Part shown: positions 1 to 49,744 of the stretch, in pieces
How the letters are laid out: the number at the start of each line of letters is the position of its first letter
Position numbering within the stretch: the first letter of the stretch is position 1
Virus record (IMG/VR): IMGVR_UViG_3300021344_000001
Span: 1 to 49,744 of that record
DNA: 49,744 nt
Direction: 5' to 3' (one strand)
From: a virus
Taxonomy: Duplodnaviria > Caudoviricetes
Translations under genes and position numbers: made by a program
Notes under the pieces: generated by a model
Told to the model about the DNA's origin: nothing
Seen by the model: only the letters and a program-made list of their open reading frames with translations
Database searches by the model: none

Positions 1-127
1 GGAGAACAGCATGAAGTACGAACTCACAAACGAAAGTATCAGCGTCGGTACACGAACACTCTACCGCATACGCGCTCTCAAGGACTTCGGCGAGGTTAAG
101 GCCGGAGATCTCGGCGGATTCGTTGAA
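1..127. repeat. Terminal direct repeat (circular assembly overlap), left copy
   Basis: Bases 1-127 are identical to 49618-49744; 127 bp is a typical assembler k-mer overlap, giving a ~49,617 bp circle. Confidence 0.9.
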
Positions 128-529
128 AACGAGCGTAATCTCTCTCAAGAGGGCGACGCGTGGGTCTACGTCAACGCTAAGATCTACGGCGACGCTAAGA
201 TCTTCGTTAACGCTAAGGTCTACGGTAACGCTAAGATCTCCGGTAACGCTCGTGTCTACGGCGACGCCCAGATCTACGGCGACGCCCAGATCTACGGTTA
301 CGCTAAGATCTTCGTTAACGCTAAGGTTTACGGCGACGCTAAGATCTCCGGTGACGCTTGCGTCGCCGGTAACGCTCAAGTCTACGACGACTCCCAGGTC
401 TACGGTGCCGCTTGGGTCTACGGTGACGCCAGGGTCTTCGGTGCCGCTGAGGTCTGCGGCGACGCTAAGATCTCCGGTGACGCTTGCGTCGCCGGTAACG
501 CTCAAGTCTACAAAGGAGTATTAGGATGA
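11..529 (+). CDS. Hexapeptide-repeat (left-handed beta-helix-like) phage protein, copy A
   Basis: N-terminal [33 protein letters not shown] followed by (V/I)YGDA(K/Q) repeats (18-bp period); GGAG RBS. Confidence 0.85.
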   Translation: MKYELTNESISVGTRTLYRIRALKDFGEVKAGDLGGFVENERNLSQEGDAWVYVNAKIYGDAKIFVNAKVYGNAKISGNARVYGDAQIYGDAQIYGYAKIFVNAKVYGDAKISGDACVAGNAQVYDDSQVYGAAWVYGDARVFGAAEVCGDAKISGDACVAGNAQVYKGVLG

Positions 530-666
530 AAGTCTCGCAAACGATTGAAAAATGGGCTAGCGGTAGAGACGATTACTATTACCGCATGCTGGAAGTATGC
601 GACACGGAAGGATTCGACTTAGACGACTTCCTTTTCTTAATATGGAAGGAGACTTGGAATGACTAG
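526..666 (+). CDS. Small hypothetical protein (46 aa, MKVSQTIEKW...)
   Basis: ATGA overlap with upstream stop, AAGGAG RBS; below ORF-track cutoff. Confidence 0.55.
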   Translation: MKVSQTIEKWASGRDDYYYRMLEVCDTEGFDLDDFLFLIWKETWND

Positions 667-868
667 GACGAAAGAGGAACTGCATGCCCTGCGAGACGCT
701 GCCGACCGTCGATGGAATGAACTTGTCACCCGCTACGGACAGGCTTGTAGAGCGGCTCAGACTATCTTCATCGAGCAAGAACGGGCAGAAGAGGATTGTC
801 GTGCTTATACTCGGCTGATCAGAGACTATGACAAGTTAACTCGCACTTTACCCCAGAGCGTTGACTAA
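659..868 (+). CDS. Hypothetical helical protein
   Basis: AAGGAG RBS, tightly packed with upstream ORF. Confidence 0.6.
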   Translation: MTRTKEELHALRDAADRRWNELVTRYGQACRAAQTIFIEQERAEEDCRAYTRLIRDYDKLTRTLPQSVD

Positions 869-930
869 GTATAGATGAAGAGTTAGAATAAGAAAGTAGT
901 AAACATTAGTACTCACTAAGGAGAACGAAC

Positions 931-1086
931 ATGAACATCTTTACGGCCTTCATCATTGGCAACTTCTGGCTAGCGGTTCCCTGTGTCGGACTGGTCCTCG
1001 CTCTCGACGCCATTCACTCAGTATCAACAGGCGGATCAGTCATTGGCGGCTACGCAGCACTCCTCCAAGCTCTAGGAAGTAATTAA
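931..1086 (+). CDS. Small hydrophobic/membrane protein (51 aa)
   Basis: AAGGAGAAC RBS; MNIFTAFIIGNFWLAVPCVGLVLAL hydrophobic stretch. Confidence 0.55.
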   Translation: MNIFTAFIIGNFWLAVPCVGLVLALDAIHSVSTGGSVIGGYAALLQALGSN

Positions 1087-1093
1087 GTGATAT

Positions 1094-1219
1094 ATGTACC
1101 GTTGGCTCCTTCTCGCTTTGGCCACCATGTTCGTGGTCGCATGCGCCGACCGAATCAGCAACCCGCTCCCGTACCCTCTACCGACCACTTCGTCTGTTCG
1201 TGTTATGGAGGACCTATGA
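1094..1219 (+). CDS. Putative small lipoprotein (41 aa)
   Basis: MYRWLLLALATMFVVA-C: basic n-region, h-region, lipobox-like VVAC; stop overlaps next ATG. Confidence 0.5.
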   Translation: MYRWLLLALATMFVVACADRISNPLPYPLPTTSSVRVMEDL

Positions 1220-1389
1220 GCACCTACACCGTTACGAAGAAGCATAAGGGCTGGGCCGTCGTAAGGACCCTCGATCGGTTCGAGACGACGTACACGACCA
1301 CACGCTCCGAAGCTCGCCTCCTGGCCAAGCAATTCAACGAACGGCTCTACGCGCATCTTGAGCCGCTCTACGGCAAACTCGTGGCCTAG
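1216..1389 (+). CDS. Small hypothetical protein (MSTYTVTKKHKGWAV...)
   Basis: GGAGG RBS before ATG 1216; 3' part of track ORF 1087..1389. Confidence 0.6.
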   Translation: MSTYTVTKKHKGWAVVRTLDRFETTYTTTRSEARLLAKQFNERLYAHLEPLYGKLVA

Positions 1390-1469
1390 GCGTTCATATG
1401 ACCCGCATTCGCAAACCCATGTTGAGCACGCTAGACCAACAGGGGGTGTGAGAGACCCCTTCCTTAGCC

Positions 1470-1571
1470 TTAGCTGTTGCTAAGAATCCTCTAAGGTAGG
1501 ATGAACTAATGAGTTAGTTAGGATGAACTAACAAGTTAGGCAAGCCTAATTATAAAGTTAGGCAAGCCTAA
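1470..1571. repeat. Array of five TTAG-N6-CTAA hyphenated palindromes
   Basis: Copies at 1470, 1496 (gTAG), 1518, 1536, 1558; TAGGATGAACTAA x2 and TTAGGCAAGCCTAA x2. Confidence 0.7.
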
Positions 1572-1621
1572 TTACAAAGACTTTAGACTGTTAAGACCCG
1601 GTAAGGAAGGCCCAAGGGACG

Positions 1622-1650
1622 TTGACAAGTGATCCCTTAACTGCTATACT
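1622..1650 (+). promoter_or_regulatory. Sigma70-type promoter
   Basis: TTGACA-17 bp-TATACT with TG extended -10. Confidence 0.8.
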
Positions 1651-1693
1651 GGTATAGAACCGCCTGGCGGTAGCCATGTTAAGGAGAACGATA

Positions 1694-1891
1694 GTGAAGT
1701 TGTGGTCGAAACGAATGTCGGTAGCGTACGGATGGATGTGGAAGCATGAACGAGATGTAACCGCCGAGACAATGCTTGAATGGTTACTCATATTCAGGAA
1801 AGACGAGCCCGGAATTGACTTCGTTCTTACTGACGGCAAACAATCCGAGAAGACTTTGTTGGGCCCTCAACGCCGCTACATAGCAAGCTGA
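1694..1891 (+). CDS. Hypothetical protein
   Basis: AAGGAGAAC RBS before GTG 1694, directly downstream of promoter (track ORF 1676..1891). Confidence 0.6.
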   Translation: MKLWSKRMSVAYGWMWKHERDVTAETMLEWLLIFRKDEPGIDFVLTDGKQSEKTLLGPQRRYIAS

Positions 1892-1918
1892 CATCTCTCT
1901 ATAAGGAAGAAGGACATC

Positions 1919-2041
1919 ATGGAAGCAGCACTCAAGAACTTCATGGACACGCTCATAGCAGTCTCGCTCATCGGTTCAGTAGCGCTTACTGCAATCATGC
2001 TAGTGGGCTACAGCATCACAGGACTGCTCAAGACTAAGTAG
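1919..2041 (+). CDS. Small single-TM protein (40 aa)
   Basis: AAGGA RBS; LIAVSLIGSVALTAIMLVGYSITGLL hydrophobic helix. Confidence 0.5.
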   Translation: MEAALKNFMDTLIAVSLIGSVALTAIMLVGYSITGLLKTK

Positions 2042-2060
2042 CCAGCATCGACCCCCTCCA

Positions 2061-2096
2061 AGGGCTCCCACCGCAAGGTGAGGGGCTCTTTCTTTG
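2061..2096 (+). terminator. Rho-independent terminator
   Basis: AGGGCTCC-CACC-GCAA-GGTG-AGGGGCTCT stem with GCAA tetraloop followed by TTTCTTTG. Confidence 0.7.
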
Positions 2097-2347
2097 TGTT
2101 CTCCGAACTGTTAAGAGTCGGCCAAGTCGCTTGACAAGGAAGCTTCCTTAAAGGGGTCCCCCTAGGGGGGGCGACACGAAAACTTTACAATGGGGGGTAG
2201 GGGGGAAAGCTTTTTCTGAATAGCTCTGAAAATCCCGGCTATGTAGGGACTAAAGTCCTCTCTTATGCGAAAGAGAAAGGAGTCTCCTGATCTACCAGAG
2301 AAACATACGGGTGCGGTAGTGATCATCCTCCGCAGAAAGAGCATACA

Positions 2348-2680
2348 ATGGACAACTGGGACAAAGCTAAGATTGCGATCTCGATACTGAAATACTCTCC
2401 TAGGGAGGCAGCTCAAGAACTGTACTACCCTACATCAGATCAAAACAGAATTAATCGCAACCTTCCTGAAATTACAGACATCTTCGATTACACGTCTGAA
2501 CAACGGCAGAGAGCAGCAGACTTTCTAACAGAGTTATTAAAGGAAGAACTGAATAGCTCTTCAAAGAGCTACAGCTACTTTACGCTTGAAACTATTCGGT
2601 TGTGGATGCAGTTAAATCTCCCTTATCCTGAGCTACGAAAAGCTTTAGCCGAATTCTGGTTAAGAGAGTCTGGGTTCTAA
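2348..2680 (+). CDS. Hypothetical protein
   Basis: 110-aa ORF followed by a hairpin. Confidence 0.55.
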   Translation: MDNWDKAKIAISILKYSPREAAQELYYPTSDQNRINRNLPEITDIFDYTSEQRQRAADFLTELLKEELNSSSKSYSYFTLETIRLWMQLNLPYPELRKALAEFWLRESGF

Positions 2681-2688
2681 ATCCTCTT

Positions 2689-2720
2689 AATCCCTCCCCT
2701 AACCGGGAGGGATTCACTTA
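2689..2720 (+). terminator. Putative terminator hairpin
   Basis: AATCCCTCCC-ctaacc-GGGAGGGATT perfect 10-bp stem right after stop; weak U-tract. Confidence 0.5.
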
Positions 2721-2741
2721 TCCTTTGGAGAATACTTAAGC

Positions 2742-2921
2742 ATGGACAAAAGATACGGCGCTGACTATGGGAACGGGCGGTATACACTAGGGCCGGACCC
2801 AAACAAAACCTACATACGAAGCAGCATATCCTTAATACCTGGACAAATAGGATGCTGGCTCATGCTAATATGGGGCCTAGTATGGGGTGCCTATTACATC
2901 CTCGAACACCTCTTCCCGTAA
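2742..2921 (+). CDS. Small protein with C-terminal TM helix (59 aa)
   Basis: GGAG RBS; CWLMLIWGLVWGAYYILEHLFP. Confidence 0.45.
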   Translation: MDKRYGADYGNGRYTLGPDPNKTYIRSSISLIPGQIGCWLMLIWGLVWGAYYILEHLFP

Positions 2922-2958
2922 CCAAACAAGAACTACTTATACAAGGAGATAAAATGAA

Positions 2959-3576
2959 ATGAAACTCTATGAAGTAACCCAAGAGCACTTAGACAATTTC
3001 AAGAAGAACAACATCAGTTCACTAGAACCAGTCCCGAACGTACTCACTTGGATGGACCTAGCCGTAAAGTTCAAAGAGATGCTCGAAGTTTCTACTCAGC
3101 GAGACGAGGAAGGGGTGCCCTGCTGGTACCTTAAAAAGAATCGTAAGCGCATCGACTCTAGGATCTCAGTACCCTTTCAAGTACAAACTACGAGATTCGC
3201 GTTCTATTTGTACGACCAGGAGTGTGAGAAGTACACCTTAGAAACTATGCATAAACAAATGAGTCGAAGCAGGAAGTTCCTACGTACCTCCTGCCGTGAT
3301 ATCCACTGCGTAAACCCTGACCACCTCTTCGAGAGTTTCACGGCGTACTTGCATTCCGACCCTCCTAAGGTCCCCAAGGGTTCAGCGTGTAAGATGTCGA
3401 AACTCACCGAGGAGCAGGTCATCGAGATAAGGAGCGCACCCGGCACCCTGCAAGACCTAGCCAAAATCTACGGAGTTTCCAAACCCTCGATCTCGAACAT
3501 CAAACGTGGCCTCTCTTGGAGGCACCTTCTTTCCCCCAACAATACCCAAGGAGTAACCCCATGCGACTCACGGTAA
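2959..3576 (+). CDS. HNH-type endonuclease-like protein with C-terminal HTH
   Basis: CW...SCRDIHCVNPDHL His-Me finger remnant; KLTEEQVIEIR...LAKIYGVSKPSISNIKRG..WRH tail typical of phage HNH proteins; AAGGAG RBS. Confidence 0.7.
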   Translation: MKLYEVTQEHLDNFKKNNISSLEPVPNVLTWMDLAVKFKEMLEVSTQRDEEGVPCWYLKKNRKRIDSRISVPFQVQTTRFAFYLYDQECEKYTLETMHKQMSRSRKFLRTSCRDIHCVNPDHLFESFTAYLHSDPPKVPKGSACKMSKLTEEQVIEIRSAPGTLQDLAKIYGVSKPSISNIKRGLSWRHLLSPNNTQGVTPCDSR

Positions 3577-3860
3577 TGCCCGGTAAACTGCTCGTCGAAG
3601 AATTCCCTGAGCAGACCGTTACTGCCTCTGGCCTGTACGTCACCTCAGACCCCCACCAAGCTCAGTACGAGGGTCACGGTAAGGTGATCGAAGTTGGAGG
3701 GCCGCGTCGATTCTCAGACGGTACGGAGGAGCCCTCCGAACTTCAGCCGGGCGATGAGATCTTCTACTCGAACACTACCGCTAGCCAGGCACGCATCGAC
3801 GGTAAGACATATCTCATCATCAAGGAAGAGTCAGTTCTTGCGAGAAGGGCACGGAACTAA
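3561..3860 (+). CDS. groES: Co-chaperonin GroES (Cpn10)
   Basis: AAGGAG then ATG 3561; TASGLYV mobile loop, GKVIEVG.G, LQPGDEIFY, IDGKTYLIIKEESVLA. Confidence 0.85.
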   Translation: MRLTVMPGKLLVEEFPEQTVTASGLYVTSDPHQAQYEGHGKVIEVGGPRRFSDGTEEPSELQPGDEIFYSNTTASQARIDGKTYLIIKEESVLARRARN

Positions 3861-3862
3861 TC

Positions 3863-4111
3863 ATGAGTGAGTTTGTACACCGCTTCGAGCACGAACCTAT
3901 CGACCCCCTAAATCAGGCCTACCAAGATTGGGAGGACGAACTTGAAAGCCAACGGACTAGACCACGGGCGGAGTCTGCTGAACGAGCAGGAGGTGAGGGA
4001 GATCTACACGGCCCAGGCTTCGGTGAGAACATTAGCCAAGCGGTACAACATCTCACCTACTACGATATTCAACATCAAGCACAAGATAGCTTGGAAGCAC
4101 TTGACGGATGA
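3863..4111 (+). CDS. Hypothetical acidic protein overlapping HTH ORF
   Basis: ATG 2 nt after groES stop; 3' two-thirds overlap 3942..4142. Confidence 0.3.
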   Translation: MSEFVHRFEHEPIDPLNQAYQDWEDELESQRTRPRAESAERAGGEGDLHGPGFGENISQAVQHLTYYDIQHQAQDSLEALDG

Positions 4112-4142
4112 GTTTGACCGATGCCGCAGTTCACGACGCTAG
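3942..4142 (+). CDS. Stand-alone HTH DNA-binding protein
   Basis: GGAGG 6 nt before TTG; LNEQEVREI...TLAKRYNISPTTIFNIKHKIAWKH aligns by eye with the tail of 2959..3576. Confidence 0.6.
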   Translation: MKANGLDHGRSLLNEQEVREIYTAQASVRTLAKRYNISPTTIFNIKHKIAWKHLTDEFDRCRSSRR

Positions 4143-4831
4143 ACCGAGAACCTGACTACTACGAGAAAATCGCAGCCTCTCGAAACCCGAAACACGATCT
4201 CCACTGCATGTGTCCAAGCTGCTTCAAGACACCTATCTGTTGCATGGTCTGTCAGTACGAGTTCCGTTACGTAGGAGACCTGGTCAAGCACAGGACGCGC
4301 ACCCACGAAATTAAGAAGGGAGGGCAGCACGCACCTACCCGAATGAAAGTGGCGAAGCGGGAGCTTATTCCAGACGGACTGGGGTATCTCATCAAGGTGT
4401 TTGCAAGCGAACACAGAAAGAACATCAACACCGAGGAGCTGTCGAAGTTCGCTCAACACATCGCAGACCTACAACATACGCAGAGAAAGAACCGAACCCG
4501 TCATCATTTTATAGCATCCAGGCTGCGGGCACTGAAGGACGAACCTAACGGAAAGACCCAGGTCCTCCTCACCTTCCCGAATCAGTACCTCTTGCCCGCA
4601 TACCAGATATGGGAGATTACCGGGGTACAGCCAAACCTGATCCTCCTGGCCCTCAACGCATACGGTCTGGAGTACCTCGCCAAAGAACTACGCCAGTACC
4701 CCGTCTTCCCAGAAGTGACCCAAGCCCCCGAGAAGAAATTGACTACCGAAAAGAATACGAAGAAGGTAAAAAATGATACACCAGAGACCGAAACGCCTGC
4801 CAAATCGTCTACCAGATCGAAGTTCTTTTAG
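4121..4831 (+). CDS. Zn-finger-containing hypothetical protein
   Basis: HCMCPSC and CMVC-x12-H-x4-H (C2H2-like) motifs. Confidence 0.6.
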   Translation: MPQFTTLDREPDYYEKIAASRNPKHDLHCMCPSCFKTPICCMVCQYEFRYVGDLVKHRTRTHEIKKGGQHAPTRMKVAKRELIPDGLGYLIKVFASEHRKNINTEELSKFAQHIADLQHTQRKNRTRHHFIASRLRALKDEPNGKTQVLLTFPNQYLLPAYQIWEITGVQPNLILLALNAYGLEYLAKELRQYPVFPEVTQAPEKKLTTEKNTKKVKNDTPETETPAKSSTRSKFF

Positions 4832-5213
4832 GGAGAGGTACCCAAAATTTGAATCTTCTGTGATTTTTGAACGTCCTTCGGACTATTCACGGTTATGGGG
4901 ACTGGACATAAGGCCAAACACCTACCTCATCCGTCCGTATTCGCCGGAAGGGTTCACGGAAGGAGGGCTTTATGTTAAACTGAACGAATTGTGGACGAGG
5001 GTTTGGGGGTTCGTTCTGGCCTGTAGCCCTTTTAATCACCTCGACCTTGTGCCGGGTGACTTGGTAATGTACGAAAGAGATACAGAGCGCCTCGTGACCT
5101 ACGATGACTCCGTAAACCCCCGGTTCGCCGGAGAAAAACAGCCCATAGCGATTATTCACGAGAGGGAGATCCTCGCAAAAGTCGAAGATAACCTCATTCC
5201 GATGCCGTTTTAG
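4773..5213 (+). CDS. Second, divergent GroES-like protein
   Basis: IRPNTYLIRP..TEGGLYV..GFVLA..LVPGDLVMY..IIHEREILAKVE match the GroES pattern; true start may be internal. Confidence 0.7.
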   Translation: MIHQRPKRLPNRLPDRSSFRERYPKFESSVIFERPSDYSRLWGLDIRPNTYLIRPYSPEGFTEGGLYVKLNELWTRVWGFVLACSPFNHLDLVPGDLVMYERDTERLVTYDDSVNPRFAGEKQPIAIIHEREILAKVEDNLIPMPF

Positions 5214-5387
5214 GAGCAAAAATGAAGGAATTAGACCTTACCCCCGAACAACTTGCCGAGTACGATACTCTCATAGAGACGGTATCCTTGCTCCTTTCGA
5301 CTCCTAACGTCACGATGCGCGTACAGGAAGTATGCAACAACATTTTAGAGAAGTACCTCATTCGTATGCACACAAAGTGGCTCTGAT

Positions 5388-5621
5388 ATGGGGAAGTTAA
5401 ACGCTCTCGGCATACTCGCCCGTCTCGCAGGGCTCTCAGCCTTAGCTACGGACGTCACCTTCACCCAGGGGATCACCTCTCTTCTTGGACCGAACGCAAC
5501 GAAGGTAATAGCGATCATAAGCGTTGTTTCAGCCGTAGCCGGTGAGATCATTCACATCTATCAGACACAGCCCCCGGACCCCGAGGTTCCTCCTCCCTCA
5601 GTCCCTCCCGCTCATGGATAA
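5388..5621 (+). CDS. Putative holin
   Basis: Two hydrophobic segments, upstream of amidase. Confidence 0.5.
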   Translation: MGKLNALGILARLAGLSALATDVTFTQGITSLLGPNATKVIAIISVVSAVAGEIIHIYQTQPPDPEVPPPSVPPAHG

Positions 5622-5802
5622 TCTTGAAAAACCTATCGACGTAAAAATGGTGCTCTCGTCATGCATCTTCATGGTAGATTCTATCCTCAACGAACTGACG
5701 AAAGATTACGACAAGGAACGTAAAGACAATCTCATGCAGAGAACCCTTGCACTAGCAGCAGTCAAAAAAATGCTAATCGACTTGAAAGAAGGCACAATAT
5801 GA
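5614..5802 (+). CDS. Hypothetical protein (MDNLEKP...)
   Basis: Internal ATG of track ORF 5542..5802; overlaps neighbours. Confidence 0.5.
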   Translation: MDNLEKPIDVKMVLSSCIFMVDSILNELTKDYDKERKDNLMQRTLALAAVKKMLIDLKEGTI

Positions 5803-6035
5803 ACATCTTCCAAAAAGCACAACTCTTCGTCACCCTCTTGTTCCTCGGACAACAAGCGAGCTTCTCGTTCTACGCAGGCAAGAGCAAGTACCTCGTCACG
5901 ATCTCATATACAGCAGATCATCAGTTCCTTAGCGTGTCTCAGTTACTGAAAGCTATTGCATCGTTCGCGGTCAGCCCTGCTCTTCCGTTCTCTGAAACGG
6001 TCGGCAACACGGCGGTCACTATCTCTCTCGCTTAG
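5799..6035 (+). CDS. Hypothetical protein in lysis cluster
   Basis: ATGA coupling; hydrophobic N-terminus. Confidence 0.55.
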   Translation: MNIFQKAQLFVTLLFLGQQASFSFYAGKSKYLVTISYTADHQFLSVSQLLKAIASFAVSPALPFSETVGNTAVTISLA

Positions 6036-6043
6036 AGGTCAAC

Positions 6044-6601
6044 ATGCAAGAACCAGATATGTTCGGGGCGATTGCGCCCCTTCCTTTTTACCCTAACCCT
6101 GGAGTGAACTATGCAACCCGACAAGTATCAGATATCACTGACTTCATCATTCATCACACGGCTGGTTCGGTTCATCAGACTGTTTTGGACATTGATGCCG
6201 AACACCGTGCGAAAGGCATGGCATTTATCGCGTACAATTGGATTATCAGTCCCCAAGGCACAATTTTCCAAGGTCGGCCAATCGAATGGTCATCCGCAGC
6301 CAGCTACGGAAGAAATCAGCAGAGCGTTGCAGCATGTCTTATCGGGAATTTCGAGTCAGGAGATCTTGGATACACTGGTCGGCCAACTGGAGCACAGCTC
6401 GACGCCCTCAATAGACTTGCCGTCTTGTCTCATATACACATACCCTCAATCGCAAGAACCATCGGACACAGGGACGTTGCATCGCTATTTTATCCGCACG
6501 ACACTGCACCATACAGCACTGCCTGTCCTGGAGACCAACTCTACAAACTGATCCCTCTCGTTAAGAAGTACATAACGGAGAACCTACATGCAAAACTTTA
6601 A
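6044..6601 (+). CDS. Endolysin, N-acetylmuramoyl-L-alanine amidase (Amidase_2/PGRP-like)
   Basis: IIHHTAG, IAYNWII..G.IFQGR, IGHRDV, TACPG zinc-amidase motifs. Confidence 0.9.
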   Translation: MQEPDMFGAIAPLPFYPNPGVNYATRQVSDITDFIIHHTAGSVHQTVLDIDAEHRAKGMAFIAYNWIISPQGTIFQGRPIEWSSAASYGRNQQSVAACLIGNFESGDLGYTGRPTGAQLDALNRLAVLSHIHIPSIARTIGHRDVASLFYPHDTAPYSTACPGDQLYKLIPLVKKYITENLHAKL

Positions 6602-6872
6602 GTACATCGCTAACATAGAACGTGCTGAGTTTCTTGTTAACTGCGAACTCAGACGGCAGACAACTCTCCAAGAAGAGGGTAAGTTCACCTACATCGCATA
6701 TGACAAGGAGTGCCCTCTGATAGTTCGTCTAGCGATGCTCACCGAGGAAGTGGGAGAAGTGGCCAGAGCGATTCAGGAGTTAGACGAATCGAACCTCAAA
6801 GACGAACTGGTACAAATTGCGGCTATTGCAGTCTCTTGGGTCGCGAGGTTAGAAGAGGAAGGCATCAAATGA
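6588..6872 (+). CDS. mazG: MazG-like nucleotide pyrophosphohydrolase
   Basis: LTEEVGEVARAI..NLKDELVQIAAIA (EExxE / ExxD-type) motif. Confidence 0.8.
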   Translation: MQNFKYIANIERAEFLVNCELRRQTTLQEEGKFTYIAYDKECPLIVRLAMLTEEVGEVARAIQELDESNLKDELVQIAAIAVSWVARLEEEGIK

Positions 6873-8515
6873 ATCCCAGGGATCTTCTCGGAGTCACTGA
6901 AGGATGGGACTCGGAAGATAAAGGAGTAGAATTTAGTGAAGAGTCTTCCGAATCGGAATGGCTCTTTTCACTTTGTACCGACTACCTCAACATGTCCGAT
7001 GAGACTGCTAGCTCGGGTATAGGTCTGCAAGAAGAAACGCACATGGCTCCTTGTGTCTTCATCGAAGAAGCTATTGGAGACTTTCAGTTTCGCAGCGACA
7101 TTCAGAAACTTTACATGATGCTTATGCCTCGTGGTACATACAAATCGTCGATACTCGTAGGCGCTTGCGTGGGAGTCATCAAGGAGAATCCGAACGTACG
7201 TATTTTGTGGGTAACGCATAAGCAGAAAGTTTCTTGCGGGCGTCTTCGAGTCATTAAACATCATCTCTCTCATAACGCCGAGTTCCTTGAAGAGTACGGG
7301 TACGGATGGAAGCCGGAGTTTCGAGCAGCCGTCTGGTCTGATTCCCAAATCACGGTGGGGAAAAGGACTAACTTATCCCTTATTGAGCCTACCGTCGATA
7401 CTGGGTCCTTAGGCTCCGATCTAACGTCTACTCACTATGACCTCATCATTGCTGACGATCTTGTAAACGAGAAGAACGTCGTCACGCAAGAGCAACGCGA
7501 TCAAGTCGCCGACTACCTAGACACTCTCCAGTCCATGCTTGACCCTCGTGGGACGCTTATGGTCACAGGGACCCGGTGGCACGTAGATGACGCCTTCGGT
7601 CGCATCATAAAGGACGATGATAAGCGCAAGAGCGAAGGGAAGCCCGAGCGCTACCAGAAGTTCATACGCTCCTGCTGGGACGGCCCTCAAGGCCTGTTCT
7701 TTCCCGCTTGGCAGAGTCACGAATTCCTCGAAAGCATACGTAACCGTCCGGGCAAGGCGCGGTACTTCGCAGCCAATTACGAGAATAAGCCCGTCGCAGA
7801 CGAAGACCGGGTATTTGACATCTCCAACGTGAATATCACGGACTTCTCCTTGATAAAGATGGGTAAGACGAACATCATACGTCTAGCGACGGGGGAGCAG
7901 TACCCGGTCAATACGACAATGGCGTGGGACCCTGCGGGCATGAACCCTACGCGCAAGAGCGACTACCACGGTATCACCATCGTCGGTACGGACTTTGCTG
8001 ACCGTTGGTGGACCCTCGTTGCAGCCGGATGGAAGGGGTCAGTCTCTGAGATCCTTGAGCGAGTCTGCGTTCAGATTCAGTTCTACTCCCCGACGAAGAT
8101 CATTGTAGAGAACGTAGGCGGTTATGGTCTGTGGATACCCATGCTCCAGCGCATGCTCCGAGAGAAGGGCCTGAGCATACTGATTGAAGAGGACAAGGTA
8201 GGCGGTCAGAACAAGTCCACTCGTATACAAATGCTTGAACCGAGAGTACGCGCGGGTAGACTCTACCTACTCCCTGATCAGAAGTCCTTGATTGAGCAGA
8301 TTGATAACTTCTCAGCAGCTAACGAACTCGTGCATGAGGACATCCTCGACTCTCTGGCCAAGCACGAGGGCAGAACACAGACTGCGAGGCAGCGCCTACC
8401 TGATTTCAAGGACATTTTTGAGCTGAGTAAGCCTCAAGAACCCTTCTGGCCCGAGGAGAAGCCCCTCGGCAGCCCCTACTCCGCAGGGTTTCACGGAATG
8501 AATTGGAAACATTGA
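6869..8515 (+). CDS. terL: Terminase large subunit
   Basis: ATGA-coupled start; MPRGTYKSS Walker A, YDLIIADD Walker B, GTRW motif III, AWDPA and HEDILDSL RNase H-like nuclease motifs. Confidence 0.9.
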   Translation: MNPRDLLGVTEGWDSEDKGVEFSEESSESEWLFSLCTDYLNMSDETASSGIGLQEETHMAPCVFIEEAIGDFQFRSDIQKLYMMLMPRGTYKSSILVGACVGVIKENPNVRILWVTHKQKVSCGRLRVIKHHLSHNAEFLEEYGYGWKPEFRAAVWSDSQITVGKRTNLSLIEPTVDTGSLGSDLTSTHYDLIIADDLVNEKNVVTQEQRDQVADYLDTLQSMLDPRGTLMVTGTRWHVDDAFGRIIKDDDKRKSEGKPERYQKFIRSCWDGPQGLFFPAWQSHEFLESIRNRPGKARYFAANYENKPVADEDRVFDISNVNITDFSLIKMGKTNIIRLATGEQYPVNTTMAWDPAGMNPTRKSDYHGITIVGTDFADRWWTLVAAGWKGSVSEILERVCVQIQFYSPTKIIVENVGGYGLWIPMLQRMLREKGLSILIEEDKVGGQNKSTRIQMLEPRVRAGRLYLLPDQKSLIEQIDNFSAANELVHEDILDSLAKHEGRTQTARQRLPDFKDIFELSKPQEPFWPEEKPLGSPYSAGFHGMNWKH

Positions 8516-8531
8516 CGGAATGTGTTAGAAT
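8512..8531 (+). promoter_or_regulatory. Putative extended -10 promoter for fibre/head operon
   Basis: TGtTAGAAT just after terL stop. Confidence 0.4.
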
Positions 8532-8565
8532 TAAGGTGACAGTGCCGTTTCTTTGTGTCTAAAGG

Positions 8566-8700
8566 ATGCCTAAAATGAAAAAGAAGAAGCATAAGCCTCA
8601 AGAAGTGGGCAAAATAGGCAAGGGCGGCGGCAAAATAGCGAAGGCTATGGCTTTCAACATGGAAAGCAACAAGAAAATGAAGAAAGCGAAGAAGAAGTGA
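8566..8700 (+). CDS. Lys-rich microprotein (44 aa)
   Basis: MPKMKKKKHKPQEVGKIGKGGGKIAKAMAFNMESNKKMKKAKKK; stop overlaps GTG of next gene. Confidence 0.6.
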   Translation: MPKMKKKKHKPQEVGKIGKGGGKIAKAMAFNMESNKKMKKAKKK

Positions 8701-10208
8701 AGAGATTCGTTATCAGTCTCGCCCTATTCGCTCTTCTTCCTGCATCGGTATGCGCGGATCAGGTCGTAACTATGCCGTACAATTACTCTTTCAAAGGTTC
8801 TATCACTATTCCCTCTATCGCTGCTGCACAGTGCCTAGTGACTGACTCGAATCATAAAGTAATTGGTCAGGCCTGCGGAGGAGGCGGTGGAGTTTCTTCA
8901 ATAAACCCTGGACCCTCGAATAACTTGACTTTCAGTCCTACTACTGGCGCAGTCATCGGTGACATCATTTCAAACCCTACCTTTGTCGGTAATGTGACTG
9001 CCGCCGGGTTTACTACTGCTTCTTTTGTGCATGCGTCTACGGGCATCATTACAAATGACCTCGAAGCCGGTTCTCTTATAGCAGATAACTTAGTAAATGG
9101 GCAATGCGTCCAAGCGGGTCTTGGTGGACAACTCCTTAGTTCTGGTTCTCCTTGTGGTGCAGGCGGAGGTGTCTCTTCCGTCACCTCGACGAACTCTAAC
9201 CTCTCTGCTGCTCCGACCACCGGGGCAGTCGTTCTCGACTTTTCTAACTCCCCGATCTTCACCGGCCTGACGACCACTGACACCCTTCAGGTCAACAGCA
9301 CTTCTCAGTTCAATGGAGCGATGGGAGTAACTGGAAGCGTAACTACGGGCGGTCTAGCAGACTTGTCCATTAGTCCCGGGGAATGCGTAGAAACTACCGG
9401 AGGAAGTGTATTCGTCGGTACCGGATCACCATGCGGCGGAGGCGGAGTTACCTCTGTCTCGGGCACGGCGAACCAGATCACGGTCGTTAACGGCACTACG
9501 ACCCCAGTTGTTTCCATTTCTAACAACCCAACCCTGCCTGGTCACACTACCGTAGCGGATTTCACAGCCAATGGTGATTCAGCTCTCTCCGGGGATCTCA
9601 CTATAAACGGTGTTTTGCTTACGAACGATGTTGTAACAGTCAATGCACTTAATGCGAATCAATGCGTTGCAACGGACGGCAGCCGTAGACTTACAAGCAC
9701 TGGTTCCGCCTGCGGAGGAGTTTCCTCAGTCACTTCTGCGAACAGTCTTCTTGTCGCTTCTCCGACTACCGGAGCAGTTGTGCTTACGGCTGACACTACC
9801 CCCGCTTTCGATAGTGTGTCCACCGATACCCTCCAAGTTAACAGCACATCGAATTTCGATGCGGATGTGACTGTAAATGCCTCTGTACAAGCTTCTGACT
9901 TCATCGACACTACCCTCACTCCTAATTATTGCGTCAATGTAGGCGGGAGTAGTCAGTTAACTAGTCTCCCGTGCACTCAGCACGGCAATCAGTCGATCAC
10001 CGCGTCTCTTGGAACTTGCGTAGCGGGTACCCCCGTGGTCTTCGCAACGCCGTTCCTCTCCACCCCGGACATCGCAGGCAGCACGTCACCAGTAGTCGGT
10101 GACACCTTCTCACCGTCCTCCATCACCACGACCGGGTTTACCCCGAACCTTTGTAGTACGGCAAGCAATGCCGCCGCCACAGTCTACTGGATCGCTACCG
10201 CAGGATAA
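8697..10208 (+). CDS. Secreted fibre-like protein 1
   Basis: Signal peptide MKRFVISLALFALLPASVCA; five C-x13-16-C motifs with GGVSSV spacers; C-terminal VVFATPF..P...VYWIATAG fibre-tip (H-lectin/gp53-like) pattern. Confidence 0.75.
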   Translation: MKRFVISLALFALLPASVCADQVVTMPYNYSFKGSITIPSIAAAQCLVTDSNHKVIGQACGGGGGVSSINPGPSNNLTFSPTTGAVIGDIISNPTFVGNVTAAGFTTASFVHASTGIITNDLEAGSLIADNLVNGQCVQAGLGGQLLSSGSPCGAGGGVSSVTSTNSNLSAAPTTGAVVLDFSNSPIFTGLTTTDTLQVNSTSQFNGAMGVTGSVTTGGLADLSISPGECVETTGGSVFVGTGSPCGGGGVTSVSGTANQITVVNGTTTPVVSISNNPTLPGHTTVADFTANGDSALSGDLTINGVLLTNDVVTVNALNANQCVATDGSRRLTSTGSACGGVSSVTSANSLLVASPTTGAVVLTADTTPAFDSVSTDTLQVNSTSNFDADVTVNASVQASDFIDTTLTPNYCVNVGGSSQLTSLPCTQHGNQSITASLGTCVAGTPVVFATPFLSTPDIAGSTSPVVGDTFSPSSITTTGFTPNLCSTASNAAATVYWIATAG

Positions 10209-10834
10209 TGAACATGAAAAAGCTCTCCGCTCTCATTGCCCTTCTCCTCGGCCTCCTTCCTACGGCCTCTTTTGCTGATGCCAGCGAAGCGGGACAGAAG
10301 CAGACCCTCACTGGGAATGTGGCCCTTACAGGATCTCTTACTGCGAAGAACTTGAATCCTGTGTTTGTAAATACACTTTCAAGCGTCTACAACACTTCCC
10401 TGAATTTTGGTGGTGGTGGGTCGGCTTTCAATTTCAACATTTACACGAATGAAAGTTTGTTAGCGAGTACATTAGACCCTAATTCAACATCCCTTTCGTT
10501 TATTCAAATAACAGGATTTTCTATCCAATGTATGCCGTTTAACCCAGCACTAGCAGGACACGCGAACTACCCGTATCCTTTCGCGGAAACTAATGGAATC
10601 GGTGGAGGAACAGTAACTGTCACGGAGTATAAGTCAGACAGTGTTACTGTTGTAGGCAATTTAGTTCTTCCGACGAGTCCTCATAATGGACCCTACATAA
10701 ACAAAGCAAGTGTTAAACTAAATAATCCTTACACTCCCACAAGTGGGTCAGTTTTCAATGCTGACATAACAGTCGCCGATCCAGTGCCAACGATGGATTG
10801 GGGCCAGTGTGTAGTTACTGCTCTTCTCCAGTAA
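10208..10834 (+). CDS. Secreted beta-rich protein 2
   Basis: Signal peptide MKKLSALIALLLGLLPTASFA; one Cys pair; TAATG coupling. Confidence 0.7.
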   Translation: MNMKKLSALIALLLGLLPTASFADASEAGQKQTLTGNVALTGSLTAKNLNPVFVNTLSSVYNTSLNFGGGGSAFNFNIYTNESLLASTLDPNSTSLSFIQITGFSIQCMPFNPALAGHANYPYPFAETNGIGGGTVTVTEYKSDSVTVVGNLVLPTSPHNGPYINKASVKLNNPYTPTSGSVFNADITVADPVPTMDWGQCVVTALLQ

Positions 10835-10842
10835 GGATTTAT

Positions 10843-10947
10843 ATGCCTAAGAAACCGAAGCACAGCGGAACTTCTGTCAAGAAAATGTCTATCATGAAGA
10901 TGGTGGAACAAATGGCGATGAAGAAGAAAGAAGGCAAGAAGAAATGA
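10843..10947 (+). CDS. Lys/Met-rich microprotein (34 aa)
   Basis: AAGGA RBS; MPKKPKHSGTSVKKMSIMKMVEQMAMKKKEGKKK; ATGA overlap with next gene. Confidence 0.6.
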   Translation: MPKKPKHSGTSVKKMSIMKMVEQMAMKKKEGKKK

Positions 10948-11702
10948 TTAAGAAGGGTGTACTGCTCTTTTTATTCTTTCTAGGCTTTATTTGTTCTGTC
11001 GTTCCTCCGAGAGATGCTTTCGCTGACGTAGCGTTTTTGCAGGTCACAGGCAACCCGTACCATCCGACAGGCCCTTATCTCACTCTTCCAGGCATGGGCG
11101 GTCAGAGCGCCTGCGTAGTAGGACTAAACGGGTCGGTAGGAGGCTCCTGGAAGGTCGAGGGTCTGTATCACAATACTCAGGCATGGACGCAGGCTCTCAC
11201 CGTTGTCTCGCCTGACGGTCTGAACCCAAGCACTTCGATCACATCCGCAGGAAGCTACGCATTCAACTGCGCCGATATGATCGCGGTTCGGCTCGACGGT
11301 ACGACGGGTACTGGGACTCCGATTACCCTGATAGCGGCAGGTGGAGGCATTAGCCGGGTCCTGTTCAATGCGACGGGCAGTGGGGCTGTAATGGCCGTTA
11401 ACGGCACCTCCCCTATCGTAACGAACACGGTCGGAGGAACGGTCACGGTATCGTGCCCTACGTGCGATTCAACGACGCGCACACAGGTCACACAGCTCAC
11501 TACGTCTGCGGTAACGCCTTGGCAGGCGACATTCACCTTCGGCACACCGTACGCTTCACCTCCGATATGCGTAGCGACGTGCTTCAGTTCAGCTCCGTTG
11601 ACGACTATCGCGACGGTAGTCTCCGAGAGCGCATCAGCCGTTACCATTTACGACAGCAGTCAAACAGGAGCGCAGTACAATGTTCAATGCACGCACTCGT
11701 AA
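10944..11702 (+). CDS. Secreted fibre-like protein 3
   Basis: Signal peptide ending DAFA; N-terminal beta domain; C-terminal TFTFGTPYASPPIC...YNVQC domain. Confidence 0.75.
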   Translation: MIKKGVLLFLFFLGFICSVVPPRDAFADVAFLQVTGNPYHPTGPYLTLPGMGGQSACVVGLNGSVGGSWKVEGLYHNTQAWTQALTVVSPDGLNPSTSITSAGSYAFNCADMIAVRLDGTTGTGTPITLIAAGGGISRVLFNATGSGAVMAVNGTSPIVTNTVGGTVTVSCPTCDSTTRTQVTQLTTSAVTPWQATFTFGTPYASPPICVATCFSSAPLTTIATVVSESASAVTIYDSSQTGAQYNVQCTHS

Positions 11703-12309
11703 GACCTTAGCAGCCACAGTTCTTGCGTTCGCAACGGCGTCCGCCCCTGCGTTGGCTGTCCCGCCTGCGAACTCGACGGTCATCAACACCCTTAACCTCT
11801 CGGGGGTTACTGCTTCACGATGCTTGGAAACCGATGGTAGCAGTACTGTTGTTCCGGCTAGCGGTGTTTGTGCGTCAGGAACTGTTACTTCTGTCTCGGG
11901 TACAGCGAACCAAATCACTGTCACGAACCCGACTACGACCCCCGTCGTTTCGATCCCATCAAATCCAACCATTCCAGGGTTGTCTGCCTCGAACTGCGTG
12001 TCAACCAACGGGTCATCAGCCCTCACCTCAAGTGGGGAGCAGTGCCCGACCACGTACATCGCAGGAGCGCGGGCGAGCGGTCTCCACATCGAAACGAAGC
12101 AGGTTACGACCTCCGCAACGACCCCTTGGGAGGCGACTGTGACCTTCGGGGCAGCATACACGGCAGCGCCGCTCTGCACCGCGACGAGCTTCAATTCGGG
12201 TCCGAACCCTATCCCTGTGGATGTTGTCTCCGAGAGCACGACTACCGCAGTCATCTTCGACGGATCTGAGAGTGCCGCCGTGTTCAATGTGATCTGCATA
12301 GGGTTCTAG
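11680..12309 (+). CDS. Secreted fibre-like protein 4
   Basis: Signal peptide ending APALA; two C-x15/16-C motifs; TVTFGAAYTAAPLC...FNVICIGF. Confidence 0.75.
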   Translation: MFNARTRKTLAATVLAFATASAPALAVPPANSTVINTLNLSGVTASRCLETDGSSTVVPASGVCASGTVTSVSGTANQITVTNPTTTPVVSIPSNPTIPGLSASNCVSTNGSSALTSSGEQCPTTYIAGARASGLHIETKQVTTSATTPWEATVTFGAAYTAAPLCTATSFNSGPNPIPVDVVSESTTTAVIFDGSESAAVFNVICIGF

Positions 12310-12310
12310 T

Positions 12311-13252
12311 ATGAAACGGTTAAAAGCCCTCACGCTGGTGGCGGTACTGGGTCTTCCAGTATCCGCCCTTGCTGCTGCCAATAACACCGTCGTGCAAAAT
12401 TTACAAGTCACTGGATTGACCCCTGGGAACTGTATGCAAGCATCTACTGCGGGTCTTGTCACAGCTGTTGGTTCGGCATGCGGTACCGTAACCGCAGTAA
12501 CAGGGTCAGGAAACATATCCTCCTCGGGAGGAACAACTCCAAATGTAACTATTACGAATGCTCCTACCTTCTCAGGAGCGGTTACAACAAGTAGTAACGG
12601 ATTAGGAGCTTTTACTGCAACTAATGGAGGAATTAGAACTCTTTCAAGTTCTAACGCGGGAAATACAACAGTATTCGGTAACTATGTCGGAGGCACTGGA
12701 GGGAATTTTCCTATAGCTTTTGCATATACCAATACTAACACGAAAAATACAGCTATTGGTTCCGCAAGCGCCAACAGTATCGCTGGTATTTCAGGGACTT
12801 GCTTAGATATCGGGCAATACGCGGGCACGAGTTTGGATACAAATTTGGTAACTATAGATTGCTCTGGAAACGTAGGACTAGCTGCGGGATTATTTAGTAC
12901 AGGAGTAACCGACTCCGGCCTTACCTCGGGAAAATGTGTTCAAGCAGGAGCATCGGGATTACTAGCGAACGCGGCGGGGGGAAGTTGCCCTACTACCCGT
13001 AGCAACACGACCCTTTTAGGAGGGACTCACGTCGAAACTGTTCCTTCCACTTCTGTAGCAGGCGTGTCTACGGGCACGTTTACCTTTGGAGCGGCGTATG
13101 CGGCGGCTCCAGTATGCACAGTGTCTACGGTAGCTAGCGGTACTAGCATAACCCCCGCGTTCAATGTCACTAGCACGAGCACGACTCAGCTCGTCGTCAC
13201 AAACACCAACGCTTTATCGCAGAATTACAGCGCAATATGCGTAGGATTCTAG
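12311..13252 (+). CDS. Secreted fibre-like protein 5
   Basis: Signal peptide ending SALA; Cys-pair motifs; TFTFGAAYAAAPVC...YSAICVGF. Confidence 0.75.
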   Translation: MKRLKALTLVAVLGLPVSALAAANNTVVQNLQVTGLTPGNCMQASTAGLVTAVGSACGTVTAVTGSGNISSSGGTTPNVTITNAPTFSGAVTTSSNGLGAFTATNGGIRTLSSSNAGNTTVFGNYVGGTGGNFPIAFAYTNTNTKNTAIGSASANSIAGISGTCLDIGQYAGTSLDTNLVTIDCSGNVGLAAGLFSTGVTDSGLTSGKCVQAGASGLLANAAGGSCPTTRSNTTLLGGTHVETVPSTSVAGVSTGTFTFGAAYAAAPVCTVSTVASGTSITPAFNVTSTSTTQLVVTNTNALSQNYSAICVGF

Positions 13253-13671
13253 TTCTGATCCTTTACCTAATCACGATCGCGCCTTCGTATTCGGCGAATG
13301 CGTATGATAACTCTGGTAATTTAGTCTCGACAGGTGGAACGTCTTCTAGCTGCATGCAAACTGACCCATCTCTAGTAGTCACGTTTCCGGGAACAACGTG
13401 CGGAACTGGGATAGGCGCTAGTACCTATAAAAACGGTTCATTGCTCGTGGGATCTCATCTCGAATTATTTGATAATGTCCTCTTGGCAAACAACACTACT
13501 CATGTATATACTTTTGGAAGTACTTATGCAGCTATTCCGGTATGCACTGTTTCCCTGAACAATAGTGGTAACGGTAACTATTGGGTAAGTGCAGTAACAA
13601 TAAGTGCAGTAACAATAGACAACGCTAGTGGGAATACCCGAACCCCCTATGTAAAGTGTGCAGGTTTCTGA
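13237..13671 (+). CDS. Secreted fibre-like protein 6
   Basis: Signal peptide MRRILVLILYLITIAPSYSANA; one Cys-pair motif; YTFGSTYAAIPVC...YVKCAGF. Confidence 0.7.
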   Translation: MRRILVLILYLITIAPSYSANAYDNSGNLVSTGGTSSSCMQTDPSLVVTFPGTTCGTGIGASTYKNGSLLVGSHLELFDNVLLANNTTHVYTFGSTYAAIPVCTVSLNNSGNGNYWVSAVTISAVTIDNASGNTRTPYVKCAGF

Positions 13672-13672
13672 T

Positions 13673-15619
13673 ATGAAAAACAAACTGACTACAGAGCATC
13701 AACCTGAATCCATCGGTATGAAGCCTGTTCGTCGTTTAGATGACGAACAGTGGAGAGCAATGGGTCAGTCGGTTTACCAAATGATCGACATGAACCTCGG
13801 AAATAGGGGCGGATTAGAGGCGTCCTTGAACTACGGAAACGCCTTGTACGAAATGATGGGAGAGCGAGCGAACCCTCCTTGGGATGGATGCGCGAATATC
13901 GTCGTTCCAGTTGTCTTCACTATGGTAAAAGAAATGTCTGCTCGAATCTCGGGTTCAGCACTCATACCCCGTCCGTACTCCGTACACGGTAGTGACGCGA
14001 TTTCGACTCAGTATTCACACATCGTTGAGCAGTTTTACAATTCAGAGTATCTAAAAAATAAATGGAAAAATCCTCAGGATACGTGCATCGAACTAAGTGC
14101 TCGGGACGGTACGGCAATTCTCGAAGTTTTATGGGAAAAGAAGATCTCCGAAACGACGCATCTCATCGACGGACCTGTCATGGACGAATCAGGAAATCCG
14201 CAGGTGGATGAGAACGGTCAGGCTATTATAAAAAAGCAGAAGCAGACTGTCAGGAAGGTGGAATACGATGCAGTTAAATACACTGCTGTTGAGCTTCGCG
14301 ATTTTATTCTTTTTCCTAATTACGCTCCTTCTATTGAAGAAGCTGATGGAGTAGCTCGTAAGATCTACATGACCGAGCAAGACCTGTGGGCAATGGTCGA
14401 ATCTGGCACCTTCAAGAAGGATGCAGTAGAGGCCGTTCTGTCTTACGTGTCTTCAGCTCAGGATGAACGTCCTATGGATCGGCAGGGTAACTTCACATAT
14501 ACTATCGGCGGTAAGATCGCCATAGGGGACTACTCGGTAACGAACCCTACGGACATTAAAATAGCTCGTGGTCCTGTTGAAGTTTGGAAGGTACTAACCC
14601 GGCAGTATGATTTAGATGGAGACGATGTCTTTGAAGAGAATTTTATCTGGGTTCATGACACTAGCCAAACTATGCTTGGTTATGCGCCTTATGAGTATGA
14701 GGGAGGCCGTCCCTACTTTCCTATCTGTCTTATGCCTCGCCCGAATAGGTTTTACGGATTTTCCGTTCCTGATGTGTCTGGGGCAGTTCAGGAGGAAGCT
14801 TCTGCTCAAAGAAACGCGAGACTCGACTGGTTAGACATTTCATCGAACCCCACGATGTACGCAACTCCGGGGTTCAAGAACAAGGGAGAGAACGAGTCAC
14901 GCCGGTTCGGTCCTGGGGTCATGTTTGAGGTCGATACGCCTACCGATTTCGGGTTCTTGCAGCTTGGAGATCCTCCGCAGGCACTATTTCAAGAGGAGTC
15001 CTCGCTCTTGGCGATGGCAGATCGTAGCATCGGCGCACCTCAGACCGGCGGATCTCCTCCAGGAGGACAACTACAAGGGAAACCGACCGGAAGAGCGATG
15101 CAGCAGAGTACGGCTCTCCAAGGCATGCAGACTAACCGAATGATCGTCATGGTCAGGGACTGGATGCAAGATATTCTCCGTTTTACACATCTTTTATACG
15201 TGAAGTATGGAAAAGATCAAATGCAAATGCTCCAGGCGTCGAGCGAAGGGAACATCCAGGTTACGGTTCCCCGAGAAATCCTCGCACAAAACTACATTTT
15301 AGGCATAAATGGGCAGGGAGGACCTCTCGATAAGGAGAATAGAAGACAAGACGCGATGGCTGTTTACCAAATGGGTCTCCAGAACCCTCTGGTTGCAGGA
15401 AACATGAAACACGTTTACAATATCACTCGTAACCTGTACGAAACCTTCGACTATCCCGACGTTACCGGGTTCATCGGTACGATGGACGAAGCAGAACAGT
15501 TACAGCAAGCCCAACAGATTGCTCAACAGAAGCAGCAGCAGGAGCAAATGGCAATGCACGTTATCAAGCAGACCGACATAGGTTCTGCAAACCCGATTCC
15601 AGAAGTTAAAGGAGAATAG
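13673..15619 (+). CDS. Portal protein (P22-like)
   Basis: ~650 aa; PWDGCANI..P, DGTAILEV.W, PRPNRFYGFS, Q..NARLD..NP, Gln-rich C-terminal barrel; position before scaffold/capsid. Confidence 0.85.
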   Translation: MKNKLTTEHQPESIGMKPVRRLDDEQWRAMGQSVYQMIDMNLGNRGGLEASLNYGNALYEMMGERANPPWDGCANIVVPVVFTMVKEMSARISGSALIPRPYSVHGSDAISTQYSHIVEQFYNSEYLKNKWKNPQDTCIELSARDGTAILEVLWEKKISETTHLIDGPVMDESGNPQVDENGQAIIKKQKQTVRKVEYDAVKYTAVELRDFILFPNYAPSIEEADGVARKIYMTEQDLWAMVESGTFKKDAVEAVLSYVSSAQDERPMDRQGNFTYTIGGKIAIGDYSVTNPTDIKIARGPVEVWKVLTRQYDLDGDDVFEENFIWVHDTSQTMLGYAPYEYEGGRPYFPICLMPRPNRFYGFSVPDVSGAVQEEASAQRNARLDWLDISSNPTMYATPGFKNKGENESRRFGPGVMFEVDTPTDFGFLQLGDPPQALFQEESSLLAMADRSIGAPQTGGSPPGGQLQGKPTGRAMQQSTALQGMQTNRMIVMVRDWMQDILRFTHLLYVKYGKDQMQMLQASSEGNIQVTVPREILAQNYILGINGQGGPLDKENRRQDAMAVYQMGLQNPLVAGNMKHVYNITRNLYETFDYPDVTGFIGTMDEAEQLQQAQQIAQQKQQQEQMAMHVIKQTDIGSANPIPEVKGE

Positions 15620-15621
15620 AA

Positions 15622-16380
15622 GTGGCTGGCATTTTAGACGAAGAAGAGGACCTTTCTATCGACGATCTGTTCAATGAACCGATAATCGAACCTACTCCAG
15701 AAGATTCAGAAAAAGAAGCTGCAAAGGAGGCTGCTAAAGAGAGTGCCGCTCAACACGCTGCTGAGATGTCGGCTATGAAAGCGGAACTGGCTGAACTCAA
15801 GAGTCAACGCTTCGCCGGGTTCCATCAACCGGCACCTTCTGCTCAAGATGAGCATAAGCCCAAGCCTCTCAAAGACCGTATTCAGGACCGCCTAGCCGCT
15901 ACTGGAGACATCGCTGACGCGATCAACATGGCTACAGAAGAAGCCTACAATGCCGGTCAGCTCAACACCAGGGCTCAGTATGTCCCTATTGCAGCTCAGG
16001 CCGCGAAGTTCGCGATCTCGAAGTTCCTTGACGAGAACCCTATGACAACCTCCGTACGTAAGGAGTTTGACAAGATCGTTAACGAGACTACCGACGATGT
16101 GTTTGCAAGCTTCTCTCCGCAGCAGCTTTTGTCTGCGATTGAGACAGCCGCAGATGTCGCTGAAGGTAAAGTAATACGTAAAACGAAGAACTCGCGTGGA
16201 GCAGAACCGCCTGCGTACTCTGCCGGAAGCGGTAGATCATTTGGCGGAGAGTCAACGCAAGCAGCGAAACCGAAAATGTCAAAAGAGAAAGCTCAGAGTA
16301 GGCGAGAAGTAGCAGAAATCGCTGCAAGCTGCGGGATGACGAAGAAAGAAGTCGAAGAGATGCTTGGAGGTCTTGAATAA
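15622..16380 (+). CDS. Putative scaffolding protein
   Basis: Acidic N-terminus, helical, ends AEIAASCGMTKKE; follows portal; AAGGAG RBS. Confidence 0.6.
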   Translation: MAGILDEEEDLSIDDLFNEPIIEPTPEDSEKEAAKEAAKESAAQHAAEMSAMKAELAELKSQRFAGFHQPAPSAQDEHKPKPLKDRIQDRLAATGDIADAINMATEEAYNAGQLNTRAQYVPIAAQAAKFAISKFLDENPMTTSVRKEFDKIVNETTDDVFASFSPQQLLSAIETAADVAEGKVIRKTKNSRGAEPPAYSAGSGRSFGGESTQAAKPKMSKEKAQSRREVAEIAASCGMTKKEVEEMLGGLE

Positions 16381-16877
16381 TGTCTGAAGAGAAAAAGCAG
16401 GTACTGGCTCCTCTCCCTAATTTGGTCATTGGCGAGGAAAGACGTACTATTGAGGAGCAGATCAGGCTCATTAGCCAATCGTACCTCCCTCGTGCAGTCG
16501 AAACGGTCTTCGAGTGCCCCGAGAAGTACATGAAGGAAGTCGAAAAGGGATGGGCCTACAGTTGGGCAAAGGACGATAGATTCCTCAAAGCTCGTCTGCG
16601 TTCAGGAGATTATCAATTAGTAGATCAAGAAGAACTTCGAGATGATTGTTCTCTCGCGGTGGAGATTAAGACTGTTGCAGGCGAAGAAGTGGTGAAGGTA
16701 GGGGATCTTATCCTGGTCAAGGTTCCCCCCGAGGCAAACGATCGTCTGTACAAAGGGAAAGCTATTTTAGGGCTCCTTAATGCGACAGGACACACCGCGT
16801 TTAGCCATTTACAATCGGCAGCAGAGTCCTTCGGGATCGAAGCTGAGTTAGAGCACAACGAAATACGGGTGGCGTAA
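16380..16877 (+). CDS. Head-region hypothetical protein
   Basis: GWAYSW..GY.LV..VGDLILVKVP pattern of proteins often found between scaffold and capsid genes. Confidence 0.6.
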   Translation: MSEEKKQVLAPLPNLVIGEERRTIEEQIRLISQSYLPRAVETVFECPEKYMKEVEKGWAYSWAKDDRFLKARLRSGDYQLVDQEELRDDCSLAVEIKTVAGEEVVKVGDLILVKVPPEANDRLYKGKAILGLLNATGHTAFSHLQSAAESFGIEAELEHNEIRVA

Positions 16878-16888
16878 CACATAATTCG

Positions 16889-16917
16889 TTGACATTTTCT
16901 TAATGTTGAGGTACCCT
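16889..16917 (+). promoter_or_regulatory. Putative promoter for capsid genes
   Basis: TTGACA-17 bp-TACCCT (TATACT 6 nt further) in intergenic gap. Confidence 0.45.
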
Positions 16918-16949
16918 TATACTAACTGATAGTGTGAGGGTATTTTTAC

Positions 16950-17888
16950 ATGCCGATTACGGTAGCCGTCCAAAAACCAGTGGTGCAGTTGCCGCCTACT
17001 GCAATGTCAATGTCCCCCATCTATCTCCCCGCCGATCCCGGCCTTATAAAAGATGCAGATTTCGTATATTTCGCAACGGGGACGAAGGCTGAAGGGTTCT
17101 TCCTAATCGGGGGAACTTTTGTTATCGGGGACACGATCACATACTCAATCAACGGTGTAGTTCGTCCGGCTATTGCGGTGGTTAACAATGACGACGCTCT
17201 GGCAAAGATCGTAGCCGACATCAATGCGAACTCGGTTGCAGAGTTAGTTACTGCTTCGATTGACGGAAACTTGGTCATTATCATTGCGAATACTCCGGGC
17301 GTTGCCGGTAACGCGATCACACTCGCTATTTCTACTACTTCGATCACTGGGGAAGTCGCTCCCTCTGGCGCGACCCTCGTTGGTGGTTCCGCTCTCGGCC
17401 TACCGGGCAGAATCTCCCCGGCTCCTGCGAATGTCGCTGGGGGTCTTGTCGGTGTCGCTCAATGCTCCTCAGAAATGACCTGGCAGGGGAATCCCACGGT
17501 CGGTAAAGCGTACCCGGACTCGGTCTTTGGTCAGTCTAACGTCGGTACCGGAGTGTTCTCAGCGATGCCGGGGCAAATTCCAGTCCTTACCCTTGGGCCT
17601 CCGGTTGTCGTGGTTATGAACCTCACCCCGTCAACCGGATGGCAGGCGGGAGGAACTCAACAAGCGACATACGGTACGCTCGTTGGTCTCGCTATTGATG
17701 CGGCTACTGGGTATTACATCGTTGACCCAACTGCGTCTAATCTTGTAGCAGTCATTCAGGACGTTGATAATAGCGTAAATAACGCTCTTGTTAACAACCA
17801 GTACCAGTTAGACCCGACCGGTATCCTCGGTATCCGGGTCTACGTCTCGTTCCTCGCCAGTGCGCTCGCTATCGTTCAAGGAGTCTAA
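16950..17888 (+). CDS. Putative capsid decoration protein with inserted surface domain
   Basis: Directly upstream of MCP; G/A/V/T-rich; shares an internal domain with 19505..20467. Confidence 0.55.
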   Translation: MPITVAVQKPVVQLPPTAMSMSPIYLPADPGLIKDADFVYFATGTKAEGFFLIGGTFVIGDTITYSINGVVRPAIAVVNNDDALAKIVADINANSVAELVTASIDGNLVIIIANTPGVAGNAITLAISTTSITGEVAPSGATLVGGSALGLPGRISPAPANVAGGLVGVAQCSSEMTWQGNPTVGKAYPDSVFGQSNVGTGVFSAMPGQIPVLTLGPPVVVVMNLTPSTGWQAGGTQQATYGTLVGLAIDAATGYYIVDPTASNLVAVIQDVDNSVNNALVNNQYQLDPTGILGIRVYVSFLASALAIVQGV

Positions 17889-17890
17889 AA

Positions 17891-18847
17891 ATGCCTTCCA
17901 TTCACTTTAGCAATACCTTCAAGGAAGCCGCAACTAAGATCCTTGAAAATGTGTATGTCAAGGAAGGCCTTGAGAATCCTACCTTTTGGAAAGAAATTTT
18001 CAATACCCCGGACTATGATGCTAAGCTTCCTTTCTTCCAGAATCATTCATTGATTCCGTTAGGACTTCTTGCACCTGTCGGTGAAGGCGGCGTGCCGGAT
18101 CTTGACTCGGCAAACCCAGAGTTTACGATGATGTTCACCTGGCAGGACTTCGGTCTTCGCTACGTCATCACTCGTCGGGCAAGCATCGAAGACCCTAAGG
18201 CAATCTTCAACAAGATGCCGCGTATGCTCCGTCGTAGCGTAGATGAAACCCTTGAGTACCTGTTCTGGAACAATTTGAACCTTAGCTTCTTAAGCAAAGC
18301 GCAAGGCGGTTACAACGTCGATGACGGTCTTTCCCTCATCAATGCTGCTCACCCCATCACTGGTATGCCCGGCGTAACGCAGAGCAACTTCCTTGGTAAC
18401 GTGGCTTTCACAGTCGAATCACTCCAAGCGGTTATCACGATGTTCGCCCTTACGAGGGACCCCCGTGGCAAACTGATTCGTTACATTCCGAAGAACATCA
18501 TCTATCCGCCGGGATACCACCAGCAGGTTACCGAAATCCTTCAGACAAATCTGTACCCGTCAACGGATCAAAACCGTATCAACGTCGTTTCACAGCAGAG
18601 AACGAAGCTTGAGCCCGTCGAAGTCCCTTACCTCAACCCGAATCAAGGCGCAGGTCCCTTCCCTTGGTGGGTCGCAACGGGTAAAGGTTCGCTTGAGAAC
18701 TCACACTCCATGTTCGCTGCTGTCAAAGAGAACCGTCAGCGCACCTACGTCGATGTTCAGAGCGAGAACATCTTCCATGAAGCCAGAGTCCGTATCTCAA
18801 ACGGTGTCGATAGCTGGAGAGGAATTGTGGGGTCTCAGGGGGCCTAG
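17891..18847 (+). CDS. Major capsid protein (HK97 fold)
   Basis: 318 aa; VGEGG, FGLRYVITRRASIED, DGLSL...HP, D.RG.LI..PKNIIYPP, N..N, WRGIVGSQGA C-terminus typical of Mu-gpT-like MCPs. Confidence 0.8.
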   Translation: MPSIHFSNTFKEAATKILENVYVKEGLENPTFWKEIFNTPDYDAKLPFFQNHSLIPLGLLAPVGEGGVPDLDSANPEFTMMFTWQDFGLRYVITRRASIEDPKAIFNKMPRMLRRSVDETLEYLFWNNLNLSFLSKAQGGYNVDDGLSLINAAHPITGMPGVTQSNFLGNVAFTVESLQAVITMFALTRDPRGKLIRYIPKNIIYPPGYHQQVTEILQTNLYPSTDQNRINVVSQQRTKLEPVEVPYLNPNQGAGPFPWWVATGKGSLENSHSMFAAVKENRQRTYVDVQSENIFHEARVRISNGVDSWRGIVGSQGA

Positions 18848-18864
18848 CCAAAAATCCAACCCCG

Positions 18865-18873
18865 TGGTATAAT
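18865..18873 (+). promoter_or_regulatory. Extended -10 promoter of endonuclease VII gene
   Basis: TGGTATAAT followed by AAGGAG RBS and ATG 18894. Confidence 0.55.
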
Positions 18874-18893
18874 CGACCTGAGAAGGAGATTAT

Positions 18894-19502
18894 ATGCCGT
18901 TCAAGGATAAAGACAAGACCAACGAGTGCGCCAGAAAGAACTACGCGAAACGAAGAAAACTGTACATAGAAGCTGACCCTGTAGCTTCCGCTAAGATGGA
19001 GGCTCGAAAAGCTCAACAGAAGGCTTATTACGATAAGAATCAGGAAAGACTTCTGAAACTAGGGGCCAAATGGAGAGCAGAACACGCAGGGTATTTCACT
19101 GAACAGAATCACAAGAATGGGCGGTATAGACCCTGGGAAGAGTACCTAAAGGAATGCGAAGAAAAGAATATAGCCCGCTCTAAGTACATGAAGGAATGGA
19201 ATGCTTCCGATAAAGGTCAAAGAACGCGTACAGCTAGATCCCTCAGGAAGAATTTCGATGTCTACGGCCTCACGATAGAACAGTACGAAGAGAAGTGGTT
19301 ACAGCAAGACGGTAAGTGCGAGATATGCAAGAAGGAGTGTCCAGTGTACGGTCAATACAGAATGCACATAGACCACGATCATAAGACCGGAAAAGTTAGG
19401 GGTCTTCTGTGTGCTTCTTGCAACGTAGTGCTAGGACAATCAAAAGACTCAACTGAAGTTCTTGAAAACAGCGCCGCTTATCTAAGAAAGCACGGTAACT
19501 AG
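18894..19502 (+). CDS. Endonuclease VII-family (HNH-type) free-standing endonuclease
   Basis: YGLT..Y...QDGKCEIC..HIDHDHKTGKVRGLLCASCNVVLG..KDS..L..A.AYL. Confidence 0.9.
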   Translation: MPFKDKDKTNECARKNYAKRRKLYIEADPVASAKMEARKAQQKAYYDKNQERLLKLGAKWRAEHAGYFTEQNHKNGRYRPWEEYLKECEEKNIARSKYMKEWNASDKGQRTRTARSLRKNFDVYGLTIEQYEEKWLQQDGKCEICKKECPVYGQYRMHIDHDHKTGKVRGLLCASCNVVLGQSKDSTEVLENSAAYLRKHGN

Positions 19503-19504
19503 AA

Positions 19505-20467
19505 ATGAGCATTCAGATAAGAGCAAAGGAGTGCAACCCGCAGGCACTTCTTTATGGCGCATGGGACTCTCTCCAGTTTCAGCCGATGATCGTTCCTGCT
19601 GCTGTACAAACTTCAGATGTTGTTCAAGGGATCATACCCCTTGGGCTCAACTTCAAGATCACGCACATCTCCTACGTTATGAGCAACTGGGAGGTTGTTC
19701 CTCCTGCCGCCCCTACTGGCGGAAACTTTGTGGCGGGTAAGTTAGCTCTGAACGTCGTTTCTGGTGTTGCAGCGTACGAGGGAGCTGGAGCAGCTTCATC
19801 CTATGCGTATTTGACCCTCGGCGGAACTTTCCTAGTAGGCGACAAGATCACCATCACGATCGCTGGCGTCCCGTACGTCTACACGGTCTCAGGGCGTGCT
19901 GCTGTCGATCTTACGCACGTTGGAGCGCATCTCGCGGAGTCCCTTAACCTCCAGGCTATGATGGGCGTCAACCCTGCCTTTAACACCCTGTACCGGGCGA
20001 ACTCCCTGGGCGTAGAAGTGGTCATTCAAACCCTGGCCTATGACGTCGCTACTCCGGCGTTCGTTGTCTCAACAAACAGCGTAGCGGGTACGGTACTCGC
20101 GAGTGGTGCTGCGATGGTCGCAGGCGTTGCTGGAGCGAAACCGCTCTCTCCTCCCTTGGACACGACGAATCAAGGCATCACTCCTTCACTTACAGCAGTT
20201 CCAGGAGATGCGCTGTTCCCGGAGGACATCGTTCTCCCTCTATTTGACGCCGGTCAGGCCGATGTCGTTGGTGAAGTGTATGCGCTCGAAAGCTTCGACG
20301 CCTTTTGGCCGACTGGTACGGAGCTAACCCTCCGCATCACTGCTGACGGTGTGGTTGCAGGCGGTTTAAGCGTGATTCTCTGGGGTGTCCCAATGGATCT
20401 TCACTACTACCTCCCAGGGAGTTCTTCGACCGGAATAGGCTTCCACATCTCCAATGAGCTGCTCTAA
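19505..20467 (+). CDS. Virion structural protein
   Basis: In morphogenesis operon; shares GGTF..GD.IT..I.GV domain with 16950..17888. Confidence 0.6.
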   Translation: MSIQIRAKECNPQALLYGAWDSLQFQPMIVPAAVQTSDVVQGIIPLGLNFKITHISYVMSNWEVVPPAAPTGGNFVAGKLALNVVSGVAAYEGAGAASSYAYLTLGGTFLVGDKITITIAGVPYVYTVSGRAAVDLTHVGAHLAESLNLQAMMGVNPAFNTLYRANSLGVEVVIQTLAYDVATPAFVVSTNSVAGTVLASGAAMVAGVAGAKPLSPPLDTTNQGITPSLTAVPGDALFPEDIVLPLFDAGQADVVGEVYALESFDAFWPTGTELTLRITADGVVAGGLSVILWGVPMDLHYYLPGSSSTGIGFHISNELL

Positions 20468-20904
20468 TGGGAAGCAGCATAACCAGTGTAGGAAGCGCGG
20501 GCGGAAAGCCCGTCTTCACATTTACGGCGTCCGGTCAAGATACCGGCGTATTGCCGCTGATGAAGGAATGCTCTCGGTGGACGAAGTGGATGTTTCAAGT
20601 AGTGGGGGCAGGACTGGGATATACGGTGACATTGTACGGTACAATTGATACCGTTACGGCATATCAGGACTTCCCGCTAGATCAGCAGCCGGTGAATAAT
20701 TACGGATCTACGGGCAATGAGTGGTTCCCTCTCCCTGCTCCTTCCGTTGAGGCCGGGTTCCAGTGGACTAATCCCTTGACGAAGGGAAACGCTCTCTACA
20801 CTACCGCTCCTCTCGTCGCAGTACGTGCGGTAAGCTCGACAACTATCGGGTTTCCTGGAGTCACTGGTGAAGTTACTCTCCTAGCGTTCGTTTTGCCAGG
20901 GTGA
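20467..20904 (+). CDS. Small beta-rich virion protein
   Basis: TAATG coupling; TVTLYGTID..WFPL..AVRAV pattern. Confidence 0.6.
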   Translation: MGSSITSVGSAGGKPVFTFTASGQDTGVLPLMKECSRWTKWMFQVVGAGLGYTVTLYGTIDTVTAYQDFPLDQQPVNNYGSTGNEWFPLPAPSVEAGFQWTNPLTKGNALYTTAPLVAVRAVSSTTIGFPGVTGEVTLLAFVLPG

Positions 20905-20907
20905 TGT

Positions 20908-21579
20908 ATGGCTAAAAATTGGATGGAAGCGGCTGCTCAAAGAGAAGGTAAAGGCAACAAGGCTAAAACGAAGTCTGCTTTTTATCGTCTCCAGAGAGAG
21001 CACGCTGAAGAGAGTGGCGACCAAAAAACAACTGATAAAATTTACGGTAAACTCGGTAAGAAGTCGCATAACGTAGACTCTAGCCGTGGAGACAAGGCCA
21101 TTCTCGGCGCTGCACCTTTCCTTCCTGAAGCTGCTGCTGGCCTAGGAGAAATGGCCGCTGCAAGAGCTGCTGGTGGAGCAGCCCGTAAGGTAGGCTCATC
21201 GCTTGCCAAACGTAGTGAAGGAGCTATCGAAGGAGCCTCTCAGCGTCTAAAAACTCCGGTTCCCGTTAAGAAAGCCCTAGAATCTAAGTTGCGTCTATCG
21301 TCTGGGTCTACTCAACAGGCAGGCAGAGCAATGTCTGCAAGTGGTCCGAAAGCGGTAACAGGCAAGCCTCCTAAGAGACTCGATAATATCGGCAAGCCAA
21401 AGCCTAAGGCTCTCGGATCTAGTGGTCATAGTGAGTTTGAAGCCGAATTCTCGAAGATGTCTAAAAAGAGTATGCCGAAAAGCCCTAAGACTTTCAATCG
21501 GGACGGGTCGAAGAGAGCAGAAGGTCGTCAGAAGTCAGAACGTAACCCGGTATCGAAGAGAAAAAAGAAGGGTGAATAA
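20908..21579 (+). CDS. Basic low-complexity protein (possible internal/DNA-binding virion protein)
   Basis: K/R/A/S-rich, 223 aa. Confidence 0.55.
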   Translation: MAKNWMEAAAQREGKGNKAKTKSAFYRLQREHAEESGDQKTTDKIYGKLGKKSHNVDSSRGDKAILGAAPFLPEAAAGLGEMAAARAAGGAARKVGSSLAKRSEGAIEGASQRLKTPVPVKKALESKLRLSSGSTQQAGRAMSASGPKAVTGKPPKRLDNIGKPKPKALGSSGHSEFEAEFSKMSKKSMPKSPKTFNRDGSKRAEGRQKSERNPVSKRKKKGE

Positions 21580-21581
21580 AA

Positions 21582-22367
21582 TTGAACGCGGGAACGGTAA
21601 TCAATGATTGGCGTCGTAACGTAAATGAACCCGGCACCAACAGGTTCACGGTCTCTGACTCTATCGATTTACTGAACAAGGCTCAAATTCAAACTGCGCT
21701 AGATCTTCCCTACACTGAAGGCACGAACACGTTCCCCACTATTGCGAATCAGCAAGAATACGCGATGATCGAAAACATACGTGTTCTTCGTGTTTACATG
21801 CTTGGTCCGAACGGTGCGAAGCAGCTCCTTGAACCTACAGATATTCCTACGATGGAAGGCGAAAATCAGAATGTCTTCGACGCTTCCTCAGATTTTATTT
21901 TAGGACAGCCTCCTCTCACACCCCAATGGATAGCACAAAAACCTGTAACTTACCCTTATCGCTCGCCCCAACACCAGGGTCAGGGGCACCCTGCGTCAAT
22001 GTGGAACTGGAGTAATCCTCCGAGATGGTATCGCAGATATGGTAACATTGGCTTCGTACCTCCTCCTAACGCTGTTTTCACTGTCTGTATGGACTTTATC
22101 CCTAACCCTCCTATCGTCGTTACTACATCGGATCTTTTAGAGTTTCCTGAGATGTACCGAGATGCTCTGGTCTATAAAATGTCAGAGTATTCACGCCAGG
22201 CAGACGGTTCACAGGATAGCATGAAGAACGCTCAACTCTATCAGGCTCAAATAAAGAAATTGCAGACGAACGTGAATAAGTTTCAAGCGACGAAGTCTCT
22301 CAATTTCGTACCTTGGGTTCGTAGATGCCGGAGCAATAACCGTGGTCGTGGATGGTGGGGGTTCTAA
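21582..22367 (+). CDS. Head-to-tail adaptor protein
   Basis: Helical N-terminus DLLNKAQ, TIANQQEY, P.WY..IGFVPPP, FPEMYRDALVY pattern of podovirus adaptors. Confidence 0.7.
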   Translation: MNAGTVINDWRRNVNEPGTNRFTVSDSIDLLNKAQIQTALDLPYTEGTNTFPTIANQQEYAMIENIRVLRVYMLGPNGAKQLLEPTDIPTMEGENQNVFDASSDFILGQPPLTPQWIAQKPVTYPYRSPQHQGQGHPASMWNWSNPPRWYRRYGNIGFVPPPNAVFTVCMDFIPNPPIVVTTSDLLEFPEMYRDALVYKMSEYSRQADGSQDSMKNAQLYQAQIKKLQTNVNKFQATKSLNFVPWVRRCRSNNRGRGWWGF

Positions 22368-23782
22368 TGGCTGAGTCGATATTTCCTTTCCTCCCGAACG
22401 GAGCCTCTGCGCCTCCTCAAACATTCCCTTATGATGTCGTTATAAGCGACGCGTTTCCAGGCATACAGTTCATTCCGCTCGAACCGAATGGCGAGTACCA
22501 GGAGATTCGAGAAGTCTCGGGCAACCTCTGGCTCGTTACGAACGCGATGTGGAACGCAAACCTCTTGCAGTGGGACCAAGAGTCTCTTCAGAATACTGGC
22601 CTGCCTGCCTATGCTCTTGAACTAGGAGCGGATGGTTCAATGACTCGATGGGAGTCCCCTCCGACCAATATACCGCTTACGCCCATCACATGGACTCGCT
22701 TATTTCAAGTGGATAACAAGGGACAGGTCATTAGCGTGCCTTTGACTGTTCTGACCGCGAACCAAGCATCACAACAGATTTTCGTTGTGTGGGACCCAGG
22801 TATCGGTACTCAAGTCGAGGGTAGGCTGCTCCAAGTTACTGACGTAGCGTCGGCGTCAAATTCCTTACTTGATAACTTGGTAGTGAATGGTAACTCCAAG
22901 TGGGCTGTCGATAAGAGCGGTACTCTTGTAACAGGCATTATACCTGTAGCACGTATAACAGGTCTGGTGCCCTTCCCTGGATTCAATAACGCTACATTTA
23001 CCGGCACAACGACGTTCAACGGCCCTGTTGTCGATAATAGTACGTTGGACGTTTTTGGTGCTGCAACCTTCCATAGTTCGCTAACGGCGGATTCTACATT
23101 CTTTGCTGTAGGCCTTGCAACACTAAATAGTCATGCAAATGTCAACAGTGGACTAACAGTCACCGGCGGAGAGTCTGTAACGGGCGGTCTAACTACTGAC
23201 ACGCTTCATGTTACCGGAATATCTACGTTAGACGGGGCAGTGACAGCAAATAATACCTTAGCCGTGGTTGGGCATACTCAGTTAGCTAACGTCACGTTAA
23301 ATGCGGGAGACGTTATATCAGTAAATGGCACTACTCCAGTGGTTCTTCTAGAATCAACTAACGGCAGTATAGGCGTATCTCAGGTAAGTAATCATGAATA
23401 TGACTTAAGTGTCCTAACCGCTCCTATTGCCCCCGGCTCTTCCTACGTCAATACTGCTTTTTTCCCTCTAGGGTCTACTAACGGTACTATCTCTCTTGGA
23501 CCGCTACCGGGCACTGCCGCCAACACGTTCCGAATAATTTATTGGGGGGCGTTGCAGTTCCAAAATGCTTCCAGAGAGCTAACAGTCACTGGCGTTGTAT
23601 CCGCCGGTATAACATGGGACGTCGCTTCTCAGCAGTATGAAAACTCTAATTCAGGTACGTTCCCATTCATGTATTTCGGTACTGCGGAAGGTGGCACTAC
23701 TCCCACAATAAACTGGACTTGCAATGACGTTATTGCATTTACTCCTATGTTCACTACGATCATGGCAAGTATCCAACTCTAA
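22367..23782 (+). CDS. Tail fibre/spike-like protein (no signal peptide)
   Basis: TAATG-coupled start; TL.V.GA.T repeats typical of beta-stranded fibres; single Cys. Confidence 0.65.
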   Translation: MAESIFPFLPNGASAPPQTFPYDVVISDAFPGIQFIPLEPNGEYQEIREVSGNLWLVTNAMWNANLLQWDQESLQNTGLPAYALELGADGSMTRWESPPTNIPLTPITWTRLFQVDNKGQVISVPLTVLTANQASQQIFVVWDPGIGTQVEGRLLQVTDVASASNSLLDNLVVNGNSKWAVDKSGTLVTGIIPVARITGLVPFPGFNNATFTGTTTFNGPVVDNSTLDVFGAATFHSSLTADSTFFAVGLATLNSHANVNSGLTVTGGESVTGGLTTDTLHVTGISTLDGAVTANNTLAVVGHTQLANVTLNAGDVISVNGTTPVVLLESTNGSIGVSQVSNHEYDLSVLTAPIAPGSSYVNTAFFPLGSTNGTISLGPLPGTAANTFRIIYWGALQFQNASRELTVTGVVSAGITWDVASQQYENSNSGTFPFMYFGTAEGGTTPTINWTCNDVIAFTPMFTTIMASIQL

Positions 23783-25587
23783 TGGCAGTTCCATTAGAAG
23801 TCGAGGGAGATAATGTCCAGACAATTTTGCAGCTCGGTCCTGTTATGGGCATTGACGATACCACTGCTCCTTTTCGTCTCAGTCCGACTAACATCGTGGA
23901 TGCAACAAACGTTACCCCAAACAACACTTATGGGTCATACGTCACAGCCCTCGGGCGGTCATCTGTGGGTACTTTACCAGGACCTATAAACGGATTCACG
24001 AAGTTTATCCGTCCTGGGTTCGTAGACACGTACATTTTCGCAGTAGACTTCGGCGGAGTGGGTAACTTATACCAAGGGCCTCTCTTGGGGCCTTACACCC
24101 CCCTGGCCCTGCCCGAGGTCTTAACCCCCGGACTCAACACCCAATTTGTGTTTTCGTTGAAATGGTGCTTCGTCAATAACAGCGTCGATCGTCCCTTGAA
24201 GATTGACCTTAACCTCGTGGTTACGTTCTGGGGCATTGAAGCACCTCCTACCGCGCCTATCCTCACAGCAAGCGGCCCTGGCGGCCAAGACGGGACGTAT
24301 TACTACTGCATCACGTTCGGTAATGCGGTTCAGGAGAGTTCACAGGGTGTAGTGTCCCTGCCGATCACCGTTGTTTTTCAAGGGATCACTTTATCTGCCA
24401 TCCCGGTGTCTCCTGACCCTCAGGTCACGCAGAGAAATATCTACCGTTTGAGTATCGGAGCACTTAATCAGTTCTACCTGATACATACGATACCTGACAA
24501 CGTGACAACGACGTACCACGACACCCTAGCCGACTCCGATGTGGTAGGGCAGCTCCTTACAGTGAACCGAGACGTGCCCTTCCCGTTCGATTTCATTTGC
24601 ACGCACCAGGAGCGCATTTGGGGATGGGGCACGCCTACAGACCCCTCCCTGGTCTACTACTCAAATCTGAACGAGCCCTGGGGGTTCAACCTCGTTACGG
24701 GGTTCTTGCCGGTAGGCGAGAACTCGTTTAATGACGCTGCTAACGGTATGACGAGCCAAGGAGGCGCTCTCCTGCTCAATAAGGACAGATCACTCTATGC
24801 CGTATATGGCTCAACTAACGCTGATTTCATTGCTGTCAAGATATCTGACACCGGATGTCGCTCGGGTTTATCTGTTGCGACTCTTGACGGACTATCGGGT
24901 TGGATAAACAAGAGAGGAGTATGGTTCTGCGAAGGCCAGACTCCCAAGAATATGTCCGATGGACAGTACCAGACGTCAAATATCAAGACATTCATCAACT
25001 CGTTGTTAGATATTGACCTCGATACAGCCGTAGGTTTTTGGTACGACCGCATGTATCATATCTGCTTTCCGAGACTGAACATCACATATTTCTTTGATCT
25101 CCGGTCACAATCATGGTGGAAGCTCGGGTGGGCTACCGATCACGTTTACACGGACGCTGAATCTCAGCAGAACGTGCTCGCTAACGACCTTCAACACATA
25201 GGGCAGTTCGACCAATGGTTCACCGGCGGTACAGACCTTGGGAGCCCGATCTACTCCTCCATACTGTCCCGCATCACAGACGCCGGGGACTCGTCATCGG
25301 ACAAGATCTTCCGTTATGGGGAGGTGGTCGCACCTCCTCAAGTGGGGTTCGCGTACCTCACCTGCATCGCTAACCCCGGAAACCAACAGTACACGGACTT
25401 GGTGACGTTCGATCTAAATAACAGCTTCAATGGGGTTCGGCATCAGGAGAGTTGGTCAAGGCCTATGCGTGGGTCCGAGGTTCAGTTCCTCTTGCAGACA
25501 CAATCTTCTGTGCAGTTGGAAGTTCAGCAGGTCTCTATTTACGGGTTCATCGACCGTAAACTCATTCAAGTCTCCGGTACGCTCTAG
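23782..25587 (+). CDS. Tail nozzle/stabilisation protein (P22 gp10/tail tubular B-like)
   Basis: 601-aa beta-propeller-like; HQERIW.W, VYYSNLNEP, GC.SG.SVA; inserted GTYYYCITF..RNIYR..YHDT module. Confidence 0.7.
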   Translation: MAVPLEVEGDNVQTILQLGPVMGIDDTTAPFRLSPTNIVDATNVTPNNTYGSYVTALGRSSVGTLPGPINGFTKFIRPGFVDTYIFAVDFGGVGNLYQGPLLGPYTPLALPEVLTPGLNTQFVFSLKWCFVNNSVDRPLKIDLNLVVTFWGIEAPPTAPILTASGPGGQDGTYYYCITFGNAVQESSQGVVSLPITVVFQGITLSAIPVSPDPQVTQRNIYRLSIGALNQFYLIHTIPDNVTTTYHDTLADSDVVGQLLTVNRDVPFPFDFICTHQERIWGWGTPTDPSLVYYSNLNEPWGFNLVTGFLPVGENSFNDAANGMTSQGGALLLNKDRSLYAVYGSTNADFIAVKISDTGCRSGLSVATLDGLSGWINKRGVWFCEGQTPKNMSDGQYQTSNIKTFINSLLDIDLDTAVGFWYDRMYHICFPRLNITYFFDLRSQSWWKLGWATDHVYTDAESQQNVLANDLQHIGQFDQWFTGGTDLGSPIYSSILSRITDAGDSSSDKIFRYGEVVAPPQVGFAYLTCIANPGNQQYTDLVTFDLNNSFNGVRHQESWSRPMRGSEVQFLLQTQSSVQLEVQQVSIYGFIDRKLIQVSGTL

Positions 25588-26045
25588 TGGCGATCCCTCC
25601 GCAGAACAATCAGGGCGTAACCCGCTCTGTCGGTACGTTCTCTACGGGCAAGGGTTACGACGTACTCAAGGGACTCACGAATATCGCGAAGTCCAACAGC
25701 CCTGTATTGAACCCTCCGATTCTCCTCGGGTCGGACTCTGCTCAGATCGACCTTGTTAAGAATCCCTCGAACCTCCTGTCCTTCCCGAATCTCGTTCATC
25801 GCACCAATCAGGCGAACACCCTGGTCAATCTCTCCGCGCAGGGGGCGTTCCTCACGGTACCCCCCGGAGCGACCCTACAATACATTTTAAGCGGTGTTCC
25901 TGCCTCACCAGTGGTCATTACATCTCGGAACATACGGATAGGCGGGGGCACCCTTGGAGCGGGCACCTACCGCCTCTTTTTGGCCCAAGTCGATCCTCTC
26001 ATTACTTCGGGCATAGTCTACGCACAATTATACTACCAGTCTTGA
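25587..26045 (+). CDS. Tail-associated hypothetical protein
   Basis: GTG overlapping upstream stop. Confidence 0.55.
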   Translation: MAIPPQNNQGVTRSVGTFSTGKGYDVLKGLTNIAKSNSPVLNPPILLGSDSAQIDLVKNPSNLLSFPNLVHRTNQANTLVNLSAQGAFLTVPPGATLQYILSGVPASPVVITSRNIRIGGGTLGAGTYRLFLAQVDPLITSGIVYAQLYYQS

Positions 26046-26050
26046 CATTG

Positions 26051-26059
26051 TGGTAAAAT
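26051..26059 (+). promoter_or_regulatory. Putative extended -10 (possibly leaderless) promoter
   Basis: TGGTAAAAT 6 nt before ATG 26066, no SD between. Confidence 0.4.
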
Positions 26060-26065
26060 GGGCGT

Positions 26066-26248
26066 ATGAAGTCCGTATATCCGAAGCTTAACAAGGTCAT
26101 GTCGGCCTATGCATTTCCTAAAATTGAGACTCCTTACACGAAGACGGTGAAGGGGTACCAGTTTCAGGGACACTACGGCAATAAGGGTAAGTTTTACGGA
26201 CGATACGCCTCGAAGATCAACCCATTCAAAGGTGGAGACAAGAAGTGA
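26066..26248 (+). CDS. Small basic protein (60 aa)
   Basis: K/Y/G-rich ORF after promoter motif. Confidence 0.5.
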   Translation: MKSVYPKLNKVMSAYAFPKIETPYTKTVKGYQFQGHYGNKGKFYGRYASKINPFKGGDKK

Positions 26249-26299
26249 TTCCCACTCCTAAGCAAGGCCAACTAAGCTTCTACGAAAGAGAGAAACCTC

Positions 26300-26467
26300 A
26301 TGCCAAGCGGAAACGGAAGCGCAAAAAAGAAGTCCTCCAAAAAAGCACCGGCTAAGAAAGCTCCTGCACAGGAGAGCATGGGACAAAGAGTTTCTGAAGG
26401 TTTTGACAACTTTCGGCGTAAAGTGTCCCCAATCTATAATTTAACCAATCCTAAGAAAAAGGCTTAG
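26300..26467 (+). CDS. Lys/Ala-rich microprotein (55 aa)
   Basis: MPSGNGSAKKKSSKKAPAKKAPA..., histone H1-like PAKK units. Confidence 0.5.
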   Translation: MPSGNGSAKKKSSKKAPAKKAPAQESMGQRVSEGFDNFRRKVSPIYNLTNPKKKA

Positions 26468-26477
26468 GGGATGGGTT

Positions 26478-26810
26478 ATGTCGGGAATGATGCCGGGACC
26501 TCAAATGGGACAGCAGGGTCAGCCCCAAGGTGGACAACCTGCAAATGTTGCCCCAGAGCAGTTAATGGCTCTCTTATCCTTCCTGCAGCGGCTTGGTCCG
26601 AACTTGCAGCAGGGGCAAGTCGCTCCGGCGGGTGGTTCGGAAGTAGGGCAAGGGAGTCTTATGCAGCTCATGCCGATGCTTCTGAAATTGTTGTCTGCGA
26701 ACCCTCAGCAAGCACAACAGCAACAGGGACAACAGCAGCAAGCGCAACAGGCTCAGGAGCCACCTCAGATTCTCCAAATGTTGGCTAAAATGGGGTTGAC
26801 AGTGAAATGA
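26478..26810 (+). CDS. Gln/Met-rich protein, possible internal virion protein
   Basis: Low-complexity Q/G/M composition; stop overlaps next ATG. Confidence 0.55.
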   Translation: MSGMMPGPQMGQQGQPQGGQPANVAPEQLMALLSFLQRLGPNLQQGQVAPAGGSEVGQGSLMQLMPMLLKLLSANPQQAQQQQGQQQQAQQAQEPPQILQMLAKMGLTVK

Positions 26811-27235
26811 AGGGGTACTCCATAGCCTCAATATCAATAGAAGAAGTCATTCCCTTCGGCTTGGCTTATGCAATAAAGTACAAGATCCCTTTTTCTTATA
26901 AGTGGGTGGATGAGTGGGCGAAATACTGCCAGTGGTTCGGGGCTCAGTGCGGTGGACGTACCTGGGGAGCTTTGGGAGTTATGACGTGCGAATCCATGCC
27001 GGACGATCTCTGCGTAACCTGCCTGTATGGGAAACCTCAAGCTACGAAGATAATGCTCGATCATGTTCTATCTTTCCCCCACAAGCACAAGTTCGGGTAT
27101 GTAGCAAATTTCAACAAGCCCTTCCAGAGGGTCCTGAAAAAAAGAGGCTGGAGGATATCTCCGGAAACGGAAGTAAGTCCAATAGGGCTGAATTTACACT
27201 TAGTCGAATATACAGGTGGCGGATATGGGAACTAG
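26807..27235 (+). CDS. Putative GNAT-fold protein
   Basis: C-terminal VANFNKPFQRVLKKRGWR resembles GNAT motif B (N..a..l..klGF); typical position before podovirus ejection genes. Confidence 0.45.
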   Translation: MKGYSIASISIEEVIPFGLAYAIKYKIPFSYKWVDEWAKYCQWFGAQCGGRTWGALGVMTCESMPDDLCVTCLYGKPQATKIMLDHVLSFPHKHKFGYVANFNKPFQRVLKKRGWRISPETEVSPIGLNLHLVEYTGGGYGN

Positions 27236-28184
27236 TGGAGGCGGCGGCGGAGCAGCTCAAGGGGCAATGCAAGATGCTCTAAAAAATCAAGGTCTTGCGG
27301 CAAACAATATAAACGCAGGCATCAACAGCCTAAGTTCGCAAGCGGCTATGCTCAATTCCCCTCTGCAAACAACGACGAACGCCTTATCGGGTGGCATAAA
27401 CGCGCTCTCGCCTGGCTATCAGTCAGGCTTAGGTACCGCTCTCGGGAGCGGCGGTGACATGTCCGCTCAGACCGGCGTGAATCAGAATCAGCAGGGCAAG
27501 AACCTAGTGGACTACGCATCGGCTCCAGGTAAAACGAATCTCTCGGGAGTCAACCCTGGCCTGAATAGTTTTTACCAGGGGGAGATGTCTCAAGGCATGG
27601 GTCAGCCTGCCATGCTTAACGCACAGAATCAGCTTCAGCAGCAATTCGCGCAGGCAAACAGTACAGCCAAGAATAACGCTGCGCCAGGCACGAATCAAGC
27701 AGCGACGAATCAGGCGAATCAGAACGCCTTGCTTACCGCTTCAGGCAACCTTGCAGGATCCCTGGCCGGAGAGAATCAAACGATCAAAGGTCAAGGCGCG
27801 GCAGGGGTAGCTTCGACGGCCTCTAACCAAGACGCACAAATTATGAGTATGCTTAAGGAAGCATTCTCGACAGGTCAAGGGCTTAACTTACAGGCTCTCC
27901 AAAACCTCATGTCTGTTCTAGGGCTCGGCACTACGACCTTAAATCAAGGACTTGACTCTGCTAAACAGGGTGCTGAAAACATCGGGGCGGGGATATCGGC
28001 CAATGAAGGGCTGTTCTCAGGGTACGGTGGTCAGGCTCAACAGTTCGGTGCACAAGCTGCGGAAAACCGGAAGAGCGGCGGATTGGGCGGATTATTAGGA
28101 GGTCTAGCCGGGGGCGCTGCTGCTGCTATGACAGGGGGGGCAGCAGGTGCAGGAGGCCTGGGAGGGATCTTAAAGGCGCTATGA
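27216..28184 (+). CDS. Ejection/DNA pilot-like protein
   Basis: G/A/Q/N-rich, C-terminal GGLGGLLGGLAGG glycine zipper. Confidence 0.65.
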   Translation: MADMGTSGGGGGAAQGAMQDALKNQGLAANNINAGINSLSSQAAMLNSPLQTTTNALSGGINALSPGYQSGLGTALGSGGDMSAQTGVNQNQQGKNLVDYASAPGKTNLSGVNPGLNSFYQGEMSQGMGQPAMLNAQNQLQQQFAQANSTAKNNAAPGTNQAATNQANQNALLTASGNLAGSLAGENQTIKGQGAAGVASTASNQDAQIMSMLKEAFSTGQGLNLQALQNLMSVLGLGTTTLNQGLDSAKQGAENIGAGISANEGLFSGYGGQAQQFGAQAAENRKSGGLGGLLGGLAGGAAAAMTGGAAGAGGLGGILKAL

Positions 28185-29503
28185 GGTTCGCATTTTATAT
28201 TTTTGAGGGATCTTCTATAGCCTGGGCAAGGCGTCTTTATGATGAGGGTTGCGATGTTCTCGTCTATCACCAATTGAAGGACTCTCGTAAGGTCGGTACA
28301 GGCCTCGTTCCCTTAACAGAGAACAAAGAGGAGTGGCTCACTTGGGGAGAGGAAGATCCTCAGACGATTTACTTTTTCGACTGCTCAGGAGCGGGCGAGT
28401 TCGCACAAGGGCTCATCGACTCCGGTAAGCTCGTTATCGGTTCAGGTCCCTTCATGGATAAGCTCGAAAAGGATCGTGAATGGGGACAAGAACTCGCGGA
28501 GAAGGTTGGTATACTGTGCCCTCCGACGAAGCGATTCGCGTCCGTTTCAGCAGCGATGAAGTTCCTTGAGTCCGATCCGGACCAAGAACACGGAGACGGT
28601 GGATGGGCCTGGAAGTCTAACAAGTTCCTCGGGTCGGATGTTACGCTAGTGAGTAAAGACACGAAGCAGATAATGGAGCACTTAGAACATGTCACAGAGA
28701 GATTTGGAGACAATATCAGTTGTATCTTACAAGAAAAGATTAAGGGAGTTGCAGTCTCGACTGCAAGATGGTTTAACGGTAAGTCTTTTGTGGGTCCGTA
28801 CGAAGGAACAATTGAAAACAAAAAATTCATGAACGACGGTAAGGGACCTTCAACGGGATGCGCTTTGAACACCGTTTGGTTCTACACAGAGGAATCTAAA
28901 CTGCACGAACAGCTTCACTTCGATAAGCTCGAAGTCGAGTTTCGTCTCAACAACGCTCCCCCAGGCCTTTATGATGTAAACTGCATACTTAACAAAAAGG
29001 GAGCCTGGTTCCTTGAGTGGACCCCTCGCCTCGGCATCGACTCTGAGCTAACGTCGCAAAGAGGCATCACGTCGCTTTGCGATTTCTTGAAGGCTTTGGT
29101 CCTCGGGCAAGACGTTAATGGATTCTTTAGAGTAGATACGGTCTACCATGCCGTTCGTTTGTCCGTTCCTCCGTACCCGAATGAAGTGAAACTGGACAAG
29201 AGTTCTGCTCTTGGCATCCGAATCAAGGGATACGACGGCACTTGGGACAAGTTTTTTGTTGGAGTAGGTGTATCATGGGACGAAGAGAAGGACCTGCACG
29301 TTTCAGATCCTACTGGGTTTGTTGGAGTCGCTTGCACGGAGTCTCCTTCAATAACAGAAGGGTTCGAGAAGATTTACAAGTTCTTGGAGAAACTGTCAGT
29401 ACAAGACCTGCAGTACCGAACCGATGCTGCTGATATCATAATAAAAGACGTAGAAATGATGCTTAAAGCAGGTTACGAAACTACACAAGCGATGAGGAGA
29501 TAG
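28181..29503 (+). CDS. PurD (phosphoribosylamine-glycine ligase)-like ATP-grasp enzyme
   Basis: LEKDR.WG.EL..GI..P..F, ILQEKIKG, E.KKFMN.GKGPSTG, DVNCI, LEWTPRLG, QYRTD match GAR synthetase architecture. Confidence 0.75.
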   Translation: MRFAFYIFEGSSIAWARRLYDEGCDVLVYHQLKDSRKVGTGLVPLTENKEEWLTWGEEDPQTIYFFDCSGAGEFAQGLIDSGKLVIGSGPFMDKLEKDREWGQELAEKVGILCPPTKRFASVSAAMKFLESDPDQEHGDGGWAWKSNKFLGSDVTLVSKDTKQIMEHLEHVTERFGDNISCILQEKIKGVAVSTARWFNGKSFVGPYEGTIENKKFMNDGKGPSTGCALNTVWFYTEESKLHEQLHFDKLEVEFRLNNAPPGLYDVNCILNKKGAWFLEWTPRLGIDSELTSQRGITSLCDFLKALVLGQDVNGFFRVDTVYHAVRLSVPPYPNEVKLDKSSALGIRIKGYDGTWDKFFVGVGVSWDEEKDLHVSDPTGFVGVACTESPSITEGFEKIYKFLEKLSVQDLQYRTDAADIIIKDVEMMLKAGYETTQAMRR

Positions 29504-29505
29504 AT

Positions 29506-30828
29506 ATGAGCGGGTTTTCAGTTCCAGATGTGTCAAGTGGTGGAGGCTATGCCGCAGGCGGTGGCGGACTTGGGTTTCTATCTCAGTTTTTAACTGGTTT
29601 ACACGATACAAACAAGGAAAAGGCTGCTGAGAAGCAGCAGGGCGTTGAGAACAAGCAGAAGGCTGATGAATCTGCTGAAAAAAAGAAGATGGACGAGTCC
29701 ACTATTCAGCACCAGGGGTTAGAAAATACCGTCCTTCAAGCTGGGTTAGCCGATGCAGCCCAAGCAAAAACGACAGCGGCGGCTCAAACTACTTGGGACA
29801 ATATCACTAAGCAGCTTCAAAACAATCCCGAAATTGCTAAGGACCCAAGCCTTATGCAAGGACTTACGAACGCGGCGAACGTACTGAATAAACCGATTGT
29901 GAAAAACAAAGACGGTACCTTGAACATCGACGCGCTCATGCCTCAGCAGTTCTCCGATCTTACGCAGGATCAAAAGGCTTACTACGCCGGACTCAGTACT
30001 AAAGAGCGTAAGTTACAAATGAAGGGGATTGGAGGAGTTGATTCTGACTTTATGAGTGCTGATCCTGTCCATACTTATGGAGAAGAGACGAAGAGAGTCG
30101 CGGCAGACGCCTCAGGCACTCGTGCTGCTACAGGACAGCGGCACGAAGCCCATAAGGAGCATGAGGACAATGTTAATGACCCTATAAAGAAAAGATTGTT
30201 AAATGCTCGTGCTAGACTCTTAGAAAATGTAGGAGCAGACATTAAAGCAAAGGACTATGCCCTTATCAACAAACTCAATGCCGAAGCAAATGAAATAGGT
30301 GTTCGCGCATCCGCTATTCCCCAACGCTTAGCTCTGGAGGGAGCGTCTTTGCAGCTTAGGTCACAGCAGCTTGGAGTTTCTATGCAGAGACTACAATTCG
30401 ATCAAAGTAAGACAGCCTTGTCCTCGCTGCATTCGACAACCCAAGCATTAGACGAGTATGCGACACGTATGAGAGGGGAAATGAACTCGGCTCAAAAAGA
30501 GTACGATGCATTCATACAGACCGACGCCGGTAAAGACTCAAACAACCCTCTGGCCCAGAATATGCTTCAACGTATTCACACAACTAACGATCAATTATAC
30601 ACAGCAGAACAGCAAGCAGCTCAAGCTAGGAGTGCTCTCAAGAATCACCAATTTCAAGCATTAGGAATTACTCAGACAAGCGGTAAGCAGAGTACGATTC
30701 TCCCGCGCAAAAATCAAGGAGGAGATCAACCCGTAGGGAACGCTCCGTCAGGTACAGCAGACGGTACTGAAACTACGTATAATGGTAAGACATTAGTCGC
30801 TCGCGGCGGGAAGTTCTATGCCAAGTGA
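29506..30828 (+). CDS. Ejection (internal virion) protein
   Basis: Gly-rich N-terminus, long coiled-coil; GAGGAG RBS. Confidence 0.6.
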   Translation: MSGFSVPDVSSGGGYAAGGGGLGFLSQFLTGLHDTNKEKAAEKQQGVENKQKADESAEKKKMDESTIQHQGLENTVLQAGLADAAQAKTTAAAQTTWDNITKQLQNNPEIAKDPSLMQGLTNAANVLNKPIVKNKDGTLNIDALMPQQFSDLTQDQKAYYAGLSTKERKLQMKGIGGVDSDFMSADPVHTYGEETKRVAADASGTRAATGQRHEAHKEHEDNVNDPIKKRLLNARARLLENVGADIKAKDYALINKLNAEANEIGVRASAIPQRLALEGASLQLRSQQLGVSMQRLQFDQSKTALSSLHSTTQALDEYATRMRGEMNSAQKEYDAFIQTDAGKDSNNPLAQNMLQRIHTTNDQLYTAEQQAAQARSALKNHQFQALGITQTSGKQSTILPRKNQGGDQPVGNAPSGTADGTETTYNGKTLVARGGKFYAK

Positions 30829-33070
30829 CGGTCTCCCAGAAATTCCAGTAGTAAAACCACAAGCCCCTCCTGAACAGGGGGGGCTTCCAGAAATTCCTGT
30901 TGTCTCTAACAAGCCCAAATCTTCTATTATGCCTTATTACAATGGGGCTCAGGTACGTCAACACCTTGCAGGATGGTCGTCCGATCTTTGGCACAACTGG
31001 AAAGAAGCGTCCAATCACCCGATTCAGTCCGTTTTAGACATTCTAGGATCTCCTCAAAGATTAGAAGGAGCAGTAGCTGAGAACATAACCGCGCACCGGG
31101 ACCTGCACGATTCCTTGAATCATATTAGCGATCTCGTGTGGCACCCTTCTGAAGAGAAAGTTCAGAAGGCACGCTCACAGCTCCAGCGCAACTTAGGACT
31201 GGCGAACGACGCCGATATCGACACGATGATAAACGGGCGTAACTGGCACGCCCTAAATCAGCTCAAGCCTTATGTTAAAAATGCATTAAAGACCGTTAAT
31301 AACGTCGCTACGGACACGATAGGAGATCCTTTCGCACTCGTTTCTGATGTAGGCACACTGGCTAGAAACCTCGGAGGAATCAAAGAGGTACCTGATGTAA
31401 CAACGATGATTCACCATGCCGTTTCAACAGCCGTTAACAACCCTGCTACGCGCCCCTTACTGCACGCTGGAGCTAACACCTCACGTCTCATCACAGGGCA
31501 TGTCCATAACCTCCTAGTGGCCCACGGAGCGGGTCCCGCGTTTGCTCATCTCAAGCAGGCTGTCCAAGGCTCTAAAAACATGGCTTCCAACACTCACAGG
31601 ATCCTGGAAAACGTGTTCGTTACTCGACCGGACCTTCTCCGCGCCGGGCTGACTCATGAGGGTCGAGACGTCCGTATTCAGCTTGAAAACGCTCAACGAG
31701 TCGCTAAGCATAAGGATCTCGTTGAAGATTCAGCAGTTGTAAACGACGCTAACGCTTCTGTTCGTCGATATGCCCAGTATGTGCATGGTCATGCGTCCCC
31801 TCGGCGGTCTGCGGCAGCTCAAGCTGTACTGCCTACGCACCTACACTCTCCGAACCCCCCGACAGGTTCCCTAACAAAGAGCTACACAACGCAAGATATT
31901 CGTGCTATGTCTCCTGACGAACGCTTAGAGGCGTTTAAGCACATCCGAGACAATATCCACGACAACGAGCTTGCTCGTAAATCCAAGGATGTATTTTCTC
32001 CCCATGCTCCTGGCAAGATCCTGACGAAAGGAGGAGTGATAAATTGGAGCAAATACAGAGCCCCGGACAATAAGTTCCTAAGGGACGTAGCCAAACATAC
32101 GAAGAAGATGTCGGATATGGGACGCGCAGGTATCGAGCTTAATCCGCTGCCTCACGGTATATCCAACGTCGGTACGTTGTCTGCCCTTGGAGGCGGTTTG
32201 AATGCGATGACCCACGGTGTCGCGCACATGATCAAGCCGATTGACCATGTAGTGAAGGGACGCCTCGATTCTATGGGTGCAGGCACGCCTGAGTACATCG
32301 GCGGTCATGCTCCGAACTATTTCCCCGGCTACGCTGAAGCGACAAACGCTATGAGCGGGCTCCTGGGGAAGATGGAACACGGGTGGAGAGCAGGCCTGCT
32401 TGACCATCTAGACCACGTTCTAGGCCCCTCCGCACCTGGTTCTAAGGAAGAATACCTCAAGGGGGCGTTAATCAATAAGAAGTTGGGGGACTACACGAAC
32501 CAATCGGCATTCGTGAAGTTCTTTTCTGCTATTGGTGGCCCGTTCGTAGCTTACCATCTTGGTATCCTTCCGAAGGCTGTCATTGACTCCGTAAAGCACA
32601 ACCCGATAAACTGGGAGACTGTAGCCCGTCTGAGAGATCAGAACCAGCAGAATCGTGAGGGACATAACCGGAACGAGCTGAGTTCGGGAGATCCCGTTAC
32701 GGAGTCTGCGAAGGCCGCGTTCAACCCGCCCGGATACGTGATGAGTACCTCAGCACTTCCTCTTCTCTGGACAGCCGGTAACGAGCTAGCGAACGACTGG
32801 CAGCACCCATCGAAGACCGGCGAGACGTGGGACAAGGGACTCCTCAATATCGCCGAAACACACTTCGCCCCTCTCGGAATGGCGATGGGAACAGCAGAGA
32901 ATATGCAGGGCAAGTCATTCGCTGGACAAAGTATGACTTTAACCGATCATCTCGCGGCTGCTATCATGGGGTCGTTGAATCAACACATACACCATTTCCC
33001 TTCACAGAAGACAGAGAAGGCCGATGAGCGATTTACGAAGAAACACGCCTTTGAGTGGTTACCACGATGA
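30818..33070 (+). CDS. Large ejection (internal virion) protein
   Basis: 750 aa helical, His-rich, last large gene of virion operon; GDY...PF motif. Confidence 0.6.
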   Translation: MPSDGLPEIPVVKPQAPPEQGGLPEIPVVSNKPKSSIMPYYNGAQVRQHLAGWSSDLWHNWKEASNHPIQSVLDILGSPQRLEGAVAENITAHRDLHDSLNHISDLVWHPSEEKVQKARSQLQRNLGLANDADIDTMINGRNWHALNQLKPYVKNALKTVNNVATDTIGDPFALVSDVGTLARNLGGIKEVPDVTTMIHHAVSTAVNNPATRPLLHAGANTSRLITGHVHNLLVAHGAGPAFAHLKQAVQGSKNMASNTHRILENVFVTRPDLLRAGLTHEGRDVRIQLENAQRVAKHKDLVEDSAVVNDANASVRRYAQYVHGHASPRRSAAAQAVLPTHLHSPNPPTGSLTKSYTTQDIRAMSPDERLEAFKHIRDNIHDNELARKSKDVFSPHAPGKILTKGGVINWSKYRAPDNKFLRDVAKHTKKMSDMGRAGIELNPLPHGISNVGTLSALGGGLNAMTHGVAHMIKPIDHVVKGRLDSMGAGTPEYIGGHAPNYFPGYAEATNAMSGLLGKMEHGWRAGLLDHLDHVLGPSAPGSKEEYLKGALINKKLGDYTNQSAFVKFFSAIGGPFVAYHLGILPKAVIDSVKHNPINWETVARLRDQNQQNREGHNRNELSSGDPVTESAKAAFNPPGYVMSTSALPLLWTAGNELANDWQHPSKTGETWDKGLLNIAETHFAPLGMAMGTAENMQGKSFAGQSMTLTDHLAAAIMGSLNQHIHHFPSQKTEKADERFTKKHAFEWLPR

Positions 33071-33324
33071 CCGCTGCTGAAATACAAAAAGAGCTTGCCC
33101 TACATGACGAAGCTCTTTTCGGTATTTGGATTTCAGCGTCTCAACGAAGTATGGGTGTTGTAGAAAAGACGAACACAATTCTGAAACGACTGACATTTAT
33201 TGAGAAGTTGATGAAGGTCCTAGCGGTTATTTCGTTTCTTCCTCTTCTAAGGAGTGTTGGGATACCCACGGAGTATATCGTTCCCTTCGTCTTGAAAACA
33301 GTCCTTCATCTCTCTTTCCCATAA
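33067..33324 (+). CDS. Small membrane protein
   Basis: ATGA coupling at 33067; C-terminal hydrophobic segments. Confidence 0.55.
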   Translation: MTAAEIQKELALHDEALFGIWISASQRSMGVVEKTNTILKRLTFIEKLMKVLAVISFLPLLRSVGIPTEYIVPFVLKTVLHLSFP

Positions 33325-33622
33325 ACAGTTCGATATATTCTTTAATGCCTTCAGGAGCACACGATGTAAGAGCATGTCCTCCTGCGTAGTAAACGTCCAT
33401 ACAGAATTTCGATTGAGCTGCACTCCTACCGTAATCCTCCCTCTTGTATGCCTCGACGCTCTTCACTTCTATTGACAAGAACTTCCCCTGATAGCAGCAG
33501 ATTATGTCTGCGACCCCTGCCCGACTGTGAGGCCCGGCAGGGACAGAGAAGTAGAAGAGATTAGGTGCTAGGGTGTCGAGGTAAGCTTTAATCTTCTTTT
33601 TTATTAAGTTCTCTGGAGTCAT
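33227..33622 (-). CDS. VRR-NUC domain nuclease
   Basis: E..IKKKI..YL, GVADII, FLSIEVK, SAAQ..F...GG. Confidence 0.85.
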   Translation of the reverse strand: MTPENLIKKKIKAYLDTLAPNLFYFSVPAGPHSRAGVADIICCYQGKFLSIEVKSVEAYKREDYGRSAAQSKFCMDVYYAGGHALTSCAPEGIKEYIELFMGKRDEGLFSRRRERYTPWVSQHSLEEEETK

Positions 33623-33773
33623 GTCTTTCGTTTACCTTTTCTATGCAGTTATAAATGAGTGCATACTCAATGTCTCTAAAACCTTCCTTAACTCGTAGAG
33701 CATAACGCGGGGAAAGGTTTAATGCTTCAATTTCTTCTTCTATTTCTCTTAGGCGCTCTTTTATTGCCTTCAT
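33588..33773 (-). CDS. Small hypothetical protein
   Basis: ATGA coupling. Confidence 0.55.
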   Translation of the reverse strand: MKAIKERLREIEEEIEALNLSPRYALRVKEGFRDIEYALIYNCIEKVNERHDSRELNKKED

Positions 33774-34243
33774 TCTTCCTCCTCAACTTCCTCTTCGGCA
33801 GATCCGCTTACGAGTCCAGTGATGTTGACTCGTGTTGACGTTTTACTTGAATCGTCCTTACGTGTTTCCGTCGTGATATATGCCTCCATAGTCTTTCCCT
33901 TAACGAGCTTCGTGAAAAGGCGACCGGCTGCAACCTTCTCAGGGTCAAGGGTAGAGTACATCGACTCAGGCACACCGATCTTCCTGAAAATTGACGCCAT
34001 TTGAGAGAGTCCCATACACGACAGCTTGCCGTTATTCTCTTTAACCTTCAGAGAGTACCATTGAAAAATCTCTGATCCTTTGTGAGACCCCTTCGTGATT
34101 GTGTAAGTCACCTTGAGTGTATCGTTGCCTGCGGCTGACACGTAAGGGTCAACGTCAGTTAAACGTATTTCATATTCTCCGTCAGGAATAGGTTCGTATG
34201 TGCTTGCGAGGTCTGCAAGATTGATCTTCTTGAGTTCAGACAT
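33770..34243 (-). CDS. DUF669-like single-stranded DNA-binding protein
   Basis: YEPIPDGEY, SAAGND.LK..Y.I..G..KG..IF; acidic tail AEEEVEEEE. Confidence 0.75.
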   Translation of the reverse strand: MSELKKINLADLASTYEPIPDGEYEIRLTDVDPYVSAAGNDTLKVTYTITKGSHKGSEIFQWYSLKVKENNGKLSCMGLSQMASIFRKIGVPESMYSTLDPEKVAAGRLFTKLVKGKTMEAYITTETRKDDSSKTSTRVNITGLVSGSAEEEVEEEE

Positions 34244-34245
34244 TG

Positions 34246-34389
34246 TTATTCTCCTTGATTAGTGTAGGTTTTAACTAGATTTAATGCCTTCTGTTTAGCT
34301 TCTGCTCCTACTGCTAACGTATCTAGCTGCAGAATTTGTGTTGCTATCAATACATTTAGAAGTACGAGAACTTGTGCCGATTCAGACAT
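34246..34389 (-). CDS. Small hypothetical protein
   Basis: AAGGAG RBS before ATG 34389 (MSESAQ...). Confidence 0.5.
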   Translation of the reverse strand: MSESAQVLVLLNVLIATQILQLDTLAVGAEAKQKALNLVKTYTNQGE

Positions 34390-35137
34390 TTTTATTCTCC
34401 TTAGCTTTTGCAAAATGTGAAAGTACGAAAGTTGATTTTCCTGAACCGGGAGGGCCATACACGACCATGAACGATGGATCGAATCCTAGCTTGGCTATTA
34501 GTTTAGGCATAGTAGGATTAGCAAGCTCGAAGGGTATTTTTTCTAACTCTTCTGGCGGGGCGTGGCATTTCAAGATGAAGTCCTCTACTGGTCGGATCAT
34601 AAGTATTCTCTTCTCTACCGAAACAACCTTCCCGTTCTCTTGTGTTTTTTGAGCGTACTCAATCTTCAGACGGAACATTGTGTTGCACGAACCGCTAATA
34701 CGATTGAAGAATTTAGGAGACAATTCCGGCCCGGTAGTTTTCTCTCCCGTCTTCTCGTTTATCTGAGTACCTTCGTGCATTGTTAAGATTATCTTAACTC
34801 CTTTATGGTGAAGCATTTTTATGCTCTGCATGAATATCTGTTCTGCCATAGCGTACGCCGATTGAGAGTTTGTCGTGTCCCATGTATTGTAATACCGCTC
34901 GAAAGACTCTCCTTCTTTCATATTACGGAATCGGTACTCCCGGATTAAATTTGCCGATAGTTCCGAGAGTGTATCGACGATGAAGGTATCACCTGCATTG
35001 AACTTAGTTTTCGTAGCGTTGTCATTAAACGCTTTGAAGGTCCCTCCGTCGATCACGTTTATTTCTGTTGGGTTGTCGCGTATTATGTTCCGTACGGAGT
35101 CTAACCCATGACCATCGCAATCGGTAAAGTAAATCAT
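34382..35137 (-). CDS. AAA_24/Sak4-like ATPase with C-terminal Walker A
   Basis: TFIVDTLSEL Walker B, KIILTMHE, GPEL; VVYGPPGSGKST only near C-terminus; between Cas4-like nuclease and SSB. Confidence 0.75.
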   Translation of the reverse strand: MIYFTDCDGHGLDSVRNIIRDNPTEINVIDGGTFKAFNDNATKTKFNAGDTFIVDTLSELSANLIREYRFRNMKEGESFERYYNTWDTTNSQSAYAMAEQIFMQSIKMLHHKGVKIILTMHEGTQINEKTGEKTTGPELSPKFFNRISGSCNTMFRLKIEYAQKTQENGKVVSVEKRILMIRPVEDFILKCHAPPEELEKIPFELANPTMPKLIAKLGFDPSFMVVYGPPGSGKSTFVLSHFAKAKENKNV

Positions 35138-35952
35138 TATGTTTCCTCTTCCCTTACAGGGAATTCTTTTTGTATTGAGAGCGATTCAAGTCTCTCCTGG
35201 CTTACGAACCCATGCTCCCATTCTTCGTTACAGAGCGGTCGTTGCAAGCACCCTGTGCATGTCCCGATACCGAAACCCATTCTCCCTGTCCGGTACCACA
35301 CCTTCCGTGCTTTAGCGTCTACTAGGGACATGATACCTTCTTCGAGGTCCCTCCATGTCCCTGCCTTTTGCAGAGGATTTAACGAGTAAGGAACGGTGAA
35401 GTAGCTGTCTTGCGCGGACCATGCAGGGCTACGAGGGCGAGGTACGCCGATGCGCTCTGATCGGACGTACTCGAACTCAAATTCGACAGTGTAGCCGGGG
35501 TTCAGAGCCTCTAGGACGACGATGTAGAACCGCGCCTGGTCGCTGATATGAATGTCCATCGGAGGACGCTTACCGAACGTCTTCCAGTCCCGGCAGACGA
35601 GCGTCGTGTTGTCCTTTTCATACACGAGGTCAGGGGTGACTCGAAACTCTACGCCGGGGAGGATCTCGTAGTAGAAGGACTCCTCAACGTGCTTGATGTT
35701 AGACGGGACTCCTCTAGCTTGGATGTAATCAGAGGCGATATTAAACATTTCGTTGTTACTGTCGCTATCTACGGTTGCAAGGTCGAAACCCTTTGCCGCC
35801 TGTTCCATGTACGAATGGAAGGTACTGCCTCGTTTGATTGCCTCGTTCTCGTGGTTTGATTGACGTTTCCAGTCGTATTCAATTTCGTAGCTCTTGGGAC
35901 AGTTCTTGAACGCGGCTAGTGCGCTGTAAGAAATAACGAGTTTCTCGCTCAT
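35137..35952 (-). CDS. PD-(D/E)XK (Cas4/RecB-like) exonuclease
   Basis: SYS....FKNCP, RG.TFH, PDLV, RDWKT, Q..FY, C-terminal CTGC..RPLC Fe-S ligands. Confidence 0.85.
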   Translation of the reverse strand: MSEKLVISYSALAAFKNCPKSYEIEYDWKRQSNHENEAIKRGSTFHSYMEQAAKGFDLATVDSDSNNEMFNIASDYIQARGVPSNIKHVEESFYYEILPGVEFRVTPDLVYEKDNTTLVCRDWKTFGKRPPMDIHISDQARFYIVVLEALNPGYTVEFEFEYVRSERIGVPRPRSPAWSAQDSYFTVPYSLNPLQKAGTWRDLEEGIMSLVDAKARKVWYRTGRMGFGIGTCTGCLQRPLCNEEWEHGFVSQERLESLSIQKEFPVREEET

Positions 35953-36815
35953 AACAGTACGAATCCTTGGTTTTTACCATAACGAGGGGAGTGCCATTTA
36001 TCTAACAGTATATCGTTCTTCATAGCCGCTAGCCCTTTCTCCGGGTCGTAAACCTTAAACCAGTTGCTTCCTTGAGACTCGATTAGTACAATCCAATGAC
36101 CGTCCTCGTCCCCCGGTTCTCCTACTGTGATGTCAATGATCGAATTAGGACTAATTTGTGTGCTGGTTTTTTCGTACGGTATCTTCCTGGCCCTCAGTAA
36201 GTCCTCAATGGACTCGGGACTCGTGCCGTAATCTTCGTCTGTGTCAAGTGCTTCCTCAAGGTCATATACGAGATAACTCGTCCCCATTCTCTCTAGCAGG
36301 TAAGCCAGAGCCACTGGTCCGCAGTTGTATTCCTTGTCTTGAGTAAGGAACTGGGTGTAGAAGTGAGCGATTCGATCAGTGCCAAACCATTTCTCATGGA
36401 TGCCCTTGCTATGAAAAATAGCTCCCTGATTCTGACGAAGATGTTTCATAGCCGGTGTCGTAGCGTGGCCGACGAGCTTCACATAGCCTTGGTCGGATAC
36501 GTGCCTCGCGAACGCCTCGATGAGCTGCTTACCATACCCCTTACCTTGGTACTCAGGTAAGACGGTTGTGCTATACACGTAAATGGATTCATCATCTTCC
36601 GGTGAGCAGTCCTCGGGAGTCTCGTCTATGAACTCCAGAGCAGACGGAGTAGCGCCGTAGCACTCACCGATCAGACCGTAAGGCCCGTACATATAGACAA
36701 CGAGGCCGGACTCTATGATATCTTTCCGCTCTTCGGGGTCAATACGAAGCTCTTCTTCGTAGCAATCCTCGAACGCCATAGTTGGATTGTATTCAGTCTT
36801 AAACTGGGTACTCAT
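35949..36815 (-). CDS. GNAT acetyltransferase - C39 cysteine peptidase fusion
   Basis: VLPEYQGKGYGKQL acetyl-CoA motif; QDKEYNCGPVAL, GTSP, GHWIVL, VYDPEKG (Q/C/H/D catalytic set). Confidence 0.8.
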   Translation of the reverse strand: MSTQFKTEYNPTMAFEDCYEEELRIDPEERKDIIESGLVVYMYGPYGLIGECYGATPSALEFIDETPEDCSPEDDESIYVYSTTVLPEYQGKGYGKQLIEAFARHVSDQGYVKLVGHATTPAMKHLRQNQGAIFHSKGIHEKWFGTDRIAHFYTQFLTQDKEYNCGPVALAYLLERMGTSYLVYDLEEALDTDEDYGTSPESIEDLLRARKIPYEKTSTQISPNSIIDITVGEPGDEDGHWIVLIESQGSNWFKVYDPEKGLAAMKNDILLDKWHSPRYGKNQGFVLL

Positions 36816-37194
36816 TCCTAAAATACACTTTCTTGATGTTGTTTGCGAGTAGCATTGATTCACAATTCTCGCAAGGTTTGTGAGTAACGTAGGCTGATAG
36901 AAATTTCGTGTAATTTCCGATATACATCAAAGCGTTTATCTCAGCATGTACCGTTCGGTTACAGTGGCCTTGAAACACCGAACATCCTTCGTCGTAGCAG
37001 TGCGTCTTACCTGCGGCTGCTCCGTTATACCCTGTCGATACAATTCGGTTGCTTTGGGTGATAACGCACCCGACCTGAAGCCGGGGGCACGTAGAACGCC
37101 TTGAGACGGTTTCTGCTATGTCTAGGAAGTAGTCTGTCCAGTCTAGGCGCTGTTCAAAGACCCCAAGCGGCCAGGGAGTGTGTGAAATTTCCAT
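36799..37194 (-). CDS. dCMP deaminase
   Basis: RSTC.RLQVGCVI, TGYNG, VHAEINAL, THKPCENC. Confidence 0.9.
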   Translation of the reverse strand: MEISHTPWPLGVFEQRLDWTDYFLDIAETVSRRSTCPRLQVGCVITQSNRIVSTGYNGAAAGKTHCYDEGCSVFQGHCNRTVHAEINALMYIGNYTKFLSAYVTHKPCENCESMLLANNIKKVYFRNEYPV

Positions 37195-37765
37195 CGGTTT
37201 CCTCTCTAACTGCGAGCAACATCTCTGCCGCTAACTCGCGAATCTCTAATTGGGCATGCTCTGAATTGCGAAGTTTCTGAAAGTGAACGAATGTACGGAA
37301 ATTACATGACATATCAAGGTTCACTTGAATGGCATAGGGGAGGAAGTAACGTGCTGACTCCTTAGCTCTTTTTCTACCCTTCAACTTTTCTTCTTGGTAT
37401 TTTATGGCGCAGTGATAGGACTCGTACGCTTCTTCCGTATCCATCTTTAGATTTCTACTGCTTATTTCATCCCAATCTGACGGGATATAGTACTTGTCCT
37501 CAGTGTACTCCTTGTACCGGGCTGACTCTCCGTTGATAGAAAACATGCGATGCTTCAAGAATTGTATGTGCGATGCCGTATCGCAAGTAACACTAAAATG
37601 GAGAAGACTACGCTCAAACGGCGTTCCATGCGCGTTCTCCGCAAGCATCTTTAGGAGTCCTGGAATACGTTCTTCTCTGCCCTCAATTTGAGTACTCGTC
37701 CAGGCGGCTTGTGCATGAGTCTTGTCTCCGCCGTAGTACCCGACAAGTTCAACCGTGTTTCTCAT
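37154..37765 (-). CDS. thyX: Flavin-dependent thymidylate synthase
   Basis: HGTPFE, QFLKHR..SINGESARY, ESARYFLP, NFR.F.HF..LR..HAQLEIR. Confidence 0.9.
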   Translation of the reverse strand: MRNTVELVGYYGGDKTHAQAAWTSTQIEGREERIPGLLKMLAENAHGTPFERSLLHFSVTCDTASHIQFLKHRMFSINGESARYKEYTEDKYYIPSDWDEISSRNLKMDTEEAYESYHCAIKYQEEKLKGRKRAKESARYFLPYAIQVNLDMSCNFRTFVHFQKLRNSEHAQLEIRELAAEMLLAVREETDGNFTHSLAAWGL

Positions 37766-38754
37766 GACCAAACAGCCTCCCAAGTACCCGTCGTAGCAGC
37801 TTTCGAGTAATCTGTAGCACGCTGCTCAAAAAAGTTCGCGTATTCCACTCCGTTCAGGATCTCAACGAGCCAGGGGAGTGGGTGGTCCTTAATCTGTTTT
37901 CCTTGTTTGTCGAAGTAACCGCAGATTGGCTTGAGCTTGAGTTGAACCAGCCTCCAGTCGGTCACTAGGCTAACGTAGTTCTTCACGTCCTCTGGGGTCA
38001 TGCCCTCGACCGGGCCGAGAGAGAACGCAAGGTCAATGAACTTCTCTTCGAGCGTTAGCATTGTTCGTGCTATTGTCCTAATACTTCTTTTGACGGTGGG
38101 TGTAACTGCTCCTGTCTCCTTGTTCCACTCGTGGTATAGCTTGATCATCGCTTCACAATGCAAGCTCTCGTCCCGAACGGACCAGGTGACGATCTGTCCC
38201 ATGCCGTTCATTTTGTTATGTCGGGGGAAGTTGAGAAGCATGGCGAACGAAGCGAACAGGCTCATGCCTTCCGTAAATGCGCCGAACATGGCTAGCGTCT
38301 TGGCTACGTCGGCTTCCGTGTCCATCTTGAACCCATGCATGAATGCGGTCTTGTCGCTCATCTCTTTGTAGTCTCGGAACGCTTCAAATTCCGTCTGCGG
38401 CATGCCGAGGGTCTTCAGGATGAGGGCGTAAGCGTCGATATGGACTGTCTCCATGTTTGTGAAGGCAGCCATCATCATTTGGAGTTCGAGGGGCTCGAAC
38501 ACCGGCATGAGACGATCGACGTAGTTAGCTCCAACTTCTACGTCGGCCTGAGTGAAGAACCTAAAGATTTGGGTGAGTAGGGCGCGGTCATTGTTAGTCA
38601 ACCTATTAGAAGCCCAGTCCTTTATGTCGCCTCCCATAGGCACCTCTTCGCCTAGCCAGTGAGTCTGCTGTTGCCGCTTCCAGAACTCGTAAGCCCAAGG
38701 GTAACGACCTACGTCGTAACTCCCCGAGGAAGTGTTTAAATCATACCTCTTCAT
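37762..38754 (-). CDS. nrdB: Ribonucleotide reductase class I beta subunit
   Basis: HW..EEV....D..DW, FFTQAD, ETVHIDAY, TEG..LF.SF, RDESLH, NFFEQR.TDY. Confidence 0.92.
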   Translation of the reverse strand: MKRYDLNTSSGSYDVGRYPWAYEFWKRQQQTHWLGEEVPMGGDIKDWASNRLTNNDRALLTQIFRFFTQADVEVGANYVDRLMPVFEPLELQMMMAAFTNMETVHIDAYALILKTLGMPQTEFEAFRDYKEMSDKTAFMHGFKMDTEADVAKTLAMFGAFTEGMSLFASFAMLLNFPRHNKMNGMGQIVTWSVRDESLHCEAMIKLYHEWNKETGAVTPTVKRSIRTIARTMLTLEEKFIDLAFSLGPVEGMTPEDVKNYVSLVTDWRLVQLKLKPICGYFDKQGKQIKDHPLPWLVEILNGVEYANFFEQRATDYSKAATTGTWEAVWS

Positions 38755-38849
38755 CACTTGTGGGACCCTTGCTGACAGGCAAGACATTTAACTTCAGTGC
38801 AATACTTATCCCTGCCGCATTCGCAACTATTGACATGAAAGACATTCAT
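38754..38849 (-). CDS. Cys-rich microprotein (31 aa) between nrdA and nrdB
   Basis: MNVFHVNSCECGRDKYCTEVKCLACQQGSHK; AAGGA 5 nt before ATG; TGATG coupling to nrdB. Confidence 0.5.
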   Translation of the reverse strand: MNVFHVNSCECGRDKYCTEVKCLACQQGSHK

Positions 38850-40554
38850 TGAAATCCTTTGTTTCTCCGATAAATTCGGCACTGCTCGCTGATTTCGATC
38901 GTACGTAGTAGAGAGATTTCACACCCTTCTCCCAAGCGGAAAAGTGTATTTTATGGAGATCTCTCTTACTGATATTCGAGGGAAGGAATAGGTTGAGGGA
39001 CTGGCTCTGACAGATATACCGTTGACGATCTGACGCCATGTCGATTATCCATCGTTGGTCGATCTCGAACGCTGTTTTGTATATGTCCTTGTCTTCCTTA
39101 TGTAGAAAGGCTAAGTGCTGGACGGAGCCTTTTTTTTCGATAATTGAGGACCACGTTTCTTGAGTGTTTCGTCCGATATCTTCGAGTAACCTCTCGAAAT
39201 ACTTGTTCTTGACGATGACGTTACCCGAGAGGGTTTTATGGTTGTAGATGACCGATGGGTAAGGTTCGATGCCTGGGCTAGCTCCTCCGCATATAATAGA
39301 AATTGAGGCAGTGGGAGCGATTGCAAGTTTGTTGCTGAATCGGCTAGTACATCCGACTTTGATGTTGTCAAGGCAAGGACCTTTCTCGACTCCAAGTTTT
39401 ACAGAGGCGTCGTCCGCAGCATTTCTGATACGACGAAACATATGGTTGTTACAAGACCTAGCCATGAAGCTATCAAACGGTATCCCCCTAACCTGTAGGA
39501 ACGAATGGAAACCCATTACCCCAAGTCCTACAGAACGCTCTTGCTTCGCGCTGTAAGCCGCTTTGCTGTGCGCCGGTCCTGCCTTCGCGACGAAATCTGT
39601 GAGCACGTTGTCGAGCATGCGGAGTACGTCCTCAACGATGTCTGAGTCCTGCCATTCATCCCATTTTTCTAGGTTCAGGGACGCTAGGCAGCATACAGCT
39701 GTTCGCTCTGCATTGGTGGGCAGAGTGATTTCGCTGCATAGATTAGATGTCTTGATCATGAGGCCGAGAGCCTTGTGATGCTGAGGGATGCTCTTGTTCA
39801 CCGTGTCGATGAAGATGAGGTAAGGCTCTCCAGTTTGAAGGCGTGTTTCGAGTATACGCTGCCATAGTTCTCTAGCATCTATAGTTCTAAGTATCTCCTT
39901 AGTGAGGGGACTGCGTAAATAATGAACGGAGCCAGAACGAACGGCACACATGAAATCGTCAGTAATAATAATGCCATGATTTAGATTCAATCCTTTCCGG
40001 TTGAAGTCCCCGGAAGTTTTTCGTATTTCTAGGAACTCCTCGATTTCAGGATGGTTAATAGGGAGATATACCGCTGCAGCCCCTCTTCGGAGAGACCCTT
40101 GAGAAATCGCAAGCGTGAGCGAATCTTGAACATGGATGAAAGGGATAACTCCCGAAGTTTCTCCTGATCGCTTAACCGACTCACCAACTGATCTAACATT
40201 TCCCCAATAGGTTCCAATTCCTCCTCCTTTGGCCGATAGCCAGACGTTCTCATTCCAGGTGTCTACAATGCCTTCCAGCGAGTCTGGGACCTCATTCAGG
40301 AAGCACGAGATAGGCATGCCGCGATCTGTGCCACCATTGGACAGAATAGGTGTAGCGGGCATGAACCAGAAGTTCGACATGTAGTCGTAAAGACGTTGAG
40401 CGTGCTCTTCGTTGTCGGCAAACGCTTTCGCTACTCGGGCGAAACAGTCTTGTGGAGTCTCTCCCGGTAGGAGGTATGACCGCTCAAGGGTTTTGTTTCC
40501 GAGTTCGGTCAGAGCAGCGTTTCGGCTATAATCTATTTTCAAAGTATTCTCCAA
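38827..40554 (-). CDS. nrdA: Ribonucleotide reductase class I alpha subunit (no ATP cone)
   Basis: ATPILSN, PISCFL, GGGIG, SNLCSEI, VCCLAS, APTAS, SLYY, C-terminal CLSCQ. Confidence 0.93.
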   Translation of the reverse strand: MENTLKIDYSRNAALTELGNKTLERSYLLPGETPQDCFARVAKAFADNEEHAQRLYDYMSNFWFMPATPILSNGGTDRGMPISCFLNEVPDSLEGIVDTWNENVWLSAKGGGIGTYWGNVRSVGESVKRSGETSGVIPFIHVQDSLTLAISQGSLRRGAAAVYLPINHPEIEEFLEIRKTSGDFNRKGLNLNHGIIITDDFMCAVRSGSVHYLRSPLTKEILRTIDARELWQRILETRLQTGEPYLIFIDTVNKSIPQHHKALGLMIKTSNLCSEITLPTNAERTAVCCLASLNLEKWDEWQDSDIVEDVLRMLDNVLTDFVAKAGPAHSKAAYSAKQERSVGLGVMGFHSFLQVRGIPFDSFMARSCNNHMFRRIRNAADDASVKLGVEKGPCLDNIKVGCTSRFSNKLAIAPTASISIICGGASPGIEPYPSVIYNHKTLSGNVIVKNKYFERLLEDIGRNTQETWSSIIEKKGSVQHLAFLHKEDKDIYKTAFEIDQRWIIDMASDRQRYICQSQSLNLFLPSNISKRDLHKIHFSAWEKGVKSLYYVRSKSASSAEFIGETKDFNECLSCQ

Positions 40555-41197
40555 ATTTTTCGATAACGGTTCTCGTTATTCCCTCTCGCTGAATGTCCTC
40601 AAGCCCAAATTTCACGATACCAAACTCTTCTTCAAGTTTGAACAGGTTCAGTGCGACGAGTAGGCCGTTGGTTACGCGCAAGTCTGTTTGGTTAATGTCT
40701 CCACAAAAGACCATTCTTGAATCGCGTCCGAGACGAGTCATTGCCATTTCTATCTGTTTTGGTGTCGCGTTCTGCGCTTCGTCGATGATGATAAACTTTT
40801 CCGTAAAGGTTCTCCCGCGCATTAACTCCAGAGGCACGCACTCAATCGTATCATCAAGCCCTTCTAGGATGCTCTGCGTATTCGGCAGGTTGAGGTCTAA
40901 GATCGTTTCGTGAATAGGTGCGAGGAAGGGGCTGATCTTCTCTTCGAGGGTGCCGGGTAGAAATCCGAACTCGCGTCCTGCGGGTACCAAAGGCCGGGAT
41001 ACAATTATACCGCTAACGCGCCGAGCGAACAACTCCTCAAAGGCCACACAGACGGTAACGAAGGTCTTACCTGTACCGGCAGGACCTACCGCTAATGTGA
41101 TGCGCTTCTTTCGGATAGTGTCGCGCAAGGTGATCTGACTTCGAGTTTTGGGACACCATTCAAATGTCTCGGGCGCACTGGAGTATCTACGGGCCAT
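40526..41197 (-). CDS. phoH: PhoH-like ATPase
   Basis: GPAGTGKT, GFLPG.LEEK, MRGRT, IIDEAQN, TRLG, GDINQTD. Confidence 0.93.
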   Translation of the reverse strand: MARRYSSAPETFEWCPKTRSQITLRDTIRKKRITLAVGPAGTGKTFVTVCVAFEELFARRVSGIIVSRPLVPAGREFGFLPGTLEEKISPFLAPIHETILDLNLPNTQSILEGLDDTIECVPLELMRGRTFTEKFIIIDEAQNATPKQIEMAMTRLGRDSRMVFCGDINQTDLRVTNGLLVALNLFKLEEEFGIVKFGLEDIQREGITRTVIEKFGEYFENRL

Positions 41198-43865
41198 TCC
41201 TTTTCACCGTGCTCTCCACCATAAGTGGGACTTCAAGGATGACGTTGTACTCGTCTTTAAGAGCTTTCACTGGGTAATGACACATGACCTGTTCAATCTC
41301 CTTAATTTTGCCTTCGAGATTCTCGTCATCGTCCAGCTCAAACGAGATCGAGTCATGCACAAAAAGAACCATAGGGAATTTCAATTCCTGTAGTCGCTTC
41401 ATTGCTAAAAAGGCAATGTGCGCTGCAAGATTCTGTACTGGGACGTTGACGGCTTGACGTAGCTTCCCAAAGAACTTATGGCCATAATTCTGCCGAATAA
41501 GCTCTGGGTCCCCAAAGTGCCTAACGAAGCCAGTCGGGCATGCAATTTGCCCTGTTTGTAGTATCTCTGATTTTCGCTCATTGTAGTACCTTTCAAATCC
41601 TGGGAAAGTGTTGTGCCATTCTTCATGAACTTTTTCGCATAGGTAAAGATTGAGTTCTACTCCCTGTTTCTTTGCATACTCGTATAACGTGAACCCGTTA
41701 CCACAGTAAATTTGAGAAAAATTACAACTTTTGGCTATTTGTCGGTTATAACCCCATAAATTTTTTTCGGTGTATCTGATAGGTGATGTATTTGATGACA
41801 GCGCCGACAAAGCGTCTGAAGATTTGAATCCATGTTGTTTTTCCGATTGTGGTCTTTGTGATGAACAAGCAGATTCGATAAAGTACCGTGCTTGTATTTG
41901 GGATTGTTTGACTTCGTAAAGGTTTCCGAAATTCCGCAATTCTCGCAATTCTTCTTCCGAGAACGCTTGTACACATTTGTCCCATCTTTGTAGCAATGGT
42001 GTTCTTTTCCCTGTGAGTGAGGATAGTTTCCACTCCCCATCCCAACCCTCCCTTTGTACGTGCTCAAGTATCTCTCGCGCTTCATCCTCTTCTCGTATGC
42101 ACGAGAACAGGGAGGACAGAATTTTTGCGCCGACCCAGTTGGTTGGCAAACCGCATAACATAGCCCACAGGTCAACGGATTTAATTGCCTCATTTTTGAA
42201 GAATACTCCTGCAAAATACATATGGGGGTCCCATGACGGATTTTCTTTGAATCTAGATAAGATGCTACGTTCTCCAGCAAGCCTTGAGGCTATCCGAAAT
42301 TCGATAGCATTGTAATCAACTGAAACGAGTACTTTACCTTTAGGAGCACAGAAAAACCCTTTCAATTCACGATCTAGGTTCTGCACGTTGGGTTTGGTTG
42401 CAGAAGTGCGGCCAGTCTCTACAGAGACCATCTTGTACTCGGGGTGAGCCTTCCCGTCCCCCTCCTGGGAGAGCTTCTCGTACGGCTTGACGTAGGTCGA
42501 TAATACCTTCGCCTGCTCTCGGTATTCTAGGAGGTTCTTCACGAATGGAATGTGTTTGTAGTCCTGCAGCACGTCCTTCGACGTCACGGGGTGGCCCTTG
42601 TCTGTGGTCGGCAGAACGCAGTGAAGAGTATTCAGACATTGGGCTATTTGCAGGGTCGAGTTTGGGTTAATTTTCTTCTGGTCAATGTCATGTATGAGCG
42701 TCTGCATCATTCGACGGACCGTTAGCTCTTTTTCCGCAAGAGCCAGAGATACCCTCTTCTTAGTATCAAGGATGTACGCGCTATCAAGACAAACCCCTCG
42801 GCTAGACATGTCATCAAGAATTCTTCTGGTCGGGTGTATGAGGTTTTCGATGAGGTAGTACCGTTTATCTTTAGATAACTCTTTCCTGAACAGCAGGAAT
42901 AACTGCATGGTATACCATGTATCCCTGGCGTTGTAGAAATAAAATTCTTCTGATCCGAGTTTAGCATTGAATGCTTCTTTCCACCCCGGAACTCCGAGGT
43001 ATTTTACTGCTAAAGCTTCCAGCCCCCTAGGCTGAGTCTCATCCATGAAAAACGCCATATACATGGTATCGTGATGATCTGTAACTCCAAGACCGAACTT
43101 CCGAAGCATGGGGCCATCGTAATGAAAAGCATTGTGCCCCACATTATTTCTCCCGACGAGCGTACCTCCCAAATTGGATACGTCTCTGCTAACGAAACAC
43201 ATTTCTTCATTAGCCACGGCAATTTGTGTTGGGTAATCCGTGAATTCTCCATCTTCGTCGATCGCTTCGATATCGTAGGCAAGTAAATGACCATCTATTT
43301 TTTCTCCTTCCCACATTTTCCATGGAACATTTGTATCCGTTGATTGTTTGACGCACCGTCTCATATCAGAAACTACTGTACGCTCTAAGTTACTGTTCTG
43401 TGCTAAGTATTCTATGCTGTAGGTACAGAATACCTTTGCGTCTGTGTTCAGTTCAGGTATAGTTTGAAGCTCAGATCCCCGATTGTTCCGTACGCCCGAT
43501 CTTTTCGTGACAGAGCGTAGCGCGACATCCCCAAGACAGAGAATGTACCGAGGTCTACAACGATCAATCTCTTCCTTGAGATAACTGCGACACGCCTCGA
43601 TTGAAACGAGAGGCAGTGTTTGACCACGGCCATGTAGCGCACACTTGACTGCGTACACAACATTAAATTCGTCGGTATGGAGGTTAGCCTTTTGGATACA
43701 ACTTCGCAAAAGATTCCCCAACGGACCTGAGAACGGTTCACCTTCAAAGTCCGCTTTACTGTCCGGTTGATCACATACGATAAGAACTTCACACTTTTTC
43801 ACTTCCGTTTTGAGTACAGGAGAGAGGCACTGCTGAGACAGCGAACAGAGATTGCACGTATTCAT
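41187..43865 (-). CDS. polA: Family A DNA polymerase with N-terminal UDG-family-4-like domain and 3'-5' exonuclease; ~137-codon insertion
   Basis: Likely start 43865 (MNTCNLC); YDIE/HN..YD/YN..D exo motifs; TGRTS..PNVQN; DYNAIE (A), R..AK..NF..IY (B), VHDSI (C). Confidence 0.9.
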   Translation of the reverse strand: MNTCNLCSLSQQCLSPVLKTEVKKCEVLIVCDQPDSKADFEGEPFSGPLGNLLRSCIQKANLHTDEFNVVYAVKCALHGRGQTLPLVSIEACRSYLKEEIDRCRPRYILCLGDVALRSVTKRSGVRNNRGSELQTIPELNTDAKVFCTYSIEYLAQNSNLERTVVSDMRRCVKQSTDTNVPWKMWEGEKIDGHLLAYDIEAIDEDGEFTDYPTQIAVANEEMCFVSRDVSNLGGTLVGRNNVGHNAFHYDGPMLRKFGLGVTDHHDTMYMAFFMDETQPRGLEALAVKYLGVPGWKEAFNAKLGSEEFYFYNARDTWYTMQLFLLFRKELSKDKRYYLIENLIHPTRRILDDMSSRGVCLDSAYILDTKKRVSLALAEKELTVRRMMQTLIHDIDQKKINPNSTLQIAQCLNTLHCVLPTTDKGHPVTSKDVLQDYKHIPFVKNLLEYREQAKVLSTYVKPYEKLSQEGDGKAHPEYKMVSVETGRTSATKPNVQNLDRELKGFFCAPKGKVLVSVDYNAIEFRIASRLAGERSILSRFKENPSWDPHMYFAGVFFKNEAIKSVDLWAMLCGLPTNWVGAKILSSLFSCIREEDEAREILEHVQREGWDGEWKLSSLTGKRTPLLQRWDKCVQAFSEEELRELRNFGNLYEVKQSQIQARYFIESACSSQRPQSEKQHGFKSSDALSALSSNTSPIRYTEKNLWGYNRQIAKSCNFSQIYCGNGFTLYEYAKKQGVELNLYLCEKVHEEWHNTFPGFERYYNERKSEILQTGQIACPTGFVRHFGDPELIRQNYGHKFFGKLRQAVNVPVQNLAAHIAFLAMKRLQELKFPMVLFVHDSISFELDDDENLEGKIKEIEQVMCHYPVKALKDEYNVILEVPLMVESTVKRNGP
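41735..42193 (-). mobile_element. HNH homing endonuclease nested out of frame in polA
   Basis: CGLC..QKFC..C zinc finger; CENCG...LLVHHKDHNRKNN..SNLQTLCRRCH..HH; AGGAG upstream of ATG 42193. Confidence 0.85.
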
Positions 43866-43948
43866 TTTAGACAGGATATCAAAAGCATTCCTGTGATGAA
43901 GAGCCATGCAGAGCCAATTAACATGCCTATCAGTACTCCCCAGTTCAT
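43862..43948 (-). CDS. 28-aa single-TM peptide
   Basis: MNWGVLIGMLIGSAWLFITGMLLISCLK; TAATG with helicase stop and ATGA with polA start. Confidence 0.55.
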   Translation of the reverse strand: MNWGVLIGMLIGSAWLFITGMLLISCLK

Positions 43949-45306
43949 TAAATTCCCCCCAAAAGTATATCTTCAAGTTTTTGATTCTGTATAGTTTCTC
44001 CGACATTTTTCTTGAGTTCTAAAGTCTTCGCGATGTACATGTCAATGGTATTGGGTACGCGGTAGTAAGTCACGCACTTGTTTTTGCCTGGTGAGTAGAT
44101 TCTATCAGTCGCCTGCGTCTGCTCTGCATAGCTGAAGGTTTCCGAGGCGAAGAGCGCATGCGTGGCCCCTTCCAGAGATATTCCAGTGGACGCCGCTTGT
44201 ATCTGAGCAATACAGACAACGGGCTCTTTTGAAGTGTTCACCAGGAGAATGGCTTCTTGTCTCTTCGGGATAGGGGTAGAGCCTTGTATCACAACTACTT
44301 TGCATTTAAGTCTATCCTTAACTTCACGTTCATACGTTTCTACTTCCCAAGTATACTTGCAAAAGATCACAGCCTTCTCTCCTGATTCTACGATCTCTTC
44401 AAGATCCTCACATACTGCGTCAATCTTCGCAGTGTGGACATCTTGCAATCCATTCTCCGTGTTCACAAACCCGGAGGTGATCTGTTGAAAGCGTAGGAAG
44501 CGCGTCAAGCCATGTGTCCCATTGACAGTTTGTCCATTCAACTCCACTATCCATTCTTGTGCCAACTTTCTGTAAAGCGTCATAATTTTCGGCGGTAGGA
44601 ACACCTTACGTTCTACAAATTGGTACTGATCTCCCCCAAACACTTCCTCACGTTTTACAATCGTCGCCCACTTCTTGAGCTTGGCCTCCAGCTCAAGCAG
44701 GTTCCGGTATCCCAGGACTTTGCTCCGGTACATCTGGTCACAGATAAGGTGTCGGTGCTCGAACTTTTGGAAGGACGAGAACCAGTCCCCCTCGTCGAAG
44801 GGCATCATTTGCCCCCACAGGTTAGCGTAATTGTTCAGGGTAGGAGTGCCGGTGAGAATGCGGACATACCGCGCCCGCTTCGCCATCTTGCGGTAGGCCT
44901 TGCCCCTGGCTGAGGAGACGCTTTTGAACCGATGGCTCTCATCCGCGATTAAAGCCTCTACAGTGAGCTTAGGCATTGCTTTGAGTATCTCGGCAAGGCG
45001 GTTGTCGTTGATGACCATCCATCGGTCAGGAAATGCCCTTAAAAGGCGAACTGTGTTTTTGATCGTCCCCGAGAACCCGTCTATCACCGTTATGCCTTGG
45101 CTACGCGCCTCCTCAATCCAGAATGGGCAGACTGTCTTAGGAGCGGTGATGAGGCACGAAGACGGCCTCCAGGCCTTCAGGTACTCAATCGCCATGCGCG
45201 TTTTCCCAAGACGGGGGGCCGCGAAGATGGCCCTCTTAGGAGAGCCTAAGTGTTTTGTTAGCTCTTCCTGTTGCCAGGGGCGTAGGTTAGTCATCGTTTC
45301 CTCCAT
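43948..45306 (-). CDS. SNF2-like superfamily 2 helicase
   Basis: LRPWQ, PRLGKT, IADESH, LTGTP, GISL, Q..DRI. Confidence 0.88.
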   Translation of the reverse strand: MEETMTNLRPWQQEELTKHLGSPKRAIFAAPRLGKTRMAIEYLKAWRPSSCLITAPKTVCPFWIEEARSQGITVIDGFSGTIKNTVRLLRAFPDRWMVINDNRLAEILKAMPKLTVEALIADESHRFKSVSSARGKAYRKMAKRARYVRILTGTPTLNNYANLWGQMMPFDEGDWFSSFQKFEHRHLICDQMYRSKVLGYRNLLELEAKLKKWATIVKREEVFGGDQYQFVERKVFLPPKIMTLYRKLAQEWIVELNGQTVNGTHGLTRFLRFQQITSGFVNTENGLQDVHTAKIDAVCEDLEEIVESGEKAVIFCKYTWEVETYEREVKDRLKCKVVVIQGSTPIPKRQEAILLVNTSKEPVVCIAQIQAASTGISLEGATHALFASETFSYAEQTQATDRIYSPGKNKCVTYYRVPNTIDMYIAKTLELKKNVGETIQNQKLEDILLGGI

Positions 45307-45491
45307 CGGTTCTGGTACGAGATGAACAGAGCTTCAATCTGGCTCGTGTGGGTGAGATAGTCCTTATACTTGGGCTTTAGCCATCCGAAGACGGTCTCTG
45401 CCCTAACATTCTTGTACTTACCCTTGAGCCGGTAAACGTCCTGGCGTAGAGCCGCCCATTGCTTATCTTTGACCGTATAATTTCTAGGCAT
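45291..45491 (-). CDS. Small hypothetical protein
   Basis: GGAG RBS before ATG 45491 (MPRNY...). Confidence 0.55.
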   Translation of the reverse strand: MPRNYTVKDKQWAALRQDVYRLKGKYKNVRAETVFGWLKPKYKDYLTHTSQIEALFISYQNRWRKR

Positions 45492-45535
45492 CGTCAACTC
45501 CATTATAATGAGGGAACGGGGGGGTACTTTTAGTC

Positions 45536-45571
45536 ATTCATTCATCCCCCTATATATATATATGAATGAAT
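45536..45571. other. Inverted repeat with (TA)n loop, candidate replication origin
   Basis: ATTCATTCAT-CCCCCTATATATATAT-ATGAATGAAT in non-coding gap next to primase gene. Confidence 0.45.
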
Positions 45572-45587
45572 TTTTAGGGGTCGCGCG

Positions 45588-45616
45588 ATTATATCTTTTT
45601 TTTTTGTTTTTGTCAA
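45588..45616 (-). promoter_or_regulatory. Consensus sigma70 promoter driving helicase-polA operon
   Basis: Minus strand TTGACA-17 bp (A-tract)-TATAAT, perfect consensus. Confidence 0.85.
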
Positions 45617-47274
45617 GGGGCCTCCAAGATTTTATAATCTGCTTTTTCTTTTCCTAGGATTCTTGATATTGTTGGTTGGGATACTTTAAGTTTTTCTGCT
45701 ATTTCTCTTTGGTTGTATCCCTCTTGTCTCATTTCTAAAACTTTCTCTTTAATTTTAGAATCTTCTTTGTCCTTTGCTATTTTTTTAGTTGCCTCCAAAT
45801 CTTTCACGTATGAAGTAGTTATCCAAGACTTCCTAGTTACTTCGGTACCGTCTTCTAGTATTTCTGTCAAGCGTTCCGAGTGGTTATTAGGATTTATAAG
45901 ATCTTTCCTCTCTCCGATCATTCTTAGGGCGTAGTTAGCTGCTGACACATTCTCCTTTTCTACATTCAGAAACAGAGGCATATCTTTTTCTCTTATAAAC
46001 GCTATAGTTATTCTGGCAACGTCTAGGAAGCTTGTAGAACCGCCAGGGAGGTTCTTCTTGTTAGAATGGAATACTCCAAATATGGCACATCCGGTACGTG
46101 TAGCCAAATCGGCTAAGGGAGCGAGACCATCTCTTCCCTGTTGTTGGGCGTCCCCATGACCTCCTTGAGGCATATGATCTTTGATGGAGTCGAACCATAT
46201 AAACTTTATACTGTACTCCTTTATGGTATCCTCTAACTCTTCCAAAGCCGTAGGAAGTCTCAATGATAGTGCCCTATTATGAGAGTATATTTTTTCTGGT
46301 ACGGCTCCAGAAATTACAGCACAGTTCCGCCAGAAGTCGGGATGATCTTCATGTCCTATAACCAAAAAATTATCTCCTTTCTGAGTAACCCTAGCAGCTA
46401 AAAACTGTCCAAAGGAGCTTTTGCCTGTGCCTCCCGGAGCGTAACCTGTCATAAGGTACCCGCCTTTCAATATAAATCCGTGTATGTACCATTCCAGAGG
46501 AGGGATATTAAAATTTACTCCGTTAGTGACCCTATCGTTCGGCGACTTTATTGAGAAGTTAGCGTCTACATGAGTATTGTGTTGAGCCAGTCGCTTCGCC
46601 CTCTTCAGGCTATCCTCTTCGGTGTATGGGTCACTTGGGTCGGGGTCCTTAAGAGCGGCTAGCAAACCTTCACGCTCTATCCGGTAGAGAGCATTGGCGT
46701 CGAGGCCCCATTTGTCTCTTAACCATCCGCCTGCGCTCTGCAAGAAGTTGTCATGTTGGCCTTTAGGAACGCCTGATAGCTGCTCTTGCCCTTCAGAATC
46801 GTTTCTAAGGGCCTTAGGAGGCGCTAGAACGAGGCTTAGGAGTGTTTCCGATGCAGGGGAGGGTTCTACCGTGTTAAGCATGCTGTAGACCCTGTTATCG
46901 ACTTGAGATCCCGGCCCCACAATATAGCCCTTGACTTTGACGTCAGCGATATGGACTCCGTCTCGGCCCGTTATTTTTGCATTCTTGCCTGCGAAGCCCT
47001 CAGGTAAGGCGTACAGGTAGTGACGACCATCGACTTTGAGCGTAGCTTGAGTCCATGTTGAGGCAAGAGATTCTTCGAGAGTGACACGGTCGGGATGGTC
47101 GGCAGGGCAGTCAAAGTCTACGACAAGCCATTGGTCGTCAAGGGATATGCCGTAGTTATCTGTGATTTCAATCTTTTCAGGATCGTATAATACGGCGTCT
47201 AGGTGGGCGTGAATAGTAGCAGGTTCTTTCAAGTTGTGCTTGAGTGGGAAGACTTTAGCGTTTTTAGGTATCAT
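45613..47274 (-). CDS. Bifunctional primase-polymerase / AAA_25 helicase with C-terminal HTH
   Basis: VFPL..K.P, NYGI, VVDFD, GRHYLY, GYIVGPGS (Prim-Pol); APGGTGKS, WFDS, FHSNK; GYNQREIAEKLKVSQPTISR. Confidence 0.88.
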   Translation of the reverse strand: MIPKNAKVFPLKHNLKEPATIHAHLDAVLYDPEKIEITDNYGISLDDQWLVVDFDCPADHPDRVTLEESLASTWTQATLKVDGRHYLYALPEGFAGKNAKITGRDGVHIADVKVKGYIVGPGSQVDNRVYSMLNTVEPSPASETLLSLVLAPPKALRNDSEGQEQLSGVPKGQHDNFLQSAGGWLRDKWGLDANALYRIEREGLLAALKDPDPSDPYTEEDSLKRAKRLAQHNTHVDANFSIKSPNDRVTNGVNFNIPPLEWYIHGFILKGGYLMTGYAPGGTGKSSFGQFLAARVTQKGDNFLVIGHEDHPDFWRNCAVISGAVPEKIYSHNRALSLRLPTALEELEDTIKEYSIKFIWFDSIKDHMPQGGHGDAQQQGRDGLAPLADLATRTGCAIFGVFHSNKKNLPGGSTSFLDVARITIAFIREKDMPLFLNVEKENVSAANYALRMIGERKDLINPNNHSERLTEILEDGTEVTRKSWITTSYVKDLEATKKIAKDKEDSKIKEKVLEMRQEGYNQREIAEKLKVSQPTISRILGKEKADYKILEAP

Positions 47275-47336
47275 ATATTCTCCTAGGCTGGTAGGTTGTT
47301 ATAGTATATAACACAGACGACCAGCCAGCGTTTTCG

Positions 47337-47627
47337 TTAAAGTACGCCCTTTCGTAAAGCATTAAGCGTGTAGTCTTTGGTATTGTAGCCTGTGAGCCGT
47401 ATCAGTTCCCTGCCATAACGCGATACGACGATAGTCGTAGGCACGCCAAGAACGCGCCATTGCCTTAGAAGGGCCTCCGAGACGCTGTCCGTATCATAAG
47501 ACTCCAACGCCTGATACTGGTCCTTGTAGGCCTCAAGACAGGCCTCTATGACCTTTCTGTAGGCTACGCAAGGACCGGACCATCCGGCATTGAAGAAGAG
47601 AACCCTAGGTTTTTTGATTTGTGCCAT
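47337..47627 (-). CDS. Thioredoxin-fold protein (WSGPC)
   Basis: FNAGWSGPC, WRVLGVPT (cis-Pro loop), ELIRLTG. Confidence 0.8.
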   Translation of the reverse strand: MAQIKKPRVLFFNAGWSGPCVAYRKVIEACLEAYKDQYQALESYDTDSVSEALLRQWRVLGVPTTIVVSRYGRELIRLTGYNTKDYTLNALRKGVL

Positions 47628-47650
47628 TCGCGACCTTGCCTTTAGGGGAC

Positions 47651-47676
47651 AGAAAAGCCCGCCTTGTGAGCGGGCT
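47651..47676 (-). terminator. Rho-independent terminator
   Basis: AGCCCGC-7 nt-GCGGGCT stem followed by TTTCT on minus strand. Confidence 0.65.
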
Positions 47677-47689
47677 CAACTTTGACGAT

Positions 47690-48082
47690 TTACAGGGTCA
47701 GAAGCTTGCGAGCGCGGGTGTAGTGGACATAGAACTGCTTGTAATTAGCATAGAATGGGGTCTGTGAGAGATTGAACTGAGCTTCGAGGGCCTGGTAGAG
47801 TCCTTTGAGGGTCGCGACTTTATTCTTCGACGCTTGAAAAATTTCGGCCCAATCCTCCTGGGAAAGGTAAGCAAGGTGAGACTTCGCTCTTGAGGCGCGA
47901 GGCAGGACATTCAAGAGCGCCTGCTGAACTAAGGACAAGTTCGGTTCATGATCGGACATAGTGACCTCTTCAATCGGTGCAAAGTAATCATCGTTATGGA
48001 TGTCTTCGACAGGAGTAAAGTATGCGTCAGTATTCTCTTCCGAGAAAGTAACGGGCTGTGTCTTAGATTTTTTCTTCGTCAT
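47690..48082 (-). CDS. Hypothetical protein
   Basis: AAGGA RBS before ATG 48082 (MTKKKSK...). Confidence 0.6.
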   Translation of the reverse strand: MTKKKSKTQPVTFSEENTDAYFTPVEDIHNDDYFAPIEEVTMSDHEPNLSLVQQALLNVLPRASRAKSHLAYLSQEDWAEIFQASKNKVATLKGLYQALEAQFNLSQTPFYANYKQFYVHYTRARKLLTL

Positions 48083-48098
48083 TGCATTTCCTTTCGCA

Positions 48099-48341
48099 CT
48101 ATATGTCTTCGCCAAGAACCTTTGTAGGTCCTCCAAAAACGTAGCACTTTTTGAATCCCATGTCTCTGGAGACATAGATCCAACCAAAACCTCCGAATAC
48201 AGCACGTTCTGCCGCACTCTCTTCCCATTCTGCTTGTGTAGCCCTACGAATGTACTCACCTTCTACCGTGTACAAAGTTCCCCATTCGCTCACTAACGGC
48301 TGTCGCTGGCATATCTCTTGAAGCTCTCCTTGCCAATTCAT
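48099..48341 (-). CDS. Hypothetical protein
   Basis: ATGA coupling with upstream ORF; GAGG RBS. Confidence 0.55.
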   Translation of the reverse strand: MNWQGELQEICQRQPLVSEWGTLYTVEGEYIRRATQAEWEESAAERAVFGGFGWIYVSRDMGFKKCYVFGGPTKVLGEDI

Positions 48342-48502
48342 ACCTCAATACCCCCGTCGAAGAGCTTGTCCATTGGTGAGCGCGGATCGACTTCGACGCT
48401 TCTCTTTAGAAGGACGATTACATTCTCTAGCGCGGTACCTACTGCGAAGCTGAAAAGGAACATAAGTAAGTAGCAGGTAGTTATCTCAATTAAGCTATCC
48501 AT
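48338..48502 (-). CDS. Small membrane protein (54 aa)
   Basis: AAGGAGAAC RBS; CYLLMFLFSFAVGTAL hydrophobic stretch. Confidence 0.55.
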   Translation of the reverse strand: MDSLIEITTCYLLMFLFSFAVGTALENVIVLLKRSVEVDPRSPMDKLFDGGIEV

Positions 48503-48620
48503 GTTGGTTCTCCTTATTTAGTGCTATGCACGTATTTTAACCTAGAGATATATGAGAATTGCCGAGATACGCATTAAGGAATTGTGCTTCGTCAAATACA
48601 AGGGCTTTACAAGTAAGTAC

Positions 48621-48649
48621 TTGACTGGGTAACTTGAATGGGATAAGAT
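48621..48649 (+). promoter_or_regulatory. Sigma70-type early promoter
   Basis: TTGACT-17 bp-TAAGAT. Confidence 0.7.
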
Positions 48650-48650
48650 A

Positions 48651-48805
48651 TATTCATCACCTAGCAAAAACACTCAAAGGAGAACAGCATGAAGTACGAA
48701 CTCACAAACGAAAGTATCAGCGTCGGTACACGAACACTCTACCGCATACGCGCTCTCAAGGACTTCGGCGAGGTTAAGGCCGGAGATCTCGGCGGATTCG
48801 TTGAA
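48651..48805 (+). repeat. 155-bp exact direct repeat, copy 1 (copy 2 at 49590-49744)
   Basis: Leader, RBS and first 39 codons identical; upstream GGCTTTACAAGTAAGTACTTGAC also shared. Confidence 0.9.
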
Positions 48806-49084
48806 TATGAACGTAACCTCTCCCAGGGGGGCGACGCTTGGGTCTCAGGCGACGCGTGGATCTACGGTGCCGCTTGGGTCTGCGGCGACGCTAAGATCTC
48901 CGGCGACGCTCAGGTCCACGATTACGCTCAGGTCTACGGTGCCGCCCAGATCTACGGCGACGCTCAGGTCTACGGTGCCGCTGAGGTCTACGGTGACGCT
49001 CAGGCCTTCGGTGACGCTCAGATCTACGGTGCCGCTCAGGTCTGCGGTGACGCTAAGGTCTACGAAGGGGACATAACGTGCTAA
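48689..49084 (+). CDS. Hexapeptide-repeat (beta-helix-like) protein, copy B
   Basis: Same N-terminus as 11..529, shorter and different repeat array. Confidence 0.85.
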
Positions 49085-49255
49085 CTAAAATGAATCAGTT
49101 CTTCCTCTCTTCGCCGTTCCGTAAAACGATTGAAGACAAGTTCTTTGAGGCTTACTCATTACGGATGCAGCAGCAGGCTATGGATAAGACCCAACAATCG
49201 CCTTATACTTTTAGCTCCCGTCGTCGCAAGGTCGGCACATACGGAGGCGTCTAAC

Positions 49256-49453
49256 ATGTCATGTGAATTTGAAAAGATTAAGGGAACTGGAATCGACGAA
49301 CCGGCCGAGTACCGTTGTGAAGTATCAAAGGGTACTGACCTAGAGGACTGCTTAGAATGTTGTACGAAGTGTGGATGCTCTTGCGAAAAAGAGACTTGTG
49401 AAGACTGTGGAGAATGTGTACCGGAATCATGCTACGGGGGATGCGCACGATGA
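49256..49453 (+). CDS. Cys-rich metal-binding microprotein (65 aa)
   Basis: GGAGG RBS; 13 Cys in CxxC/CxC/CC clusters. Confidence 0.6.
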   Translation: MSCEFEKIKGTGIDEPAEYRCEVSKGTDLEDCLECCTKCGCSCEKETCEDCGECVPESCYGGCAR

Positions 49454-49559
49454 ACAAATATAACGAAGAAGAATTTGACTACGCCGAGAACCCCACTTGG
49501 ACTGAAGAATTTCAACCGGGACCAAACACGATCGTTACCTAGGCTTTACAAGTAAGTAC

Positions 49560-49588
49560 TTGACGGGTAGGTTACGAGATGAGAGTAT
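49560..49588 (+). promoter_or_regulatory. Second copy of early promoter (diverged)
   Basis: TTGACG-17 bp-GAGTAT in same context as 48621. Confidence 0.5.
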
Positions 49589-49617
49589 GTATTCATCACC
49601 TAGCAAAAACACTCAAA

Positions 49618-49744
49618 GGAGAACAGCATGAAGTACGAACTCACAAACGAAAGTATCAGCGTCGGTACACGAACACTCTACCGCATACGCGCTCTCAAGG
49701 ACTTCGGCGAGGTTAAGGCCGGAGATCTCGGCGGATTCGTTGAA
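49618..49744. repeat. Terminal direct repeat, right copy
   Basis: Identical to 1-127. Confidence 0.9.

Follow-up and report, generated by a model that had tools for sequence, protein, structure and literature searches.

Tailed-phage particles are usually viewed as complete before lysis and as made of leaderless cytoplasmic proteins. Fibres of the AP22 gp53, R2 pyocin and Pam1 tailspike type are synthesized in the cytoplasm and attach via an N-terminal anchor, and our literature searches, mostly outside subscription journals, returned no description of signal-bearing fibres in tailed phages. The gene cassette described here shares with these three proteins the same predicted C-terminal tip fold on a fibre-like chain, and with canonical tail fibres the shaft hairpin repeats, which are common to leaderless S74- and Gly_rich_2-bearing proteins. 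Unlike canonical tail fibres, its products begin with a predicted signal and carry Cys pairs, and their genes lie outside the tail module. In the unrelated, cultured Cellulophaga phage phi18:3, gp085–087 (KC821620) resemble the cassette in being consecutive and large, with N-termini that look signal-like by eye, and the GenBank annotation of KC821620 gives gp085, gp086 and gp087 as 'structural protein' from MS/MS proteomics, which provides a precedent for virion attachment of signal-bearing proteins. However, they show no similarity to the cassette profiles, contain 0, 1 and 3 Cys, respectively, and have Gln after the predicted site, and their genes precede the lysis genes rather than lying between terL and portal.

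The MAT fibres of Bdellovibrio bacteriovorus are also reported to combine a signal peptide, a phage-like mosaic fibre and swappable tips; the tips include TNF-like domains, and disulphides and glycan binding are described (PMC10769870). They are bacterial gene products displayed on the predator surface, whereas the cassette consists of phage genes; a conserved, beta-rich ∼130-aa domain, judged here by its description, follows the signal in all 21 of them, whereas a globular N-domain occurs only in S3 of the cassette; and S74 chaperones are found in 13 MAT fibres but in none of the six cassette proteins (PMC10769870). XepA and YomS of Bacillus subtilis prophages form pentamers that lack a fibre or lectin tip, and XepA is reported to be exported during phage development but absent from mature particles (PMC6834076). 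S3, by contrast, has a predicted signal peptide as well as paired Cys inside the N-domain. The spike P5 and penton P31 of PR772 and PRD1 are like S3 in placing a jelly-roll N-domain before a trimeric stalk and a host-recognition tip, and a mixed pentamer solves their 3:5 mismatch (PMC6750898, structural sections). These phages are tailless and membrane-containing, with no export signal in that account, and the analogy to S3 holds in outline only (PMC6750898); a PR772 chain matched the S3 model at Z 5.9, which is the background level. Finally, the Q-rule proteins of Porphyromonas gingivalis prophages are likewise phage gene products of unknown function and predicted general-secretion substrates, but they belong to temperate phages, are read as outer-membrane modifiers and, in the parts of the report that treat them, are not described as fibres (PMC10367356).

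The window analyzed here is the whole of the 49,744-nucleotide virus record IMGVR_UViG_3300021344_000001. Its cassette comprises six consecutive ORFs on the + strand (S1–S6), flanked on the left by terL and on the right by an SU10-type portal gene, as follows.

6869..8515, + strand: terL, terminase large subunit, left flank (phrog_38, E 3e-61)
8503..8531, + strand: candidate sigma-70-like promoter with extended -10, across the terL stop (consensus matches 9/12)
8566..8700, + strand: Lys-rich ORF of 44 aa without signal peptide (counterparts in related loci L003, L010 and L023)
8697..10208, + strand: S1, 503 aa; predicted signal 1-20, Cys-bridged hairpin repeats (n=5), H-type-lectin-like tip
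10208..10834, + strand: S2, 208 aa; predicted signal 1-23, short stalk, second-family jelly-roll tip with two invariant Cys
10843..10947, + strand: Lys-rich ORF of 34 aa without signal peptide
10944..11702, + strand: S3, 252 aa; predicted signal 1-27, XepA/YomS-like jelly roll, short CxxC stalk, fibre-tip lectin-like domain
11680..12309, + strand: S4, 209 aa; predicted signal, hairpins bridged by Cys, common tip
12311..13252, + strand: S5, 313 aa; predicted signal, hairpins bridged by Cys, common tip
13237..13671, + strand: S6, 144 aa; predicted signal, single Cys-bridged hairpin, common tip
13673..15619, + strand: SU10-type portal, right flank (PF23899, E 1e-25)

The first-pass annotation had described six consecutive genes between terL and portal; the run itself holds, but the cluster also includes two short Lys-rich ORFs, at 8566-8700 and 10843-10947, that lack signals. 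Stop and start codons within the cassette overlap or abut (gaps of -23 to +8), and a single base separates the end of S6 from the portal ATG. Searches of S1–S6 against Pfam, PHROG and NCBIfam gave zero matches, full-length S1 included, and no Rfam families were found within the window. Chance or mis-annotation as the source of the pattern was rejected on the signal, cysteine and gene-anatomy counts. We read the cassette as encoding exported, lectin-tipped, fibre-like proteins that attach to finished virions at lysis, with a probability of roughly 55%.

Signal peptides were called with a heuristic of our own, which requires a basic n-region, an uncharged 9-residue core with a mean hydropathy of at least 2 and an Ala-type site. 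As had been proposed, all six S proteins passed, compared with 0 of the 52 other genes in the window; among related loci, 33 of 35 cassette genes passed when the script was free to choose among nearby starts. The divergent leaders share a small-X-Ala end, and an Ala|Asp boundary at the start of the S3-type N-domain in 18 of 20 cases places the predicted cleavage in a fixed register with the domain. No membrane anchor, lipobox, LPxTG or twin-arginine motif was found in any of the six mature chains, where the highest 19-residue hydropathy was 1.72 in S3 and at most 1.41 in the other five. Judged from their sequences, S1–S6 are very likely exported by a Sec/signal-peptidase-I type route, presumably the host Sec system, with the signal cleaved and disulphides formed outside the cytoplasm; each cassette protein predicts a processed N-terminus that is detectable by proteomics. 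A scan for o-spanin lipoboxes gave nothing credible (1 antisense match among 1095 starts), so we write "outside the cytoplasm" rather than "periplasm." It is very improbable that the N-terminal segments are instead uncleaved membrane anchors or assembly leaders, with assembly on the cytoplasmic side and disulphides arising only after lysis. This alternative draws on the dependence of the signal calls on our own heuristic and on the disulphides that cytoplasm-assembled machines such as AlgoCIS contain, as described in part of that report (PMC13314943), but the small-X-Ala site held in register among divergent leaders argues against it, as do the cysteines.

The mature chains of S1 to S6 contain 12, 2, 7, 6, 8 and 4 Cys, respectively. 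The earlier claim of paired cysteines in the mature parts is consistent with the even counts of S1, S2, S4, S5 and S6 but not with the odd count (7) of S3; counts were even in 34 of 37 cassette proteins, which argues against uncleaved leaders. The shaft hairpin is present in S1, S4, S5 and S6 and absent from S2 and S3. Among 100 homologue matches, whose sequences are not phylogenetically independent, it was Cys-bridged in 57 of 58 signal-bearing proteins versus 7 of 23 other hairpin-bearing proteins, indicating that export and disulphides are coupled. That the bridges accompany the leader and are missing from most leaderless homologues also speaks against an uncleaved leader. The proposal that the proteins fold and oxidize outside the cytoplasm is thus strongly supported by inference from the 33/35 signals, the cysteine-signal coupling and the fixed cleavage register.

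The common C-terminal domain of ∼80 residues was recovered, as annotated, in five of the six proteins; it is missing from S2, which has its own tip family. Its suggested likeness to the H-type lectin/gp53-like fibre tip gained support from a fold search with a predicted S3 model, in which it gave Z 8.0–9.7 against eight or so fibre tips and lectins, the structure models being of middling confidence (mean pLDDT 65.9). The matches include the Pam1 tailspike receptor-binding domain (Z 9.7, rmsd 1.6, 67 aligned), the R2 pyocin fibre (Z 9.5, rmsd 2.4, 81 aligned), AP22 gp53 (Z 8.5, rmsd 2.4, 79 aligned) and Helix pomatia agglutinin (Z 8.0, rmsd 2.0, 71 aligned). Profile homology links the S1, S4, S5 and S6 tips to that of S3. 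The S1 tip alone matched PF09458 at E<=1, and its L023 homologue matched at 9.7e-7, the only case above the Pfam cut-off. Going by the matched structures, the tips would form homotrimers, and they may bind glycans. The predicted S3 N-domain matched XepA (Z 12.2, rmsd 2.4, 104 aligned) and YomS (Z 11.5), with the next unrelated row at Z 8.2, and such a domain occurs once in each of the four complete cassettes (4/4). The S2 tip is a predicted jelly roll whose best solved match, at Z 7.0, was the TNF-family ligand 4-1BBL, tied with dopamine beta-hydroxylase; S2 as a capsid-cement paralogue was without profile support and was rejected. The ESM Atlas search returned leads at 0.9 or under only.

Complete cassettes (n=4) contain six genes in the window, five in L003, five in L008 (=L010) and eight in L023, and the portal is preceded by signal-bearing genes in every locus with a readable whole upstream gene. 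In L007, L011, L012, L013 and L015 the portals are 98-100% identical and the last cassette genes differ, a turnover like that of receptor-binding genes. The cassette design is kept while its content is reshuffled among related loci. Such a conserved, fast-reshuffled cassette of secreted fibres implies either an assembly step after lysis or a phage-made extracellular lectin arsenal; either outcome would alter the inference of host range from genomes of uncultured phages and would supply disulphide-stabilized adhesin modules. A reading in which lectin trimers are set free at lysis and work without a defined position on the virion, whether as decoys against rival phages, by capping cell debris that bears receptors or by loosely bridging virions to matrix, is decidedly unlikely. 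The many tip types per genome fit it, as do the soluble anatomy, with the anchor domain missing in 5/6, and disulphide-stabilized short stalks such as that of S6 (144 aa), which suit a free extracellular life. However, the slot holds fibres as long as 942 aa in relatives, and the once-per-cassette N-domain has a fixed processed N-terminus, both of which suggest ordered assembly; diffusible goods would also profit a lytic phage less. No relatives of S4 or terL were found in GTDB genomes, nor any cultured phage carrying S1 or S5, and among annotated phages the relatives of the portal reach only 21% identity.

Scanning for sigma-70-like sites yielded 18, compared with 11.0 +/- 3.7 in shuffles. 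The -35 part of the candidate promoter falls within the terL coding sequence, and a TGnTAnnnT-type element, read by eye, lies 3' of the terL stop in 5/5 aligned sequences. Phage morons have their own promoter, their own terminator and an optional presence; the cassette has the promoter-like site, but no terminator-like site was found between it and portal, and we do not class it as a moron. It would be co-transcribed late together with the head genes. This bears on the view that the proteins act on the infected cell itself, at its envelope or surface, masking glycan receptors from superinfecting phages or gluing the cell to its neighbours before lysis, which we consider unlikely. In its favour, export is the best-supported step, the promoter-like site at the cassette head is conserved, and both the signal-bearing MAT mosaics, which function at a cell surface (PMC10769870, in part), and XepA, exported and not virion-bound in the account cited (PMC6834076), offer parallels. 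On the other hand, a membrane anchor, lipobox or sorting signal is present in 0/6, and because the genes run on into portal and the head genes, expression is probably late, when exclusion would be of little use. Genes for DNA polymerase A, RNR and ThyX are present in this short-tailed phage, and an integrase gene was absent from those scanned, which makes action at a lysogen surface less likely.

For the preferred reading, attachment to virions, lysis would mix the two compartments, and exported fibres would bind finished virions as interchangeable accessory adhesins. Decoration proteins are able to bind mature capsids in vitro, as part of one report describes (PMC7602432). With its single jelly-roll N-domain, S3 is the candidate anchor subunit, probably on the head rather than the tail, given that the latter is already equipped with a leaderless fibre. 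That the clade builds its particle in two compartments, with swappable, disulphide-stapled lectin fibres joining the virion at lysis via the S3 jelly-roll anchor, is a more tentative proposal, with somewhat less than even odds. Several observations count against virion attachment. With a leaderless fibre in the tail module, infection may not require the exported proteins; XepA, whose fold comes closest to that of the S3 N-domain, is reported to be missing from mature particles (PMC6834076); and five of the six proteins lack a recognizable anchor domain, their mature chains opening with a few short beta-strands. A docking motif common to the N-termini was recovered in only 5 of 41 cassette proteins. 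Cassette domain profiles showed no similarity to seven leaderless virion genes, with the exception of one isolated weak match between the tip profile and 20467-20904 (E 9e-4 in a 7-sequence search). The S3 N-domain and the leaderless 145-aa protein encoded at 20467-20904 had been considered homologous jelly rolls from their strand pattern; this lacked profile support and was rejected, and complex prediction pairing the S3 N-domain with that protein in four copies scored 0.00, which counts neither way.

The leaderless fibre of the tail module is encoded as follows.

22367..23782, + strand: putative tail fibre, leaderless, assigned by position (between adaptor and nozzle-like genes) and anatomy, with zero family matches

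As annotated, it has 1 Cys and no signal; its N-terminal ∼200 aa are conserved, and its C-terminus is variable. The cassette proteins may descend from virion fibres, in favour of which we count the Cys-free version of the shaft hairpin in the leaderless proteins P0064, with a Peptidase_S74 chaperone, and P0088, with Gly_rich_2. The TTDTL repeats said to be shared by S1 and the leaderless fibre were indeed found, S1 having two copies (one reading STDTL) and the fibre a single copy, but are weak evidence. BLASTP aligned S1 with this fibre at E 2e-7 and 25% identity with composition filters off.

The cassette between terL and the portal gene is a real, conserved and specific feature. Its six consecutive genes, S1–S6, occupy positions 8697–13671, and neighboring ORF ends abut or overlap. 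Signal peptides were called by our own heuristic, with cassette genes read from the first start codon; 6/6 cassette genes passed, compared with 0/52 other genes in the window, as the first-pass annotation had proposed for all six. The C-terminal domain that it had assigned to five of the proteins is likewise present in five, S2 being the exception. The mature chains of S1–S6 showed neither a lipobox nor a sorting motif, and none had a clear membrane anchor. Lys-rich tiny ORFs (8566–8700 and 10843–10947) are interleaved with the secreted genes, and similar ones occur in the related loci L003, L010 and L023.

Searches starting from the portal, terL, capsid, S3 and S4 retrieved the related loci. 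The terL-cluster-portal arrangement recurred in three further complete cassettes, with five genes in L003 (the same as L002), five in L008 (the same as L010) and eight in L023; the remaining loci carry partial cassettes. In these loci, 33 of 35 whole cassette genes passed the signal heuristic, with the script free to choose among nearby starts and near-duplicates counted, and the two misses are signal-like by eye. After removal of four near-duplicates, the cysteine count was even in 34 of 37 cassette proteins; the odd three belong to the S3 family.

Cassette content changes fast: S1, S2, S5 and S6 mostly failed to align between the window and L003, whereas terL, S3-S4 and the portal gene aligned at 73–82% nucleotide identity, and loci whose portals are 98–100% identical differ in their last cassette genes. 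Each protein is a mosaic built from a signal, hairpins bridged by Cys, stalk repeats rich in Gly/Thr/Ser/Val, and a single tip, which is the shared domain, an S2-type domain or a glycine-rich domain. Signal-bearing homologues were also seen on other contigs (P0083, P0034, P0039 and P0060), one of the four with a C-terminal S74 chaperone; in three, the post-signal segment resembles by eye what we take to be the start of a tail-fibre anchor.

The hairpin, a shaft repeat, was considered in the 100 homologues retrieved by a profile built on the S4 alignment; 81 of them matched a cysteine-masked profile of the hairpin. The hairpin was Cys-bridged in 57 of 58 proteins with a predicted signal versus 7 of 23 without (Fisher p 1e-10, which overstates the coupling since the counts share ancestry). 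One of the seven leaderless bridged proteins duplicates an L023 signal protein with its start wrongly called, and the other six look truncated by eye. Among the leaderless proteins with Cys-free hairpins are a fibre with an S74 chaperone and a Gly_rich_2 protein. This pattern says that the cassette proteins would be fibre parts that acquired cysteine staples along with an export signal. A TTDTL link to the leaderless tail fibre of this phage, noted in the first-pass annotation, is real, but thin as evidence.

The predicted S3 model has two domains (mean pLDDT 65.9) and a poor linker. Its C-domain matched fibre tips (Pam1 tailspike, Z 9.7; R2 pyocin fibre, 9.5; LKA1 gp49, 9.2; AP22 gp53, 8.5) and H-type lectins (discoidin I, Z 8.6; snail agglutinin, 8.0). 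As modelled, it thus shares the fold of fibre tips and H-type lectins, upholding the earlier suggestion of an H-type lectin/gp53-like tip (Z 8.0–9.7). The N-domain matched XepA (Z 12.2) and YomS (Z 11.5, also given by Foldseek). S2 was modelled as a jelly roll with no clear fold match (best Z 7.0). One copy of the S3 N-domain is present per complete cassette in 4/4, the L010 match being weak (E 3e-5); on other contigs it heads fibres of very different lengths. Although their leaders are otherwise dissimilar, 18 of 20 sequences have the start of this domain at Ala|Asp, a fixed register that signal-peptidase cleavage would yield. Export of the cassette proteins is very likely on these sequence features, and it is highly improbable that the N-terminal leaders serve no export.

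The window is a complete genome with a terminal repeat of 127 bases, and its gene content fits a lytic podophage:

Structural genes: terL, SU10-type portal, SU10-type adaptor, capsid protein and nozzle-like protein
Metabolic genes: DNA polymerase A, ribonucleotide reductase and ThyX

No integrase was found among the scanned genes, which were part of the gene set, and two scans of GTDB genomes found no relative. Five aligned genomes have a promoter-like site 3' of terL, and nothing resembling a terminator was found at the S6-portal junction, suggesting probable late co-transcription of the cassette and the head genes. The chains would leave the cytoplasm and, once outside it, be cleaved, oxidised and trimerised; lysis would bring them together with finished virions, to which they would attach.

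We favor this attachment, at a probability of roughly 0.55, because of the gene position, fibre ancestry, receptor-gene-like turnover, lack of cell anchors and once-per-cassette S3 domain, and because decoration proteins can bind mature capsids (PMC7602432). A precedent is phi18:3, whose gp085–087 carry a structural annotation from MS/MS and have signal-like N-terminal leaders; that they are unrelated to the cassette proteins counts against it. Against attachment, no docking site is apparent, five of S1–S6 are without an anchor domain, the tail already carries its own leaderless fibre, and XepA, although exported, is reported to be missing from particles (PMC6834076). Action on the cell surface is rather unlikely, and that the cassette proteins are free decoys or bridges is less likely still. 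The cassette works like an accessory receptor-binding fibre set or like the Bdellovibrio MAT adhesins (PMC10769870), but it departs from canonical tail fibres, MAT proteins and morons in features that define them. Phage genes with signals but no known function have been noted in prophages of Porphyromonas (PMC10367356), and our searches of the open-licence literature found no description of secreted fibres of tailed phages.

A thioredoxin-like ORF of the window (by eye; 47337–47627, minus strand) carries SGPC, a motif with a single Cys, lacks a signal peptide and is no obvious candidate for an oxidase of the cassette proteins. An HNH-type ORF (41735–42280, minus strand) lies in another frame within the DNA polymerase A gene (41187–44006, minus strand), whose own frame is open through a ~148-residue stretch (about 41751–42195) absent from two relatives. 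The region had no intron match in Rfam, and this is possibly an intron or an overprinted mobile endonuclease. The L003 orthologue (15433–17058) of the head-module gene at 19505–20467 carries a PF11999 ice-binding domain (E 2e-56) as an insertion, and the L008 orthologue has an insertion at the same site; the window copy is without the domain. The head-module protein at 16950–17888 has an internal segment resembling a tail-sheath family (phrog_165, E 2e-5), and the phage shows no sheath gene. Two GroES-like genes are present (3516–3860 and 4773–5213, the latter a weak match), and an ATP-grasp gene (PurD-like, weak matches) and a small family-less gene, at 26807–27235 and 28181–29503, lie among probable ejection-protein genes.

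Follow-up and report, generated by a model that had tools for sequence, protein, structure and literature searches.

An HNH endonuclease gene nested out of frame in a phage polA, with the polymerase frame kept free of stop codons

The DNA polymerase gene of the phage analysed here encloses a second complete gene, for an HNH endonuclease, which raises the question of how a polymerase can accommodate such an insertion without being destroyed by it. The window, meaning the whole stretch of DNA that was analysed (49,744 nucleotides), is a complete phage record (49.7 kb) with direct terminal repeats, and all 12 of the runs listed as holders of the phage are soil or freshwater metagenomes. The polymerase ORF (44006-41187, minus strand) carries UDG, 3'-5' exonuclease, and PolA domains, and it continues as a single ORF around the HNH gene, rather than being split in two. 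From the alignment to P0013, the insert-free counterpart of the window polymerase, translation probably begins at Met48, at position 43865. No second polymerase was found among the ORFs scanned (39 plus 9 others, in overlapping sets; 110 ORFs are listed), and the host PolA is likely to be essential for the phage. The main features of the locus are the following:

41187..44006, minus strand: UDG-exonuclease-PolA gene, a single open frame of 939 codons
41745..42221, minus strand: tract specific to the element, lying between DPH and the Arg of motif B, with 477 nt in place of the 57 nt of the empty allele; the loose ends of the empty alleles lie at 42222
41700..41744, minus strand: PolA motif B (O helix), intact, with two residues differing from the empty allele (A>C, L>I)
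41735..42193, minus strand: nested HNH endonuclease gene, in the +1 frame relative to polA, 152 aa, with three CxxC pairs and HHKDHNRKNN, NLQTLCRRCHQIHH
42206..42210, minus strand: Shine-Dalgarno-like AGGAG, 12 nt 5' of the HNH ATG, encoded by the polymerase codons Ala-Gly-Val
41735..41737, minus strand: HNH stop codon TAG, made by the Ile-Ala codons of motif B (RQIAK) and lying outside the inserted tract

The boundaries of the tract were defined by alignment to insert-free homologues, a step already proposed in the first-pass annotation of this DNA. Counted from the Asp of DPH (42230) as far as the Arg of motif B (41744), the window polymerase has 162 residues, while the same spacing is 22 residues in P0013, which is 93% identical at the protein level, and in most relatives; among all the insert-free rows of the alignment it ranges from 20 to 46. 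The extra segment before motif B that had been noticed at first is therefore real, with a net gain over P0013 of 140 codons. The insertion is not clean between two codons, as 57 nt have been swapped for 477 nt and the HNH stop falls within motif B. By alignment, the site corresponds to the loop preceding the O helix of Klenow.

The HNH ORF, situated between the DxH motif and motif B, runs from an ATG at 42193, one base away from the start first reported (42194), to the TAG at 41737-41735. As first noted, this is a complete zinc-finger/HNH gene with its own ATG, and its product matches an HNH family, PHROG 25862 (4.5e-11); the Pfam HNH match was weak (E 0.0066, under the cut-off). The beta-beta-alpha-metal motif, with the catalytic His and the metal ligands (HHKDHNRKNN...N.L..LC..CH...H), is kept in all 11 of the proteins that were aligned. 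A protein search returned nothing close to the nested HNH, the full-length matches being 30-37% identical, and no solved structure matched the HNH alignment. The AGGAG, which would serve as the HNH ribosome-binding site, is missing from the empty allele, where the sequence reads Ala-Ala-Phe. No significant hairpin was predicted over this putative site (z -0.8), and promoter-like sites were not in excess (1 vs 1.3 expected). An assembly artefact can be ruled out because contigs from five other studies (X2, X3, X4, X5, and X8) span portions of the insert without indels, those of X3, X4, X5, and X8 as pieces of 151-232 nt at a depth of 2-4.

The insert was also found at the same site in six further PolA lineages: P0032, P0106, P0107, P0108, L167 (the same as P0112), and L168 (the same as P0113). 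The C-terminal parts of the seven lineages are 23-41% identical. Besides P0032, a profile of the polymerase-frame insert identified P0106, P0107, and P0108 among 1.84 billion proteins, whereas L167 and L168 were found with a two-frame DNA pattern; P0111 was added by a later search, and all are PolAs that have the insert at this site. The other metagenome matches among the four to the dual-frame pattern were discarded: L171 is the window over again, L169 repeats L167, and the resemblance of L170, which lies in a cytochrome gene, is due to chance. Scans of viral contigs, whether with the HNH by itself, with the polymerase domain, or with alignments of the insert, gave no relatives, and neither did a search of GTDB genomes with the dual-frame DNA pattern. 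The nested HNH is readable in DNA in the window, L167, and L168. In the four protein-only cases (P0032, P0106, P0107, and P0108) its frame was deduced from compatibility with +1 coding: the +1 frame is able to encode 16-18 of the 18 conserved HNH residues, as against at most 8 in 300 shuffles each. The polymerase frames of these four are open by ascertainment, because they were found as proteins.

In L168 the HNH is intact, with a GAGG 5' of its ATG. The L167 copy has a premature TGA, HHRGRG replaces HHxDH, and the conserved Asp and His are lost; despite this broken HNH, the polymerase frame is open for 841 codons, and at the lesion its codons specify the same polymerase-frame residues as in P0111 and P0118. 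The decay of this copy was read from one assembly, seen twice. In the HNH tree, the nested copies formed one clade only at a support of 0.18, and each nested HNH is most similar to another of the nested ones (43-45%, with margins of 1-5 points).

The first-pass annotation had held the open polymerase frame across the insert to be improbable by chance, and base composition gives this chance as 1.4e-4. When the HNH gene was recoded synonymously, the polymerase frame stayed open in 0 of 20,000 recodings, which had a mean of 10.3 stops. At the HNH-silent sites where a T would create a polymerase stop, T was found at 0 of 30, compared with 44 of 90 other sites (p=1e-7). The same pattern was seen in L168 (0 of 28 at-risk sites vs 24 of 70 elsewhere, p=1.4e-4), while in the GC-rich L167 the difference was not significant (0 of 22 vs 12 of 92, p=0.12). 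As controls, five other genes or gene parts of the window have T at 30/126, 13/46, 26/87, 39/131, and 45/139 of the at-risk sites (24-32%), and three intron HNHs have it at 11/43, 24/33, and 24/47. The equivalent frame is open in none of the 46 distinct full-length non-nested relatives, which have 2-32 stops (median 14-15), and in only one of 85 loci with HNH relatives, L003, where the HNH lies in an apparent terL intein. These comparisons indicate that the openness of the polymerase frame is under selection. With no stop in its own frame across the HNH, the polymerase is probably produced in full length and without splicing, some 140 residues longer than usual.

Evidence on the mobility of the element came from occupied and empty alleles, beginning with the phage in a run from one of the other studies (X2), which shares the following tract:

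41336..42224: tract near-identical between the window and the X2 phage, with 2 of 889 nt differing and flanks that differ by 9-10%

In the flanks, 52 of 514 nt differ in 40800-41313 and 55 of 592 in 42331-42922, and the upstream transition in identity is spanned by a single X2 contig. Both of the differences within the insert alter the HNH, one of them at a family-invariant His (one contig each, at a depth of about 4). The mosaic tract probably arose by homing with co-conversion, and co-conversion of flanks is given as a known mark of homing in the accessible part of PMC2988022. The empty allele is present in runs X8 and X9, diverging directly after DPH (loose ends read by hand), and X8 holds both alleles, the occupied one as a 151-nt piece. 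Between P0111 and P0118, 147 of 149 insert residues are identical, with flanks of 74% and 78% identity. L172 is an empty allele of L167, 98% identical in DNA, just as P0013 is the counterpart of the window without the insert. The distribution is patchy, occupied and empty alleles occurring among close relatives, and in these respects the insert bears signs of recent homing.

The closest annotated relatives of the HNH also break up polA. They occur in phages 4HA13, BSBP01, Acinetobacter KEN_01, and Av-05, where the polymerase frame contains stops and Rfam gives group I matches. Of 74 distinct relative loci, 40 have pieces of polA on both flanks, mostly broken at motif B. An ATAGTC/ACAGTC motif resembling J8/7 was found 3' of the HNH in 43 of the 46 distinct full-length relatives (estimated chance rate about one in five) and is absent from the nested copies. 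When Rfam was applied to five polA-borne relatives, four loci showed group I matches (E 2.5e-9 to 4.5e-3, under the gathering score). We considered whether the polA-embedded relatives without a strict P7 motif could be intron-less splits, and rejected them, since those inspected resemble group I introns with a variant motif. The nested HNHs are 35-42% identical to the intron-borne HNHs of the same family.

The first-pass annotation had seen no obvious room for a group I core, and none was found in the insert. Rfam detected no intron in the window at E<=10, nor in L167 or L168 at E<=5; profiles of the 5' and 3' intron parts of the relatives, which recover 17/21 and 18/21 held-out introns, respectively, detected nothing in any of the three; and the HNH fills the tract. 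The P3-P9 core and the J8/7-P7 motif flanking the ORF, by which a group I intron is recognized, are both lacking in the nested element. It appears that an intron endonuclease from this HNH family parted from its ribozyme, or lost it, and came to rest slightly upstream of the site that it normally occupies.

The fate of the insert as a polypeptide was approached by structure prediction, also proposed at first pass, with an AlphaFold2 model of the polymerase domain built from 89 sequences, 7 of them bearing the insert. The model (mean pLDDT 87, pTM 0.84) has an intact polymerase core, mostly at 90 or above, and its best fold matches in Foldseek are Klenow, Bst, and Taq (TM 0.49-0.59 by query). 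The insert is predicted to be largely helical, with about six helices (block pLDDT 54-89) and one 22-residue stretch below 50, and the O helix is extended in this insert-bearing model. When modelled alone, the insert was again helical (pLDDT 64, pTM 0.61). Its fold had no match in the Atlas or by VIA-align (best Z 3.2, 48,161 chains), which is no proof of a new fold. One codon of the insert is shared by all the lineages:

41754..41756, minus strand: Trp codon invariant among the 7 inserts, at residue -4 relative to the motif-B Arg

A Trp at this position is also found in the HNH-free long loop of P0033. The third-base sharing ratios of the three pairs with DNA were 1.45, 1.23, and 1.08, and those of 299 non-nested control pairs were 1.04+/-0.16 (95th percentile 1.31, maximum 1.59), so that one pair lies above the 95th percentile, a second is elevated without reaching it, and the third shows no effect. 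This is only suggestive of selection on the amino acids of the insert beyond stop avoidance. A recoding test for amino-acid conservation gave z ~5 (0/1000), and was discounted, the alignment having been made from the real sequences themselves. The insert adjoins the mobile O helix and therefore a cost in fidelity or speed is plausible. A bolder reading, possible but in our judgment rather doubtful, is that what began as the shadow frame of a selfish nuclease gene now forms a new, folded, helical subdomain of an essential replicative polymerase, selected for its amino acids (such as the invariant Trp, by which the O helix is extended) and retained after the death of the nuclease, having been born by overprinting from a ribozyme-less intron endonuclease and moving as a unit between very different phages.

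Of the three mechanisms initially suggested, dual coding with a tolerated insert is well supported, and unusual splicing and ribosomal bypass are not. Removal of the insert from the mRNA by an unrecognized or trans-acting splicing event, as a remnant of the group I intron lifestyle of the relatives, would be in line with the J8/7-like motif in those relatives and with the group I matches at four polA-borne loci. We consider it very improbable, given that neither Rfam nor the intron-part profiles found anything in the window, L167, or L168, that the region folds no better than shuffles (z -0.66), that the HNH ORF occupies the whole tract and terminates outside it, and that stop avoidance would be needless. 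In the bypass of T4 gene 60, take-off and landing codons are matched, and a stop and a hairpin follow the take-off codon. A similar hop here, from TGG 42167 to TGG 41756, would give a polymerase of normal length with a 25-aa linker; the two codons are real, lie 411 nt apart as reported, and occur as the same pair in L167. Nevertheless, such matched pairs are common, because the window has 8 that would yield a linker of 18-34 aa, and L168 is without the TGG pair, as P0032 is without the 5' Trp. No stop follows the take-off codon, there is no significant hairpin, and the 5' TGG arises from the out-of-frame reading of HNH Cys-Gly codons. Stop avoidance would also be relaxed under bypass and not imposed by it, and we find this explanation highly unlikely. 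Neither splicing nor bypass would need the stop avoidance that the window and L168 show.

An open frame would be just as necessary if the insert were translated and then excised or cleaved as protein, through non-Hint self-processing or by a host protease, to leave a spliced or two-chain polymerase. Out-of-frame endonucleases within inteins do exist, and in the terL gene of L003 a related HNH lies in the +1 frame inside the apparent intein. That intein ends are absent from the polA insert, as the first-pass annotation stated, was borne out: there is no N-terminal C/S block, the C-terminal junction reads N-R, R-R, or W-R with no C/S/T+1 in 7 of 7 inserts, and Pfam intein matches at E<=1 were found in 0 of 7. 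The fold, all-helical by prediction, also seems unlike the beta Hint domain, and protein-level processing appears to us improbable. It is extremely unlikely that the frame is open by chance, or that the insert is an old polymerase domain with an incidental HNH. Loops of 34-46 aa without an HNH do occur at the site in other phages (P0033, P0054, and P0055), and at 4 of 85 loci chance alone leaves the other overlapping frame open over the length of the HNH match; against this stand the recodings, none of which stays open, the alleles 93% (protein) and 98% (DNA) identical that have no insert, and the HNH shadow in 7 of 7 inserts. An insert kept as a polymerase domain without the HNH frame had been named as a finding that would count against the first reading, and L167 comes close to it, with the insert in frame and the HNH broken. 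This agrees with decay after insertion and not with an ancestral domain, because near-identical alleles are wholly without the insert.

We hold with good confidence, then, that polA carries in its fingers region, shifted by one base, an HNH gene that is likely an intron-less homing endonuclease. It would spare polA because translation of the stop-free polymerase frame would continue through the insert without a break, leaving the extra residues, mostly helical by prediction, before the O helix. Ribosomes would start the HNH at the internal AGGAG/ATG on the polA mRNA, and in a mixed infection the HNH would nick or cut the empty allele near DxH/motif B. Repair would then copy the element plus flanking DNA, the altered flanks protecting the carrier. 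The full-length polymerase would retain the insert as a tolerated extra fingers segment and still work, and the element would descend from the HNH family of the group I introns in polA motif B.

The novelty of the arrangement is lower than the first-pass annotation implied, since the architecture has already been published for a phage methylase. In the accessible text of a computational study (Arsenault, Gosselin & Gogarten 2025; PMC11855218), 'hidden' out-of-frame HNHs are described in mycobacteriophage DNA methylases, in the ShiLan domain and Pacc40 gp60. As in polA, the host frame there is free of stops, a zinc-finger/HNH with its own start lies in another frame, no intron or intein was detected, the distribution is patchy, and retention in the host protein was proposed (PMC11855218). 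The two cases differ in several respects. In that text, the ShiLan host is a methylase called non-essential by the authors, while here it is a phage PolA presumed to be essential; the ShiLan HNH is in frame 3, with a GTG, no RBS, and a stop inside the insertion, and its insert is predicted to be poorly structured, unlike the mostly helical polA insert (PMC11855218). The nested polA HNH is instead in +1, with an ATG, an SD-like motif in host-frame codons, and a stop supplied by motif B. No mycobacteriophage was present among the 34 tblastn records of the nested HNH at E<=1e-3. So far, the stop-free nested-HNH layout has been published only for a dispensable phage methylase, beside the intein cases. 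No intein-less out-of-frame HNH in a DNA polymerase was found in the literature covered, where only the methylase and intein papers match and outside which most subscription journals lie, and the accessible part of a PolA classification (PMC10201439) mentions neither HNH nor inteins.

Three things are new: the nested HNHs form a family whose host polymerase is likely essential, this family is related to HNHs borne by introns, and the insert is predicted to fold. Should the polymerase prove functional with the insert in place, homing endonucleases would be able to enter even the most constrained region of an essential enzyme without any splicing element, simply through a recoding that leaves the host frame unharmed. 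Nested HNH genes of this kind escape standard annotation. The polA family supplies what the 2025 methylase case lacked, namely an easily assayed enzyme, natural pairs of an occupied and an empty allele (window/P0013 and L167/L172), a decayed copy, and intron-borne relatives, which makes the tolerated-insert hypothesis directly testable. The family also lends itself to study as a possible instance of domain birth from an alternative reading frame.

Among other known systems, the HNHs of phage polA group I introns (I-PfoP3I, I-HmuI, and phiI/W31; PMC3428280) lie in the same gene and the same fingers region, and share with the nested element an inferred homing. In the motif-B introns of 4HA13, Av-05, and the Acinetobacter KEN phages, the HNH is of the same family as the nested one. 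In contrast with these group I intron HNHs, the nested element is without a ribozyme, lies just upstream of motif B and not within it, and leaves the host frame open. A further study (10.64898/2026.09.14.751524) reportedly concerns inteins with an out-of-frame homing endonuclease. Such inteins, as described in the accessible text of Gosselin et al. (10.1101/2025.01.02.630785), share with the polA insert the dual coding, the internal endonuclease start, and the open host frame. The polA insert has no Hint domain, and its shadow polypeptide is therefore not removable by known splicing chemistry. In the genes-in-pieces arrangement of Aeh1 nrdA, the host gene is said to be split into two ORFs around the endonuclease gene. 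The embedded endonuclease gene, mobE, is named in the accessible part of PMC2988022. Aeh1 mobE and T4 gene 60 resemble the present case as intron-less insertions within an important phage gene; unlike Aeh1 nrdA and T4 gene 60, polA remains a single ORF with no stop breaking it.

The open reading frame of the window polA (44006–41187, minus strand) opens with 47 codons (44006–43865) that coincide with the last part of the helicase gene. These codons are missing from P0013, the 93%-identical insert-free PolA allele, and the true start of the window polA is likely Met48.

Within the insert, variants were found in contigs from two metagenome runs, each resting on a single low-depth contig. Both variants of run X2, at window positions 41850 and 42015, alter the nested HNH (H115R and S60L, respectively) and are silent in the polymerase frame, while the sole variant of run X8, at 42161, shows the opposite pattern, being silent in the HNH and changing the polymerase frame.

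Elsewhere, the window holds three more free-standing nuclease-like genes:

2959–3576, HNH-like gene
18894–19502, endonuclease VII gene, adjoining the head-protease/capsid gene
33227–33622, endonuclease gene

Near the two genome ends, at 11–529 and 48689–49084, lies a pair of paralogues (PHROG 5070/7964) whose function is unknown; the genome termini share an exact repeat of 127 nt. Amid the replication genes, 35949–36863 encodes a fusion of a GNAT acetyltransferase and a C39-like peptidase domain.

The polA of L168, a further lineage carrying a nested HNH at the same site, is also split upstream, close to the GRLSS motif, into pieces at 41–1165 and 2547–3653. The approximately 1.3 kb separating them contains an unrelated ORF (1756–2250), and an Rfam search of L168 found no intron.

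Among the loci holding relatives of the window HNH, L014, L015, L029, L033, L044, L050, and similar ones probably carry group I introns in polA motif B, immediately after NFG. The core of these introns is mostly 5' of the HNH, with just 45–75 nt on its 3' side, and in L014 the upstream polymerase exon and the HNH share one reading frame. In Escherichia phage Av-05 (L005), polA is annotated as three pieces plus three HNH-like genes; because three group I matches were obtained with Rfam, these interruptions are likely unannotated introns.

A related HNH is also encoded, without annotation, in the +1 frame of the terminase large subunit gene of Synechococcus phage S-EIVl (L003, 1390–3930). There it apparently sits within an intein, whose ends, as read by eye, are C-L-V-G at the start and H-N-F...N-C at the end.
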